A stretch of 58,511 nucleotides of DNA, taken from Chloroflexota bacterium. Its GTDB lineage: Bacteria; Chloroflexota; Dehalococcoidia; UBA2979. The stretch is from assembly GCA_009840945.1 (NCBI GenBank), contig VXMU01000129.1:1-58511 (forward strand), read 5' to 3'. Positions 1 to 58,511 of this stretch are shown in pieces; position 1 is the first letter of the stretch; the number at the start of each line of letters is the position of its first letter. Under the pieces are notes generated by a model that saw nothing but the letters and a program-made list of their open reading frames with translations, was not told where the DNA came from and did not search any database. A program made the position numbers and the translations under genes.

Positions 1-1992
<1,992 letters not shown>

Positions 1993-1996
<4 letters not shown>

Positions 1997-2841
1997 CCCC
2001 CGCCCGCGGCGGCACGACGAAGCGCTCGCGCACCGCGGGCCGCTCCCGCCGCAACGGTGACGACACCCCCCGCACCGCCGCCGACCTCCACGGCGGCATC
2101 GACGACTTCGACGACGAACAACCCCAGCTCCCTCCGTTCGACGCCGAGGATGGCGTCGCGGCGTTCCTCGACGCGCTGCGTGCGGGCGAGCCGTGGTACC
2201 CGGCGCTGCTCGCCGTGGTCGCGCGCTGGGTGACGCCGGAGGAGACCGTCGACGACGCGCGGTACCGCTACCTGCTGGGCGGCGAGGCGTTCGACTGGCG
2301 CCGCCTCGCCGAGCGCCTCCTCGACGCAGCGGGCGACCTCGTGCCCGCCGACGAGGCCGAGCGGCTGCTGTTCGAGGGCAAGCTCCCCACGGGCGAGGAC
2401 CCCTCGGAGGAGGCGTTCGCGCGCGCCATCGGGCGCGAGAAGTACCGCGCGCACCTCAACTTCCAGTACGGGGTGACGGTCGAGGAGACGCTGCTGCTGC
2501 AGGCCGAGCAGGACCTGCACAAGGCGCGCCACCTGGAGGGCCCGCGCGGCGAGCCGGTCGACGTGGCGGCGTACGAACGGGTCTACGGCAGGACCTTCGC
2601 CGAGCTCTCGGCGGAGTACCGCATCGAGACCGGCGCGAGCCTGGGGTCGAACGTGAGCCAGGCGGAGCTGGCGGCGTTCACGTACTGGTGCTCGAAGTAC
2701 CGCTTCCGGTTGGCGGAGCCGGCGCGCGTCGCGTCCGACACTCGCAAGGCGCTGGCCCTGCTCTCACGCCTCGAGGCCGCCCGCGCGCCGCGCGAGCTCC
2801 GCATCCCCACGCCCCAGCCCGCCGAGATCATCGAGCTGTAG
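1993..2841 (+). CDS. Conserved hypothetical protein (type I associate with Dehalococcoidia)
   Basis: GTG start overlaps the secA stop (GTGA); host-like codon usage; WYPALL...[19 protein letters not shown]...ASDTRKAL; function unknown. Confidence 0.8.
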
Positions 2842-2999
2842 CCGTAGCCCCCGTCCAGGGCGGGATCGGCTCGCCCACTTCGAGCGCCTCACTGCGCCCA
2901 TGCGGCGACGCGGGCCCGGCCCGTGGATGCGAGCGCCGGCGGCGGCTGATAGACCCGGCGATCGGCCCCACCGCTCGGCGGGTCGGGGTGGCGCAGCGG

Positions 3000-3428
3000 C
3001 TAGTCGTCGCCCTCTTCGTCGTCGGACATCTGGTTGAGCTCGACGAAGACGTTGCCGTTGCTGAGCGGGTGCACCCACGCGCTGTTCGGCGACTCCTCCT
3101 CCAGCGTGACCGTCGCGCCCGCGTCCTGCGCGCGCTGCACGGCCTCGCCGATGTCCTCGACCTCCATGCCCACCAGGTAGAGGCCCTCGCCGTCCGGGTA
3201 GACCTCGCCCGAGCGCATGTCCATGAAGCGCTTGAGCGCCGACTCACTCTCGCCGGGCGAGACCAGCTCGAGCATATGGCCCTCGTCGGTGCCCATCATC
3301 ACGCCGCGGAAGCCCCACCGCTGCTCGAAGATCTCGCCGGTCTGCTTGAGCCCGAACATCGCCTCGTAACGCTTGATGCCCGCCTCGAGGTCGCGCACGG
3401 CCACGGAGAAGTACTGGAATTTCGGCAC
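3000..3428 (-). CDS. VOC/glyoxalase family protein (methylmalonyl-CoA epimerase-like)
   Basis: AGGAGG RBS then GTG; SVAVRDLEAGIKRYEAMFGL, LELVSP, GEGLYLVGMEVEDI, WVHPLSNGNVFVEL. Confidence 0.85.
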   Translation of the reverse strand: MPKFQYFSVAVRDLEAGIKRYEAMFGLKQTGEIFEQRWGFRGVMMGTDEGHMLELVSPGESESALKRFMDMRSGEVYPDGEGLYLVGMEVEDIGEAVQRAQDAGATVTLEEESPNSAWVHPLSNGNVFVELNQMSDDEEGDD

Positions 3429-3560
3429 GGTCCACCTCCTTGATTCCGGTCTGCCGGTCGCGAGCATACCGCCACCGCGAACCGCGCGTCGCGAGGCCGC
3501 GCCGATGCGGTACGCTGCCAGCCACATCGAGCGGCCGCGAGGCCCACGAGGGAGCCGCAC

Positions 3561-4202
3561 ATGCCGCAACGCCGCGTGACCATCGAGAGCGACGGCGCCA
3601 GCCTCGAGGGCGTGGTGACCACTCCCGACGGTGCGGGCCCGTTCCCCGCGGTCGTGATCTGCCACCCGCACCCGCAGTACGGCGGCTCGATGCACAACAA
3701 CGTGGTGGCGGCCGTCGCCTCCAGCGTGGTCGCGCGCGGCATCGCCGCGGTGATGTTCAACTTCCGCGGCGTCGGCGGCTCCGACGGCGTGCCCGGCGAC
3801 CAGGGCGAGGCCCGCACCGACGCCACGACGGTGCTCGCCTACGCCGCCGCCCTCGACGACGTCGACGGCGACCGCGTGGGCCTCGCCGGCTACTCGTTCG
3901 GCGCGGGGACGGCGGTGGGTGTGGCGGGCGAGGGGCTGCCGGCGCTGGCGCTGGTCTCGCTGCCGCTGATGATGGCCGAGGGCGCCCACGACACCCTCGC
4001 CGCCTACAGCGGGCCGCTCCTGCTCATCTCGGGCAGCGAGGACGAGGGCAGCAACGAGGCCGGGCTGCAGGCCCTGGCCGAGTCGTGCGCGGGCGAGGCG
4101 ACCGTGCGCGTGGTCGCCGGGGCCGACCACTTCTGGTGGGGCGACGAGTACGCGATCGAGCAGGCGGTGGGGCCGTTCTTCGCCTCAGCCCTCGCGGGCT
4201 GA
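3561..4202 (+). CDS. Alpha/beta fold hydrolase
   Basis: CHPHPQYGGSMHNNVV, FNFRGVGGSDG, GYSFG nucleophile elbow, GADHF. Confidence 0.92.
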   Translation: MPQRRVTIESDGASLEGVVTTPDGAGPFPAVVICHPHPQYGGSMHNNVVAAVASSVVARGIAAVMFNFRGVGGSDGVPGDQGEARTDATTVLAYAAALDDVDGDRVGLAGYSFGAGTAVGVAGEGLPALALVSLPLMMAEGAHDTLAAYSGPLLLISGSEDEGSNEAGLQALAESCAGEATVRVVAGADHFWWGDEYAIEQAVGPFFASALAG

Positions 4203-4289
4203 GAGCAGGGGCCGTTCTTCGCGGGCGCCCTCGGCGCATAGCACGGACGCCGGAGAGAGACGGAACGCCGGAGACTCGAGGAGGTCACG

Positions 4290-5369
4290 ATGAAGGTGCT
4301 GGTGATGGGCGGGACGCGGTTCAACGGGCTCGCCCTGGTGCACGAGCTGGTGCGCCACGGCCACGACGTCACGATCTTCAACCGCGGCCAGACCGAGGCG
4401 CAGCTGCCGCGCGGCGTGCGCCGCCTCTACGGCGACCGCACCGACCACGACGGCATGCGCGAGGTCTTCGCCGACGAGGAGTTCGACGCCATCCAGGACA
4501 TCTCCGGCTACACCCCGGAGGACGTCGAGATCATGGTCGACATCTTCCGCGGCCGGACCGGCCACTACATCTTCGCCAGCTCGACGGTGATCTACGCCGC
4601 CACGAAGGTGCTGCCGATCCGCGAGAGCTCGCCGGTGGACGGCACCGACCGCCAGTCCCAGTACGGCCTCGACAAGCTGGCCTGCGAGGCGATCCTGCTG
4701 CGCGAGCACCGCCAGCACGGCTTCCCGGCCACCATCGTGCCGTTCTCGATGGTCTTCGGGCCGCACAACATCATCCCGGTGCGCGAGCAGCGGATGTTCA
4801 GCCGCCTGCTGCAGGGCCGCCCCGTGATGATCCCCGGCGACGGCACCACGCTCAGCCAGATCGGCCACGTCGACGACGAGGCGAGCGCGCTGCGCATGCT
4901 GATGATGCAGCCGCAGACCTACGGCAAGCGCTACAACCTGACCGGCCGCGACTACTGGAGCGACGAGGGCTACGTCGACACCTTCGCCGACATCCTCGGC
5001 GTCGAGGCGGACAAGGTGTTCATCCCGGCGGAGACGATGGACGCCGTCTACGACGGCCAGATCCCGCTCGACGACGACCCGGAGGAGCCGGGCAACTTCG
5101 GCGCGGTGACCGCGCCCGCGAGCCAGCGCAACCTCCCGTACCTGCAACAGATGATCCAGCGCCTGGCGCCGTACATCCATCGCTGGAACGAGAGCACGGT
5201 CTTCTCGATCGAGCGCCTGCGCCGCGACATCGGCTGGGAGCCCGCCTACACGTTCCGCACCGCCGTCGAACAGACCTACGAGTGGTACCGCGCCGAGGGC
5301 CTCCACGAGTCCCTCGAGTTCGACTGGTCCTGGGAAGACCGTCTACTGGCGCGCTTGCGCGCCTCTTAG
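4290..5369 (+). CDS. NAD-dependent epimerase/dehydratase family protein
   Basis: GAGGAGG RBS; MKVLVMGGTRFNG Rossmann motif, FNRG, YGLDK (YxxxK). Confidence 0.92.
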   Translation: MKVLVMGGTRFNGLALVHELVRHGHDVTIFNRGQTEAQLPRGVRRLYGDRTDHDGMREVFADEEFDAIQDISGYTPEDVEIMVDIFRGRTGHYIFASSTVIYAATKVLPIRESSPVDGTDRQSQYGLDKLACEAILLREHRQHGFPATIVPFSMVFGPHNIIPVREQRMFSRLLQGRPVMIPGDGTTLSQIGHVDDEASALRMLMMQPQTYGKRYNLTGRDYWSDEGYVDTFADILGVEADKVFIPAETMDAVYDGQIPLDDDPEEPGNFGAVTAPASQRNLPYLQQMIQRLAPYIHRWNESTVFSIERLRRDIGWEPAYTFRTAVEQTYEWYRAEGLHESLEFDWSWEDRLLARLRAS

Positions 5370-5500
5370 CAGGAGCAGGGCAGGCCTTGCCGGAGCGGGC
5401 GAGGCTTGTGATCCGGGCCGCAGCGGCGTCGGCGGATCGTCCGGGCCTGCGTGTCGAGAGCGTCCGGAGCTTCGCGGCGCCGAAGAGGTCCCTTTCTGAT

Positions 5501-5686
5501 CCCCTCGCCCCCGCCCGCAGGGTATCCCCGCGTTGAGGAGAGTTGAGGTCTGCCTCGGCTCTCCGACAGGCCAGACTGCGGGGGAGAGGGTGAGGGTGGG
5601 GGGATCCGATCTTCCGGGTGCCAATGGCCATCAGGAGGCCTGCCGGACCCTCACCCCAACCCTCTCCCGCGGTGCGGGAGAGGGGG
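5501..5686. repeat. Inverted pair of REP-like palindromes (CCCTCACCCC..CCCTCTCCC-loop-GGGAGAGGG)
   Basis: Copies at ~5501-5603 (reverse orientation, enlarged loop) and 5648-5686; the same motif recurs at other intergenic sites in the window. Confidence 0.8.
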
Positions 5687-5818
5687 TCAGACTGCTCACC
5701 GCGGGCGCGACGCAGGTCCGTTATAACGGTCGATCACCGACGCTCTGACGTCACATGACTGTCGCCAAACACTGCTAGCAAGCCCACCAAGCTCCTGCAA
5801 AGAGGCGGCAGTGCCGCC

Positions 5819-5915
5819 TGGCGGGAGTGCGTGGGGGTCGAACCCACCCGGGACTGCGACGCAGCCCCACAACGGTTTTGAAGACCGCGGGCGCCACCGG
5901 ACACCATCCACTCCC
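5819..5915 (-). tRNA. selC: tRNA-Sec (anticodon UCA)
   Basis: Cloverleaf with 6-bp D stem (GGTGTC/GGCGCC, loop CGGT), anticodon loop CTTCAAA, long variable arm, GTGGG-TTCGACC-CCCAC T arm, G discriminator and encoded CCA; TAGAAT -10 at 5922-5927. Confidence 0.96.
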
Positions 5916-6072
5916 GCGTAGATTCTACGGCCCTCGCCCTTGCGGGCGCCTCGAGGCACATCGGTCACCCGATCCGGTCCGATCAGGCCGCCACTAGCGA
6001 CCCCAAGATCGAGGGATCAACGGCAAGCAGTCGGAGCCGGATCACGGTCCCCACACCGCAAACGAGCCTCAG

Positions 6073-7119
6073 CTACTCGTGCGAGGAAAGAGGACACTGC
6101 CCGCAGCCGCCGCGGGAGCACCAGAGGTCCTGGAGGTGGAGCAGGCCCTGCGCGTGCTGGGCGCCCGAGCCCCGCGGGGGCGGGCCGAGGAGCGACGCGA
6201 GGGCGCGGGTGCGGCCGTACGGGCGGGGCGCGGGCCAGCGCTCCGCCAGGTCCGCGGTGGCGCGGGCGAGCGGGGCGTCGTCGTAGGCGGCGGCCGCGGC
6301 AGCCAGCAGGGGCAGGGCGGCATTCCAGCCCACCTCGGCGGCGCGGCCCGGCCCGACGGCGCCCTCGGAGTGGAACGCGCCGATCAGGACGCGGGGACGT
6401 GCGCCGCCGTCCAGTGCGAGCACGCGCAGGGCGCGCAGCACGTCCGGGGCGAGGGGCGCGGTGAGGCGCGCGGCGAGCGCGGCACGCTGAGCCAGCGTCT
6501 CGCGGCGGCGGCCGGCGCTGCCGAGCAGCGCGCCGTCCAGCAGCGCGTCCCACGCGCGGTCCCAACCGTGCGCGGCGGCCAGGTCCGCGGCGCGCCACGT
6601 GCGCTCCGCCAGCCGCCGGCGGCCCTCGGCGCGCACGAGCTCCGAGGTGGCCGCGGGCCCGCGCGCGAGCGCCGCGGCGGCGCAGGGCTCGGCTCCCGAG
6701 GGGCCGCGGCGGACCAGGCGTCGGAGCCGCGACGGGTCGTGGCCGAGCGCGGGGCCGACCTCGACGGTCGGCGCGCTGCCCCCACCCGGGAGGGGCTGAG
6801 GCGTGCCCCGCTCTGGCCGGTCGTCCCGCCAGACGAGGTGCAGCACCACGTCCGCGTAGGCCGGGTCATCGAGGTGGCCGTGGTGGACGAAGTCACTGGC
6901 GGCGAGGTGGACCTCGACGTCCCCGCAGAGCACGACGCCGGCGGGGCCGCCGAACGCCGCCTCGCGCACGTCGGGGCCGGGCCCGCGCCCGGCGCGCCCC
7001 GGGCGCAGCAGCGGCCACGGCAGCACGCCCTCCGGCACGCGCCCCAGCAGCCAGAGCGCGACCAGCTCCCGCTCCCGGAGCGGCGGAGCGTCCGCGGGCG
7101 TCCGGGCAGTGGCGACCAC
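6073..7119 (-). CDS. DUF2851 family protein
   Basis: GPGPDVREA...GDVEVHLAASDFVHHGHLDDPAYADVVLHLVW and C-terminal QGLLHLQDLWCSRGGCGQCPL; start codon estimated. Confidence 0.85.
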   Translation of the reverse strand: MVATARTPADAPPLRERELVALWLLGRVPEGVLPWPLLRPGRAGRGPGPDVREAAFGGPAGVVLCGDVEVHLAASDFVHHGHLDDPAYADVVLHLVWRDDRPERGTPQPLPGGGSAPTVEVGPALGHDPSRLRRLVRRGPSGAEPCAAAALARGPAATSELVRAEGRRRLAERTWRAADLAAAHGWDRAWDALLDGALLGSAGRRRETLAQRAALAARLTAPLAPDVLRALRVLALDGGARPRVLIGAFHSEGAVGPGRAAEVGWNAALPLLAAAAAAYDDAPLARATADLAERWPAPRPYGRTRALASLLGPPPRGSGAQHAQGLLHLQDLWCSRGGCGQCPLSSHE

Positions 7120-7123
7120 GCCG

Positions 7124-7405
7124 CTACCCGCCCTCGTCCGTGCTGGGGGCGCCGATGTCGCTCGCGTCGTAGTAGCCGGCCTGCTCGGCCACGAGGTGGA
7201 GCAGGCGCTGGGCCATGCGCCGCGGTTGACGCGCGCCGGTCTCCCACTCGGAGACCGTCTGCTGGTTGGTGCCGAGGCGGTCCGCGAAGGCGGTCTGCGT
7301 CTCGCCCAGGTGGCGGCGCAGCCGGCGCACGCGCCGCCCGCTGGCCCACTCCGCCTCGTGGGCATCCTCGCCGCCCGCGTGGTACCGTCCCGCCTCTTCC
7401 GCCAT
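7124..7405 (-). CDS. XRE-family helix-turn-helix regulator
   Basis: VRRLRRHLGETQTAFADRLGTNQQTVSEWETG; TACGCT -10 lies 7 nt before the ATG. Confidence 0.88.
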   Translation of the reverse strand: MAEEAGRYHAGGEDAHEAEWASGRRVRRLRRHLGETQTAFADRLGTNQQTVSEWETGARQPRRMAQRLLHLVAEQAGYYDASDIGAPSTDEGG

Positions 7406-7465
7406 GCGCTCCAGCGTACACGAATTCATGTACGCTTCACACCGCCCCCTCGGGCGGACCCGGCG

Positions 7466-7492
7466 CTAGCACTCTCCCATATAGAGTGCTAA
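7466..7492 (+). promoter_or_regulatory. CIRCE element (HrcA operator)
   Basis: CTAGCACTC-N9-GAGTGCTAA, one mismatch to the TTAGCACTC-N9-GAGTGCTAA consensus, upstream of groES. Confidence 0.95.
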
Positions 7493-7631
7493 GCTACCGT
7501 TCGCCGCAGCGGTCCGGGCGTCAGCGCGCGTCCCCGCCGGCAAGCGAAGCGAGCACTCCGGTCGCGCTCCCGCCGAGTGGCGGCTCGCACCGGACCAGGC
7601 AGGCAAGACAGGCATGGGGAGGTAACCGAAC

Positions 7632-7931
7632 TTGGCAACGTCAGTCATCCCGCTCACCGATCACATCGTGCTGCAGTCCATCGAGGAGGAAGAGTTGACG
7701 GCCTCCGGGCTCGTCATCCCCGAGTCCGCCAAGGAGAAGCCGCAGCACGGCAGCGTCGTCGCCGTCGGCCCCGGCAAGATGAACGACGCCGGCGTCGTCG
7801 AGACCATCGACCTCGGCTCGGGTGACCGGGTGCTCTACCAGAAGTACACGGGCCAGGAGATCAACGTCGAGAACGAGGACTACATCATCATCCGCTTCCA
7901 GGATGTCCTCGCGAAGCTCGTCGACGGCTAG
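7632..7931 (+). CDS. groES: Co-chaperonin GroES
   Basis: GGAGG RBS then TTG; PLTDHIV, TASGLVIPESAKEKPQHGSVVAVGPG, GDRVLYQKYTG. Confidence 0.97.
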   Translation: MATSVIPLTDHIVLQSIEEEELTASGLVIPESAKEKPQHGSVVAVGPGKMNDAGVVETIDLGSGDRVLYQKYTGQEINVENEDYIIIRFQDVLAKLVDG

Positions 7932-7943
7932 GAGCAGCCACGC

Positions 7944-9635
7944 ATGCCCAACACCAAGGAGCTGAAGTTCGACGAGGAGGCGCGACACGCCCTGAAGGAC
8001 GGTGTCGACATCCTCGCGAACGCCGTCGGGGTGACGCTGGGGCCGCGCGGCCGCAACGTCGTGCTCGACAAGAACTACGGCCCGGCCGTCATCACCAAGG
8101 ACGGCGTCACGGTCGCCAAGGAGATCGAGCTCAAGGACCGCTTCGAGAACATGGGCGCGCAGCTCGTGAAGCAGGTGGCGGTCCGCACCAACGAGATGGC
8201 CGGTGACGGGACCACCACCGCCACCGTCCTCGCGCAGGCGATCTTCACCGACGGCATGCGCGTCATCGCCGCCGGCGCCAACCCGATGGCGATCCGCCGC
8301 GGCCTCGAGTACGGCCAGCGCGTCGTCACCGGCGAGCTGCGCGGGCTCGCCTCGCCCGTCGAGGGCAAGGACACCGTCGCCGCCGTGGCCGGCATCGCCG
8401 GCAACGACCGCCGCATCGGCGACCTCATCGCCGACGTGATGGAGAAGGTCGGCAAGGACGGCGTCATCACCGTCGAGGACGGCAAGTCCATCGACGACGA
8501 GACCGAGTTCGTCGACGGCCTCCAGATCGAGCACGGCTTCATCTCGCCGCACTTCATCACCAACCAGGAGCGCCAGGAGTCCGTCATCGAGGATGCGTAC
8601 CTCCTCGTCACCGACTACAAGTTCACGGCAGTGACCGACATCCTGCCGATCGTCGAGAAGGCGCTGCAGGTCACCAAGAACCTCGTCGTGCTCTGCGAGA
8701 ACTTCGAGGGCGAGGCGCTGCAGACGATGATCGTCAACAACGTGCGCGGCACGCTCGCCTTCCTCGCCGTGCGCGCGCCCTCGTTCGGCGACCGCCGCAA
8801 GGCCTCCCTCGAGGACATTGCGGCGCTCACCGGCGGCACGTTCCTCACCGCCGACATGGGCCGCAGCATCCAGGACGCGCAGATCGCCGACCTCGGCCGC
8901 GCCTACCGCGTGGTCTCGGACAAGTCGCGCACCACGATCATCGACGGCTACGGCTCCGACGAGGCCGTGCAGGCGCGCATCCGCCAGATCCGCGCCCAGA
9001 TCGAGGACGCCTCCTCCGAGTACGACCGCGAGAAGCTCCAGGAGCGCCTCGCGAAGCTCGCCGGCGGCGTGGCCGTCATCAAGGTGGGCGGCGCGACCGA
9101 GACCGAGGTGCGCGAGAAGAAGTTCCGCGTGGAGGACGCCCTCTCCGCCACCCGCTCCGCCGTCGAGGAGGGCGTGGTGCCGGGCGGCGGCGTCGCCTAC
9201 ATCCGCGTCCAGGAGGCGCTCGCCCGCGCCGCCGACGGGATGGAGGACCCCGAGGAAGAGGTGGGTGTCCGCATCCTCCAGCGGGCGCTGGAGTCCCCGC
9301 TGCGCAAGCTCGTCACCAACGCCGGGCTCGAGGGCTCGGTCGTCGTGGACGACGTGCGCAGCGCGGAGACGAACACCGGCTACGACGTCGCCCGCGGCGA
9401 GCTCGGCGACATGTACGACCTCGGCATCCTCGACCCGGTGAAGGTGTCGCGCGCCGCGCTGGAGAACGCCGTCTCCGTCGCCGCGCTGATGCTCACGACC
9501 GAGAGCCTGGTGGGCGAGGCGCCCGAGCCGCTCCGCCAGGGCCCGGAGGTCACCGCCGGCCTCGCCGACCCGGCCGCCATGGCCGGCGGCATGCCGGGCG
9601 GGATGCCCGGCGGCATGGGGATCCCCGGCATGTAG
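7944..9635 (+). CDS. groEL: Chaperonin GroEL
   Basis: [54 protein letters not shown]-repeat tail. Confidence 0.99.
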
Positions 9636-9660
9636 CCCTCTCGTCCCGACGAGAACACGC

Positions 9661-9696
9661 GACGGGCCGTCCTCACCGGGCGGCCCGTCTGCTTGT
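9661..9696 (+). terminator. Probable intrinsic terminator after groEL
   Basis: Hairpin GACGGGCCGTCC-TCACC-GGGCGGCCCGTC followed by a weak T-containing tail. Confidence 0.6.
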
Positions 9697-9738
9697 GGGG
9701 GAGCAGCCCCGGCGAAGGGACACGCGGCGACCTCCGGT

Positions 9739-9916
9739 CCCCTCTCCCCCCGGCGGGGCGAGAGGGTGAGGGTGAGGGGGCCTGCGGGGTGCGACCAGCC
9801 CTCGAGGCGCCAGCCGGACTCTGATCCCGCGGGGGTCTGCGTGCACCGGGTACGTGTGGCGTATCGAGCAGCTCAGCCGGACCCTCACCCCCGCCCTCTC
9901 CCAGGGGGAGAGGGGG
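9739..9916. repeat. Inverted pair of REP-like palindromes
   Basis: Copies at 9739-9780 (reverse) and 9882-9916 (forward). Confidence 0.8.
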
Positions 9917-10073
9917 TCAGAGCGCCCCTTCGGGGCGGCAGAAGGAGCGGAGCGGGAGAGGGGGCCGCAGCGCCTCTTCGGGGCGGCGGACACCTCGCCC
10001 TGGCAGGGCCCCACGGGGGTGCGTGATACCCTGTCGCCATCAGCAGAGGTCACAACGGGCGGGAGCCAGACAC

Positions 10074-10517
10074 GTGGTCGAACAGCCCAGCGACGCCGAC
10101 CGGGCGGAGGCTTCCGAGAAGTCGATGGCCCGGATGTGGAAGTTCGTCGAGAACTTCGCCGAGAAGAGCGGCTCGTACCTGCACCCCCAGCGCGAGATCA
10201 CCGAGTTCCTCGTGATCGGCCTCGCCAAGCACGTCGACGACCTCGGCAGGCCGCTCTGTCCCTGCAACTTCTACGAGGACAAGCAGGAGGAGGTGAAGCG
10301 CTCGACGTGGATCTGCGCCTGCGAGGAGATGCAGAAGTATAAGTACTGCCACTGACTGCTCTTCTGTAATGAGGAAGGTCTTCCCATCACCGAGTACCTC
10401 CCAGAAGACCACGAAGGCCGCGAGATCTACGGCCTCGTGAAGGATCCGCACCCCGACAAGGGGCGCGCCCTCGCCCGCCTCGAGAAGAAGCAGGGCCGCA
10501 TCATCCGCAAGGACTGA
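10074..10517 (+). CDS. ftrC: Ferredoxin:thioredoxin reductase catalytic subunit, predicted selenoprotein (UGA at 10353-10355)
   Basis: LCPCNF, ICACEE and YCH-TGA-LLF match the FTR CPC/CPC/CHC motifs; the frame continues 53 sense codons after the TGA; SECIS-like hairpin follows; tRNA-Sec is in the window. Confidence 0.88.
10366..10390 (+). promoter_or_regulatory. Bacterial SECIS-like hairpin
   Basis: GTAATG-A-GGAAG-GT-CTTCC-CATCAC begins 10 nt after the UGA; the apical AGGTCT resembles the E. coli fdhF SECIS; local codons (TGT, AAT, GAA, GGT, CTT) break the host GC3 bias. Confidence 0.8.
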
Positions 10518-10550
10518 CCCGCCGCCCCGCGGGCCGCCGAGGCAGGCTCG

Positions 10551-11114
10551 ATGGAAATCGGGGAGACCCTCTACGTCACCGGCCGCGACGAGTGGCGCCG
10601 TTGGCTGGAGGCGCACTTCGAGACCGCGCGCGACATCTGGCTGGTCTACCCGAACAAGGCCTCGGGCGAACCGCGCATCCCCTACAACGACGCGGTCGAG
10701 GAGGCGCTCTGCTTCGGCTGGATCGACAGCATCGTCAAGAAGCTGGACGAGTTGCGGGCCGCGCAGCGGTTCTCACCACGGCGGCGTGGCAGCGGCTACT
10801 CGCAGCTCAACAAGGAGCGGCTGCGCTGGCTCACCGGTGAGGGGCTGCTGCACCCCTCCGTCCGCGCGTCGGCCGAGGAGGCGCTGCGCGAGGAGTTCGT
10901 CTTCCCCGACGACATCCTCGACGCGATCCGCGCGAACGACGCGGCCTGGGCGCACTACGAGCGCTTCTCCCCCGCGTACCGCCGCATCCGCGTGGCCTAC
11001 ATCGACGTCGGCAGGGCGCGCCCGGAGGTGTTCGAGAGCCGCCTGCGGAGCTTCATCAAGGCCACGGAACAGGGGCGGCAGCTGGGCTACGGCGGCACCG
11101 AGAAGTACTTCTGA
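10551..11114 (+). CDS. YdeI/OmpD-associated family protein
   Basis: RDEWRRWLE, YNDAVEEALCFGWIDS, QRFSPRR, SQLNKER. Confidence 0.92.
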   Translation: MEIGETLYVTGRDEWRRWLEAHFETARDIWLVYPNKASGEPRIPYNDAVEEALCFGWIDSIVKKLDELRAAQRFSPRRRGSGYSQLNKERLRWLTGEGLLHPSVRASAEEALREEFVFPDDILDAIRANDAAWAHYERFSPAYRRIRVAYIDVGRARPEVFESRLRSFIKATEQGRQLGYGGTEKYF

Positions 11115-11163
11115 GGCGCGGGCTGCCGGCCCGCCGCGGGCCGGGCGCACCCGCGGACCGGAT

Positions 11164-11244
11164 CCCCTCACCCTAGCCCTCTCCCCAGGGAGAGGGGATC
11201 AGAATCCGGCCCCCTCTCCCCCTGGGAGAGGGTGGGGGTGAGGG
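11164..11244. repeat. Inverted pair of REP-like palindromes at the left flank of the island
   Basis: Copies at 11164-11197 and 11210-11244. Confidence 0.82.
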
Positions 11245-11290
11245 TCCGGCTGGCGCTCGAACGGCTGCTCGCCCCGGCAGATCGGACCCC

Positions 11291-11350
11291 GATGTGCGCC
11301 ACAAATCCGATCACCGAACCGGTGAGACCCGGAGTCAGAATTGGATCTCT
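11291..11350 (+). repeat. Left terminal inverted repeat
   Basis: GATGTGCGCCACAAATCCGATCAC-N16-GGAGTCAGAATTGGATCTCT. Confidence 0.8.
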
Positions 11351-11600
11351 GACGTCGGCAAGCTGCGGTCTGGACCGGATCCTGTTGCCTCGTAGCGCCG
11401 AGAGGGTGCTCGGAGTCGCCAGGAGCGATACTCATAGCCGCTGCGTCCGCCCCCTGAGCATGCAGCGTCGTTAAACGGGCATGTTCGTGATGGGCCACGT
11501 CACCTCGGTTGTAGCTGCGAGTTTCTGGGTGCGTCGGCGCCAAGGGAGGGTTCGGCGGGCATCCGCTCTGGTTACGGAGCGACGAGGGTGCTCGCGTCGG

Positions 11601-11975
11601 CTAAGGGATAGCCTCGATAACGACCCTGCCTGCTTCTTTCGCAACGTCCACGTGAACAGCGTGCTCGGCGAGCATCGACATGCCGACCGCCGGCGTGCCT
11701 GATGTGATCTGAGCGACCACTTCTCGCGCCCGACCGTCCCACATCACTGTTGCTGTGCAGGTCTCGCGCGTCACCTCTGCACCATCCTGAAGGGTTGCCT
11801 GAGCCGGGGCGCCGGAGATCAGGTCGAGTTTCGCCACGAGATCCGGCGGCAACGTGAGGAATCCGCCGAAGCCGGTCACGATCACCGCATCCACGTAGGC
11901 AGTACGCCCCGTCGGGCCGAGGAGCTGCAGCCTGATAATGGCCTGCAGGGCCGCGTTGACGGTGCCCTCAATCAT
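11601..11975 (-). CDS. Clan AA aspartic protease-like protein (catalytic Asp apparently replaced)
   Basis: MIEGTVNAALQAII..., DAVIVTGFGGFLTLP (family motif DTGF), WDGRAREV, PAVGMSML. Confidence 0.75.
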   Translation of the reverse strand: MIEGTVNAALQAIIRLQLLGPTGRTAYVDAVIVTGFGGFLTLPPDLVAKLDLISGAPAQATLQDGAEVTRETCTATVMWDGRAREVVAQITSGTPAVGMSMLAEHAVHVDVAKEAGRVVIEAIP

Positions 11976-12165
11976 GGAAGCGGCCGATCATCTGCGCTTG
12001 GGATTCCCCCTGGGGCTTGAGCCTCAGATCGACGAACGATGGTGTTCCTCAACCGAGCGCGGCACAACTCGGAAGCGAGAACCACCGCAGCCGAAGCTGA
12101 CGGTGGTTCTCTGACGGAGTTCCTCCGCCGACTCACAGAGGCCCTCACCTTACACCTCCTCAGGA

Positions 12166-13113
12166 GTGGGCGGCCAGAGCCCGATCGGCCTCAGCGTAAG
12201 CGACGCTGGCTCGCGGCCCCGAGTAGTATCGAACGCGAGCACGCATGGAGGGGAAGACACTCGATCTACGATCGTCGAGTTGTTCGTGGAGGAAGGACCG
12301 GCTGCGGATACAGCAGCGCTCTGCGTAGCTACTGGTACGTACGGCGGTCGCGAGCCGGAAGCCACAGGGGGTCTAGCTTCGCTCGCGCACGAATATCTCA
12401 GCCGTCGAGCGGTGAGTATCCGGGCTCACGAGGAAACACGGCGTGCATCCACCGTTACTCCCGCCCAGACGGGTGTAGGAACCAAGCTGTCCAATCAGGT
12501 CAAGGAGGCACTCGATCAGGGTGACCCTATGGCAGCGGTCACAGCGCTGAACGACGCTGTTGCGAACCTTGCTACGCGCCTCGCGAACGTTGCTGCGGCC
12601 GACGCCAGTGCTCACAACCAACTAGTCCTGAGCCTTGCTGGGCTCTCGGAGGAGAACAACATTCTCTGGTGGGTCATCAGTAACTACTCGCGAGAGTTGG
12701 GTCGGCCGCGCGGCCAGGCGTCACCCAAAGAACTGGTCCTGCCTTCGGCATACGAGCTGGCGGGCCTTGTCACGCATGCCGTGCCGCCGAGGGTTTCGAT
12801 CGAGTACCTACGCCACGTGTCGTCGTCTACAGAAGGCGAAACGCCTTCGCAACTCACCGTCGCGGAAGCCCTGGAGGCAACCACCTCTGGCTGGCGAGAC
12901 TCGGCGACGGCAATCTCACCGGAAGAGGACCCGGACTACCTCTTCCCGGTACTCGTCGGCTTGCGACTCATGAGGGAGACGCCTGCAGGTGAGTGGGAGC
13001 AGGCACTTCTGGACCGGACCGGGCTCTCGACGGAGTTCGCTGACGCCCCGGAGAACGTGGGATTACAGTTCCTGCACGAACTCTTGCTCACCCGCTGCCT
13101 CGACGGGGCGTGA
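12166..13113 (+). CDS. GASH-like all-helical protein of a GTPase-associated conflict system; probably 5'-truncated
   Basis: LSEENNILWWVISNYS motif, C-terminal QFLHELLL, first position in a GTPase-GTPase-GAP1 operon; start uncertain. Confidence 0.62.
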   Translation: MGGQSPIGLSVSDAGSRPRVVSNASTHGGEDTRSTIVELFVEEGPAADTAALCVATGTYGGREPEATGGLASLAHEYLSRRAVSIRAHEETRRASTVTPAQTGVGTKLSNQVKEALDQGDPMAAVTALNDAVANLATRLANVAAADASAHNQLVLSLAGLSEENNILWWVISNYSRELGRPRGQASPKELVLPSAYELAGLVTHAVPPRVSIEYLRHVSSSTEGETPSQLTVAEALEATTSGWRDSATAISPEEDPDYLFPVLVGLRLMRETPAGEWEQALLDRTGLSTEFADAPENVGLQFLHELLLTRCLDGA

Positions 13114-13117
13114 CACC

Positions 13118-14014
13118 TTGAATCCGAATCCGAACGACACTGCGGCGGGCTTCGTTGCGTTACCGTCCGCGGGTGCACTGACGGTCGAGGAAGCGAACCA
13201 GACCGCCCGTTCCTCGGTAACGCGAGTGATTATCCCGGTGGGCCTCGCCGGCGTCGGGAAGACAACGTTACTTACGGAGCTATACGGAAAGTTCCTTCAG
13301 GGCCCGTTTGCTGGTCATCAATACGCTTGGTCCCGAACGCTTCACGGGTTCGAGCAGCGCTCGCATCACGCGCGGACAACCTCAGGCCGGGCGACCCCAG
13401 AGACACTTCGGACACCGCTCGCTGACCGCGACGTGTTCTTGCATCTCCGACTCGCGCCCGAAGAGGGCGCGGCGCCTGCACGAGACCTCTTGATCGCCGA
13501 TTGGCCAGGCGAGGAGTTTCGGGCGATGCGGGACGACGTACAGACAGCAAGAGCCCACCCGTTTCTCTACCGCGCTGACCACGTTGCCTTCCTTGTGGAC
13601 GGTGGGCGCTTCGGAACGCAGGCACTGCGACAAGAGGCTCGCCACGATACCGACATGTTGATCCAGAGCATTCTCGACGCTGGCGTCGATGGAGCCGTGA
13701 AGTCTGTCATCTACACGAAGTGGGACGCAGCGCTGAACGGAGACGGCGCCGACCAACTCGAGGACTTCGTCGAGGCGTTCGAGGGAGAGATCCGCCGCAA
13801 GCACGAGGCCCGCGCGGGTGAGCTTCAGTTCATTCGGACGGCGGCTCGTCCGGAGTCTGGCTCCGAGGTGTGCCGCGGGAAGAACCTGGATGAGGTCCTC
13901 CGGACTTGGCTTCGTTCCGCTCGCCGACCGCTCGAGGTGCCCGCATCCACCGGGGTCCAAACGACACGAGAGTTCGATCGCTTTCGATCTAGCTCGCCGC
14001 AGAGGGCCGACTGA
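13118..14014 (+). CDS. TRAFAC-clade GTPase (double-GTPase system, first GTPase)
   Basis: G1 GLAGVGKTT, G2-like TLRT, G3 DWPGE, G4 TKWD; SRTLHGFEQRSHHAR. Confidence 0.85.
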   Translation: MNPNPNDTAAGFVALPSAGALTVEEANQTARSSVTRVIIPVGLAGVGKTTLLTELYGKFLQGPFAGHQYAWSRTLHGFEQRSHHARTTSGRATPETLRTPLADRDVFLHLRLAPEEGAAPARDLLIADWPGEEFRAMRDDVQTARAHPFLYRADHVAFLVDGGRFGTQALRQEARHDTDMLIQSILDAGVDGAVKSVIYTKWDAALNGDGADQLEDFVEAFEGEIRRKHEARAGELQFIRTAARPESGSEVCRGKNLDEVLRTWLRSARRPLEVPASTGVQTTREFDRFRSSSPQRAD

Positions 14015-14874
14015 TGCACCAGGCGTTGCTCGTAGGTCTGCCGTCATCCGGCAAGACGACGTTCCTCGCAGCCTTGTGGCACGTCATCTTTGTCCGGGAT
14101 GTCGATGGTGCCCTTGAGCTAGAAGTTCTGCATGCGCCCTTCGACCACTTGAATGATCTGACCGGTCGCTGGCTACGGTTCGAGGTGGCCAACCGAACAA
14201 GCATCGACGCTGAGCAGACTGCCACGATCAGAATCAAGCCTGGTGACGGGGAATCCACCACCGAGATCGTCGTACCCGACCTCGCCGGCGAATCAATCAA
14301 GCGGAGCCTTGCGGATCGCCAATGGCCAACTGGTTTTCGGGACTACGTGCACGACTCCACGGGCGTGTTGCTCTTCGTTCACCCGAAGGAGACAAGCGAG
14401 CCATGGCCGATTCTCGACGCGATGGAGATCGCGGGCGAGGAAGCACTGCCATCTCAGGAATCTGGCGCGGCGGACGCGTCAACCGAGAGTGAATGGAGCG
14501 CCGAGCAAGTACCGACGGACGTGCAGCTCGTCGACCTACTCCAGCTTCTTTGCACGGAGATTGCGACGGGACACTTCAGGCTCGCCGTGATCGTATCTGC
14601 TTGGGATCTGGTGGAGGAGCAAGGCACCCCGTCAGAGTGGTTAGCCAAGGAGCTCCCACTGGTTGATCAATTCCTGAGAAGCCACGACCACTCGCGCTTT
14701 GATGTTCGCGTTTACGGAGTCTCCGCGCAGGGTGGTGAGCTCCCTCAGGAAAGCGATCGCCTCAAGTCCCTCCTCAGCGCTTCTGAGCGGATACGCGTCG
14801 TGCGCGACGCGAACGCAGAATCGCATGACATTACCGAGCCCCTCCGGTGGGTCGTCGATGTCGATACGGGGTGA
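14014..14874 (+). CDS. TRAFAC-clade GTPase (double-GTPase system, second GTPase)
   Basis: G1 GLPSSGKTTFLAALW, G3 DLAGE, G4-like SAWD, YGVSAQGG; TGATG coupling to the previous gene. Confidence 0.87.
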   Translation: MHQALLVGLPSSGKTTFLAALWHVIFVRDVDGALELEVLHAPFDHLNDLTGRWLRFEVANRTSIDAEQTATIRIKPGDGESTTEIVVPDLAGESIKRSLADRQWPTGFRDYVHDSTGVLLFVHPKETSEPWPILDAMEIAGEEALPSQESGAADASTESEWSAEQVPTDVQLVDLLQLLCTEIATGHFRLAVIVSAWDLVEEQGTPSEWLAKELPLVDQFLRSHDHSRFDVRVYGVSAQGGELPQESDRLKSLLSASERIRVVRDANAESHDITEPLRWVVDVDTG

Positions 14875-14896
14875 TACCAGTCGCGGTGGCGAGGCG

Positions 14897-17044
14897 ATGC
14901 GAGTCGCTCAAGCCCTCCATGGGTACCGCAACGGGCACGACCTATTGGCGAGTTCCCGTCGGCTATCCAGGGAGGGGGAGCGAGCCCTCCTCGAGTTGTC
15001 TGATCTCTCCGGGTCGGCCGCTAGAACTCGCGGGTTCGAGAGCTACATATCGGGATACGCGGTGCCGGGCGAACGCCTCTACGCGTTTGCGCGGACGTGG
15101 TTGGCGGATGGAGACGCAAGGCCGGGTTCGGTGTGGACCCACACGCTGCTTCTGACACCTGAGCAGATGGCGCTGCCGAATGTAGCTAGTCTCGCCCAAT
15201 GGTTCCGTAGGCCGCAGTCCGTCGATCACGCGGTTGAGTACGCAAGCCCACTTGAGATCGATGAGCACAACATTGCTGAGCCTCCAAATGCGCCCAGATC
15301 GCCGCACCGCTCGACCGAAACCAGCATCCGTCTAGCCGATATCGTCGCGTCTCTGTACCAGAGCGATAGTGCGAATCACGCGATTCTTCTGCCGGCGGCA
15401 TCCGCCGCTGACTACGAAGAAGTCCTGCTTCATATCTGGTCCATTCAGTGGCCCGAGCTCCGCGAGCACTTCTCGTTCTGCACTGGAGCCCTATCCTTCC
15501 GTCAAGTCGCTGGCCGCCCCTTCGATCTACAGGTCATCCCTCAAGATCGCGCAACGACGATCGGGCGGGGCGCGGCTCAGGAAGTGCTCCTCTTGGGTGC
15601 CGAGCTCGGCGCTGACTCACTCTCGGCCACATGGGCCATGGGTCTTCGACCAGATGACGCTGCCTTGCGCGAGCTGAGAGCCTTCGTGTGGCAATTCGGG
15701 CCGCGGCTTGGGCCGGACCGATTGTCGTTCGGGCGTCTAGTACAACTTCACTCGATCGCTCGGGGAATGTCGGATCGCACGGATTGGCAGGCACTTCTGG
15801 AGAGCATCGGTGCCTGGTACCCGCAACTGTCGAGTGCTCAGGCATTGAAGTCATGGGCACTCGACGAATCCGGACCGAGGCCTACCGAACCGCTCACGAG
15901 TCTGGATCGGCTGTCAGTCCTGTCGCGCTCGGCCGCCGGCTCTGCCTTCCCAGGATGGTGGCACTCGTTGAGCAACTCGTTCCTGCAAGCATTATCAGCT
16001 GATGAGCCGGGGTTCGGGGTATTCCTGCGGGAGTTTCCCGCCTTCGCGACCGCGGATGCGCGCGCAGCCCTCGTGCGGCTCGCGGCCGACGATCTCGAGG
16101 CCGAGGCGTTCGTTCAGCTCATTGGGTGGTGGCCGGATGCGGTCACGTCGAGCGCATTCGACCTCAGGCCTTCCATTGTCATGGACCCGGTACTCTGGGA
16201 ATCGAAAGGCGCTAGGCCCCGTGCACTTACGTGGCTCGCCGGAGCTGACCTAGACGACTCTTTGGTCGCCGAGATAGTACGCGCTGTAATCGCCGCGGGG
16301 CCGTCCGTTGCCTTGACTGACCTTGCTGACGGATTGGGTAGCCGTGCGATCGAAGCTGCCTTCGACGTGCTCGGCGAGAGTTCGGATCAGGAGGAGGTTC
16401 TGCCAGCTAGGCCCGAATGGGCGGCGACTCTACGCTCACATGCGAAGGAAGGTGTTTCGTGGCTCGGCAGGACCGAGAGGCCGTCTACAGCCCTCGCAAA
16501 GCTCGTCCTCGACCAATTCCAGCCGGGGGACCGTCGGCTCCGCGTTCTCGAGAACAAGCGTTGGAGCGAGATCGCAAGGGTTGATCCCTCCACCACTGCA
16601 GGAACCTCGGTTCGTGCGTTCGCACTCGGTGTTGGGCTCCGCGATGACCGCGCGTCCGCGAGTTCCCTCGTGGCCCAAGTCTTTCAGACCGTCTACGACT
16701 CCGCTGAGGCCGGTCGCCTCAGTGATGATGACTGGAACAAGCTGACACGTGCCTTCCCGAAGCCGCCACGGTCACTGCGGAGGCTCATCCGTCGCGGTGG
16801 GGTCGGAAGGGGGCAGATCCTGAGAAGAGCACTCGTCGAGGCATTCGGACAGCGGGATTGGCCCGTCGCCGATTTTCTCGAAGCCGTCAGCGACACCTCC
16901 ATGCTGGCTCGCATGGTTACTGAGAATGTCCGAACCAAGTCGGGTAGGAAGCTAGGTCGGCGACTCAACGCCGCCATTCAGGGGGGCGATCTGCTCCTCA
17001 GCGATCCACAACGCAGCGCGCTGGGGACCTGGATAGACGACTAG
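14897..17044 (+). CDS. GAP1-N1 domain protein (GTPase-associated protein 1)
   Basis: QALHGYRNGHDLLASS, LSDLSG, YISGY, ARTWLA, RPGSVWTHTLL, QWPELREHFSFCT. Confidence 0.78.
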   Translation: MRVAQALHGYRNGHDLLASSRRLSREGERALLELSDLSGSAARTRGFESYISGYAVPGERLYAFARTWLADGDARPGSVWTHTLLLTPEQMALPNVASLAQWFRRPQSVDHAVEYASPLEIDEHNIAEPPNAPRSPHRSTETSIRLADIVASLYQSDSANHAILLPAASAADYEEVLLHIWSIQWPELREHFSFCTGALSFRQVAGRPFDLQVIPQDRATTIGRGAAQEVLLLGAELGADSLSATWAMGLRPDDAALRELRAFVWQFGPRLGPDRLSFGRLVQLHSIARGMSDRTDWQALLESIGAWYPQLSSAQALKSWALDESGPRPTEPLTSLDRLSVLSRSAAGSAFPGWWHSLSNSFLQALSADEPGFGVFLREFPAFATADARAALVRLAADDLEAEAFVQLIGWWPDAVTSSAFDLRPSIVMDPVLWESKGARPRALTWLAGADLDDSLVAEIVRAVIAAGPSVALTDLADGLGSRAIEAAFDVLGESSDQEEVLPARPEWAATLRSHAKEGVSWLGRTERPSTALAKLVLDQFQPGDRRLRVLENKRWSEIARVDPSTTAGTSVRAFALGVGLRDDRASASSLVAQVFQTVYDSAEAGRLSDDDWNKLTRAFPKPPRSLRRLIRRGGVGRGQILRRALVEAFGQRDWPVADFLEAVSDTSMLARMVTENVRTKSGRKLGRRLNAAIQGGDLLLSDPQRSALGTWIDD

Positions 17045-17208
17045 GCGCCAGCGGGCAGCTGCGGACTTTGCACGCGACGTTCGAGCTCCTACTGCTCGGC
17101 CATCAGCCCCCCAGCGGAGTCGCCGGACTTGGTGACTGCGCCATCTCACAAAGCTGCCCTAGCGGCGGCCACGATCGGTTGCGCGTGTGGAGCCGTTACA
17201 ATCTCCCT

Positions 17209-17739
17209 ATGGACTCACCCCTGCACATCGAGCGCGTCTTACTCGTGGCAGGCGGCCGGGGCAGCGGGAAGAGTACCCAGCTAAGAGCGATGTTCCTTGA
17301 CCCGCGACTGGGCTACGACGGTCAGATTCCAACGATCCGGAGGCCTCGCGAGAGATACAGGTTGTCGCCTGACAGGCAGCTCTACGTTCGGTTCAGCTCT
17401 CCGCACGAGAGCAATGCGACACTGGAAGAGTTCCTCAACAAGATAGAGACGAAGTCCGTCTCCGGACGCTGGTGCTTTGCAGGTGCCGTTCAGATCGAGT
17501 CCACAAACAGGGTGCCGGACCTTCGCGACGTGGTCGACGCCATCGTCCAGAGATTCTCGCCCGAGCGCATTCGGATCGCCCTTCTCTCGCCGGATCGCCG
17601 GGGTCGGCAGCTGGCCGACGCGAATGACCACTTGGAGAACCTGCGCGAAGCGGCGCCAGTCGTCGAGGTCATGTCCATCGATGCCCGAACCCGCGAAGGG
17701 AATGGCTTGCTCCTCGCGGACACCTTCGACTTCGCCTGA
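17209..17739 (+). CDS. Small P-loop NTPase-like hypothetical protein
   Basis: LLVAGGRGSGKSTQLR Walker A; TACAAT lies 6 nt before the ATG. Confidence 0.7.
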   Translation: MDSPLHIERVLLVAGGRGSGKSTQLRAMFLDPRLGYDGQIPTIRRPRERYRLSPDRQLYVRFSSPHESNATLEEFLNKIETKSVSGRWCFAGAVQIESTNRVPDLRDVVDAIVQRFSPERIRIALLSPDRRGRQLADANDHLENLREAAPVVEVMSIDARTREGNGLLLADTFDFA

Positions 17740-18065
17740 AACGAGAGGGAGTGCCGCGCCGAATGGCCAGCCTCCCTTCAACGGGCAGCCCGCCACCAGC
17801 AGCGGTGGCGTAGCGTGAAGTCCATAGCTCGCGCGCGTGCAGATATCGTCCGACCCAAAAACCTGCCGGGGTGACCCCGCCCGTCTTGCCGGCGGACAAC
17901 ATCTAAGTGGGATGCTGCCCCGATTTCGTGGGAGCATGCCCGTGGGTCGGCGAGCCAGCGACGACCAGGCCTGTCCCTACGCGTCGGCCGACCCGTGGAG
18001 CGCCCCGGCGCGCAGCCTCATCTCGCCTAATCATCCCTGCATCCCCAGGTCGACACTCCCGCTCG

Positions 18066-18109
18066 GCTCGTATTCCTGATGTTGTAAGCTCGTATTCCGA
18101 ACGTTGTAG
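18066..18109. repeat. Tandem 22-bp imperfect direct repeat
   Basis: GCTCGTATTCCTGATGTTGTAA / GCTCGTATTCCGAACGTTGTAG. Confidence 0.7.
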
Positions 18110-18202
18110 GGTTCTACGGAGTTCTGTGGAACGGGCAGCCCGGATAGTCGGACCGCGGTGGATCCGCGCAGGGACGCACGCCGAGCTCGAGAGTACCGCC
18201 AG

Positions 18203-19054
18203 ATGAATGAGCAGCCGACCGATCTAGTCGAGCACTGGCACGAGGCTGAGGCTGCGCGAGGGACGTCGCCCAAAGGCGTCCCGAATACCGGCCTGCACGT
18301 CCTGGAGATCTTCCGAGAGCAATGGCCGCTTGACGAGAGACATTACCTGACGGAGGGCGGCGGGCAGGTCAAAGGGCTGAGTGGTCATTCGGGCGACATC
18401 ATCATTCGCCGGTACGCGCCCAACTTCAGGTCGATCGGAACCGAGGCAGGGAGGACGAGCAGGTCCACCCCTGGGGCCGCGCAGCGCCTCGCCGCAAGGT
18501 TGAACGAACTTCCGGCGACGATCGGTAACGATCGCGGACAGCGAGCCGATCGTGCGGATCGCATGCAGCGCTGGATCGTGAATGAAGTGCTGGCCCGCGT
18601 ACTCGCTCCCAGAGGACCGGCCATCGAGATCCTCGACGGTGAGCCGCTCGAGCGTGCGTTGAACCGGCATCTGGATGACGCCGCGGGCGATATCACCTGG
18701 GTTCGAGCCGCCGAGAGGCTGCTCGCCGCAACCATAGACGTAGTGACCAGGGATGCCGACGTTCCGCACGGCGACCAACTGCGTCTTGGTGATACGGCGT
18801 TGGTACTGTCGGAATTGCCGACTATGGCCGATGTCGAGACGTGCGCTGCGGCCGTCGCGGACCAGATGCGGTGCCTGCTCCTCACGCCCAACGCGCGGGT
18901 ACTGGCCTCAGCTCAGTTGCTGGAGGCAAACGAACTCGATGCCGTTGAGGTTGAGAGCGCGTCGCGCTTCGTTGCCCGGCTGATCGACATCCCAGGCCGC
19001 TTTGAGCCCGTCCGCCGCGATGAAATGATTCACACACTCAACGAGCGACTCTAA
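18203..19054 (+). CDS. DUF4928-like protein (putative restriction component)
   Basis: YLTEGGGQVKGLSG and TEAGRTSRST motifs; lies near a C5 methyltransferase and vsr. Confidence 0.65.
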   Translation: MNEQPTDLVEHWHEAEAARGTSPKGVPNTGLHVLEIFREQWPLDERHYLTEGGGQVKGLSGHSGDIIIRRYAPNFRSIGTEAGRTSRSTPGAAQRLAARLNELPATIGNDRGQRADRADRMQRWIVNEVLARVLAPRGPAIEILDGEPLERALNRHLDDAAGDITWVRAAERLLAATIDVVTRDADVPHGDQLRLGDTALVLSELPTMADVETCAAAVADQMRCLLLTPNARVLASAQLLEANELDAVEVESASRFVARLIDIPGRFEPVRRDEMIHTLNERL

Positions 19055-19977
19055 CCATCAGCGAGTGCATCGGCGGGATCAAGCGGCAGCCCAGGCCGCA
19101 GTTCAGAGGCGTCGATGCGGATCTTCGTTACTTGCCATTCCGCCGACAGAACGACATCGACGGGCATCCTAGGAATCAATGGAGTCAGCGTAGTCCAGCC
19201 AACAACCTCGGGTGCTGAGTCTCCCGTCGATCGACACAACACCAGGTACCACCGCGGCCGCCTCGATCCAACCTCGAACTCGTTTCGAGTTAGATAGACG
19301 GTCGGGTCACGCCCTCGATAGCACTTCACCTCGAGCCGGCACAACTCCCCCGCCAAATTGGGAGACGAGATGTCCCACCCCATGGCGTCCGAGATCAAAC
19401 TGACCCGTCGCGCTTTGCGCGCAAGATCGGGGCGGCCTCGTGCTTCGAGAAAGTCCCGGCAAGCTGACAGGACGACGTCCTCGCCGGCCTCCCCGAGCTC
19501 ACGGAGCGCCTCAGCGTCGTACTTTGACGCAGCGGCCAGTAAGATCGCGTCGCGTTCATCGTCATCGAACATCTCTTCGAAGAGGGCCGACGCGTCCTCC
19601 GGTAGGAACTCCTCTCGCACCTCACCGCGTGCGGTCGAGGCGCTCAGCCAAGCGGGCAAGGAGTCAAGGATCATCGCGCGTACCAGTTCGCGGGCGACCT
19701 CGGTTTCGTCGTCGTCAGGGAGTGCGAGGCTCCGCGCTGTGGCGCCGAGGGTGGTACCTTCGCGCGTCAGCCACCCTTGTTCCGCAAGCCACTGCTGGGC
19801 GACCAGCAGGCCCTTCGACGAGAGGAACCCTCCAGACGGCGTTGCTCGGTACGAGGCAAGGAGCTCCGAGTCGGCATGACGACCACGGCCCACGATGCGC
19901 AGCACGCGCGCCGCCGACCGCAAGAGGTACGACCCTGGAAGGCTCTCGGGCCGCGCGCCGCCACCGTCATCCGGCAA
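19051..19977 (-). CDS. DUF3883 (NO VEIN C-terminal) PD-(D/E)XK nuclease domain protein
   Basis: ELGEAGEDVV...RVSLISDAMGWDI...LEVKC...VYLTRNEFEVG. Confidence 0.82.
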   Translation of the reverse strand: MPDDGGGARPESLPGSYLLRSAARVLRIVGRGRHADSELLASYRATPSGGFLSSKGLLVAQQWLAEQGWLTREGTTLGATARSLALPDDDETEVARELVRAMILDSLPAWLSASTARGEVREEFLPEDASALFEEMFDDDERDAILLAAASKYDAEALRELGEAGEDVVLSACRDFLEARGRPDLARKARRVSLISDAMGWDISSPNLAGELCRLEVKCYRGRDPTVYLTRNEFEVGSRRPRWYLVLCRSTGDSAPEVVGWTTLTPLIPRMPVDVVLSAEWQVTKIRIDASELRPGLPLDPADALADG

Positions 19978-21805
19978 GATGCCTGGCTACCTCCGCGAGG
20001 TCGCCCTGATCGACACCGAAGTCGGCCTCGCCCTCAAGGCCCTCCTCGGGCGTCGCGGGAAGCGACATCACTGTGAGCCCAGGGTCGTGCAGCAGCTCGC
20101 CCAAGCGCTCGGTCTTCTCGCGGAGGCGCGACTCGACGACTTCATCGATGGTCTCGGGACTGCCGAGGATCGTCACTCTAGTCTCCGTCTCGGGATCCAG
20201 GCCGAGCCGGTGGATCCTGTCGACGCTCTGCAGGTAGTGTCCGGCGTTGAAGGTCCGCTCCAGGTAGATGGCGTCGTGGCACGCGTGGTGCAGGCTCACT
20301 CCCTCCCCGAGCGCCGCGGGGTTCGCCAGCAGCACGTGGCAATCCGGATCAGAACGGAACCGCCTCAACTGATCCGCGCGATCGTGAACTCCGCCATGAA
20401 CCAGCGCAGGCGAGTAGTCCGTCAGCTCGTGGCGATACAGCGTTTCGAGGTTTCTGACGAAGTTCGACCACACGAGGGTCTTCCTCCCGGCACGGACGTT
20501 CTCCTCGATCGCCGCCTTCAGGAACTCGAACTTCCACGGCGTCTCGTAGTTCGGATACGCTCGCAGGAGGCCGTCGAGGTCGGTGTCAGGCGGCACATCC
20601 AACGGCGGGTGCCGAAAGAGCACGGGATCGTGGGGGTGACTTCCCGCGATCAACAGGCTGGGGTTCGTCGCTGCCTCCAACAGGTACATCGTGATGCGCC
20701 CGAACGCCCGCAAATCGATGCGCGCGCGGCGGGATGCGTCGAACAGCCCCCCGTACCGCCCCACGATCGCTCCGTATATCTCTGCGTGGAGCGGATGGAG
20801 ATCCCGGTGCTCCGTGCGGATAAGAGGTTCTGGAAGGTCTAGTTCAACCTTGGTCGTCCGAACGAACAGAGGTGCGATTCGACGTGACACCTCCCGAATG
20901 CCATCCTCGTCTCGGGCATCGCGTGGTATCAGTTGACGCGCGCTTCCCGGCCACACGAAGTCGAAGAGCGCATCAAGGTCGAATACTGACTGCGGGGCGG
21001 GCGTCCCGGTCAGGATGTCGCGACGCACGGCCAGATTGGCCAGGTTCAAGCAGTTCCGGCCCCACTCTCCAGCCCACCCGCGCTTCATGCGATGGGCCTC
21101 GTCGAGGATCATGTGCGTCTTCCTGGCCGCCACCCACTCCGCGAGTTCATCGAATCCGGACTCGAGCCGCTGGTAGTTGACCAGGAGAACCTCGGCGGGA
21201 GGAACGACGCCTCCCGTAAACCGCACCACAGCCGGGACCGGATCGAAGGAGGACTCCGCCTCGTCCTCCCAGGACTCGAACGCCGCGAGTGGCGCCACCA
21301 CGAGGAGTCGCTCAACGCGAGCTGCCCGACGTTCAGCCTCGTACGCTCCGTAGGCGACGCTCGTCTTCCCGGCTCCTGGAACCGAGAAGTTGGCACCGTT
21401 AGCGAGCGCGAGCAGCTTGCCGAGGTCGCGGATCTGGAACGGCCGCAAGGCACGCACGAAGCGACTACCTTCAAGTGCCTCAGCGACGGCGGCCCCGTCC
21501 AGGGGTGGCGGAGACTCCAGCGCCACACTGAAGCGCTCCGAGTCCGCGAGACGGCGCCGCACCAAGTCGAGTGCATCGCCCTTCCACTCGACACCCACTT
21601 CGTACTCGCGGAAGTACTCTGCCACCCAATTCAGGTGGGCCAGGAACTCGCTGATCGGAACGTTGACGCGCGTCCGCGGTGAGCGTCCCTTCGTGCCCCA
21701 CTCCGTCTGAACCCTGAGCCACACAAGCTCCGGTACGCCCGGGCCGCGCGAGACGACGACATCGGTCGTCCCTGCTCTGTGGTCTATCGAAACAACGCTA
21801 CGCAT
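19967..21805 (-). CDS. SNF2-like SF2 helicase/ATPase
   Basis: LRPFQ, ANFSVPGAGKT, LDEAHRMK, LTGTPAPQS, LANPAALGEGVSLH, QSVDRIHRLG. Confidence 0.93.
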   Translation of the reverse strand: MRSVVSIDHRAGTTDVVVSRGPGVPELVWLRVQTEWGTKGRSPRTRVNVPISEFLAHLNWVAEYFREYEVGVEWKGDALDLVRRRLADSERFSVALESPPPLDGAAVAEALEGSRFVRALRPFQIRDLGKLLALANGANFSVPGAGKTSVAYGAYEAERRAARVERLLVVAPLAAFESWEDEAESSFDPVPAVVRFTGGVVPPAEVLLVNYQRLESGFDELAEWVAARKTHMILDEAHRMKRGWAGEWGRNCLNLANLAVRRDILTGTPAPQSVFDLDALFDFVWPGSARQLIPRDARDEDGIREVSRRIAPLFVRTTKVELDLPEPLIRTEHRDLHPLHAEIYGAIVGRYGGLFDASRRARIDLRAFGRITMYLLEAATNPSLLIAGSHPHDPVLFRHPPLDVPPDTDLDGLLRAYPNYETPWKFEFLKAAIEENVRAGRKTLVWSNFVRNLETLYRHELTDYSPALVHGGVHDRADQLRRFRSDPDCHVLLANPAALGEGVSLHHACHDAIYLERTFNAGHYLQSVDRIHRLGLDPETETRVTILGSPETIDEVVESRLREKTERLGELLHDPGLTVMSLPATPEEGLEGEADFGVDQGDLAEVARHLAG

Positions 21806-22748
21806 CGACCTTGTTCGCTTCGGCCAGCAGATTCACTTCCTTCCGGAGATCTCCGACCGCGTGGTCGAGAGCCCCGTGGTCGAAACCCGGACCCTGCTGT
21901 GCGGTCGGAAGGGCGTCGCGCGCGCGGGCCACCTTCTGCTGCGCTTGCTTGACGAGCCGCAGCGGCGTGGACTGCCGCTGCTGGTCCTTCCTGTGCTCCT
22001 CGCTGTCCTGCGACGCCTGCGTGATCCGTTCCTTGATCTCCTCGTACAGTTGCGCCTTCGTCAGACCGCCACCGGCCGGCGCGTCCGGATCCGCACCGTA
22101 GAGTTCGGCGACTCTCACAAGGAGGCGCTTGGGATCGATGGTGGTCGCGTCCGTACCACCCAACCCATCGAGGATCGCGAGCCCGTCGTCGATGTCGCCG
22201 TCGCTGGAACCACTGCCATTCGTAGCGCCGCCGCCGACCAGCGGCAGGAGGTGGTCGTCATCATCGAACAGCGGCTCGACGTACTCGGTGAGAAACTCGT
22301 TTGTGTCCCAGCGTCGCAGGTTTCGGTAAGTGACGCCCACCAATACTCCAGCGATACGCCCGTCGCGGACGCGCCGTGCCTGTTCCGGGTCGTTCCGCCG
22401 GATCTTCACCAACACACCTGCATGCGTGACGATTCCGAACTCAAGCTGCCCACTCTCGCGGAGATTGTCGGCGAGTACTCCAAAGCCGGGCGTCTCAGTG
22501 AGGATCTCCCCGATAATCGTCTGTGCGTGCTCCGAGTAGGGAGCATCCCTCAGCACGGCCGCATCGGCGTGAGACTCGATGTGGGCTCGAATCCGATGGC
22601 TCGAGGGATTCAGCAGGACGCTGTCCAAGGACAGTGTGATGGCGGGCAGCGGCTCTGAAGCATTCTGCCAGACTACCGAGTAGGTCTCAGTCGCAGCTTT
22701 CGACTTCGCCGCGATTTCGGCGATCCGCGCTTCCTCGGTCGGCGGCAT
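21798..22748 (-). CDS. ParB/Srx-like N-terminal domain protein, apparently internally deleted
   Basis: LLNPSSHRIRA...LADNLRESGQLEFGIVTHAGVLV follows the ParB-N pattern but the expected (N/D)GxxR motif is absent; overlaps the helicase start. Confidence 0.6.
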   Translation of the reverse strand: MPPTEEARIAEIAAKSKAATETYSVVWQNASEPLPAITLSLDSVLLNPSSHRIRAHIESHADAAVLRDAPYSEHAQTIIGEILTETPGFGVLADNLRESGQLEFGIVTHAGVLVKIRRNDPEQARRVRDGRIAGVLVGVTYRNLRRWDTNEFLTEYVEPLFDDDDHLLPLVGGGATNGSGSSDGDIDDGLAILDGLGGTDATTIDPKRLLVRVAELYGADPDAPAGGGLTKAQLYEEIKERITQASQDSEEHRKDQQRQSTPLRLVKQAQQKVARARDALPTAQQGPGFDHGALDHAVGDLRKEVNLLAEANKVDA

Positions 22749-22784
22749 TGTGCGCTCCTCCGCGGCTCTGTTCTGGGGGTCATC

Positions 22785-23228
22785 TCATGATAGACGGCCC
22801 CTCGCCGTTGGCGAGCTGCCCGATCGCCGACTCTCGAGCGCTTCGAGGAGTCTCTCGGTACCTGTCGCGAGATCGCACTCCCAGATCTCGACCACCCACC
22901 AGCCGTCCTTCGTCAGCGCCTCCGCCGCCGCACGATCGCGGTCTCGGGTTCGCTGGATCTTGGCCCGCCAGTACTCGGCGTTGGTGGCAGGCAGGCGGTC
23001 GCCGCGACGGCAGTCATGGCCGTGCCAGAAGCACCCGTGCACCTGCACCACTGCGCGGTACCTCGAAAGGACGATATCGGGGTGTCCGGGCAGGTCCCTG
23101 CGATGGAGCCGATAACGATAGCCGGCGGCGTGCAGTGCACGCCTGACTAGCAACTCCGGCCCGGTGTCACGTGAACGCACGCGGGCCATGATCCGACTAC
23201 GCGCGGCCGGGTCGACGGTGTCAGCCAC
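22785..23228 (-). CDS. vsr: Very short patch repair endonuclease
   Basis: RSRIMARVRSRDTGPELLVRRALH, LPGHPDIV, VHGCFWHGH, VEIWEC. Confidence 0.96.
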   Translation of the reverse strand: MADTVDPAARSRIMARVRSRDTGPELLVRRALHAAGYRYRLHRRDLPGHPDIVLSRYRAVVQVHGCFWHGHDCRRGDRLPATNAEYWRAKIQRTRDRDRAAAEALTKDGWWVVEIWECDLATGTERLLEALESRRSGSSPTARGRLS

Positions 23229-23348
23229 TCTCCCTCACCTCGAACCGGGAGGCCGCCGTCTCAAAACGATGCTCGCACATCAGCACTCCGGCTTCGCCAT
23301 CACCGGCGCCAGGGTAGCGTTCGGCCGTGTGGCTCATGCCGCGATCGA

Positions 23349-24467
23349 TTAGGCAGGCGACTCGACCATCGGATTCAGGCACTCGCGAATGATCCACTCC
23401 ACGGCTGGGACGCAGACCGCGTCGCCAAACCCCGAGAGGGCCTGATTATCGGAAACGGACTCCGGCACTTGGAAGTCCGCGGCACCCTGCAAGCGAGCAT
23501 ACTCGAGCGGGGTCATCCACCGTACCCTCACGTCGCCGCGATATGCCTCAACGAGCGCCTGCTTGCTGGACCCACCGCCCGAGGTTCTGAGACAGCCAGC
23601 GATCGCGTCCGCCCTTATCTCCCATACGGCGCGCCTGTTCCGCGTCCGGCGGTAGGCGGTGGCCCACGAGGTCGACCGGCCGCCGGCCATTCGCGTCAGG
23701 CGCTCGCGATGCCGTTCCGCCAAGGAGGCCACGAACTTGCGCACCCTCTCGGCACCCCACCACCGCTCGTCGTTCTCCGCAAGGCGTTCGACGACATCCT
23801 TCAGCGATGCTTGCGCGTTCGGCGGCACCGGACAGGACAATGGATCGAGACCCAAGTCAGCGTTTGCTTCGATGAATCGCATCAGCGGCGGCGGTCGAAG
23901 CAGTGATTCGTCCCACCCCGCTCCGTGACCCGCACCGCCGCCGGCTCGACCAACGATGAAGAGGCGTCTACGGCTCTGCGGTACGTGCCACCTTGCGTCG
24001 GTGATGAGCAGGTCGCAGCCGTACCCGAGGTCGCGAAGGCGGGCGAGTGCGGCACGCAAGTCGGCACCTTGCCCCGACGTGAGGAAACTAGGAACGTTCT
24101 CGATGAGAACGAAGCGTGGGCGGCGAGCACCCATCTCCTCCAGGACTCGAGCGAACTCCCAGAACAAGCCCGAGTGCTCTCCACCTAGCCCGCGACGCTT
24201 GCCGGCCAGGGAGAGATCCACGCACGGGAACGAAGCCGTCGCAAGGTCCACATCGGGGATGTCGGCGCCGCTGACCTGCCGCACGTCCCGGAGATCGAAA
24301 TCGGTACCCCGGAAGTTGGCGCAGTACATATCCCGTTTGAACGCCTTGATGTCATTGGCGTAGCGAACGCTCCAGCCAGCGCGTTCGAGCGCCATCCTGA
24401 CGAGTCCGATGCCAGCGAAGAACTCAGCTGCGGTCCCGACGTTGCCACGCCTCAGGCCATCGTGCAT
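23349..24467 (-). CDS. dcm: DNA (cytosine-5)-methyltransferase
   Basis: Motif I FFAGIG, IV SFPC, VI IENV, VIII PQSRRR, IX-X YARLQG...FGDAV. Confidence 0.95.
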   Translation of the reverse strand: MHDGLRRGNVGTAAEFFAGIGLVRMALERAGWSVRYANDIKAFKRDMYCANFRGTDFDLRDVRQVSGADIPDVDLATASFPCVDLSLAGKRRGLGGEHSGLFWEFARVLEEMGARRPRFVLIENVPSFLTSGQGADLRAALARLRDLGYGCDLLITDARWHVPQSRRRLFIVGRAGGGAGHGAGWDESLLRPPPLMRFIEANADLGLDPLSCPVPPNAQASLKDVVERLAENDERWWGAERVRKFVASLAERHRERLTRMAGGRSTSWATAYRRTRNRRAVWEIRADAIAGCLRTSGGGSSKQALVEAYRGDVRVRWMTPLEYARLQGAADFQVPESVSDNQALSGFGDAVCVPAVEWIIRECLNPMVESPA

Positions 24468-24684
24468 AACGTCCGACCTAACTGATCATTTAGGCGCCCG
24501 CTTTACTGGTTTATCTTATCACGTACGTGCCTGCGGTTGCGACTCATGCGGCGGCCAAGCCCCTCCGACAAACGGCGGAACTCTTGGATCCTCTAGGTCC
24601 GAATGCCCGACCGTCGTGAGACGTCTCCTCTCGCAGACGCGGCATGAGTGGTTGGCGCTGTATACACGGCGTACACTCCACCAC

Positions 24685-25254
24685 ATGGGAGTGACACCTC
24701 AGGAAGTACCCGGTGCAGCGCGCCCTCGAGGCGCGTGGTTGCGCCAACTCAGGGTCTCGATGGAGATGACTCAACGCGACCTCGCCGGCGAGCTCGGCGT
24801 TTCCACCAACACTGTCGCTCGATGGGAACGCAACGAGGTCGAGATGCGGCACCCGCAGATGCTGCGCCTCGCGCTCGATGCGGTCCGTCATAAACGGGGG
24901 CAGCGGAAGCTGTCCGCGGATGATCACATCGCGACGCGTTCGCCGACTCACCAGACCGCTGCCCCCGAATCGGGCGCGGGCACCCTCTTCAGGCTCGCCG
25001 AGCGCGGCGCGACGTTCGCAACTCGCGAGAGAGCCGAAGCCCTGGCATCGGGCATTCCGGAGGGGGATGTCACCATCGACTTCAGCGGCGTGAAGGCAGC
25101 AAGCCCTTCGTTCTTGGACGGGTTGATCGGTGTGCTGTCAGAGCGCACCGCCTCGACGGCGCTGACCGGCCTGACGGTCGAGATGGAACAGCTCGCGGGC
25201 CTGATCGTCGCTCGACGTGGCGTCGGTGGCCGATTCAGGCTGCCAGCGGCGTGA
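24685..25254 (+). CDS. XRE HTH fused to a STAS-like (DUF4325-type) domain
   Basis: LRQLRVSMEMTQRDLAGELGVSTNTVARWE plus FATRERA...VTIDFSGVKAASPSFLDGLIG; TACACT lies 7 nt before the ATG; divergent from dcm. Confidence 0.78.
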   Translation: MGVTPQEVPGAARPRGAWLRQLRVSMEMTQRDLAGELGVSTNTVARWERNEVEMRHPQMLRLALDAVRHKRGQRKLSADDHIATRSPTHQTAAPESGAGTLFRLAERGATFATRERAEALASGIPEGDVTIDFSGVKAASPSFLDGLIGVLSERTASTALTGLTVEMEQLAGLIVARRGVGGRFRLPAA

Positions 25255-25804
25255 AGTGTTCTATCGCCGGGCACCTGAATGGAGTCGAGGCAGTCATGAA
25301 GTAAGGACCTAGAAGAGCCAGTCGGGGCGGGCTGCCTCAGCAAAGCTCGCCCGCCCCGACCGGAGACACACCAGGCAGTCACCTGGCACGGATCGCGGAG
25401 GAGCGGCGGGGGCCGCGTCCGCAGCAGACTCGAGAGGCGCTCTCGGTGCCCGCTTTTCCCGTTACGCACAGCATACCGCGTAATCGCGGTGGTCTCGATC
25501 GACGGTGGCCCGAGGTATCGGCTGTCGCGAGTCCCACGGCCTCGACGACCCGCGATGCTGCACCTAGAGGCACCCCCGATCTCGCCGTACAAGACCCGGC
25601 AGGACTTGGCGGCATCCTCAGCCCAACCGCGTCAGGAGGCTCGCGATGACGTAGCACGACGTACGTCTGGCCGGGCGGAGTCACTCGATAAGCAACACCC
25701 GCCCGGCCAGTTAGCACCGAGCCTCAAAGGCCCGGCACAATCGGAACGGCAGGGGGCGTTTAGCCCGCCCCCGAACCAAGCGAACCCCGGAGGTACAAGC
25801 TCCA

Positions 25805-27058
25805 ATGTCCGCGTCTTCCGCATCTCCAGACGACCAGAGGATACTCGACCGCTGCCCGCGCTGTGAGCTGTCAGTCGACAGTTTCTGCGAAGAACACCGC
25901 CCGAAGCGCTCGCCGCAGTTCGCCAACGAGTACATAGAGATCAGACGCGCGCTCTACCACAACCGAGCGAACTCGCGACAGGACAAGAGCGCCATCCTGG
26001 ACGACATTTGCGATGTCACCGGCTACCACCGGGACACCGTGAAACGGAAGCTCACAGCGAAGAAACCGCAGGGAGCCCCGAAGAAGCGAGGGCGGAGGAC
26101 GAAATACACGAAGGAGGACGCCGATGCGCTCCTGTATCTTCGGGAGGCCTCGCGGTTCATCGACGCTCGGGGACTCAAGTCGCGACTTCCCGGCTTGATC
26201 AGGAAGATCGAGAAGGGCGGCCATCGTTACTTCCCCCGAGAGGTCAAGAACCACCTGGCGGAGATCTCTCCCCGAACGATAGACCGACTCGTTACGAAGT
26301 ATGGAGGAGCACGTCCGCACAGCGGTTCCGCTCGGCGCCGGAGAAGTCGACGGGGAACCTACGAGGCCTCGCTGCGAGTGCGCACCTGGGCCGAGTGGCG
26401 CAACGAACCGCCCGGCTCAGTGCTCGCCGACCACGTACACCATACGGGCAACGTGGGCGGCGGCCCGCATTGCTACACCATAGACATCCTCGACGTCGCC
26501 ACGAGTTGGACCTGGCTGCATGCCAGCGAGCGTCTTCAGAAAGACGTTGTCGTGGACATGCTGAGCCGCGCCTATAAGGTGTGGCCCGTGCGGATCCACG
26601 CTCTGCACACGGATCGCGGCACCGAGTTTCTCAACGACGAGGTCGGTGAGTGGGTGGAGCAGCACGGCATCGACCACACCATGGGGCGGATTGCGCGCTC
26701 GAACGACCAGGCCCGCGTCGAGCAGCGAAACTACACTGCCGTACGCTTGGAACTAGCGGACCACCGGTTTGCCGGCGCGACGGCTTGCAAGGCGTTGAAC
26801 GACTTCTACGCCAAGTACTGTCTGTACCTGAACTACTTCAGGCCCGTGAGAAAGCTCTCGTGGCGGGGACCGAACGGCGAGAGGGCACCGACACGCTTCC
26901 AACCGCCAGCCACGCCGTATGAGCTCATGCTCGCCTCCGGCGCGCTCGACCCAGACGCAAAACAGCGCCTGAAGCAGATCTACGAAGATCTCGACCCGGT
27001 CGTGCTCAATGACGAGATCGACAAGGCGCAGAGGAAGGCCATGAGGTACGTAGCGTAG
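25805..27058 (+). CDS. DDE integrase-core (rve) transposase, ISNCY-like
   Basis: GGAGG RBS; KSAILDDICDVTGYHRD HTH, ISPRTIDRL, D(HVHH), HTDRGTEF, NDQARVEQRN, TPYE. Confidence 0.9.
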   Translation: MSASSASPDDQRILDRCPRCELSVDSFCEEHRPKRSPQFANEYIEIRRALYHNRANSRQDKSAILDDICDVTGYHRDTVKRKLTAKKPQGAPKKRGRRTKYTKEDADALLYLREASRFIDARGLKSRLPGLIRKIEKGGHRYFPREVKNHLAEISPRTIDRLVTKYGGARPHSGSARRRRSRRGTYEASLRVRTWAEWRNEPPGSVLADHVHHTGNVGGGPHCYTIDILDVATSWTWLHASERLQKDVVVDMLSRAYKVWPVRIHALHTDRGTEFLNDEVGEWVEQHGIDHTMGRIARSNDQARVEQRNYTAVRLELADHRFAGATACKALNDFYAKYCLYLNYFRPVRKLSWRGPNGERAPTRFQPPATPYELMLASGALDPDAKQRLKQIYEDLDPVVLNDEIDKAQRKAMRYVA

Positions 27059-27067
27059 GGTGGATCG

Positions 27068-27128
27068 AGTGATCCATATGTGACTCCAAGACCAGATCCA
27101 CCAGTGATCGAGTTTTGTGGCTCACATC
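27068..27128 (-). repeat. Right terminal inverted repeat
   Basis: Reverse complement reads GATGTGAGCCACAAAACTCGATCAC-N16-GGAGTCACATATGGATCACT. Confidence 0.8.
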
Positions 27129-27131
27129 AGA

Positions 27132-27200
27132 CCCCCTCACCCTAACCCTCTCCCCCGCAGACGGGGGCGAGGGGATCGGACGGAGAGGGCGAGGGGTGAG
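27132..27200. repeat. REP-like palindrome at the right flank of the island
   Basis: CCCCTCACCCTAACCCTCTCCCCC...GGGGGCGAGGGG plus a partial reverse copy. Confidence 0.78.
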
Positions 27201-27327
27201 AGTCCTCCGGCACCTGGATAGCAGACCCACACCACCCCGGACACACGAAGGCCGCGGACTGCGGTTGCAACCCGCGGCCGGTGCAGCGTCGATGCTGGCC
27301 GCCGCGAGGCGGCCCGCGGGACGACGG

Positions 27328-27654
27328 TTAGGCGAGCGCCTCGTCCAGGCGCTTGGAGAGGTCACCCTTGGGGCGGAAGCCGATGATCTCGCCGACCTTC
27401 TCGCCGTCCTTGAAGACCAGCAGCGTCGGGATCGAGCGGATGCCGTACTGGCCCGCGACCATCGGGTTCTCGTCGGTGTTGAGCTTCACGAACTTGACGC
27501 GGCCGTCGTAGTCCTCGGCGAGCTCCTCGACGATGGGGGCGACCATGCGGCAGGGGCCGCACCAGGGCGCCCAGAAGTCGACCAGGACCGGGGTGTCGTG
27601 ATCCAGTACGTCGCCGGAGAAGGTGGCGTCGGAGGTGTTGGTCGGTGCTGCCAT
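27328..27654 (-). CDS. trxA: Thioredoxin
   Basis: [24 protein letters not shown]; AAAGGA RBS. Confidence 0.97.
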
Positions 27655-27871
27655 CAGGATTCCTTTCACACTGGCCGGCCCGGCGATCGACTCACCGCGC
27701 CGCGCGCAACCTAGCAAAGATCGGCGTGTCCCCGCTACCCGCGAGGCGTCTCGCCCCGGAAGCCTCACAGCTACGTGAGCCACCCCGGGGAGCCCGGCCC
27801 GGACACGCCGCCGCTTGCCGCGCCCGGAACACGGCCCGGCTCGCACCCCCCACGACGCGGGGTCCGCGCCA

Positions 27872-27928
27872 TTGACAGGGTGTGTACCGGGCACATACGA
27901 TTCTAGATACCCCACTGGGGTATGTCAA
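27872..27928. promoter_or_regulatory. Overlapping opposed sigma70 promoters with a CsoR-type operator
   Basis: + strand TTGACA(27872)-18-TACGAT; - strand TTGACA(27928)-17-TAGAAT; palindrome ATACCCC-ACT-GGGGTAT at 27907-27923. Confidence 0.8.
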
Positions 27929-27966
27929 CGAGACGGCTCAGCGCGGGACTCGCGGGGACCACGGCC

Positions 27967-28296
27967 ATGAACGACTCGGCACACCCCGACCAGGTCGGCG
28001 CCCGGCTGCGGCGCATCGAGGGCCAGATCCGCGGCATCGCCCGCATGATCGAGAACGACCGCGCCTGCGAGGACATCGTCACGCAGCTCATGGCCGTGCG
28101 CTCCGGGATCGACACCGCCGGCGCGCTGATCCTCGACACGCACCTCGAACGCTGCCTCGCCGAGGACGACAGCCCGGAGCGCATCGCGCAGCTCCGCGAC
28201 GCGATGAAGCTGTGGTGGCGCTTCGCCCCCGGCGCGGCCGGCTTCGCCGGCGGCAGCGACGCCGACGCCGAGCCCGCCGAGCAGCCGGCTCCGTAA
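27967..28296 (+). CDS. csoR: CsoR/RcnR family metal- or sulfur-sensing repressor
   Basis: RLRRIEGQIRGIARMIE, C(EDIVTQL), H-LER-C giving the C-H-C signature. Confidence 0.9.
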   Translation: MNDSAHPDQVGARLRRIEGQIRGIARMIENDRACEDIVTQLMAVRSGIDTAGALILDTHLERCLAEDDSPERIAQLRDAMKLWWRFAPGAAGFAGGSDADAEPAEQPAP

Positions 28297-28336
28297 CCCT
28301 CGACCCCCGCTCGGGGGCCTCGCCCGCTCCCGGAAG

Positions 28337-29341
28337 CTACGAGGCTGCCTGCTCGCCCTCGGCGGCTGCGGCGCGCAGCGCGTCGACGATGCCCGCCGCG
28401 GCGGCGCCGTCGGCGGTGCGGATCGCGTTGGCGATCGCCCGCGCGTCGCTCGAGCCGTGGCCGATGTAGACCGTGCCCTGCAGGCCCAGCAGCGGGGCCG
28501 CGCCGTAGACGCGATAGTCCAGCCGGTCGCGCATCCGCCGCGCCTCGCGGCGTATCAGCAGCCCGCCGATGCGCGCGCGCAGGGACTGCGAGGCCGCCTC
28601 GCGGAGCTCCTCGAAGAGCATCGAGCTCAGGCCCTCTGCGAACTTGAGCACAGTGTTGCCGGTGAAGCCGTCGGTCACGACCACGTCCGCCGGCCGCGAC
28701 GGCAGGTCACGGCCCTCGACGTTGCCGATGAAGTTCAGGCCCGAGGCGGCGAGCAGGGCGTGCGCCTCGACCGTGACCTGCGAGCCCTTGGTCGCCTCGC
28801 CGCCGATGTTGAGCAGCGCCACCTCCGGCTCGGCCAGCCCGCGCGTGGTGCGCATGTAGGAGGCGCCGAGGACCGCCCACTGCAGCAGGTGCGACGGCCG
28901 CGCGTCCGCGTTCGCGCCGCCGTCCAGGAACAACAGGACGCCGCGGGGCATGGGCAGCAGGATGCCGATCGCGGGCCGCTCGACGCCCGGCAGCCTGCCC
29001 AGCCGGACCAGCGAGACGGCCAGCACGGCGCCGGTGTTGCCGGCCGAGATGAAGGCGTCCCCCGCGCCCTCGCGGATCAGCTCGATCCCGACGGCGATCG
29101 AGGTGTCCCGGCGGCGCAGCGTGGCGCGGGCGTCGTGGTCGCCCATCGCCACGACCTCGGGCGCGTGGACCACCTCGATGTTGGGCGTGGGCCCCTCGAC
29201 CCGGTCGAGCTCGGCGCGGATCTGCTCCTCGACGCCCACGAGCACCACCGTGATGCCGTCGCGGGCGGCCTCGACGGCGCCGGCGACCGTGGCCTGCGGG
29301 GCGAGGTCGCCCCCCATCGCATCGAGGACGATGCGCGTCAC
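28337..29341 (-). CDS. plsX: Phosphate acyltransferase PlsX
   Basis: IVLDAMGGDLAP, SAGNTGA, GVERPA, FIGNVEG, VVTDGFTGN, GAAPLLGL, HGSS. Confidence 0.96.
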   Translation of the reverse strand: MTRIVLDAMGGDLAPQATVAGAVEAARDGITVVLVGVEEQIRAELDRVEGPTPNIEVVHAPEVVAMGDHDARATLRRRDTSIAVGIELIREGAGDAFISAGNTGAVLAVSLVRLGRLPGVERPAIGILLPMPRGVLLFLDGGANADARPSHLLQWAVLGASYMRTTRGLAEPEVALLNIGGEATKGSQVTVEAHALLAASGLNFIGNVEGRDLPSRPADVVVTDGFTGNTVLKFAEGLSSMLFEELREAASQSLRARIGGLLIRREARRMRDRLDYRVYGAAPLLGLQGTVYIGHGSSDARAIANAIRTADGAAAAGIVDALRAAAAEGEQAAS

Positions 29342-30129
29342 GCGGCGACGCCGGGCTCTGCGGCGTGTTCGAGCACCGCGATGAGCCGGTCGTCGCCCTC
29401 GCGCGGCGGCGCGCCGTCGTAGTCGCCGTGCCACGCGGCTACGTGCAGGCCGGCGAGCCGGGCGGCGAGCTCGATCTCGCCGGCGGTGATGATGCGCAGC
29501 GTGAACTGCTGCGTGACGCGCTGCAGCGGCCCCTCGGGCGGCTGCACGTCGAAGTGGTACGTGACCTCGCGCAGCGACTCGACCGGCCGCCCCTCGACGG
29601 CCACGAGCTTGGTGACCGTGCCGCCCTGCGAACCCGGCTCGTGCGGCAGCTCCCGCGTCCAGTGCTGGAGGACCGGACGCGGGCCGGGCAGCCAGTCGTC
29701 CGGGTGCGGCGCCTCGACGTCGACGACCGCCTGCCCGCCGGGCGCGAGGTGTCGCGCGACGGTAGCGAGCGCGGCGGCCACCTCGGCCGTCGTCGTCATG
29801 TGCTGCAGGCCGCCGAGCGGGACGAGGACCGCGCCGAAGGGCTCGCCGAGGTCGAGCGTGCGCATATCGCCCTCGACCAGCCGCAGCGGCAGCCCTTCGG
29901 CGCGTTCGCGGGCGGCGGCGAGCATCGCCGGGCTGATGTCGACGCCGGTCACGCGCGAGCCGGCCGCGGCGAGCGGCACGGCGACGCGCCCCGTGCCGCA
30001 ACCCAGCTCGAGCACGTCACGTCCCCCGACGAGCTCCATGTAGAGCCCGAGGTCGTCGTTGAACCCCTCGAGGTCGAGGTCGTAGAAGCGCGCTATGGGC
30101 GCGAAGGGGTCGGTGTGAGCGTCGAGCAT
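29338..30129 (-). CDS. Class I SAM-dependent methyltransferase
   Basis: VLELGCGTGR, GVDISPAML, EGDMR, RHLAPGG. Confidence 0.92.
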   Translation of the reverse strand: MLDAHTDPFAPIARFYDLDLEGFNDDLGLYMELVGGRDVLELGCGTGRVAVPLAAAGSRVTGVDISPAMLAAARERAEGLPLRLVEGDMRTLDLGEPFGAVLVPLGGLQHMTTTAEVAAALATVARHLAPGGQAVVDVEAPHPDDWLPGPRPVLQHWTRELPHEPGSQGGTVTKLVAVEGRPVESLREVTYHFDVQPPEGPLQRVTQQFTLRIITAGEIELAARLAGLHVAAWHGDYDGAPPREGDDRLIAVLEHAAEPGVAA

Positions 30130-30176
30130 CGTCTCGATGCTAGGTTCGCGCTCCGCCGGGGGTCAACGCGGGCGAC

Positions 30177-30310
30177 TCACCCGCGACACTTCGACTCCGC
30201 GCGGTACTCGTCGATGAGGCGCTGACGTCCTCGGGGCGGGTGCCGGCTGCCCTGGCGCGCTGTTCGCCGTACTCAAGCGCGCGCTGCCAGGCGCGCTCGT
30301 CGTCGACCGC
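30177..30310 (-). pseudogene. Frameshifted fragment of a CopG/RHH-type antitoxin-like gene
   Basis: DERAWQRALEYGEQRARAAGTRPEDV, then after a 1-nt shift RLIDEYRAES; no intact 5' part. Confidence 0.5.
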
Positions 30311-30478
30311 ATCACGCTCTTGAGGCTCGTTGCACTGCATCCTGTGGGGTCCCCTTCGACGGCGGCGCTCTTCCACGATCTCGCGACGAGTGTGCCGCCG
30401 CAACCCGCGTTACTCCGGGGTGCACCACTGCGGAGCCCAACGGCTGCCATCGCGGCCCGCGCGCTCTACCATGTGCGC

Positions 30479-31564
30479 ATGGCACGCGCGCCCGAGGATG
30501 CATCCACCCGCGAGCCGTACCAGCCCGTCGCGTGGCGCGACGGGCGGCTGTGGCTGCTCGACCAGACCCTGCTCCCCGCAGAGACCCGCTACATCCCCCT
30601 CGACACCACCGAGGACGCCGCCGAGGCCATCACCACCATGCGCGTGCGCGGAGCGCCGGCGATCGGGGTGACCGCCGCCTACGCGCTCGCGGTGGCGGCA
30701 CGAACCGCGCCGTCGGGCGTCGCCGCGGCCGTCGAGGAGGCCGCGCGGCGGCTCGGCGCGACGCGCCCCACGGCCGTGAACCTGCGCTGGGCGCTCGACC
30801 GCGTCGCGGCGCGCGTCGCGGCGGCGGGCAGCGACGAGGCGGCGCGGGACGTCACACTCGCCGAGGCGCGGGCGATCCACGAGGAGCAGCACGACGCCGA
30901 TGCGCGAATGGCCGAACTCGGCGCTGCGCTGTTCCCCGAAGGCTCCAGCGTGCTCACGCTCTGCAACACCGGCCCGCTCGCCACCGCGGGCGGCGGCACC
31001 GCACTCGGCGTCATCGTCGAGGCGTGGCGCGGCGGCAGGCTCGCCGAGGTGCTCGCGTGCGAGACGCGGCCGAGGCTGCAGGGCGCGCGGCTCACGGCCT
31101 GGGAGCTGCAGCAGCACGACGTGCCGTTCCGGCTCATCGTCGAGGGGGCGGCGGCCTCGCTCATGGCGGCTGGGCGCGTCGACGCCGTCGTCACGGGTGC
31201 GGACCGCGTCGCGGCGAACGGCGACACCGCGAACAAGATCGGCACCTACATGCTGGCCGTGCTCGCCCGCCACCACGGCATCCCGTTCTACATCGTCGCC
31301 CCCGTCTCCACCCTCGACCCCCACACGCCGGACGGCGCGTCGATACCCATCGAGGAGCGCGACGACGGCGAGGTGCTGCGCCCGGGCGGCGCGGACCTCG
31401 CCGCGCCCGGAGCGCGAGCGCTCAACCCCGCGTTCGACGTGACGCCGGCCGAACTCATCGACGCAATCGTGACGGAGCAGGGGGTGCTGCGCGCTCCCTA
31501 CGGCCCCTCAATCGCCGCGGCCATCGCTGCCGCGTCGCCCGTCGGCGTCGAGGCCGCGCCGTGA
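30479..31564 (+). CDS. mtnA: S-methyl-5-thioribose-1-phosphate isomerase
   Basis: LLDQTLLP, MRVRGAPAIG, TRPTAVNL, CNTGPLAT, ETRPRLQGARLT, NGDTANKIGTY, NPAFDVTP. Confidence 0.96.
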   Translation: MARAPEDASTREPYQPVAWRDGRLWLLDQTLLPAETRYIPLDTTEDAAEAITTMRVRGAPAIGVTAAYALAVAARTAPSGVAAAVEEAARRLGATRPTAVNLRWALDRVAARVAAAGSDEAARDVTLAEARAIHEEQHDADARMAELGAALFPEGSSVLTLCNTGPLATAGGGTALGVIVEAWRGGRLAEVLACETRPRLQGARLTAWELQQHDVPFRLIVEGAAASLMAAGRVDAVVTGADRVAANGDTANKIGTYMLAVLARHHGIPFYIVAPVSTLDPHTPDGASIPIEERDDGEVLRPGGADLAAPGARALNPAFDVTPAELIDAIVTEQGVLRAPYGPSIAAAIAAASPVGVEAAP

Positions 31565-32094
31565 GCCTGCGCAAGGTGAGCACCGGCCGGATCGAGCAGT
31601 CCGGGTTCTGGATCTTCTCCAGCTGGAGGTTCTTCACCTCGAAGTCGCAGCACTTCAACCTCAGCGGCGGCGAGTACCGCCGCGCGACGAAGCAGGTGGA
31701 GGCGGACGGCGCGGCGCGCATCGGCGAGGACGGCGACCGCGTGCTGTGGTGGACGGACGCCGGGCTGTTCTGGGCCGACGACGACCTCTCCGGCGAGGAC
31801 GTCGAGCTGCTGGTCTGGGACCGGCAGCGGCGGCAGGACGCGCGGCTCGACCGCCTGCGCAAGATCCGCGCGCGCGACGAGGAGGTCGCCGGGGCACGCC
31901 GCGAGCGCATCCCCGACGAGGTGCGCGCGTTCGTGTGGGAGCGCGACGCGGGACAATGCACGCGATGCGGCACGGACGACGACCTGCAGTTCGACCACGT
32001 CATCCCGGTCGCGAAGGGCGGCGGCAACACCATCGACAACATCCAGGTGCTCTGTGGAGACTGCAACCGGCAGAAGAGCGACTCGATCGTCTGA
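31561..32094 (+). CDS. HNH endonuclease domain protein
   Basis: RERIPDEVRAFVWERDAGQCTRCG...FDHVIPVAKGGGN...NIQVLCGDCNRQK; GTGA overlap with mtnA. Confidence 0.9.
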   Translation: MSLRKVSTGRIEQSGFWIFSSWRFFTSKSQHFNLSGGEYRRATKQVEADGAARIGEDGDRVLWWTDAGLFWADDDLSGEDVELLVWDRQRRQDARLDRLRKIRARDEEVAGARRERIPDEVRAFVWERDAGQCTRCGTDDDLQFDHVIPVAKGGGNTIDNIQVLCGDCNRQKSDSIV

Positions 32095-32121
32095 CGGTCG
32101 GGTGAACGGAGAGGCGCGCAC

Positions 32122-33020
32122 GTGACCGCGACGGCCGAGATCGGCGTCATCGGCGGCTCCGGCTTCTATGCCCTCGACGCCCTCGAGGCGCCCGAGCGTG
32201 TCGAGCTCGACACGCCGTTCGGGCGCCCGAGCGGGCCGTACGTCGTCGGGACGCTGCGCGGGAAGCGCGTCGCCTTCCTCGCCCGTCACGGCGAGGGGCA
32301 CACGATCCTCCCGCACGAGCTGCCCGCGCGGGCGAACATCCACGGCTTCCGCCAGCTCGGCGTCGACCGGCTCCTCGCCGCCTCGGCCGTCGGGTCGCTG
32401 CAGCAGCACATCGAGCCGGGGCACGCGGTGGTGCCCGACCAGCTCATCGACCGCACGCGAGGGCGCCCGCCGAGCTTCTTCGGCGACGGGCTCGTCGCGC
32501 ACGTCGGGCTCGCCGACCCGTTCTGCGCGCCGCTCTCGCACCGCCTCGCAAGCGCCGCCGTCGGCGCGGGCGTCACGGCGCACGAGGGCGGCACGCTGGT
32601 GGTCATCGAGGGGCCCGCGTTCTCGACGCGAGCGGAGTCGGATCTGTTCCGCTCGTGGGGCGCGCACATCGTCGGGATGACGGCGCTGCCCGAGGCGCGC
32701 CTCGCCCGCGAGGCGGAGCTCTGCTACGCCTCGATCTGCTTCGTCACGGACTACGACGTCTGGCACGAGCACGAGGAGGACGTGAGCGCCGACCTCGTCC
32801 TGCGCGTGCTGCGCGAGAACACGGAGCGTGCCCGCGCGATCCTCGTCGCGGCGATCGAGGGGCTGGGCGACGAGCAGGCGTGCGAGTGCGGGAGCGCGCT
32901 GGCGTCGGCGCTGATGAGCGCGCCCCACCAGGTGCCGGCCGAGACGCGGCAGCGCCTCGCGCTGCTCGTGGACCGCTACTGGGGCCCGGCGGAGGGCGAC
33001 TCCTCCGAGGGGGGCGCGTC

Positions 33021-33024
<4 letters not shown>
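32122..33024 (+). CDS. mtnP: S-methyl-5'-thioadenosine phosphorylase
   Basis: IGVIGGSG, FLARHG, SAVGSL, EGPAFSTRAES, GMTALPEA, VTDYD. Confidence 0.95.
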
Positions 33025-36471
<3,447 letters not shown>

Positions 36472-36510
36472 CGTCTGCCATGGACGCGGAACGGCGACAG
36501 CAGCCGCAGA

Positions 36511-36545
36511 CCCTCACCCCAACCCTCTCCCAGGGGGAGAGGGGG
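36511..36545. repeat. REP-like palindrome
   Basis: CCCTCACCCCAACCCTCTCCCAGGGGGAGAGGGGG. Confidence 0.8.
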
Positions 36546-36565
36546 CCGGAGGCGAGGGCTGCACG

Positions 36566-37630
36566 ATGAGGGCGATCGTGCTCGTGGGGGGGCGTGGCAC
36601 GCGGCTGCGGCCGCTCACGCCGCGCACGCCCAAGCAGCTCGTCCCGATCCTTAACCGCCCGCTGCTCGAGTACCTGCTGCGGCGGCTCCACCTCCACGGC
36701 GTGCGAGACGTCACGCTCGCCATGACCGGGCCGAACGAGGCGATCGAGCGCACGTTCGGTGACGGCTCGCACCTCGGGCTCTCCATCGAGCGGGTCTACG
36801 AGGGGGAGCCGCTCGGCTCCGGCGGCGCGATTGCGACCTGCGCGGCGCAGTGGGACGAGCCGTTCCTCGTCTGCAACGGCGACCTTGTCTGCGACCTCGA
36901 GCTCGGGCTGATGATCGAGGCGCACCGCGCGCGCGACGCCGAGCTGTCGATCGCGCTCTACGAGGTCGACGACCCGACGCGGTTCGGCGTGGTGGCGCTC
37001 GACGGCGACCGCATCACGCGCTTCGTCGAGAAACCGCCAGCCGCCGAGGCGCCCTCGAACCTCATCAACGCGGGCGTCTGGCTGTTCGAGCCGCACGTCG
37101 CCCGCGAGCTGGACGCGACCCGCTTCAACCGGGTGGAGGACGAGCTGTTCCCCGGGATGGCCGAGGGCGGCCGCGCGATCGTCGGCTTCACCCACCGCGG
37201 CTACTGGGCGGACGTCGGCACCTCGGAGGCGTACCTCCAGACCAACATCGACCTGCTGCGCGGCGATGCGCCCGCCCTCGCGCCCGAGGGCTTCCCGGCG
37301 CTCCTCGGACCCGGCACGGAGGTTGCCGCCTCGGCGATGCTCGGGATGGGCGTGGTCGCGGGCGCGGAGTGCCGCATCGGGGCCGGCTCGCTCGTCATGG
37401 CGAGCGTGCTGTGGGACGGCGTGCAGGTCGGCGAGGGCGCGCGCGTCGACCGCACCGTGCTCGCAACCGGCGCGCGCGTCGGGGCGGGTGCGGTCCTCGA
37501 AGGCGTCACGGTGGGGCACGGCGCCGAGGTGGCCCCGGGCGAGCGGCCGCCGACGGGGATCGAGATCGACGACGAGACGGTGTTCCGCGACGGCGCGGTC
37601 CACCCGGCGGCGGGCAGCCGCAGCACCTGA
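36566..37630 (+). CDS. NDP-sugar synthase (mannose-1-phosphate guanylyltransferase-like)
   Basis: AIVLVGGRGTRLRPLT...PK, NGD, FVEKP, INAGVW, C-terminal hexapeptide repeats. Confidence 0.92.
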   Translation: MRAIVLVGGRGTRLRPLTPRTPKQLVPILNRPLLEYLLRRLHLHGVRDVTLAMTGPNEAIERTFGDGSHLGLSIERVYEGEPLGSGGAIATCAAQWDEPFLVCNGDLVCDLELGLMIEAHRARDAELSIALYEVDDPTRFGVVALDGDRITRFVEKPPAAEAPSNLINAGVWLFEPHVARELDATRFNRVEDELFPGMAEGGRAIVGFTHRGYWADVGTSEAYLQTNIDLLRGDAPALAPEGFPALLGPGTEVAASAMLGMGVVAGAECRIGAGSLVMASVLWDGVQVGEGARVDRTVLATGARVGAGAVLEGVTVGHGAEVAPGERPPTGIEIDDETVFRDGAVHPAAGSRST

Positions 37631-39045
37631 TGGCCGAAATCCGCTTCGGCACCGACGGCTGGCGCGCGGTCATCGGCGAGGACTTCACGTTCGACAACGT
37701 CCGTGCGGTCACGCAGGCGACGGCGCAGTGGATGCAGCGTGCCGGCCTCGCCGGGCAGGGCGCCGTCGTCGGCTACGACACTCGGCTCCACTCGCCCGAG
37801 TTCGCCGAGGCGGTCTCCGAGGTGCTCGCCGGCAACGGCATCGCCGTCGCCCTCGCATCGGCGGCCGCGCCGACCCCGGCGATCTCCCACGCCGTGCGGG
37901 CGCGCGGCGCAGGGGCAGGCGTCGTGATCACCTCTAGCCACAACCCGCCGGAGTGGAACGGCTTCAAGGTGAAGCAGGCGGTCGGCAACTCCGCCCCACC
38001 CGAGGTAACCGCGGAGATCGAGGCGGCGCTCCCCGACATCCTCGCGGGCGGCGCGCCTGCCGAGCCGACCGAGACATCACCGCCGGTCGAGCGCTTCGAC
38101 CCGCGACCCGGCTACGTCGAGGCGCTGCGCGCTTTTGTGGACATCGAGCGAATCCGGGCCGCCGGCCTCCGCATCGCCGTCGACTCAATGCACGGGGCGG
38201 CGGGCGGCCTCACTGCGCGGGCGCTCGGCGAGGGCGCCACGACGGTGCATGAGCTGCGCGGCGAGCCGGACCCCGCGTTCCCGGGCATGCACGCGCCGGA
38301 GCCGATCGCGCGCAACCTCGAAGGACTGACGGCGCTCATCGGAGCGGGCGGCTACGACATCGGCCTCGCCACGGACGGCGACGGGGACCGCCTCGGGCTC
38401 GTCGACGAGCGCGGCGCGTTCCTCAACCAGCACCAGGCGTTCGCGCTGCTGGTGCATTACCTGCTGGACGTGCGAGGCGAGCGCGGGCCGATCGTGCGCT
38501 CGATCACGTCGACGCGGATGATCGACCGCCTCGGCGAGCGCTTCGGAGTGCCCGTCCACGAGACCGCGGTGGGCTTCAAGTTCCTCGGCCCGAAGATGCT
38601 CGAGGAGGACGCGCTCGTGGCGGGCGAGGAGTCCGGGGGCTACGCGCTACGCGGCCACATCCCCGAGCGCGACGGCATCCTCTCCGGCCTCCTGCTGCTC
38701 GACTACGTCGTGCGCACCGGCAAGCCGCTCTCGCGGCTCCTCGCCGAGCTGTACGACCTCGTCGGCCGGCACGAGTACGACCGCGTCGACATCGCGCTCC
38801 GTCCCGAGGACCGCGACGCCATCGCCGCCCGCGTCGCGGCCGCCGACCCGCCCACCATCGCCGGCCTGCGGGTCGCCTCGAAAGACACGCTCGACGGCTA
38901 CCGCTTCACGCTGGAGGGCGGGTGGTGGCTGCTGCTGCGGTTTAGTGGCACGGAGCCGCTGCTGCGGATCTACGCGGAGATGTCCTCGGCGGAGCTGGTG
39001 CAGGCCGCGCTGGCCGAGGGGCGGGGCATCGCGGGGGTGGATTGA
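37630..39045 (+). CDS. Phosphoglucomutase/phosphomannomutase
   Basis: FGTDGWR, ITSSHNP, DGDGDR, GEESGG, RFSGTEP. Confidence 0.95.
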   Translation: MAEIRFGTDGWRAVIGEDFTFDNVRAVTQATAQWMQRAGLAGQGAVVGYDTRLHSPEFAEAVSEVLAGNGIAVALASAAAPTPAISHAVRARGAGAGVVITSSHNPPEWNGFKVKQAVGNSAPPEVTAEIEAALPDILAGGAPAEPTETSPPVERFDPRPGYVEALRAFVDIERIRAAGLRIAVDSMHGAAGGLTARALGEGATTVHELRGEPDPAFPGMHAPEPIARNLEGLTALIGAGGYDIGLATDGDGDRLGLVDERGAFLNQHQAFALLVHYLLDVRGERGPIVRSITSTRMIDRLGERFGVPVHETAVGFKFLGPKMLEEDALVAGEESGGYALRGHIPERDGILSGLLLLDYVVRTGKPLSRLLAELYDLVGRHEYDRVDIALRPEDRDAIAARVAAADPPTIAGLRVASKDTLDGYRFTLEGGWWLLLRFSGTEPLLRIYAEMSSAELVQAALAEGRGIAGVD

Positions 39046-39079
39046 CGGGCGCGTGGAGTTAGGGCAGACTTGAGTCACT

Positions 39080-39126
39080 ACCCCAGTTGGTTCGCTGGCT
39101 GGGTGCGAAGCCCCTTCGGGGGCTTT
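39080..39126 (+). ncRNA. Putative structured leader RNA: two UUCG-capped hairpins, the second terminator-like
   Basis: CCCAGTTGG-TTCG-CTGGCTGGG and AAGCCCC-TTCG-GGGGCTTT, downstream of TTGACG-17-CAGACT. Confidence 0.5.
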
Positions 39127-39147
39127 GCCTATGTCCGAGGTTCCATC

Positions 39148-39777
39148 TTGGCTCGCGTCAATGTCTACGTCGACGGTCTCAACCTCTACTACGGCGTAGC
39201 TCGCAATACTCGGTACCGCTGGCTCGATCTGCGGAAACTGAGCGAGGGGCTCATTCGTCCGGGCAACGAGATTCACCGAATCCGTTATTTCACAGCGCGC
39301 GTGACGGACCACGAGGCGAACGTCCGACAGGCTGCCTACCTTCGGGCGCTGGCGACAATCCCGAATCTCACGATCCACGAAGGGCACTTCCGCACCTATC
39401 CGACATCGATGCCACGTACTGACGGTCGCGGAATGGCCGAGGTGTACCGGACCGAGGAGAAGGGCTCTGACGTCAATCTCGCGTCACACCTGCTGTTCGA
39501 TGCATGCGCGCAGGACTTCGAGACGGCGCTGGTGATCTCGAACGACACCGACCTGGTGTTTCCGGTGCAGGAGGTGCGACATCGCCTCGGCGTCACCGTG
39601 GGCATCGCGTGCCCTGTGTATCACAGGGATCGGGTGCCCAGTCGAGAGCTTGTCGACGCCGCCGATTTCCGGGCCCACATCACCAGGAGGCACAGAAGGC
39701 TGCTGCGTCAGAGCCAATTCGCTGATCCGGTAATCGACGCCGCCGGCCGCGAGATCCGGAAGCCAGCCGCCTGGTGA
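39148..39777 (+). CDS. NYN domain (LabA/DUF88, PIN-like) ribonuclease
   Basis: VYVDGLNLYYG, IRYFTA, EEKGSDVNLA, ISNDTDL; TTG start chosen after GAGG. Confidence 0.9.
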   Translation: MARVNVYVDGLNLYYGVARNTRYRWLDLRKLSEGLIRPGNEIHRIRYFTARVTDHEANVRQAAYLRALATIPNLTIHEGHFRTYPTSMPRTDGRGMAEVYRTEEKGSDVNLASHLLFDACAQDFETALVISNDTDLVFPVQEVRHRLGVTVGIACPVYHRDRVPSRELVDAADFRAHITRRHRRLLRQSQFADPVIDAAGREIRKPAAW

Positions 39778-39781
39778 GCCT

Positions 39782-40615
39782 CTAGGCGGAGTGGCCGTCC
39801 CCATCCCGGCTCAAGGCGGGTACCTGCTCCAGCCACTCCAACAGCGCCCCGGCGACGTCGCGCCAGCGGGCGTCGAGGATCATGCAGTGCGCGACGCCGG
39901 GGACGATCTTCACCTCGGCGCCATACGACGCTGCCACGCGCCGGATCGCCGCGGGCCGGACGAAGTAGTCGCCGCTTGCGCCGATCACCAGCAGCGGCAC
40001 CCCGCGCGCCCGGATACGTGCGCGGTCCGGTCGCACGTAGGTGAGCTGCGCCATCGCGCGCGTGGACTCCGGACCCTGGCGGCTTGCGTACTCGATCACC
40101 AGCTCCTCGTCCAGCTCGGGTGAGAAGTTGAGCTGCCGCGCGAGCCGCCGCGCTCCCAGCAACCGGCCGGGCTTCCCGGCCAGGAGCGCCCGTATCGCCA
40201 GCCCCGGGTGATCGCGGGCCGCGCGCGCGGCCGAGAGCAGCAAGCCGAAGCGGGGCAAGGGCGCGAGCAGCGCCGCGGCCGGCGCCGCGTGCGTCTCGAG
40301 GTACTTCATCACGACCCGTGCGCCGAGGGAGTGCCCGACGACCACGGGGACGTCCGGCAGGCCCGCGGCCACGTCGTGGACATCGCTCGCGTAGTCGGCG
40401 ATCGAGGCCTTGGACAGTTGCTCGCGGCCCGCGCTCTCCCCGTGGCCGCGCAGGCTCAGCGCGTACGCATCAAAGCCATGCGCTGCGAAGAACCCGAGGA
40501 AGTGCTCGTCCCACGCCCACGCGCCATGCCCGGCGCCGTGTACGAACAGCAGCGGCGGGCGCTGAGCATCGTCGGCGCCCTGCCGGACGATCACTTCGAT
40601 GTGCGACGCCGCCAT
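39782..40615 (-). CDS. Alpha/beta hydrolase
   Basis: LFVHGAGHGAWAW, LRGHGES, GHSLG, AHCMILD. Confidence 0.92.
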   Translation of the reverse strand: MAASHIEVIVRQGADDAQRPPLLFVHGAGHGAWAWDEHFLGFFAAHGFDAYALSLRGHGESAGREQLSKASIADYASDVHDVAAGLPDVPVVVGHSLGARVVMKYLETHAAPAAALLAPLPRFGLLLSAARAARDHPGLAIRALLAGKPGRLLGARRLARQLNFSPELDEELVIEYASRQGPESTRAMAQLTYVRPDRARIRARGVPLLVIGASGDYFVRPAAIRRVAASYGAEVKIVPGVAHCMILDARWRDVAGALLEWLEQVPALSRDGDGHSA

Positions 40616-40658
40616 GATGCAGAGGCCTCACAACGGGTGAGCGGGGCCAGGTTCGGCG

Positions 40659-41060
40659 CTAGCGCTTGGTGAACTGCGGGGCCTTGCGGGCGCGCTTGAG
40701 GCCGGGCTTCTTGCGCTCCTTCACCCGCGCGTCGCGGGTGAGCAGCCCGTGCTGGCGCAGTGTGCGCCGGTACCCCTCGTCGGCGGCGACGAGGGCGCGC
40801 GCGATGCCGAGGCGGAGCGCGCCGGTCCAGCCGGTCACGCCGCCGCCCTTCACCATCGCCTGCACGTTGAACCGCCCGGCGGTCTCCGTCACGGCGAGGG
40901 GCAGCATCATGTCCTGGCGCTGCGAGGCGCGGAAGATCACGTCCTCCAGCGGGCGTCCGTTGACGACCACGGCGCCGTTACCGGGGTAGAGCCGCACGCG
41001 GGCCACCGCCGCCTTGCGCCTGCCGAGACCGTAGTAGTAGTGCTGCGCGTCGGTCGTCAT
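40659..41060 (-). CDS. rpsI: 30S ribosomal protein S9
   Basis: GRRKAAVARV, LTRDARVKERKKPGLKRARKAPQFTKR. Confidence 0.98.
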   Translation of the reverse strand: MTTDAQHYYYGLGRRKAAVARVRLYPGNGAVVVNGRPLEDVIFRASQRQDMMLPLAVTETAGRFNVQAMVKGGGVTGWTGALRLGIARALVAADEGYRRTLRQHGLLTRDARVKERKKPGLKRARKAPQFTKR

Positions 41061-41063
41061 CGT

Positions 41064-41810
41064 CTACTCGTCCTCGTCCAGCGGGTTCGCATCGTAGTGC
41101 GCCGCGATGGCGCCCGCCACGTCGTCCTTGCGCCACCCGTCCTCGATGGTGATGCCCAGCCGCTCCGCCTCGGCGTCGAGCTCGCCGCGGCGGTAGCGCG
41201 ACAGCGAGCCGGTGAGCCGCTCCGGGGCGGCCTCGGGTGCAGTCTCCTCGGCGGCCTCGACGGCGGGCGCCTCGGCCACGGGCTCCTCGACGGCCTCGAC
41301 CGTCGGCTCCTCCACCTCGGGTGCGGCCTCGACCGAGGCCGAGGCGCGCGCCTCGGCTGCGGCGCGCTTGCGGGCGCGCGCGCCGGTGCCGGCGTTGACC
41401 TGCGCCTCGTGCGGATGCTCGGGGCCGTTGTAGACCTTGAGGTGCCGGAACAGCTCGCGGCCGCGCACGTTGTGGGGGAGCATCCCGCGCACGGCGGTCT
41501 CGATGACCTTGCGCGCGTCCCGTTCCATCTGCTGCGCGAACGAGCGCTGGCGCAGGTTCCCGGGGTAGCCGGAGTGCCGGTAGTACGTCTTCTGGCTGGC
41601 CTTGTTGCCGGTCAGGATCACCTCGGCGGCGTTGACCACGATCACGTGGTCGCCCATCGGCAGGTGGGGCTCATAGGTCGGCTTGTGCTTGCCGAGCAGC
41701 AGATGCGCCGCCTCGCTCGCGATGCGGCCCAGCGGGCGCCCGCTGGCGTCCAGCACGTGCCACTTGCGCTCGATGTCGGACGCGCGCAGCCGGTACGTCT
41801 TCGTCGTCAC
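41064..41810 (-). CDS. rplM: 50S ribosomal protein L13 with a long C-terminal extension
   Basis: WHVLDA, LGRIAS, GKHKPTY, GDHVIVVNA, HSGYPG, RGMLP. Confidence 0.97.
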   Translation of the reverse strand: MTTKTYRLRASDIERKWHVLDASGRPLGRIASEAAHLLLGKHKPTYEPHLPMGDHVIVVNAAEVILTGNKASQKTYYRHSGYPGNLRQRSFAQQMERDARKVIETAVRGMLPHNVRGRELFRHLKVYNGPEHPHEAQVNAGTGARARKRAAAEARASASVEAAPEVEEPTVEAVEEPVAEAPAVEAAEETAPEAAPERLTGSLSRYRRGELDAEAERLGITIEDGWRKDDVAGAIAAHYDANPLDEDE

Positions 41811-42628
41811 CTCGGACCTCCCGCGCCGCTCGGCGCCGCGTTGTCACAGTCCCACGCCGGGACGCCCGGTGCGTAGCGCACCGCCTCCAGTGTCAGTCCC
41901 TGCGGCGGCGCGGTCGGACCCACGCTCGCCACCTCGCCGTCCACCAGCGCCGCGAACGCCTGCGGCGTGCTCGCGCCGGCGCCGACGCGCTCCAGCGCGC
42001 CCGCCGTGCGCCGCACCTGGTGCGGCAGGAAGGCGTCCGCCTCCATCGTGATCTCGACCGTGTGCGCGCCCGTGCGCACCACCGAGAGGTGGTGCAGCGT
42101 GCGCATCGGCGAGCGGCCGTCCTCGAGCGGGCTCGCGAACGCGGACCAGTCGCGCTCCTCGCGCGGGAGCAGCCCGGCGGCCTCCTCCATCGCGCCGTCG
42201 TCGAGGCGCTTGCGGACGTGCCAGCGGTCGCGGCGGCTCAGCGGCGAGCGCGGGCGGCCGTCCTCGATGCGGTAGCGGTAGCAGCGCGAGGTCGCGCAGC
42301 GCCGCGGGTCGAACGACTCGGCGACATCGGCGGCCCCGGTCACGGCCACGTCGTCGGGCAGGTAGTGGTTGATGGCGTCCCGCACGGTCGCGAGGTCATC
42401 GCGGCGGTTGAGGTCGATGGCCGCGACCTGGCCGCGCGCGTGCACGCCGGCGTCGGTGCGCCCGGCGAGGGCGGCGCGGCGCGGCTCCGCGTCCGGCTCG
42501 GCGTCGTAGGCGTAGACGGCGTCCTCGATGGCGCCCTGCACGGTGCGCCGCCCCGGCTGCAGCTGCGAGCCGGAGAAGTCCGTCCCGTCATATTCGACGA
42601 GCAATGCGACGCGTCGCAGGGTGTCCAT
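41807..42628 (-). CDS. truA: tRNA pseudouridine(38-40) synthase
   Basis: EYDGTDFSGSQ, AGRTDAGVHARGQ, FLPHQVR, TAPPQGL. Confidence 0.96.
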   Translation of the reverse strand: MDTLRRVALLVEYDGTDFSGSQLQPGRRTVQGAIEDAVYAYDAEPDAEPRRAALAGRTDAGVHARGQVAAIDLNRRDDLATVRDAINHYLPDDVAVTGAADVAESFDPRRCATSRCYRYRIEDGRPRSPLSRRDRWHVRKRLDDGAMEEAAGLLPREERDWSAFASPLEDGRSPMRTLHHLSVVRTGAHTVEITMEADAFLPHQVRRTAGALERVGAGASTPQAFAALVDGEVASVGPTAPPQGLTLEAVRYAPGVPAWDCDNAAPSGAGGPR

Positions 42629-42634
42629 GGGCGC

Positions 42635-42985
42635 CTACACCAGCTCCAGTCTCGCCATGCGCGAGCCGTCGCCCTTGCGCGGGCCCAGCTTCTGGACGCG
42701 CGTGTAGCCGCCCGGCCGGTTGGCGTACTGCGGCGCGAGGTCGTCGAAGAGCCGCTGCACGACCTTCGGGTCGTAGATGAAGGCCAGGGCCTGGCGGCGG
42801 GCGTGCAACGTCCCGCGCTTGCCCAGCGTCACCATGCGGTCGACGAAGCGGCGGGCCTCCTTGGCGCGCGCCTCGGTGGTCTGGACCGAGCCGTAGCGCA
42901 GCACGTCGGTGGTGAGATTGCGCAGCATGGCCATCCGCTGCGCGGTGGGCATGTCGAACTTGCGGCCGTCGACCTTGTGACGCAT
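42635..42985 (-). CDS. rplQ: 50S ribosomal protein L17
   Basis: [25 protein letters not shown]. Confidence 0.98.
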
Positions 42986-43008
42986 GACTCGCTACCCGTT
43001 CCCGATCG

Positions 43009-44118
43009 CTATTCGCCCTCGACGAGGTCCGAGGTGTCCTCGCCGGCCTCGCGCAGCGCCTGCATGAGCGCGGCGCCCAGCGCGCCGACGCCGTCCTCGT
43101 CCTCCTCGGCGGGCGGCGCCTCGGCCGTCGCGACGCCACCGGCCGCGACCGGCTCGGCGACCGCGGCGGGCTCCGCCGGGCGGCGGGCGTCCCCGCGCGG
43201 GGCGGGGAAGCCGTGCTCGGCCAGCTTGTCGCGAAGCTCCTCGTAGGACTTCTCGCCGAAGTTGCGCAGCGCCAGCAACTCCTCCTCGGAGCGCTCGAGG
43301 ATCGCGCCGACCGTGGTCAGGCCGGAGCGCTTGAGGCAGTTGTAGGCGCGCACGGACAGCTCAAGCTCCTCGATCGGCGTCTCGTAGCCGTCGAAGGGGC
43401 GCGCGGCGGCCGCGGCGCGGTCGGGCTCCGGCTCGGCGTGGCCCAGCAGCTGCAGCGGCTGGAGCTGCCCGCGCAGGATGTCAGCGGCCGAGGAGATGGC
43501 CTGCTCGCCGCTGATCGTGCCGTCCGTCCAGACCTCGAGCTCCAGGCGGTCGAAGTTCGTGTCCTGGCCAACGCGCGTGTGCGAGACGTTGTAGTTCACG
43601 CGCCGCACGGGCGTGAAGAGCGCGTCGATCGGGATGACGCCGATCGGCAGGCCCTCGGCCATCGCCGCCGGCGTGTAGCCCCGCCCGGTCTCGACGTTGA
43701 GGTCGACGACGAGCGACGCCTCCGGGTTGTCGAGCGTGGCGAGGTGCAGGTCGGGATTGACGACCTCGTAGTCGGCGGTGGCGCGCACGTCGCCGGCGCG
43801 CACCTCGGTCTCGCCGCTGGCCTCCAGGAACAGCCGCGCGGGCCGGTCCGCGAAGGAGCGCAGGCGCATCTCCTTGAGGTTCAGCAGCAGCTCGGTCACG
43901 TCCTCCTGCATGTGGTCGATGGTCGAGAACTCGTGGTCGACACCCTCGATGCGGACGGACGTGATTGCCGCGCCGGGCAGGGACGACAGCAGCACGCGCC
44001 GGAGCGCGTTGCCGACGGTCGTGCCGAAGCCCGCTTCGAGCGGCTCCATCACGAGCTTCACGTAATCGGAGTCCTGGTCCTCGACCCGAAGCTCCGGGCT
44101 CTGTAGTTCAGCAGCCAA
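43009..44118 (-). CDS. rpoA: RNA polymerase alpha subunit
   Basis: EPLEAGFGTTVGNALRRVLLSS, IPIDALFTPV, IEELELSVRAYNCLKR. Confidence 0.98.
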   Translation of the reverse strand: MAAELQSPELRVEDQDSDYVKLVMEPLEAGFGTTVGNALRRVLLSSLPGAAITSVRIEGVDHEFSTIDHMQEDVTELLLNLKEMRLRSFADRPARLFLEASGETEVRAGDVRATADYEVVNPDLHLATLDNPEASLVVDLNVETGRGYTPAAMAEGLPIGVIPIDALFTPVRRVNYNVSHTRVGQDTNFDRLELEVWTDGTISGEQAISSAADILRGQLQPLQLLGHAEPEPDRAAAAARPFDGYETPIEELELSVRAYNCLKRSGLTTVGAILERSEEELLALRNFGEKSYEELRDKLAEHGFPAPRGDARRPAEPAAVAEPVAAGGVATAEAPPAEEDEDGVGALGAALMQALREAGEDTSDLVEGE

Positions 44119-44175
44119 TGAACACCTCGCTGCGTGGTCGTGGCGGCGCGCCGTCCGGCGAGGCCGCCTGCTTGG

Positions 44176-44784
44176 TCAGCGTGAGTAGTACTCGACGATG
44201 GCGCTGGGGTTGAAGTAGGGCTCGATGTCCCCGGTGCCGGGCGCACCCGACACACGTCCCTCCAGCGCCTCTCGGTCGACTTCGATCCAGCCGGGCACCT
44301 CGCGCCCCTGGATGTCCTCCTTGACGATGTCGATGTACTTGGAGCGCTTGCCCCGGTCGGAGAAACCGATACGGTCGCCGATCGAGGTGTCCGCGCTGGG
44401 TACATCGAGCTTCTTGCCGTTGACGGCGATGAGGCCGTGCGTCACCAGCTGGCGCGCCTGCGCCCGCGTACCGCCGAAGCCCATGCGGTACACGACGTTG
44501 TCCAGGCGCCGCTCCAGCGAGGCCATGAGGTTGTCGCCGGTCACGCCGGGGCGCGCGGCGGCGCGCTCGTAGTAGCGCCGGAACTGCTTCTCCATCAGGC
44601 CGTAGGCGAAGCGCACCTTCTGCTTCTCGATGAGCTGGAGGCCGCGGTCGGAGACCTTGCGGCGGCGGGCCGGGCGTGCGCCCGGCGGACCCTGCCGCCG
44701 CATGCGCAGCACGGCTGCGTTGGCGAAGATCGGGGCGCCGTAGCGCCGCGCCTTCTTGACCCGGGGTCCGGTGTATCGAGCCAT
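44176..44784 (-). CDS. rpsD: 30S ribosomal protein S4 (no Zn-binding cysteines)
   Basis: MARYTGP, EKQKVR, LERRLDNVVYR, ARQLVTHG, IVEYYSR. Confidence 0.97.
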   Translation of the reverse strand: MARYTGPRVKKARRYGAPIFANAAVLRMRRQGPPGARPARRRKVSDRGLQLIEKQKVRFAYGLMEKQFRRYYERAAARPGVTGDNLMASLERRLDNVVYRMGFGGTRAQARQLVTHGLIAVNGKKLDVPSADTSIGDRIGFSDRGKRSKYIDIVKEDIQGREVPGWIEVDREALEGRVSGAPGTGDIEPYFNPSAIVEYYSR

Positions 44785-44800
44785 GAGTCGCTGCCCCGCC

Positions 44801-45184
44801 CTACGTCCGCGGCCGGCGCCGCTGGCGGCAGCCGTTGTGCGGGATCGGCGTGGTGTCGCGGATCGAGGAGACCCGCAGGCCCGTGGCCTGCAGCGCGCGC
44901 ACGGCGGCCTCACGGCCAGCGCCCGGCCCGCGGACGTAGACCTCGATCTCGCGCATGCCGTTCTCGATCGCCTGTTGCGCGGCGCCCTCGGCCGCGAGCT
45001 GAGCCGCGTACGGCGTGCTCTTGCGCGAGCCGCGGAACCCCGCGGTGCCGCCCGAGCCCCACGCCACGACATTCCCGTTGGGGTCCGTCATGGTGATCAG
45101 CGTGTTGTTGAACGTCGAGCGGATGTAAGCCCGCCCCCGCGGGATCGATTTGCGTTCGCGTCGCCGTCCGCGCCGGCCTCCCAT
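44801..45184 (-). CDS. rpsK: 30S ribosomal protein S11
   Basis: [28 protein letters not shown]. Confidence 0.98.
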
Positions 45185-45199
45185 ATGTCGCGCGCTCCC

Positions 45200-45583
45200 T
45201 TACTTCTTGCGCGCCACGCGCCGCTTGCCGGCGACGGTGCGCTTCGAGCCTCGGCGCGTGCGCGCGTTGGTGCGCGTGCGCTGGCCCCGCACGGGGAGCC
45301 CGCGACGATGGCGGAAGCCCCGGTAGCAGTTGATCTCGATCAGCCGCTGGATGTTCTGCCGCACGTCGCGCCGCAGGTCACCCTCGACCGTGTAGTCACC
45401 CTCGACGACCGCGCGCAGGCGGACGAGCTCCTCCTCGGTGAGGGCGCCGACCATACTGTCGAGCGGGATGTTGGTCTGCTCCGCGATCTGCTTCGCGCGC
45501 GAACGGCCGATGCCGTACACGTACGGGAGCGAGAACTCCAGGCGCTTGTCGTTGGGGATGTCGACGCCGGCTACTCGTGCCAT
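45200..45583 (-). CDS. rpsM: 30S ribosomal protein S13
   Basis: [34 protein letters not shown]. Confidence 0.98.
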
Positions 45584-45608
45584 CGTCCGTCCTCCTGCTT
45601 CCCTGGGC

Positions 45609-45722
45609 CTAGCCCTGGCGCTGCCGGTGGCGCGGGATCACGCAGATCACGCGCAGCCGGCCATGACGCCGGATGATCTGGCAGCGGTCGCACCGCTTCT
45701 TCACCGAGGCTCGTACCTTCAT
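45609..45722 (-). CDS. rpmJ: 50S ribosomal protein L36
   Basis: Translated by hand (below the ORF track cutoff): [37 protein letters not shown]. Confidence 0.97.
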
Positions 45723-45744
45723 CACCTGCTCCGTCTGCCGCCCC

Positions 45745-45996
45745 CTAGCGGAAGCGGTACGTGATCCGTCCGCGGGTGAGGTCGTACGGGCTCAGCTCCA
45801 CCAGCACGCGGTCGCCCAGGAGGATGCGGATGTAGTGCACCTTCATCTTCCCCGACACGTGCGCCAGGACGTGGTGGCCGTTGGGCAGCTCCACGTCGAA
45901 CTGAGCGTTCGGGAGTGCGTCGCGCACGACGCCCTCAACCTCGATGACCTCTTTCTTCTTCTGCTGCTGGCGCTGCTTCTCCTTGCGTTGCGGCAT
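45745..45996 (-). CDS. infA: Translation initiation factor IF-1
   Basis: [37 protein letters not shown]. Confidence 0.97.
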
Positions 45997-46796
45997 CAGG
46001 CCTGCGCCTCCGCTCGCGAGGGCAGCTGCGCGAGGCTCGTCAGCACCTCGGGCGCACCCTGGGTGATCGCCACGGTCTCCTCGAAGTGGGCGCACAGGCT
46101 GCCGTCAGACATGCTCACCGTCCAGCGGTCCTCTTCCTCCACGGTACGCTCCCCGCCCAGCGCGAACATGGGCTCCAGCGCCAGCACCATCCCGGCCTTC
46201 AGCCGGTACCCCACGCCGGGGCGGCCGAAGTTCGCGACGTGCGGCGGCTGATGCATCTCGCGCCCCACGCCGTGTCCGCCGTACTCGCGGATGATGCCGT
46301 ACCCGGCCTGCTCTCCCACCGCGCCGATCGCGTGCGAGATGTCCCCCAGGTACTTCCCGTCCCGCGCCTGCTCGATACCCGCCAGGAGCGAGGCCTCCGT
46401 CAGCCGCAGCAGCTCCGTCACCTCCGGGGGCACATCGCCCACCGCCGCGGTGAACGCGGCGTCCGAGACGTAGCCGCCGTACGTCACGCCGAGGTCGATG
46501 CTGACGATGTCTCCCTCGGCCAGCGCGAGGTCTCCGGGGAGCCCATGCACCAGCTGCGCGTTCACGGAGTAGCAGATCGCGCCCGGGTAGGGCGGTCTGC
46601 CGCCCGGCGCGTACCCCATGAACGTCGGCGTGGCGTCGCGCTTCGCGATCTCCGCCTTCGCCAGCTCGTCCAGCTCCCGGCCCGTCACGCCCGGCGCGAT
46701 CGCGTCCAGCAGGATCCGGCGCACCTCGGCGTTGCGACGCCCGGCCTCGCGCATGATCGCGATCTCGTCTGACGACTTGAGTTCGACGGACGTCAA
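45996..46796 (-). CDS. map: Methionine aminopeptidase type I
   Basis: [34 protein letters not shown]. Confidence 0.96.
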
Positions 46797-46837
46797 TCTA
46801 TGTTACGCCTTCGCTTCGCACCCGGCACGCGGCCGGA

Positions 46838-47401
46838 CTAGCCTGCCAGCGCGGCCTCCAGCCGCGCGTTCACTTCCTCGACGCTGCCGACGCCGTCCAC
46901 GTCCTGCAGCTTGCCGCGGCTCGCGTAGAAGCTCGCGACGCCCTCGATGCCCTCGGACTGCTCGCGGAGGCGGCGCTGCGCCACCTCCGGCGTGTCGTCG
47001 GCGCGGCCCTCGATCTCGGCCCGCTTCGCGATGCGCTCCAGCAGCATCTCCTCCGGCACGCGGATGAACGGCACCGTGTCGATGTCCAGCGCGCGGCCGG
47101 TGAGCGCCGTCTCCAGCGCCTCCGCCTGCCCGACCGTGCGCGGGAAGCCGTCGAGGATGAACCCACCCTCGGCGTCCGGCTGGCCGATGCGCTCCAGCAG
47201 CATGTCGATCACGAGCTCGTCGGGGACGAGCTGGCCGGAGGTCATGTACTCGTTGGCCTGATTGCCCAGGTCCGTGCCCGCGGCCACGGCCTCGCGCAGC
47301 ATGTCGCCGGTGGAGAGGTGCAGGAGGTTGTGCTGCTCGGCGCAGATCTTGGCCTGCGTGCCCTTGCCGGCGCCGATCAGTCCGAGGATTACGAGTCGCA
47401 T
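46838..47401 (-). CDS. adk: Adenylate kinase (short, LID-less type)
   Basis: GAGKGTQA, HLSTGDMLR, LVPD, LDGFPRT, GRADD. Confidence 0.96.
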   Translation of the reverse strand: MRLVILGLIGAGKGTQAKICAEQHNLLHLSTGDMLREAVAAGTDLGNQANEYMTSGQLVPDELVIDMLLERIGQPDAEGGFILDGFPRTVGQAEALETALTGRALDIDTVPFIRVPEEMLLERIAKRAEIEGRADDTPEVAQRRLREQSEGIEGVASFYASRGKLQDVDGVGSVEEVNARLEAALAG

Positions 47402-48744
47402 CAGGCGATGAACCCTTCGTAGTTGCGCATCATCATCTGCGCTTCCAGTTGCCGCATCGTATCGATCACCACGCCCACCACGATCAGCAGGCCGGCGGCG
47501 CTGATCTGCAGCGCCTGCACGTTGGTCAGCATCGTGGCGAAGAAGGGCAGGATAGCGACGAACCCGAGGAAGATCGCGCCGCCCCACGTGATCCGGATCA
47601 GCACCCGGGAGATGTACTCCTGCGTCGGGCGTCCGGGCCGGATGCCGGGGATGAAGCCGCCCTGCCGCTGGAGGTTCTCCGCCAGGTTCTGCTGCTGGAA
47701 TACCACCATCGTGTAGAAGAACGCGAACAGCACGACCATCACGAAGACAAGCAGCCAGTAGATGAAGTTCGCAGGCGTGAGCGTGTCCTGCACGAACCGC
47801 GCCACGTTGGCGATCCATCCCACGTCCGCCGTCTCCGCCACGAACTGCGCGAACGCGGGCGGGAAGATCATGATCGAGAACGCGAAGATCAGCGGGATCA
47901 TACCCGCTGTGTTGACGCGCAGCGGGATATGCGTCTGCCCCTGCTGACGGTACATCCGTCCACCACGGATCGATTGCCTCGCGTACTGCACGGGGAGGCG
48001 GCGCTGCGCCTCCTGGAAGAGCACGATCAGCGCCACGACGGCGAGGGTGATCAGCGCCAGCAGCATGATCGCGCTCACCGTCGCGCCCGTGCCGGCGAGT
48101 CCGGCGCGGCCGACGATGCCCGGCAGCCCGGCGACGATGCCGCTGAAGATGATCAGCGAGATGCCGTTGCCGATGCCCTCTTCCGAGATCAGCTCGCCGA
48201 GCCACACGAGGAACATCGTCCCCGCCACCATCGAGATGACGGTCGCGAGGGTCGGGAGCGCCTGCTCGCCGGTCAGCGAGATGCCGCTCACGCCGCCGAA
48301 CTGCTGGATGAGCAGCAGCTGGGCGTAGCCCTGGAAGGCGGCGAGGGGCACGCACAGGTAGTGCGTGTACTGCTGGATCCGCTGCCGCCCGGACTCGCCC
48401 TCGCGCGACAGCGCCTGCAGCCGCGGGACCAGCGGCACGGCGAGCTGCATCACGATCGAGGCGGTGATGTACGGGTACACCCCGAGCGCGGCGACGGAGA
48501 GATTCTCCAGCGCGCCGCCGGAGAAGATGTTGAGGAAGCCGAGGATCGCGTTGTTGTCGAAGACGCTCTGCAGCACGTCCGAGTTGATCCCCGGCACGGG
48601 CACGTGCGCCACGAACCGGAAGATCAGCAGCATCGCCAGCGTGAACAGGATCTTCTGGCGGATGTCGGGCTGCTGGAACGCGTCGACGGCGGCCTGCAGC
48701 AGCCGGGGCCGCTGAGCGGGAGCGGTCTGCTGCTGCTGGGCCAC
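47401..48744 (-). CDS. secY: Preprotein translocase subunit SecY
   Basis: LGVYPYITASI, GIGNGISLII, IPLIFA, GGFIPGIRPG. Confidence 0.98.
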   Translation of the reverse strand: MAQQQQTAPAQRPRLLQAAVDAFQQPDIRQKILFTLAMLLIFRFVAHVPVPGINSDVLQSVFDNNAILGFLNIFSGGALENLSVAALGVYPYITASIVMQLAVPLVPRLQALSREGESGRQRIQQYTHYLCVPLAAFQGYAQLLLIQQFGGVSGISLTGEQALPTLATVISMVAGTMFLVWLGELISEEGIGNGISLIIFSGIVAGLPGIVGRAGLAGTGATVSAIMLLALITLAVVALIVLFQEAQRRLPVQYARQSIRGGRMYRQQGQTHIPLRVNTAGMIPLIFAFSIMIFPPAFAQFVAETADVGWIANVARFVQDTLTPANFIYWLLVFVMVVLFAFFYTMVVFQQQNLAENLQRQGGFIPGIRPGRPTQEYISRVLIRITWGGAIFLGFVAILPFFATMLTNVQALQISAAGLLIVVGVVIDTMRQLEAQMMMRNYEGFIA

Positions 48745-48748
48745 GGTG

Positions 48749-49246
48749 CTAGTTCTCCCCGCGCCGGTGGATGCGGTTGCGCACGCGGCGCACGGCCGGG
48801 GCCAGCTCCTCGAAGCTGCCGCCGGCGGCCGTGATCGCCTCCTTGGCCGAGGCCGAGAGGCGCGGTGCGCGCACCGTCAGCGCGTGCGTGAGCTCGCCGT
48901 CCCCCAGCACCTTGAACGGCTCCTCGGGGCCGTCGATGAGGCGGAGCGCGGCGAGCTACTCGCCGTCGACGACGTCGCCGGCGGCGAAGCGGTCCTGGAG
49001 GTCGCGCAGGTTCACGGCCTGGAACTCGGTGCGGAACGGGTTGCGGAAGCCGGGCTTGCGGCCGAGGCGGCGGATGAGCGGGATCTGCCCGCCCTCGAAG
49101 CCGGGGCGGACCTTGCCGCCGCTGCGCGCCTTCTGGCCCTTGAGGCCGCGGCCGGAGTAGGTGCCCTTGCCGGATGCGTTGCCGCGGCCGCGGCGCAGCC
49201 GGGGGCGCTTCGCGCCGGCGGGCGGCCGGAGCGTGTGCTGGTCCAC
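48749..49246 (-). CDS. rplO: 50S ribosomal protein L15 interrupted by an in-frame TAG (48956-48958)
   Basis: [24 protein letters not shown]...FEGGQ before the TAG; LAALRLI...FKVLGDGEL...[13 protein letters not shown] in the same frame after it. Confidence 0.93.
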
Positions 49247-49428
49247 TACTCCACCTCCTCGACGCTCACGAGGTGCTGCACCTTGTGCGCCATACCGCGG
49301 ATCGTGTCGTTGTCGTCATGCTCCACGCTGTGGTGGAGGCGCTTCAACCCGAGCGCCTTGATGGTGCGCTTCTGCCGCTCCTCGTAGCCGATGGCGGACT
49401 TCGTCCAGGTGATGCGCAGCTTCGCCAT
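49246..49428 (-). CDS. rpmD: 50S ribosomal protein L30
   Basis: [21 protein letters not shown]. Confidence 0.97.
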
Positions 49429-49433
49429 CTGCT

Positions 49434-50006
49434 CTACTCCGCGCCCACCAGCGCGCGCCGGGCGGCCACCGCCTGCTCCGGGTCGCGCAGCGAGGCGAGA
49501 CCATCGATGGTCGCCCGCACCACGTTCACGGGGTTGTTGGAGCCGAGCGACTTCGTGAGCACGTCGGTCACGCCCGCGGCCTCCATGATCGCACGGACGG
49601 CGCCGCCGGCGATGATGCCCGCGCCGGGCGCGGCCGGGCGCATCACGACCCGCGAGGCCTTGAAGCGCGCCACCAGCTCGTGGGCGATGGTGCCCTCACG
49701 CATCGGCACCTGGATCATCGAGCGCCGCGCGATGACGCCGCCCTTGCGGATCGCCTCCGGCACCTCGTTGGCGCGGCCCATGCCGAAGCCGACGCGGCCC
49801 TCGCCGTCGCCGACGACGACGATGGCGGTGAAGGAGAAGCGACGCCCGCCCTTCACGACCTTCGCGACGCGGTTGATGTCCACGACCTTCTCGATGTACT
49901 CGGGGCCCTCAGGCTCGGCGTCGCGGCGGCGGTCGCCGCGCCGGCCCCGGCCGCCGCGATCACGGTCGCGGTCGCCGCGGTCGCGTCCTCCGCGCTGCTG
50001 CACCAT
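49434..50006 (-). CDS. rpsE: 30S ribosomal protein S5
   Basis: [29 protein letters not shown]. Confidence 0.98.
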
Positions 50007-50374
50007 CAGAAGACCAGCCCTTCCTCGCGCGCTGCCTCTGCGAGTGCGCGCACACGGCCCTTGAAGGAGAAGCCGCCGCGGTCGAACACCACGGCCTCGT
50101 GCCCGGCCTCGCGGGCGCGCTGCGCCAGCACCGTCCCCACGGCGCGCGCACGGTCCGTCTTCGTCCCGCTGCCGTTCTCGCGCACCGACGGTTCGAGGTC
50201 GGACGCGGCGACGAGCGTGTGCCCGGCGCGGTCGTCGATGACCTGTGCGTAGATGTGCCGCGCGGAGCGGAAGACGGCCAGGCGCGGCCGCTGGACCGTC
50301 CCGGCCACGCGCTTGCGCAGCCGCCGGTGGCGGCGCTGGCGCGCGGAGCGGCGGGTGTTCTGGCTACTGCTCAT
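50006..50374 (-). CDS. rplR: 50S ribosomal protein L18
   Basis: [25 protein letters not shown]. Confidence 0.98.
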
Positions 50375-50386
50375 GTGCGCGCGCTC

Positions 50387-50920
50387 CTAGCCGCGCTTCC
50401 CGGCCTTGCGCCGGACCTGCTCGCCACGGTAGCGGATGCCCTTGCCCTGGTAAGGCTCCGGCGGGCGCACGCGACGCACCAGCGCCGCCTGCTGCCCCAC
50501 CCGCTGCTTGTCGATGCCGTGCACGTGCACGCGCGTGGGCGACTCCACCTCGAACGTCACGCCGTCCAGCGGCTGCAGCTCGACCTGGTGGGAGAAGCCG
50601 ACGTTCAGCACCAGGCTCTGCCCCCGCAGCTCCGCGCGGTAGCCGGTGCCGACGATCTCGAGGGACTTCGTGAAGCCCTCCGTCACGCCCTCCACCATGT
50701 TGGCGATGAGCGCGCGTGTCAGCCCGTGGAGCGCGCGGTGGTTCGGCGCGTCCGAGGGCCGCGTCACGACGACCTCGCCGTCGTCGAGCGCCACGCCGAT
50801 CTCCGGGTGGAGGTCCTGCGCGAGCTCGCCGCGCGGACCCTGCACGCGGCAGGTGCCGTCGTCCAGGCGCACCTGCACGCCGTCGGGGAGGGGTACCGGC
50901 TGCTTGCCTACGCGTGACAT
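50387..50920 (-). CDS. rplF: 50S ribosomal protein L6
   Basis: MSRVGKQP, GTGYRA, RPPEPYQGKGIRY. Confidence 0.98.
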   Translation of the reverse strand: MSRVGKQPVPLPDGVQVRLDDGTCRVQGPRGELAQDLHPEIGVALDDGEVVVTRPSDAPNHRALHGLTRALIANMVEGVTEGFTKSLEIVGTGYRAELRGQSLVLNVGFSHQVELQPLDGVTFEVESPTRVHVHGIDKQRVGQQAALVRRVRPPEPYQGKGIRYRGEQVRRKAGKRG

Positions 50921-50942
50921 GGTTGTATTGCCTGCCTCACCG

Positions 50943-51341
50943 CTACCAGACGTAGCACAGGACCTCGCCGCCGACCTTGCGGCGCCAGGCTTCCTGTCCC
51001 GTCATCACGCCCTGGGAGGTGCTCATCACGGCCACGCCGAGGCCCCCGTAGACCCGGGGGATCTCGCGGCGGTTCACGTAGACGCGCAGGCCGGGGCGCG
51101 AGACGCGCCGGATGCCGCCGATCGCGGCCTGCTGGTCAGAGAGATAGTTGAGGCGTAGCCGCAGGTAGCGGCGGCTGCCTTCCTGCTCCTCCGAGTAGCC
51201 GGCGATGAAGCCCTCGGACTGGAGCACGTCGGCAATCGCCTGCTTCAGCTTGGAGGCGGGTACGCGGACCGAGTCATGGCGTGCGCCCAGCGCGTTGCGG
51301 ATGCGCGTGCACATGTCGGCCAGTGGGTCGGACATGCTCAT
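50943..51341 (-). CDS. rpsH: 30S ribosomal protein S8
   Basis: DPLADMCTRIRNA, SRPGLRVY, STSQGV, GGEVLCYVW. Confidence 0.98.
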   Translation of the reverse strand: MSMSDPLADMCTRIRNALGARHDSVRVPASKLKQAIADVLQSEGFIAGYSEEQEGSRRYLRLRLNYLSDQQAAIGGIRRVSRPGLRVYVNRREIPRVYGGLGVAVMSTSQGVMTGQEAWRRKVGGEVLCYVW

Positions 51342-51381
51342 CGGCTCGTGCTCGTCTCCTCTCCGCCGTGCTTCGTGGCGC

Positions 51382-51585
51382 CTACCACGACGACTTCCGA
51401 ACGCCGGGCAGCTTGCCCTGGTTCGCCAGTGTCCGGAAACAGATCCGGCACATCTCGAAGCGTCGCATGTAGGCACGGGCCCGGCCGCACGGCCGGTCGC
51501 GCCACACCACGGGGCAGCGGTTCACCTTGCGGCTCGAGTACTTCGGCTTGCGGTTCGCGGCCGCAATCAGCGACTTGCGCGCCAT
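51382..51585 (-). CDS. rpsN: 30S ribosomal protein S14 type Z
   Basis: MARKSL, NRC...[21 protein letters not shown]. Confidence 0.97.
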
Positions 51586-51627
51586 CCGTCCATTCCTCCG
51601 TACCGCTGCATTCCGCCCGCCGGACGC

Positions 51628-52188
51628 CTACTGCGTCCGCGCGAACGGCATGCCCAGCAGCTCCAGGAGCCGCTTGCCTTCTTCGTCTGTCCGCGCCGAG
51701 GTGATCACGTTGATCTGGAGCCCCCGGACACGGTCGATGCTGTCGAACGTCACCTCCGGGAAGATCACCTGCTCGGTGACCCCCAGCGAGTAGTTGCCGC
51801 GCCCGTCGAACGAGTTCGGCGAGACGCCGCGGAAGTCGCGCACGCGCGGCAGCGCGATGTGCACCAGCCGCTCGAAGAACTCCCACATGCGGTCGCGGCG
51901 CAGCGTCAGCTTGAGGCCCACGGCGTTGCCCTCGCGCAGGCGGAAGTTGGAGATGGCCCGCTTGGCGCGCGTCACCACTGGCTTCTGCCCGGTGATCAGG
52001 CGCAGGTCCTGCGTCGCGCTGTCGATGGCGCGGCCGTTCTCGAGCGCCTCGCCGAGGCCGATGTTGACCCCGATCTTGCGCAGCGTGGGCGCCTCCATCG
52101 GGTTCGAGTAGCTGAACTCGCGCATGAGCGCCGCGTGGATCTCGTCCTCGTAGCGCTGTCGCAGCCGTGGCTTCGTCGCGGTCACCAT
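51628..52188 (-). CDS. rplE: 50S ribosomal protein L5
   Basis: ITGQKP, FRLREG, LPRVRDFRG, FDGRGNY. Confidence 0.98.
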   Translation of the reverse strand: MVTATKPRLRQRYEDEIHAALMREFSYSNPMEAPTLRKIGVNIGLGEALENGRAIDSATQDLRLITGQKPVVTRAKRAISNFRLREGNAVGLKLTLRRDRMWEFFERLVHIALPRVRDFRGVSPNSFDGRGNYSLGVTEQVIFPEVTFDSIDRVRGLQINVITSARTDEEGKRLLELLGMPFARTQ

Positions 52189-52204
52189 CAGTCGCTCACC
52201 ACCA

Positions 52205-52522
52205 CTAGTCGATCGCCACGCCGCAGCGCTTGCACACGCGCGTCTTGCCGCCGCTGTCCAGCGTGTCGAACGCCACGCGCGTCGCGAGGTCGCACGAGGG
52301 GCAGACCAGCATCACGTTGGAGAGATGCAGGGGCGCCTCGAGATCCAGGATCTCCGACGGCATCGTCGGGTTCTGGGAGCGGCGGTGCTTCTTCACCATG
52401 TTGATGCCGGTCACGATCACGCGGTTGTTCTTCGCCATCACCTGCCGCACGGAGCCGCGGCGGCCGCGGTCCTTGCCCGCGATCACCTCGACCGTGTCGT
52501 TGCGCTTCACCCGGGCCGCCAT
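52205..52522 (-). CDS. rplX: 50S ribosomal protein L24
   Basis: DTVEVIAGKDRG, GINMVKKH, EAPLHLSNV. Confidence 0.97.
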   Translation of the reverse strand: MAARVKRNDTVEVIAGKDRGRRGSVRQVMAKNNRVIVTGINMVKKHRRSQNPTMPSEILDLEAPLHLSNVMLVCPSCDLATRVAFDTLDSGGKTRVCKRCGVAID

Positions 52523-52893
52523 CACAGCACCTCCGGGGCGAGCGAGACGATGCGCATAAACTGGCGGTCGCGCAGCTCGCGCGCGACGGGGCCGGTGATG
52601 CGCGTGCCGCGCGGGTTGCCGTCGCGCGCGGCCAGCACCACCGCCGCGTTGTCGTCGAAGCGGATGGTCGAGCCGTCCGGGCGCTGCACGGGGTGCGCGG
52701 TCCGCACGACCACGGCGTGGACCACCTCGCCCTTGCGCACCGGGCTGTTGGGCTGCGCGTCCTTCACGGTCGCCACGATCAGGTCGCCGACGCGGGCGTA
52801 GCGGCGGCCGGAGCCGCCGAGCACGCGGATGCAGAGCAGCTCGCGCGCGCCGGAGTTGTCGGCAACGGTGAGGCGGCTCTCCTGCTGGATCAC
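52522..52893 (-). CDS. rplN: 50S ribosomal protein L14
   Basis: [29 protein letters not shown]. Confidence 0.98.
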
Positions 52894-53405
52894 GACCCGG
52901 CCTCGCCTTCGTCGCCGCCATCGGCGGCTGCCTCGGCCTCAGTGGCCTCAGGCTGGGGGGCCTCGGACTGAGGGGCCTCGGGCTGCGGGGCTTCGGGCTC
53001 GGGCTCCGCGGTGGCGGCTCGCGCCTCCGCGTCGGCGCCGGCGCCGCCCACCTCGCCGGCCTCGGCGGCCGCGCGCGCGGCGGTGCGCTGCATCTCGTCG
53101 ACCAGCGCCTCGTCCAGGACCTCCGGGGCCACCTCGGCCACCTCGCGCTCGGTCATCACCTCGACGAGGCGCCAGCGCTTGGTCTTGCTGACCGGCCGCG
53201 ACTCCTCGATGGTCACGAGGTCGCCGACGGTGGCGAGGTTCTCCGGGTCGTGGACGGCGTAGCGCTTCGTCTGGCGGATCACCTTGCGGTAGAGCCGGTG
53301 TCGCGCGGCGCGCGAGACGGCGACGATCACCGTCTTGTCGTTCTTCGACGAGACGACGGTGCCGGTGCGCCGCTTGCGGTTGACCTGTCGTTCGGCCTGA
53401 ACCAC
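52890..53405 (-). CDS. rpsQ: 30S ribosomal protein S17 with an acidic C-terminal extension
   Basis: [36 protein letters not shown]. Confidence 0.97.
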
Positions 53406-53408
53406 CGC

Positions 53409-53672
53409 TTACTCCTCCTGCTCCGCGTCGTCGCCGGAGGCGGCGGCGGCTTCAACCATCTCGCCGTACGCGACGAGGAGCGCCCGCTGGTGCAGCAGCG
53501 TCTTGATGCGCGCCACCCGCCGCCTGGTGCTGCGCACCTGCGAGACGTCCGCCAGCTGACGCGTGGCGGCCTGGAAGCGCAGGTTGAAGAGCGCCCGCTG
53601 CGTCTCCTCCAGCTCGTTGCGGAGGTCCGCCTCGGACATGGCGCGCAGGTCGGCGACGTCTTGCGCGGGCAT
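53409..53672 (-). CDS. rpmC: 50S ribosomal protein L29
   Basis: LFNLRFQAAT, RRRVARIKT. Confidence 0.96.
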   Translation of the reverse strand: MPAQDVADLRAMSEADLRNELEETQRALFNLRFQAATRQLADVSQVRSTRRRVARIKTLLHQRALLVAYGEMVEAAAASGDDAEQEE

Positions 53673-54085
53673 TACGCCTCCTCGCGGGGGATCATCTTCG
53701 TGTCGACGGAGAGCTTGTGGTGCGCGCGCCGGAACGCCTCGCGCACCGCCTCCTCGGGCACCCCGGCAACCTCGAAGAGCACGCGGCCGCGCTTCACGAC
53801 CGCGACCCAGTGGTCCGGGTTGCCCTTGCCCTTGCCCATGCGGACCTCGACGGGCTTCTTGGTGACGGGCTTGTCCGGGAAGACGCGGATCCACACCTTG
53901 CCGCCGCGCCGCAGCGAACCGGTGATCGCGCGCCGAGCGGCCTCGATCTGGCGCGCGTCGACCCAGCCCGTGGTCTGCGCCTGCAGGCCCCACTCGCCGA
54001 AGGCGACGTAGTTGCCCGAGTGCGCCATCCCGCGGCGCTTGCCGCGGTGCTGCTTGCGGTAGCGGACGCGACGAGGCATCAGCAT
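53672..54085 (-). CDS. rplP: 50S ribosomal protein L16
   Basis: [28 protein letters not shown]. Confidence 0.98.
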
Positions 54086-54089
54086 CGCG

Positions 54090-54757
<668 letters not shown>

Positions 54758-54758
<1 letters not shown>

Positions 54759-55099
54759 CAGAACACCCCCTCGTCGTCCACGACGATCTCGATGTGGCTG
54801 TAGCGCTTGAGCCTCGGCGCGGCGCGGCCGCGCGAGCGCGCCTTGAAGCGGCGCAACGTGCGCGCGTCTCCGGCGATGGCGCTCTTCACCACCAGCCCGT
54901 CCGGGTTGAGGTTGAAGTTGTTCTCCGCGTTCGCCATCGCCGAGCGCAGCGCCTTCCAGACGATGCGCGCGGAGGGCTGCGGCATGAACTGCAGCGTCGT
55001 CAGCGCCTGGTTCGCCGGCATCCCCTTGATAACGTCCAGCACCAGCCGCACCTTGCGGGGCGAGACGCGCTGGTGGCGGGCGACGGAGCGGACTTCCAT
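54758..55099 (-). CDS. rplV: 50S ribosomal protein L22
   Basis: SPRKVRLV, SAMANAENN, SHIEIV. Confidence 0.98.
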
Positions 55100-55101
55100 C
55101 G

Positions 55102-55386
55102 TTATCGGACCCTCGAACTGGACTCGCTGCGGCCGCGGTGGCCGCGGAACGTGCGCGTGAAGGCGAACTCGCCCAGCTTGTGGCCCACCATGTTCTCGGT
55201 GCAGAACACCGGCACGTGGCGGCGGCCGTCGTGGACCGCGATGGTCATGCCGACCATCTCCGGCATCACCATGGAGGCGCGCGACCAGGTGCGGATCACC
55301 TGCTTGTTCTGTGAGCGCTGCGCCGCCTCCACCTGCTTCATCAGGCTCGGGTGGACGTAGGGCCCCTTCTTCGTCGATCGAGACAT
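55102..55386 (-). CDS. rpsS: 30S ribosomal protein S19
   Basis: [26 protein letters not shown]. Confidence 0.98.
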
Positions 55387-55388
55387 CG

Positions 55389-56231
55389 CTAGCGCCTCCG
55401 CCCGCCGCGCGTGCGCCGGCGCACGATGTAGCGGTCCGTGCGCTTGTTGCGGCGCGTCCGGTAGCCGAGCGCGGGCTTGCCCCACGGCGTCTTCGGGCCG
55501 GGCAGGCCCACCGGGGCCTTGCCCTCGCCCCCGCCGTGCGGGTGGTCCACCGGGTTCATCACGGAGCCGCGCACCTGCGGGCGCCGCCCGCGATGGCGCT
55601 TGCGGCCCGCCTTGCCGAGCTTGATCAGCGCGTGCTCCGGGTTGCCGACGGTCCCGACGGTGGCCCGGCAGTTCTCCAGCACCTGGCGCATCTCACCCGA
55701 CGGCATGCGCAGCAGCACGTAGCCGCTGTCGCGCGCCATCACCTGGATGCCCGCGCCGGCCGAACGCCCGAGCTGCCCGCCGCGGCCCGGCTGCAACTCC
55801 ACGTTGTGCACCATCGTGCCCGGCGGCATGTCGCGCAGTTCGAGCGTGTTGCCCGGCGCGATCGGCGAGCCCGGCCCGGCGACGACCGTGTCGTCCACGC
55901 GCAGCCGGTCCGGGGCGATGATGTACCGCTTGTCGCCGTCGGCGTAGAAGATCAGCGCGATCCGCGCGCTGCGGCCGGGGTCGTACTCGATGGCCGCGAC
56001 GCGGCCCGGCACGCCGTCCTTGTCGCGCTTGAAGTCGATGATGCGGACGCGGCGCTTGTGGCCGCCGCCGCGGTGGCGGACGGAGATGCGGCCGTCGCGG
56101 CTGCGGCCCGCGCGCTGCTTCTTCGTGGCGAGCAGGCGCTTCTCCGGCTTCTTCTTCGTGATCTCGTCGAACGTGTGGCCCATCGCGTTGCGACGGCCCG
56201 GCGAGGTTGGCTTGTAGGTCCGCAGTGGCAT
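55389..56231 (-). CDS. rplB: 50S ribosomal protein L2
   Basis: [36 protein letters not shown]. Confidence 0.99.
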
Positions 56232-56234
56232 CGC

Positions 56235-56531
56235 CTACACCCCCTCGAAGTACTGAATCTGCTCGCCCTCGGCGAGGGTCACGATCGCCTTCTTCCAGGA
56301 CGGCGATGTCGACATGCCCATCCCGAAGCGCCGCGTCTTGCCGCGCACCATCATCGTGCGCACCTTCAGTACGTGGACATCGAAGGCCTGCTCGACCGCC
56401 TCGGCGATCTGCGACTTGTTCGCGCGCGTGTCCACCTCGAACACGTACTGGCCCAGCGCTCCCAGCATCGTCGACTTCTCGGTGACGACCGGGCGCTTGA
56501 GCACCTGCAGCGGGTGAATCGCCTTCGGCAT
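56235..56531 (-). CDS. rplW: 50S ribosomal protein L23
   Basis: PVVTEKS, YVFEV, ANKSQI, WKKAIVTL. Confidence 0.98.
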   Translation of the reverse strand: MPKAIHPLQVLKRPVVTEKSTMLGALGQYVFEVDTRANKSQIAEAVEQAFDVHVLKVRTMMVRGKTRRFGMGMSTSPSWKKAIVTLAEGEQIQYFEGV

Positions 56532-56535
56532 GCCG

Positions 56536-57207
56536 CTAGACCTCCACCGCCGCCGCGTCGCCGGCGGGCCGCCCGTCGGCGCGCTCGCCGCCCCACAGCT
56601 CCTCGGCGCGACGCACGGCGTCGACGGTCAGCACGAGGGTGCGGTGCGCGAGCATGTCAGCCACGTTCAGCACGTCGGCCGGCACGGTGCGCACGCCGGG
56701 GATGTTGCGCGTCGACAGCAGCGCCGCGCGGTCCGGCGCGCCGGTCACGACGAGCGCCGAGCGCTCGACGCCGAGGTTGGAGAGCAGCGCCGTCGCTGCC
56801 TTCGTCGAGGGCTCCTCGATGCCCAGGGCGTCGACCACGTGCAGGCGGCCCTCGGCCACGCGGCTGGAGAGCACGGAGCGGATCGCCAGGCGGCGCATGC
56901 GCTTCGGCAGGCGCTGCACGTAGGAGCGCGGCTTCGGGCCGAAGGCGACGCCGCCGCCGCGGCGGATGGGCGAGTTGGCCGAGCCGACGCGGGCCATGCC
57001 GAGGCCCTTCTGCCGGCGCAGCTTGGCGGTCGAGCCGCGGATCTCGCCGCGCGACTTGGTGCTGGCGTTGCCTCCGCGGCGTGCGGCGAGCTGCGCCACC
57101 AGCGTCTGGTGCACCACGCCCTCGTTCGGCTCGATGCCGAACACGGCGTCATCGGCCTCGATCGGGTCGAGGTCGGCGCCCTGTGCGTCGCGCACCGCGA
57201 GTTCCAT
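56536..57207 (-). CDS. rplD: 50S ribosomal protein L4
   Basis: TKSRGEI, RQKGLGMARVGS, GGGVAFGPKPR. Confidence 0.98.
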   Translation of the reverse strand: MELAVRDAQGADLDPIEADDAVFGIEPNEGVVHQTLVAQLAARRGGNASTKSRGEIRGSTAKLRRQKGLGMARVGSANSPIRRGGGVAFGPKPRSYVQRLPKRMRRLAIRSVLSSRVAEGRLHVVDALGIEEPSTKAATALLSNLGVERSALVVTGAPDRAALLSTRNIPGVRTVPADVLNVADMLAHRTLVLTVDAVRRAEELWGGERADGRPAGDAAAVEV

Positions 57208-57209
57208 CG

Positions 57210-58106
57210 CTACTCGTCCTGCTCTTCCGCCGACTCGTCGTCGGCCTCATCGTCGTCGGCCTCGGTGTCTGCGGCGTTGGTGGCCTCGGGTTCGTCGTCC
57301 GTGTCTTCGGGCTCGGTGTCCTCGGTCTGGGCCTCGGCCTCGACGGCTTCCTCTTCGGCTGCCTCGACGTTGTCGGACTCCACGGCCTCGATGGCCTCAG
57401 GCTCGGGTTCGTCCGCCGGCGGCTCGATGGCCGCGGCGGCGGCGATCTCGGGCGGCTCGTAGTCGGCGAGCGGGGCCTTGCGGCCGGGCGTCACCTGCAC
57501 GATGCCGTTCGGCGGCCCCGGCACGGAGCCCTCGACGAACAGCAGGTCGCGCGAGGGGTCGGTGGCGACCACCAGCAGGTTCAGCACGGAGACCGTGCGC
57601 GCGCCCATGTGGCCGGCCATCTTCTGGCCCTTCCACACCTTGCCCGGCGTGGTGCCCGCGCCGACCGAGCCCGGCGCGCGGTGGCGGTCAGACTGGCCGT
57701 GGGTCTTCGGCCCGCCGTGGAAGCCCCAGCGCTTCACGCCGCCGGCGAAGCCGCGGCCCTTCGAGGTGCCGCTCACGTTGACGTAGCTGCCCGCCTCGAA
57801 CTGCTCGACGGTGATGACGTCGCCGAGGGCGTGGTCGCCGGCGTTGTCGGCCGGGAACTCGCGCAGCAGCGTCAGGGTCTCGCCCTCGGCGCCGGATGCG
57901 CGGAGGTGGCCGCGGGACGGGCGGTTGAGCCGCTTGCGGTTGCCGCGCATCCCCACCTGCACCGCGCTGTAGCCGTCGCGCTCCTCGGTGCGGAGCTGGG
58001 TGACGGTGTTGGGGCCGAGCTGGATCGCGGTCACGCCACGGGCGCGGCCTGCGCCGTCGTAGAGGCGCATCATGCCTACCTTGCGGCCGAGCATCCCGTG
58101 GATCAT
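57210..58106 (-). CDS. rplC: 50S ribosomal protein L3 with an acidic C-terminal extension
   Basis: [40 protein letters not shown]. Confidence 0.98.
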
Positions 58107-58117
58107 CGCGCCGGCTC

Positions 58118-58432
58118 CTAGAGCTTGATCTCGATGTCGACGCCGGACGGCAGTTGCAGCCGCATCAGCGTGTCCACCGTCCGCGACGTCGGGTCGAAGA
58201 TGTCGATCAGCCGCTTGTGCGTGCGGATCTCGAACTGGTCGCGCGAGTCCTTGTCGATGAACGGCGAGCGGATCACGGTGTACTTCCGGATCCGCGTGGG
58301 CAGCGGGACCGGGCCCGCCACCTGCGCGCCGGTGCGTTCGGCCGTCTCCACGATCTGGGCCGCCGAGCGGTCCAGCACGCGGTGGTCGTAGGCCTTCAGC
58401 CGAATGCGTATCCGTTGGCGCGCAGCTACCAC
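58118..58432 (-). CDS. rpsJ: 30S ribosomal protein S10
   Basis: [30 protein letters not shown]. Confidence 0.98.
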
Positions 58433-58457
58433 TCAGGACTCCTCGCGCGTGCCCGGG

Positions 58458-58511
58458 TTACTCGTTGATACCGGTGACGACGCCGGCGCCGACGGTGCGG
58501 CCGCCCTCGCG
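58458..58511 (-). CDS. tuf: Elongation factor Tu, C-terminal end (partial)
   Basis: REGGRTVGAGVVTGINE-stop immediately upstream of rpsJ. Confidence 0.95.
   Translation of the reverse strand, partial: REGGRTVGAGVVTGINE

Follow-up and report, generated by a model that had tools for sequence, protein, structure and literature searches.

A ParB-like/SNF2/NOV_C cassette, probably decayed, nested in a DUF4928/Dcm/Vsr restriction-modification module of a Chloroflexota bacterium

The window analysed here, a 58,511-nt stretch of a Chloroflexota bacterium (contig VXMU01000129.1), carries a two-layered gene cluster: a trio of ParB-like, SNF2 and NOV_C genes is nested inside a DUF4928 + Dcm + Vsr 5mC restriction-modification (R-M) module. 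We consider it fairly probable that the cluster is the decayed remnant of an AbiR-like defence cassette of R-M type, widespread but unnamed, with its trio lodged in the DUF4928/Dcm/Vsr module.

Layout of the locus and its 5mC module

The ORFs of all seven genes are present in the window (Table 1), and ORF and Pfam calls bore out the gene set, the overlaps and the convergent DUF4928 gene described by an earlier, sequence-only reading. The ParB-like and SNF2 genes overlap by 8 nt and the SNF2 and NOV_C genes by 11 nt, and the convergent NOV_C and DUF4928 genes share 4 nt (19051-19054). Position 18203, taken earlier as the start of the DUF4928-like gene, is an internal ATG of an ORF that opens at 18158, and the true start of the HTH_3 + DUF4325 gene probably lies downstream of 24409. 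The locus sits within a foreign-looking island of low GC content (61-67% versus 70-76%) that also holds an rve transposase and another conflict system. PADLOC named no system in the window, and the full match that had not been expected did not appear: there were only generic partial matches to ZorD, DpdE, DrmD and HmaA (1e-5 to 1e-11) over the C-terminal half of the helicase. A scan of 14 island ORFs showed none of the core genes of DISARM, BREX, Zorya and Druantia, already judged absent.

Table 1. Features of the locus, in window coordinates.
Feature	Position	Strand	Evidence
DUF4928-like, type II restriction-endonuclease-like gene	18158-19054	+	Pfam PF16280 1e-21, two stretches
NOV_C/DUF3883 PD-(D/E)xK nuclease protein	19051-19977	-	Pfam NOV_C 2.5e-6
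SNF2-family ATPase/translocase	19967-21805	-	Pfam SNF2-rel_dom 2e-10, Helicase_C 1e-8
ParB/Srx-like gene, internal-deletion allele	21798-22748	-	Alignments A1, A6 to homologues
Junction of in-frame 399-nt deletion in ParB-like gene	22404-22405	-	DNA alignment with L001, L002
Vsr very-short-patch repair endonuclease	22785-23228	-	Pfam Vsr 2.8e-32; TIGR00632 8.6e-44 (above cut-off)
Dcm-type C5 cytosine DNA methyltransferase	23349-24467	-	Pfam DNA_methylase 6.8e-46
HTH_3 + DUF4325 (STAS-like) protein	24409-25254	+	Pfam HTH_3 1.6e-7, DUF4325 1.9e-5

Across 400 genomes of the phylum, Dcm adjoins all ten other DUF4928 genes and Vsr adjoins nine of them, and none of the ten genomes with DUF4928 + Dcm (+Vsr) carries the trio. 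DUF4928, Dcm and Vsr alone form a recurrent 5mC R-M module, and because this module recurs by itself, the locus is nested or composite, not the single seven-gene system that had been proposed. The available portion of PMC9035990 lists this triad for SGI1-related islands of Marinobacter; the window's three genes are homologous to those of such type II modules but have the trio inserted between Vsr and DUF4928. The window Dcm (PADLOC MTase_II, 1.9e-114; TIGR00675, 1.1e-46) is 33-54% identical to the Dcm proteins beside the stand-alone DUF4928 genes (10/10), and both it and Vsr keep their conserved residues. The DUF4928-like protein matches the PADLOC model REase_II (PDLC03543, 8.5e-11) and has homologues of 40-41% identity in the equivalent position of two related loci, L012 and L013. 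All three trio-linked copies keep only 14 of 53 conserved columns (those identical in at least nine of the ten stand-alone DUF4928 proteins), and the window protein belongs to a divergent subgroup.

The trio and its partners in related loci

We fetched 89 related loci, equivalent to 78 groups at 95% nucleotide identity. The ParB-like gene is followed by SNF2 in 67/67 loci with room for it (at least 1 kb), SNF2 is followed by NOV_C in 52 of 54 loci, and a DNA methyltransferase lies within 1.5 kb in all 27 loci whose sequence extends at least 2.5 kb to each side; where no methyltransferase was recognised (34 of 89 loci), the sequence always stops no more than 875 bp past the last trio gene. Recurrence in 89 loci puts the arrangement far beyond chance: the trio, whose conservation had been put forward as a check, is a conserved unit that always stands beside a DNA methyltransferase. 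Of the suggested partners, Dcm was found in 4 loci and the window and DUF4928 in 2 and the window; it is a methyltransferase of some class that recurs throughout. The HTH-STAS gene, earlier counted as the regulator of the system, had no counterpart by tblastn in any of the 89 loci and is a neighbour, not a conserved part.

Five methyltransferase classes occur at these loci: MT3 (31 loci, plus one with both MT3 and N6_N4), gamma-N6 (9), MT4 (5), N6_N4 (5) and Dcm, the class beyond the representatives being assigned by tblastn to those representatives rather than by curated models. On a quick SNF2 tree the methyltransferase label switches at least 14 times, and all Dcm-type loci fall into a single clade with SH-aLRT 100; L012 and L013 have a gene order identical to the window's, convergent DUF4928 included. 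That one effector is paired with methylases whose specificities are unrelated, for m5C, m6A and possibly m4C, counts against the reading that we favour.

This frequent switching also speaks for two independent neighbours, a DUF4928/Dcm/Vsr type II R-M system and a self-contained trio that does not use methylation and would instead sense, for example, phage replication intermediates or DNA ends, as has been proposed for other helicase-nuclease systems. So do the ten genomes that have the module without the trio, an AbiR-type operon of E. faecalis (L107) in which tblastn found no Dcm-like methylase, and the protection given by HmaA without HmaB or HmaC (PMC11232893, in part). We nevertheless hold independent neighbours to be unlikely: a methyltransferase beside 27/27 both-flank loci, in five classes, is hard to obtain from island clustering alone; in the window, L012 and L013 the M and R genes flank the trio, as the REase-like family X and MT3 do in most loci of the MT3 class; and AbiR is reported as toxic without its methylase (PMC13064643, in part).

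Family X is present in 39 loci, and its AF2 model (pLDDT 89.4) matches BstEII (Z 10.0, 252 aligned), BsaWI (9.9), BsoBI (9.5) and AgeI (9.4), with BstEII also returned by Foldseek (E 7.3e-4). Other REase-like partners are X2 (4 loci), XamI (in L006) and DUF4928 (2 loci and the window). Of the 56 loci having a recognised methyltransferase, only 32 showed a recognisable REase-like gene, and at least eight MT3 loci with upstream room had none; being missing from so many methyltransferase loci, it is not a universal reader.

Proteins of the trio

The 316-aa ParB-like ORF of the window has no match in Pfam, PADLOC, NCBIfam or PHROGs, so the label given to it earlier stands, on modelled fold, only for intact homologues of ~448 aa. 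These are 440-480 aa long; in Foldseek, the AlphaFold model of one (pLDDT 82.7) has KorB, ParB, Noc and Spo0J as matches, at E values of 3.6e-4 and weaker with prob 1.00, and the intact family matches phrog_620 'ParB-like' (3.8e-5). The window copy is without homologue residues ~115-248 (alignments A1, A6), including the invariant N115, N117 and R119. Against L001 and L002, the DNA alignment opens two gaps, of 202 and 197 nt, at a junction that follows base 344 of the gene; they correspond to an in-frame 399-nt deletion that takes out the ParB motif and the helix-turn-helix (HTH). A second protein, P0001, 99% identical to the window's, carries the same deletion allele, and no second copy of the ParB-like gene was found in the genome. 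Because both the nucleotide-binding motif and the HTH are gone from this gene, the effector arm of the window copy is most likely dead; the cassette is probably an inactive, decayed copy, and any past activity in its genome would be hypothetical. At the ParB-motif site the intact family reads N-G-N-T-R in place of G-E-R-R, which we take to be the ParB motif there. This substitution weighs against the favoured reading, and nucleotide binding by the family is putative.

The SNF2 protein of the window keeps the invariant columns of Walker A (G144, G146, K147, T148), DEAH (D235-H238) and motif VI (Q526...G535) (alignment A7). The NOV_C protein, whose N-terminal half is uncharacterised, keeps the invariant D197, D202, E216 and K218 (alignment A5) and matches PADLOC PDC-S36 (1e-14) and also TmtA. 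Complex prediction for the pair gave an ipSAE of 0.63 (three runs, 0.62-0.64), against 0.00 for the best of 3 controls, with contacts agreeing at 81% or more and a partner pLDDT of at least 78; the ipSAE mark is attained by 116 of 157 solved complexes and by 2 of 215 mismatched pairs. The NOV_C nuclease is predicted to dock on the SNF2 protein.

The match of the SNF2 protein to the PADLOC HmaA model spans only ~70 residues (8.3e-8), and the PADLOC DrmD and DrmA matches in the window are weak and partial (2.8e-5); the best profile of the SNF2 protein is phrog_62 (1.5e-59, positions 682-1127 of 1881). This match, the 91 plasmid records holding SNF2 relatives, and the account, in the available part of PMC5512222, of SNF2-adenine methylase couplings and of ParB domains as hubs of the polyvalent proteins of phages and plasmids would suit a modification or counter-restriction aid of a mobile element, with the SNF2 motor of a DarB-like methylase-SNF2 dyad speeding methylase marking and the ParB-like protein binding element DNA. 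Such a role seems quite improbable, given the dedicated PD-(D/E)xK nuclease after SNF2 in 52/54 loci, the frequent REase-like genes, MT3 and MT4 methylases that match phrog_10183 and not the methylase part of phrog_62, and the setting of most loci, on chromosomal or metagenomic contigs near other defence genes such as Shedu, GmrSD, AIPR and SIR2. MT3 and MT4 of sister cassettes match the PADLOC models HmaB, DUF1156_MTase and PglX (1.7e-12 to 1e-23). We give very little credence to modification-dependent (type IV-like) restriction of foreign methylated DNA by the trio, with nearby methylases as unrelated cargo: NOV_C is fused to SRA_ScoMcrA, ScoMcrA_N and MrcB_N readers in other proteins (Atlas look-alikes, a lead only) and ParB-like domains occur in GmrSD-type enzymes (PMC5512222, in part), but a type IV enzyme would turn against the host's own DNA when encoded together with an active methylase in a single operon, the 27/27 linkage argues for cooperation, and Pfam detects no reader domain in the trio.

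Precedents and a proposed mechanism

The earlier claim that the combination matches no named system holds for PADLOC, but AbiR offers a precedent of the same design and Hma one with the same SNF2 + NOV_C effector. According to the available text of PMC13064643, AbiR of the Lactococcus lactis plasmid pKR223 has a ParB-like AbiRb, superimposed by reviewers on PDB 5K5D, and a nuclease-SNF2 AbiRc, and depends on the neighbouring LlaKR2I methylase, being toxic without it. PDB 5K5D is also among the top matches of our intact ParB-like homologue model. AbiR and the window both combine a ParB-like protein with an SNF2 ATPase and its associated nuclease, their genes lying around or beside those of a type II R-M system, a likeness to the pKR223 proteins by description and not by sequence; the window is without a sigma70-like AbiRa gene, and its nuclease is a separate downstream NOV_C protein, whereas that of AbiR is the N-terminal domain of the SNF2 protein. 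The AbiR-type operon of E. faecalis plasmid pQZ076-2 (L107) encodes sigma-like (864 aa), ParB (405 aa) and SNF2 (620 aa) proteins, of which the ParB (hhalign prob 95.4, E 1.9e-8) and the SNF2 (26% identity over 521 residues, E 4e-44) are homologous to the window families.

Hma (HmaA-HmaB-HmaC), also called the Type-1 BREX-related system and read as R-M-like in the parts available of PMC11232893 and PMC12839542, likewise combines an SNF2 helicase and a NOV_C PD-(D/E)xK nuclease effector with a DNA methyltransferase. Its HmaA, an SNF2 + NOV_C fusion that alone defends against T4, has a NOV_C domain reported as a nickase essential for defence (PMC11232893, in part). In the window, SNF2 and NOV_C are instead separate genes, the methylase is a C5 Dcm with Vsr, and a ParB-like protein is found where no DUF499 ATPase (HmaC) was seen. 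What the cassette has in common with type III R-M (Mod/Res), DISARM and other restriction systems built on a helicase and a methylase is an SF2 motor driven by ATP, a nuclease of the PD-(D/E)xK type and a methylase that protects, but the window's motor and nuclease are separate proteins and its ParB-like protein is obligatory; neither DrmA/B/C nor Mod/Res is in the window. Two plasmids, one of Lactococcus and one of Enterococcus, carry a homologous ParB-SNF2 pair directly appended to a type III Mod-Res operon (L104, L106). DarB-like dyads and polyvalent proteins also bring ParB, methylase and SNF2 together, with phrog_62 as the closest SNF2 profile; as far as the available part of PMC5512222 describes them, they are giant single mobile-element proteins with a proposed anti-restriction role, whereas the window has separate genes, a nuclease and REase-like partners, with methylases of other families.

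In the AbiR-like reading that we favour, the constant core would be a ParB/Srx-fold DNA-binding protein and an SNF2 translocase, always with a methyltransferase alongside; here the core would have a separate NOV_C nuclease docked on SNF2, and in the window's lineage it would lie within the DUF4928/Dcm/Vsr 5mC module. Dcm would methylate host sites and so protect the chromosome. Vsr repairs the T:G mismatches that arise from 5mC deamination. Unmethylated incoming DNA would be recognised, candidate readers being the REase-like DUF4928 protein, the methyltransferase or the ParB-like HTH. The ParB-like protein may then load on this DNA as a nucleotide-gated clamp or platform, as its fold suggests, and SNF2 would translocate while the bound NOV_C nicks or degrades the DNA, by analogy with HmaA. 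Co-occurrence is the evidence that points to a methylation-guarded effector, and gene neighbourhood together with the AbiR literature suggests methylation-based self/non-self discrimination. In the window the core of the clamp-like gene has been lost; the ParB-SNF2-nuclease cassette itself is a widespread, unnamed design resembling the little-studied AbiR, of a kind known but poorly understood, in which an enzyme that marks DNA is joined by a putative clamp, a motor and a nuclease that act on DNA.

Gene content of the island

All seven open reading frames that the sequence-only reading had described around the cassette are present in the window, and Pfam, PADLOC and NCBIfam back their labels with the exception of "ParB-like". 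The overlapping stop and start codons reported within the trio measure 8 nt and 11 nt, and the convergent overlap between the NOV_C and DUF4928-like genes is 4 nt, also as reported. The genes occupy part of an island of low GC (61-67%, against 70-76% in the flanks) that spans roughly 11.2-27.2 kb, with copies of a GC-rich palindromic repeat (CCCTCACCC...CCCTCTCCCC / GGGGAGAGGG) at its borders; the copies at 11161-11186 and 27130-27155 are 92% identical, and the repeat-bracketed island may be an insertion hotspot. Matches of the rve protein at its right end to IS481/IS3 transposases were weak and fell under curated cut-offs. The translation of the Dcm gene contains the motifs FAGIGL, FPC and ENV.

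Features of the island and its surroundings in the window
Feature	Position	Strand	Remarks
tRNA-SeC	5819-5915	-	sole ARAGORN tRNA in the window
Palindromic repeat copy	9733-9990		
Palindromic repeat copy	11161-11252		
GTPase-associated conflict system	12166-17044, with 17068-17739	+	complete; just upstream of the cassette
DUF4928-like gene	18158-19054	+	label confirmed by Pfam, PADLOC and NCBIfam
NOV_C/DUF3883 gene	19051-19977	-	label confirmed by Pfam, PADLOC and NCBIfam
SNF2 gene	19967-21805	-	612 aa; Pfam SNF2-rel_dom and Helicase_C
"ParB-like" ORF	21798-22748	-	316 aa; no match in Pfam, PADLOC, NCBIfam or PHROGs
Vsr gene	22785-23228	-	label confirmed by Pfam, PADLOC and NCBIfam
Dcm gene, C5 methyltransferase	23349-24467	-	PF00145
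HTH_3-DUF4325 gene	24409-25254	+	label confirmed by Pfam, PADLOC and NCBIfam
rve/IS481-like transposase gene	25805-27058	+	right end of the island; rve integrase core
Palindromic repeat copy	27117-27175		

One element of the earlier proposal fell away: the divergent HTH-STAS regulator had been counted as part of the system, and tblastn found no counterpart of this HTH_3-DUF4325 gene in any of the related loci. It is best treated as a neighbour of the cassette. The conflict system next to the cassette carries GASH (1.4e-16), DO-GTPase2 (4.5e-37), DO-GTPase1 (1.2e-68) and GAP1-N1 (2e-25) domains, the last followed by a small P-loop ORF, and PADLOC holds no model for it.

Conservation of the trio and its methyltransferases

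We compared the window with 89 related loci, nine from species genomes and the best 80 of 273 metagenomic relatives, the latter on short contigs; together with the window these 90 loci fall into 78 groups at 95% nucleotide identity, and they are thus not all independent. The order of the trio, for which the sequence-only reading had asked about co-occurrence, was kept: the ParB-like gene is followed by SNF2 wherever the downstream sequence extends for 1 kb or more (67 of 67 loci), and SNF2 by NOV_C in 52 of 54, the two exceptions (L003 and L036) having a methylase directly after SNF2. Linkage to a DNA methyltransferase was likewise borne out, with one lying within 1.5 kb of the cassette in all 27 loci whose flanks each extend for 2.5 kb or more, a count made without a random-locus control. 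Overall, a methyltransferase was found in 55 of the 89 loci, and the other 34 all end no more than 875 bp past the last trio gene.

The methyltransferases belong to five classes. Gene classes were called by tblastn with the window proteins and locus representatives; Pfam, PADLOC and PHROG searches were run on the representatives, and the remaining methylase assignments rest on tblastn.

Methyltransferase classes linked to the cassette
Class	Loci	Remarks
MT3	31, and one more that also has N6_N4	about 650 aa; partial PglX, HmaB and mad2 matches
Gamma-type N6	9	N6_Mtase / Eco57I
MT4	5	about 720-760 aa; HmaB 1e-23
N6_N4	5	PF01555
Dcm (with Vsr)	4, plus the window	

In an SNF2 tree of 57 rows, obtained by a quick maximum-likelihood search (IQ-TREE), the Dcm-type loci form one clade (SH-aLRT 100), in which the window, L001 and L002 are sister to L012 and L013, and MT3 loci surround this clade. 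Across the tree the methylase label switches at least 14 times, against a minimum possible of 6. Two candidates were dropped along the way: MT3 as the methylase portion of a DarB-like phrog_62 protein, since MT3 and MT4 match phrog_10183, and the ORFs of about 400-473 aa upstream of Dcm in L001 and L002 as a conserved component, since they are similar neither to one another nor to anything else.

The family is patchy, occurring in 4 of 400 other genomes sampled from the phylum of the window at E<=1e-10, including G344, which is flagged unpublished. Actinomycetota, Chloroflexota, Pseudomonadota and Acidobacteria all contribute loci, and the plasmid sources are Alphaproteobacteria, Streptomyces and Firmicutes; among 1.84 billion representative proteins, the family profile matched 318 clusters at 1e-30, 964 at 1e-10 and 1660 at 1e-3. 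In some relatives, further defence genes adjoin the cassette. L084 encodes a 1168-aa RecD-like protein overlapping the NOV_C end (9730-13236), and L003, whose cassette is without NOV_C, has a Shedu SduA gene upstream (4496-6061). A 1398-aa sacsin-domain plus NOV_C protein in L039 (2001-6197) recalls the TmtA (Tiamat) PADLOC models, which other NOV_C proteins here also match.

The Dcm, Vsr and DUF4928-like genes that surround the trio occur without it as well. In our 400-genome sample of the phylum, DUF4928 was found in 10 other genomes; a Dcm gene adjoined it in all 10 (33-54% identical to the window Dcm) and Vsr in 9, with no space for the trio between the genes. The window has the same C5 methyltransferase, Vsr and DUF4928 genes, separated by the trio. 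DUF4928, Dcm and Vsr are therefore a restriction-modification (R-M) module in their own right, with the trio nested inside, and the available text of PMC9035990 describes the same triad in Marinobacter islands. L012 and L013 share the gene order of the window, with DUF4928 convergent after NOV_C; L001 and L002 have Dcm, Vsr and the trio and lack DUF4928. PADLOC labels the window DUF4928-like protein REase_II (8.5e-11). Of 53 columns identical in at least nine of the ten stand-alone DUF4928 proteins, all three trio-linked proteins keep only 14, and other residues stand in place of the central blocks Q-H-L-x-G-A-K-L, G-D-F and H-V-T; the conserved core of the family is not retained. Judged by these residues, the trio-linked DUF4928 protein may be an "inactive" endonuclease.

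Other loci have a different restriction endonuclease (REase)-like gene. A family of about 370-430 aa that we call X directly precedes the ParB-like gene in 39 loci (for example L026:2720-3910), and its distant relative X2 adjoins MT4 in four (for example L016:3051-4097 and L031:10500-11546). X had no Pfam or PADLOC match, PADLOC gave none on 10 X and X2 proteins, and an X profile returned none among PDB sequences. The AlphaFold2 model of X (pLDDT 89.4, pTM 0.81) has a predicted type IIP restriction-enzyme fold: Foldseek matched it to BstEII (E 7.3e-4), and VIA-align to BstEII (Z 10.0, rmsd 4.4, 252 aligned), BsaWI (9.9), BsoBI (9.5) and AgeI (9.4), followed by PspGI, PfoI, Bse634I, SgrAI, NgoMIV and Cfr10I. 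Language-model look-alikes of X were the BanI, DpnII, XcyI and XamI clusters (0.94), which we treat only as a lead. A P-D ... E-A-K pattern is kept in X2 and is absent from X at the aligned place. In L006, a XamI-family endonuclease adjoins the methylase. We dropped the REase-like gene as a universal part: it is an optional one, because we could identify one in no more than 32 of the 56 loci whose methylase was recognised, and at least eight MT3 loci with room upstream have none.

The effector proteins and the loss in the window copy

Six homologues of the ParB-like protein searched against Pfam at E<=1 gave nothing relevant, with ParB_N itself unmatched, and PADLOC gave no match on five intact proteins. 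For an intact homologue, AlphaFold2 gave a model (pLDDT 82.7, pTM 0.75) that Foldseek matched with a probability of 1.00, over 222-280 columns, to five ParB-type structures: KorB (8qa9; E 3.6e-4, TM by target 0.55-0.57), M. xanthus ParB, pNOB8 ParB-N (5k5d), Noc and Spo0J. As modelled, the homologue has the ParB N-terminal fold with the conserved arginine motif and, after it, an HTH domain. Because of these ParB, KorB, Noc and Spo0J matches and a match to phrog_620, "ParB-like partition protein" (3.8e-5), the family is, on its modelled fold, ParB/Srx-like with an HTH.

Precisely that modelled core is gone from the window copy. Homologues are 440-480 aa long, and in the alignment the window protein shows a gap of about 133 residues that follows position 114; in the DNA, this corresponds to a 399-nt in-frame deletion with its junction near 22404/22405. 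The deleted stretch holds the invariant N-x-N-T-R motif (N115, N117 and R119 of the homologue P0009) and the helical domain after it. A protein 99% identical to that of the window (P0001) has the identical deletion, and the remaining short relatives are end fragments. The genome, assembled to 2.53 Mb in 136 contigs and 92.5% complete, contains no second ParB-like copy. Because the ParB core is deleted, the effector arm in the window is most likely inactive, and the island apparently combines an intact Dcm/Vsr pair and a divergent DUF4928-like gene with a broken effector arm.

The other two effector proteins keep their key residues: the window SNF2 retains the Walker A, DEAH and motif VI columns, and the window NOV_C retains D197, D202, E216 and K218. 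No nuclease family was found on the SNF2 protein in Pfam, PADLOC, NCBIfam or PHROGs; the nuclease is encoded apart from it, by NOV_C, which lies downstream. A NOV_C profile searched against PDB sequences gave only chance-level matches (E 0.6-0.84). With our own alignments, an SNF2-NOV_C complex was predicted at ipSAE 0.63 (runs 0.62-0.64), while the best of three controls reached 0.00; among solved complexes, 116 of 157 attained this mark, and among mismatched pairs, 2 of 215. At least 81% of contacts were common to the runs, the partner pLDDT was at least 78, and the predicted interface lies between SNF2 383-459 and NOV_C 109-127 and 153. We know of no solved complex like this one. SNF2 and NOV_C thus probably form one machine through this predicted binding. 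The predicted pairing agrees with HmaA of the Hma system, in which the available text of PMC11232893 places SNF2 and NOV_C modules on one polypeptide and describes the NOV_C part as a nickase required for T4 defence.

Relation to AbiR and Hma, and a proposed working

None of the described systems compared here matches the cassette in full. The sequence-only reading had expected no full PADLOC match and had noted the lack of DISARM, BREX, Zorya and Druantia core genes; PADLOC returned only generic models (helicase, MTase_II, Vsr and REase_II) together with single-gene candidates for NOV_C (PDC-S36 and PD-T4-1). On the 14 island ORFs, it gave weak, partial helicase matches (ZorD 5e-11, DrmD 2.8e-5, BrxH 9e-5) and a DruM-type match on Dcm, and no other core gene of those systems. 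We found nothing in the literature under the name PDC-S36. Papers on defence by DUF3883, SNF2 and a methyltransferase concerned Hma and Tiamat and did not describe the cassette, and neither a description nor a name for it was found in the literature searched or in PADLOC v2 (2023).

Hma, also called the Type-1 BREX-related system and built on a DUF499 ATPase and a DUF1156 methylase according to the available text of PMC12839542, has in common with the cassette the effector and an R-M-like logic. It differs in that its DUF499 (BrxC-like) ATPase HmaC is absent from the 14 island ORFs (Pfam, PADLOC) and the scanned neighbours of related loci, in that HmaA is a single protein whereas SNF2 and NOV_C are here two genes overlapping by 11 nt, and in that HmaB is a DUF1156 N6-adenine methyltransferase whereas the window methylase is a C5 enzyme. 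The PADLOC HmaA model matches SNF2 residues 468-536 only (8.3e-8). The sister cassettes are closer, since their MT3 or MT4 enzymes give partial HmaB/DUF1156 matches.

AbiR, as set out in the available text of PMC13064643, consists of sigma70-like, ParB-like and nuclease-SNF2 proteins, was first mapped as two loci with the LlaKR2I R-M genes between them, and requires the LlaKR2I methylase, being toxic without it. The cassette resembles it in the ParB-like component (AbiRb), as judged from the model of the intact homologue, the core being deleted in the window copy; in the SNF2-type ATPase that forms the C-terminal part of AbiRc; and in having R-M genes next to it, the trio being flanked here by Dcm, Vsr and a DUF4928-like gene. 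Unlike AbiR, whose nuclease domain is N-terminal on the SNF2 protein, the cassette has NOV_C as a separate gene, and sigma70-like AbiRa is unmatched among the 14 island ORFs (Pfam, NCBIfam); no sigma-like gene was found among scanned neighbours in L001-L009 either. By analogy with the reported toxicity of AbiR, one could speculate that loss of the ParB core was favoured by selection.

No AbiR-named protein occurred among the best 120 of 610 profile matches in 5.8 billion proteins, and none of the five plasmid records matching the ParB-like homologue by tblastn was from Lactococcus. SNF2 matched 91 plasmid records, 52 of them from Enterococcus. On E. faecalis plasmid pQZ076-2 (L107, 4309-9984), an operon of sigma-like (864 aa), ParB-like (405 aa) and SNF2 (620 aa) genes has the architecture described for AbiR; its ParB-like protein aligns with the family profile (hhalign 95.4%, E 1.9e-8), its SNF2 is 26% identical to that of the window over 521 residues (E 4e-44), and tblastn found no Dcm-like methylase in this 14.8-kb stretch. 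Lactococcus lactis plasmid pIBB109_AgSa_3 (L104, 1483-9497) and E. faecium p1818-a (L106, 552-8497) carry Mod-Res-ParB-SNF2 operons with overlapping stops and starts. Their ParB protein has a ParB N-terminal domain and the pair is homologous to that of the window; on these plasmids, the ParB-SNF2 pair forms an extension of a type III R-M system. Since the plasmid pairs occur with other partners, the constant core is ParB-like plus SNF2, and the nuclease and methylase vary.

The gene content, synteny, folds, conserved residues and deletion observed here can be accommodated in a working scheme that we consider the most likely. The methylase would shield self DNA from the ParB-like/SNF2/nuclease effector, as the obligatory linkage and the AbiR report suggest; the SNF2 motor would carry the nuclease along target DNA, in line with the predicted complex and HmaA; and the ParB-like protein, to go by its fold, may bind or clamp DNA. 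We would extend this only tentatively, to a reading that we consider rather doubtful: ParB-like/SNF2 might be a general add-on by which R-M pairs (type II of several families, and type III) become ATP-driven, processive restriction machines, in which X or the trio-linked DUF4928 would in many cassettes be non-cutting readers of the unmethylated site and the ParB-like protein a nucleotide-gated clamp passing DNA to SNF2-NOV_C, with AbiR a small branch of a large family (964 clusters, E<=1e-10).

ParB-type proteins are known from chromosome segregation and plasmid gene silencing; if the working scheme holds, a widespread form of restriction-like immunity would have one of them among its core components. 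The immune system would be one that freely swaps its methylase and nests within classical R-M pairs, adding a system unnamed by the PADLOC models searched, and the long-unexplained phenotype of AbiR, methylase-dependent and otherwise toxic, would gain a broad family and a testable mechanism.
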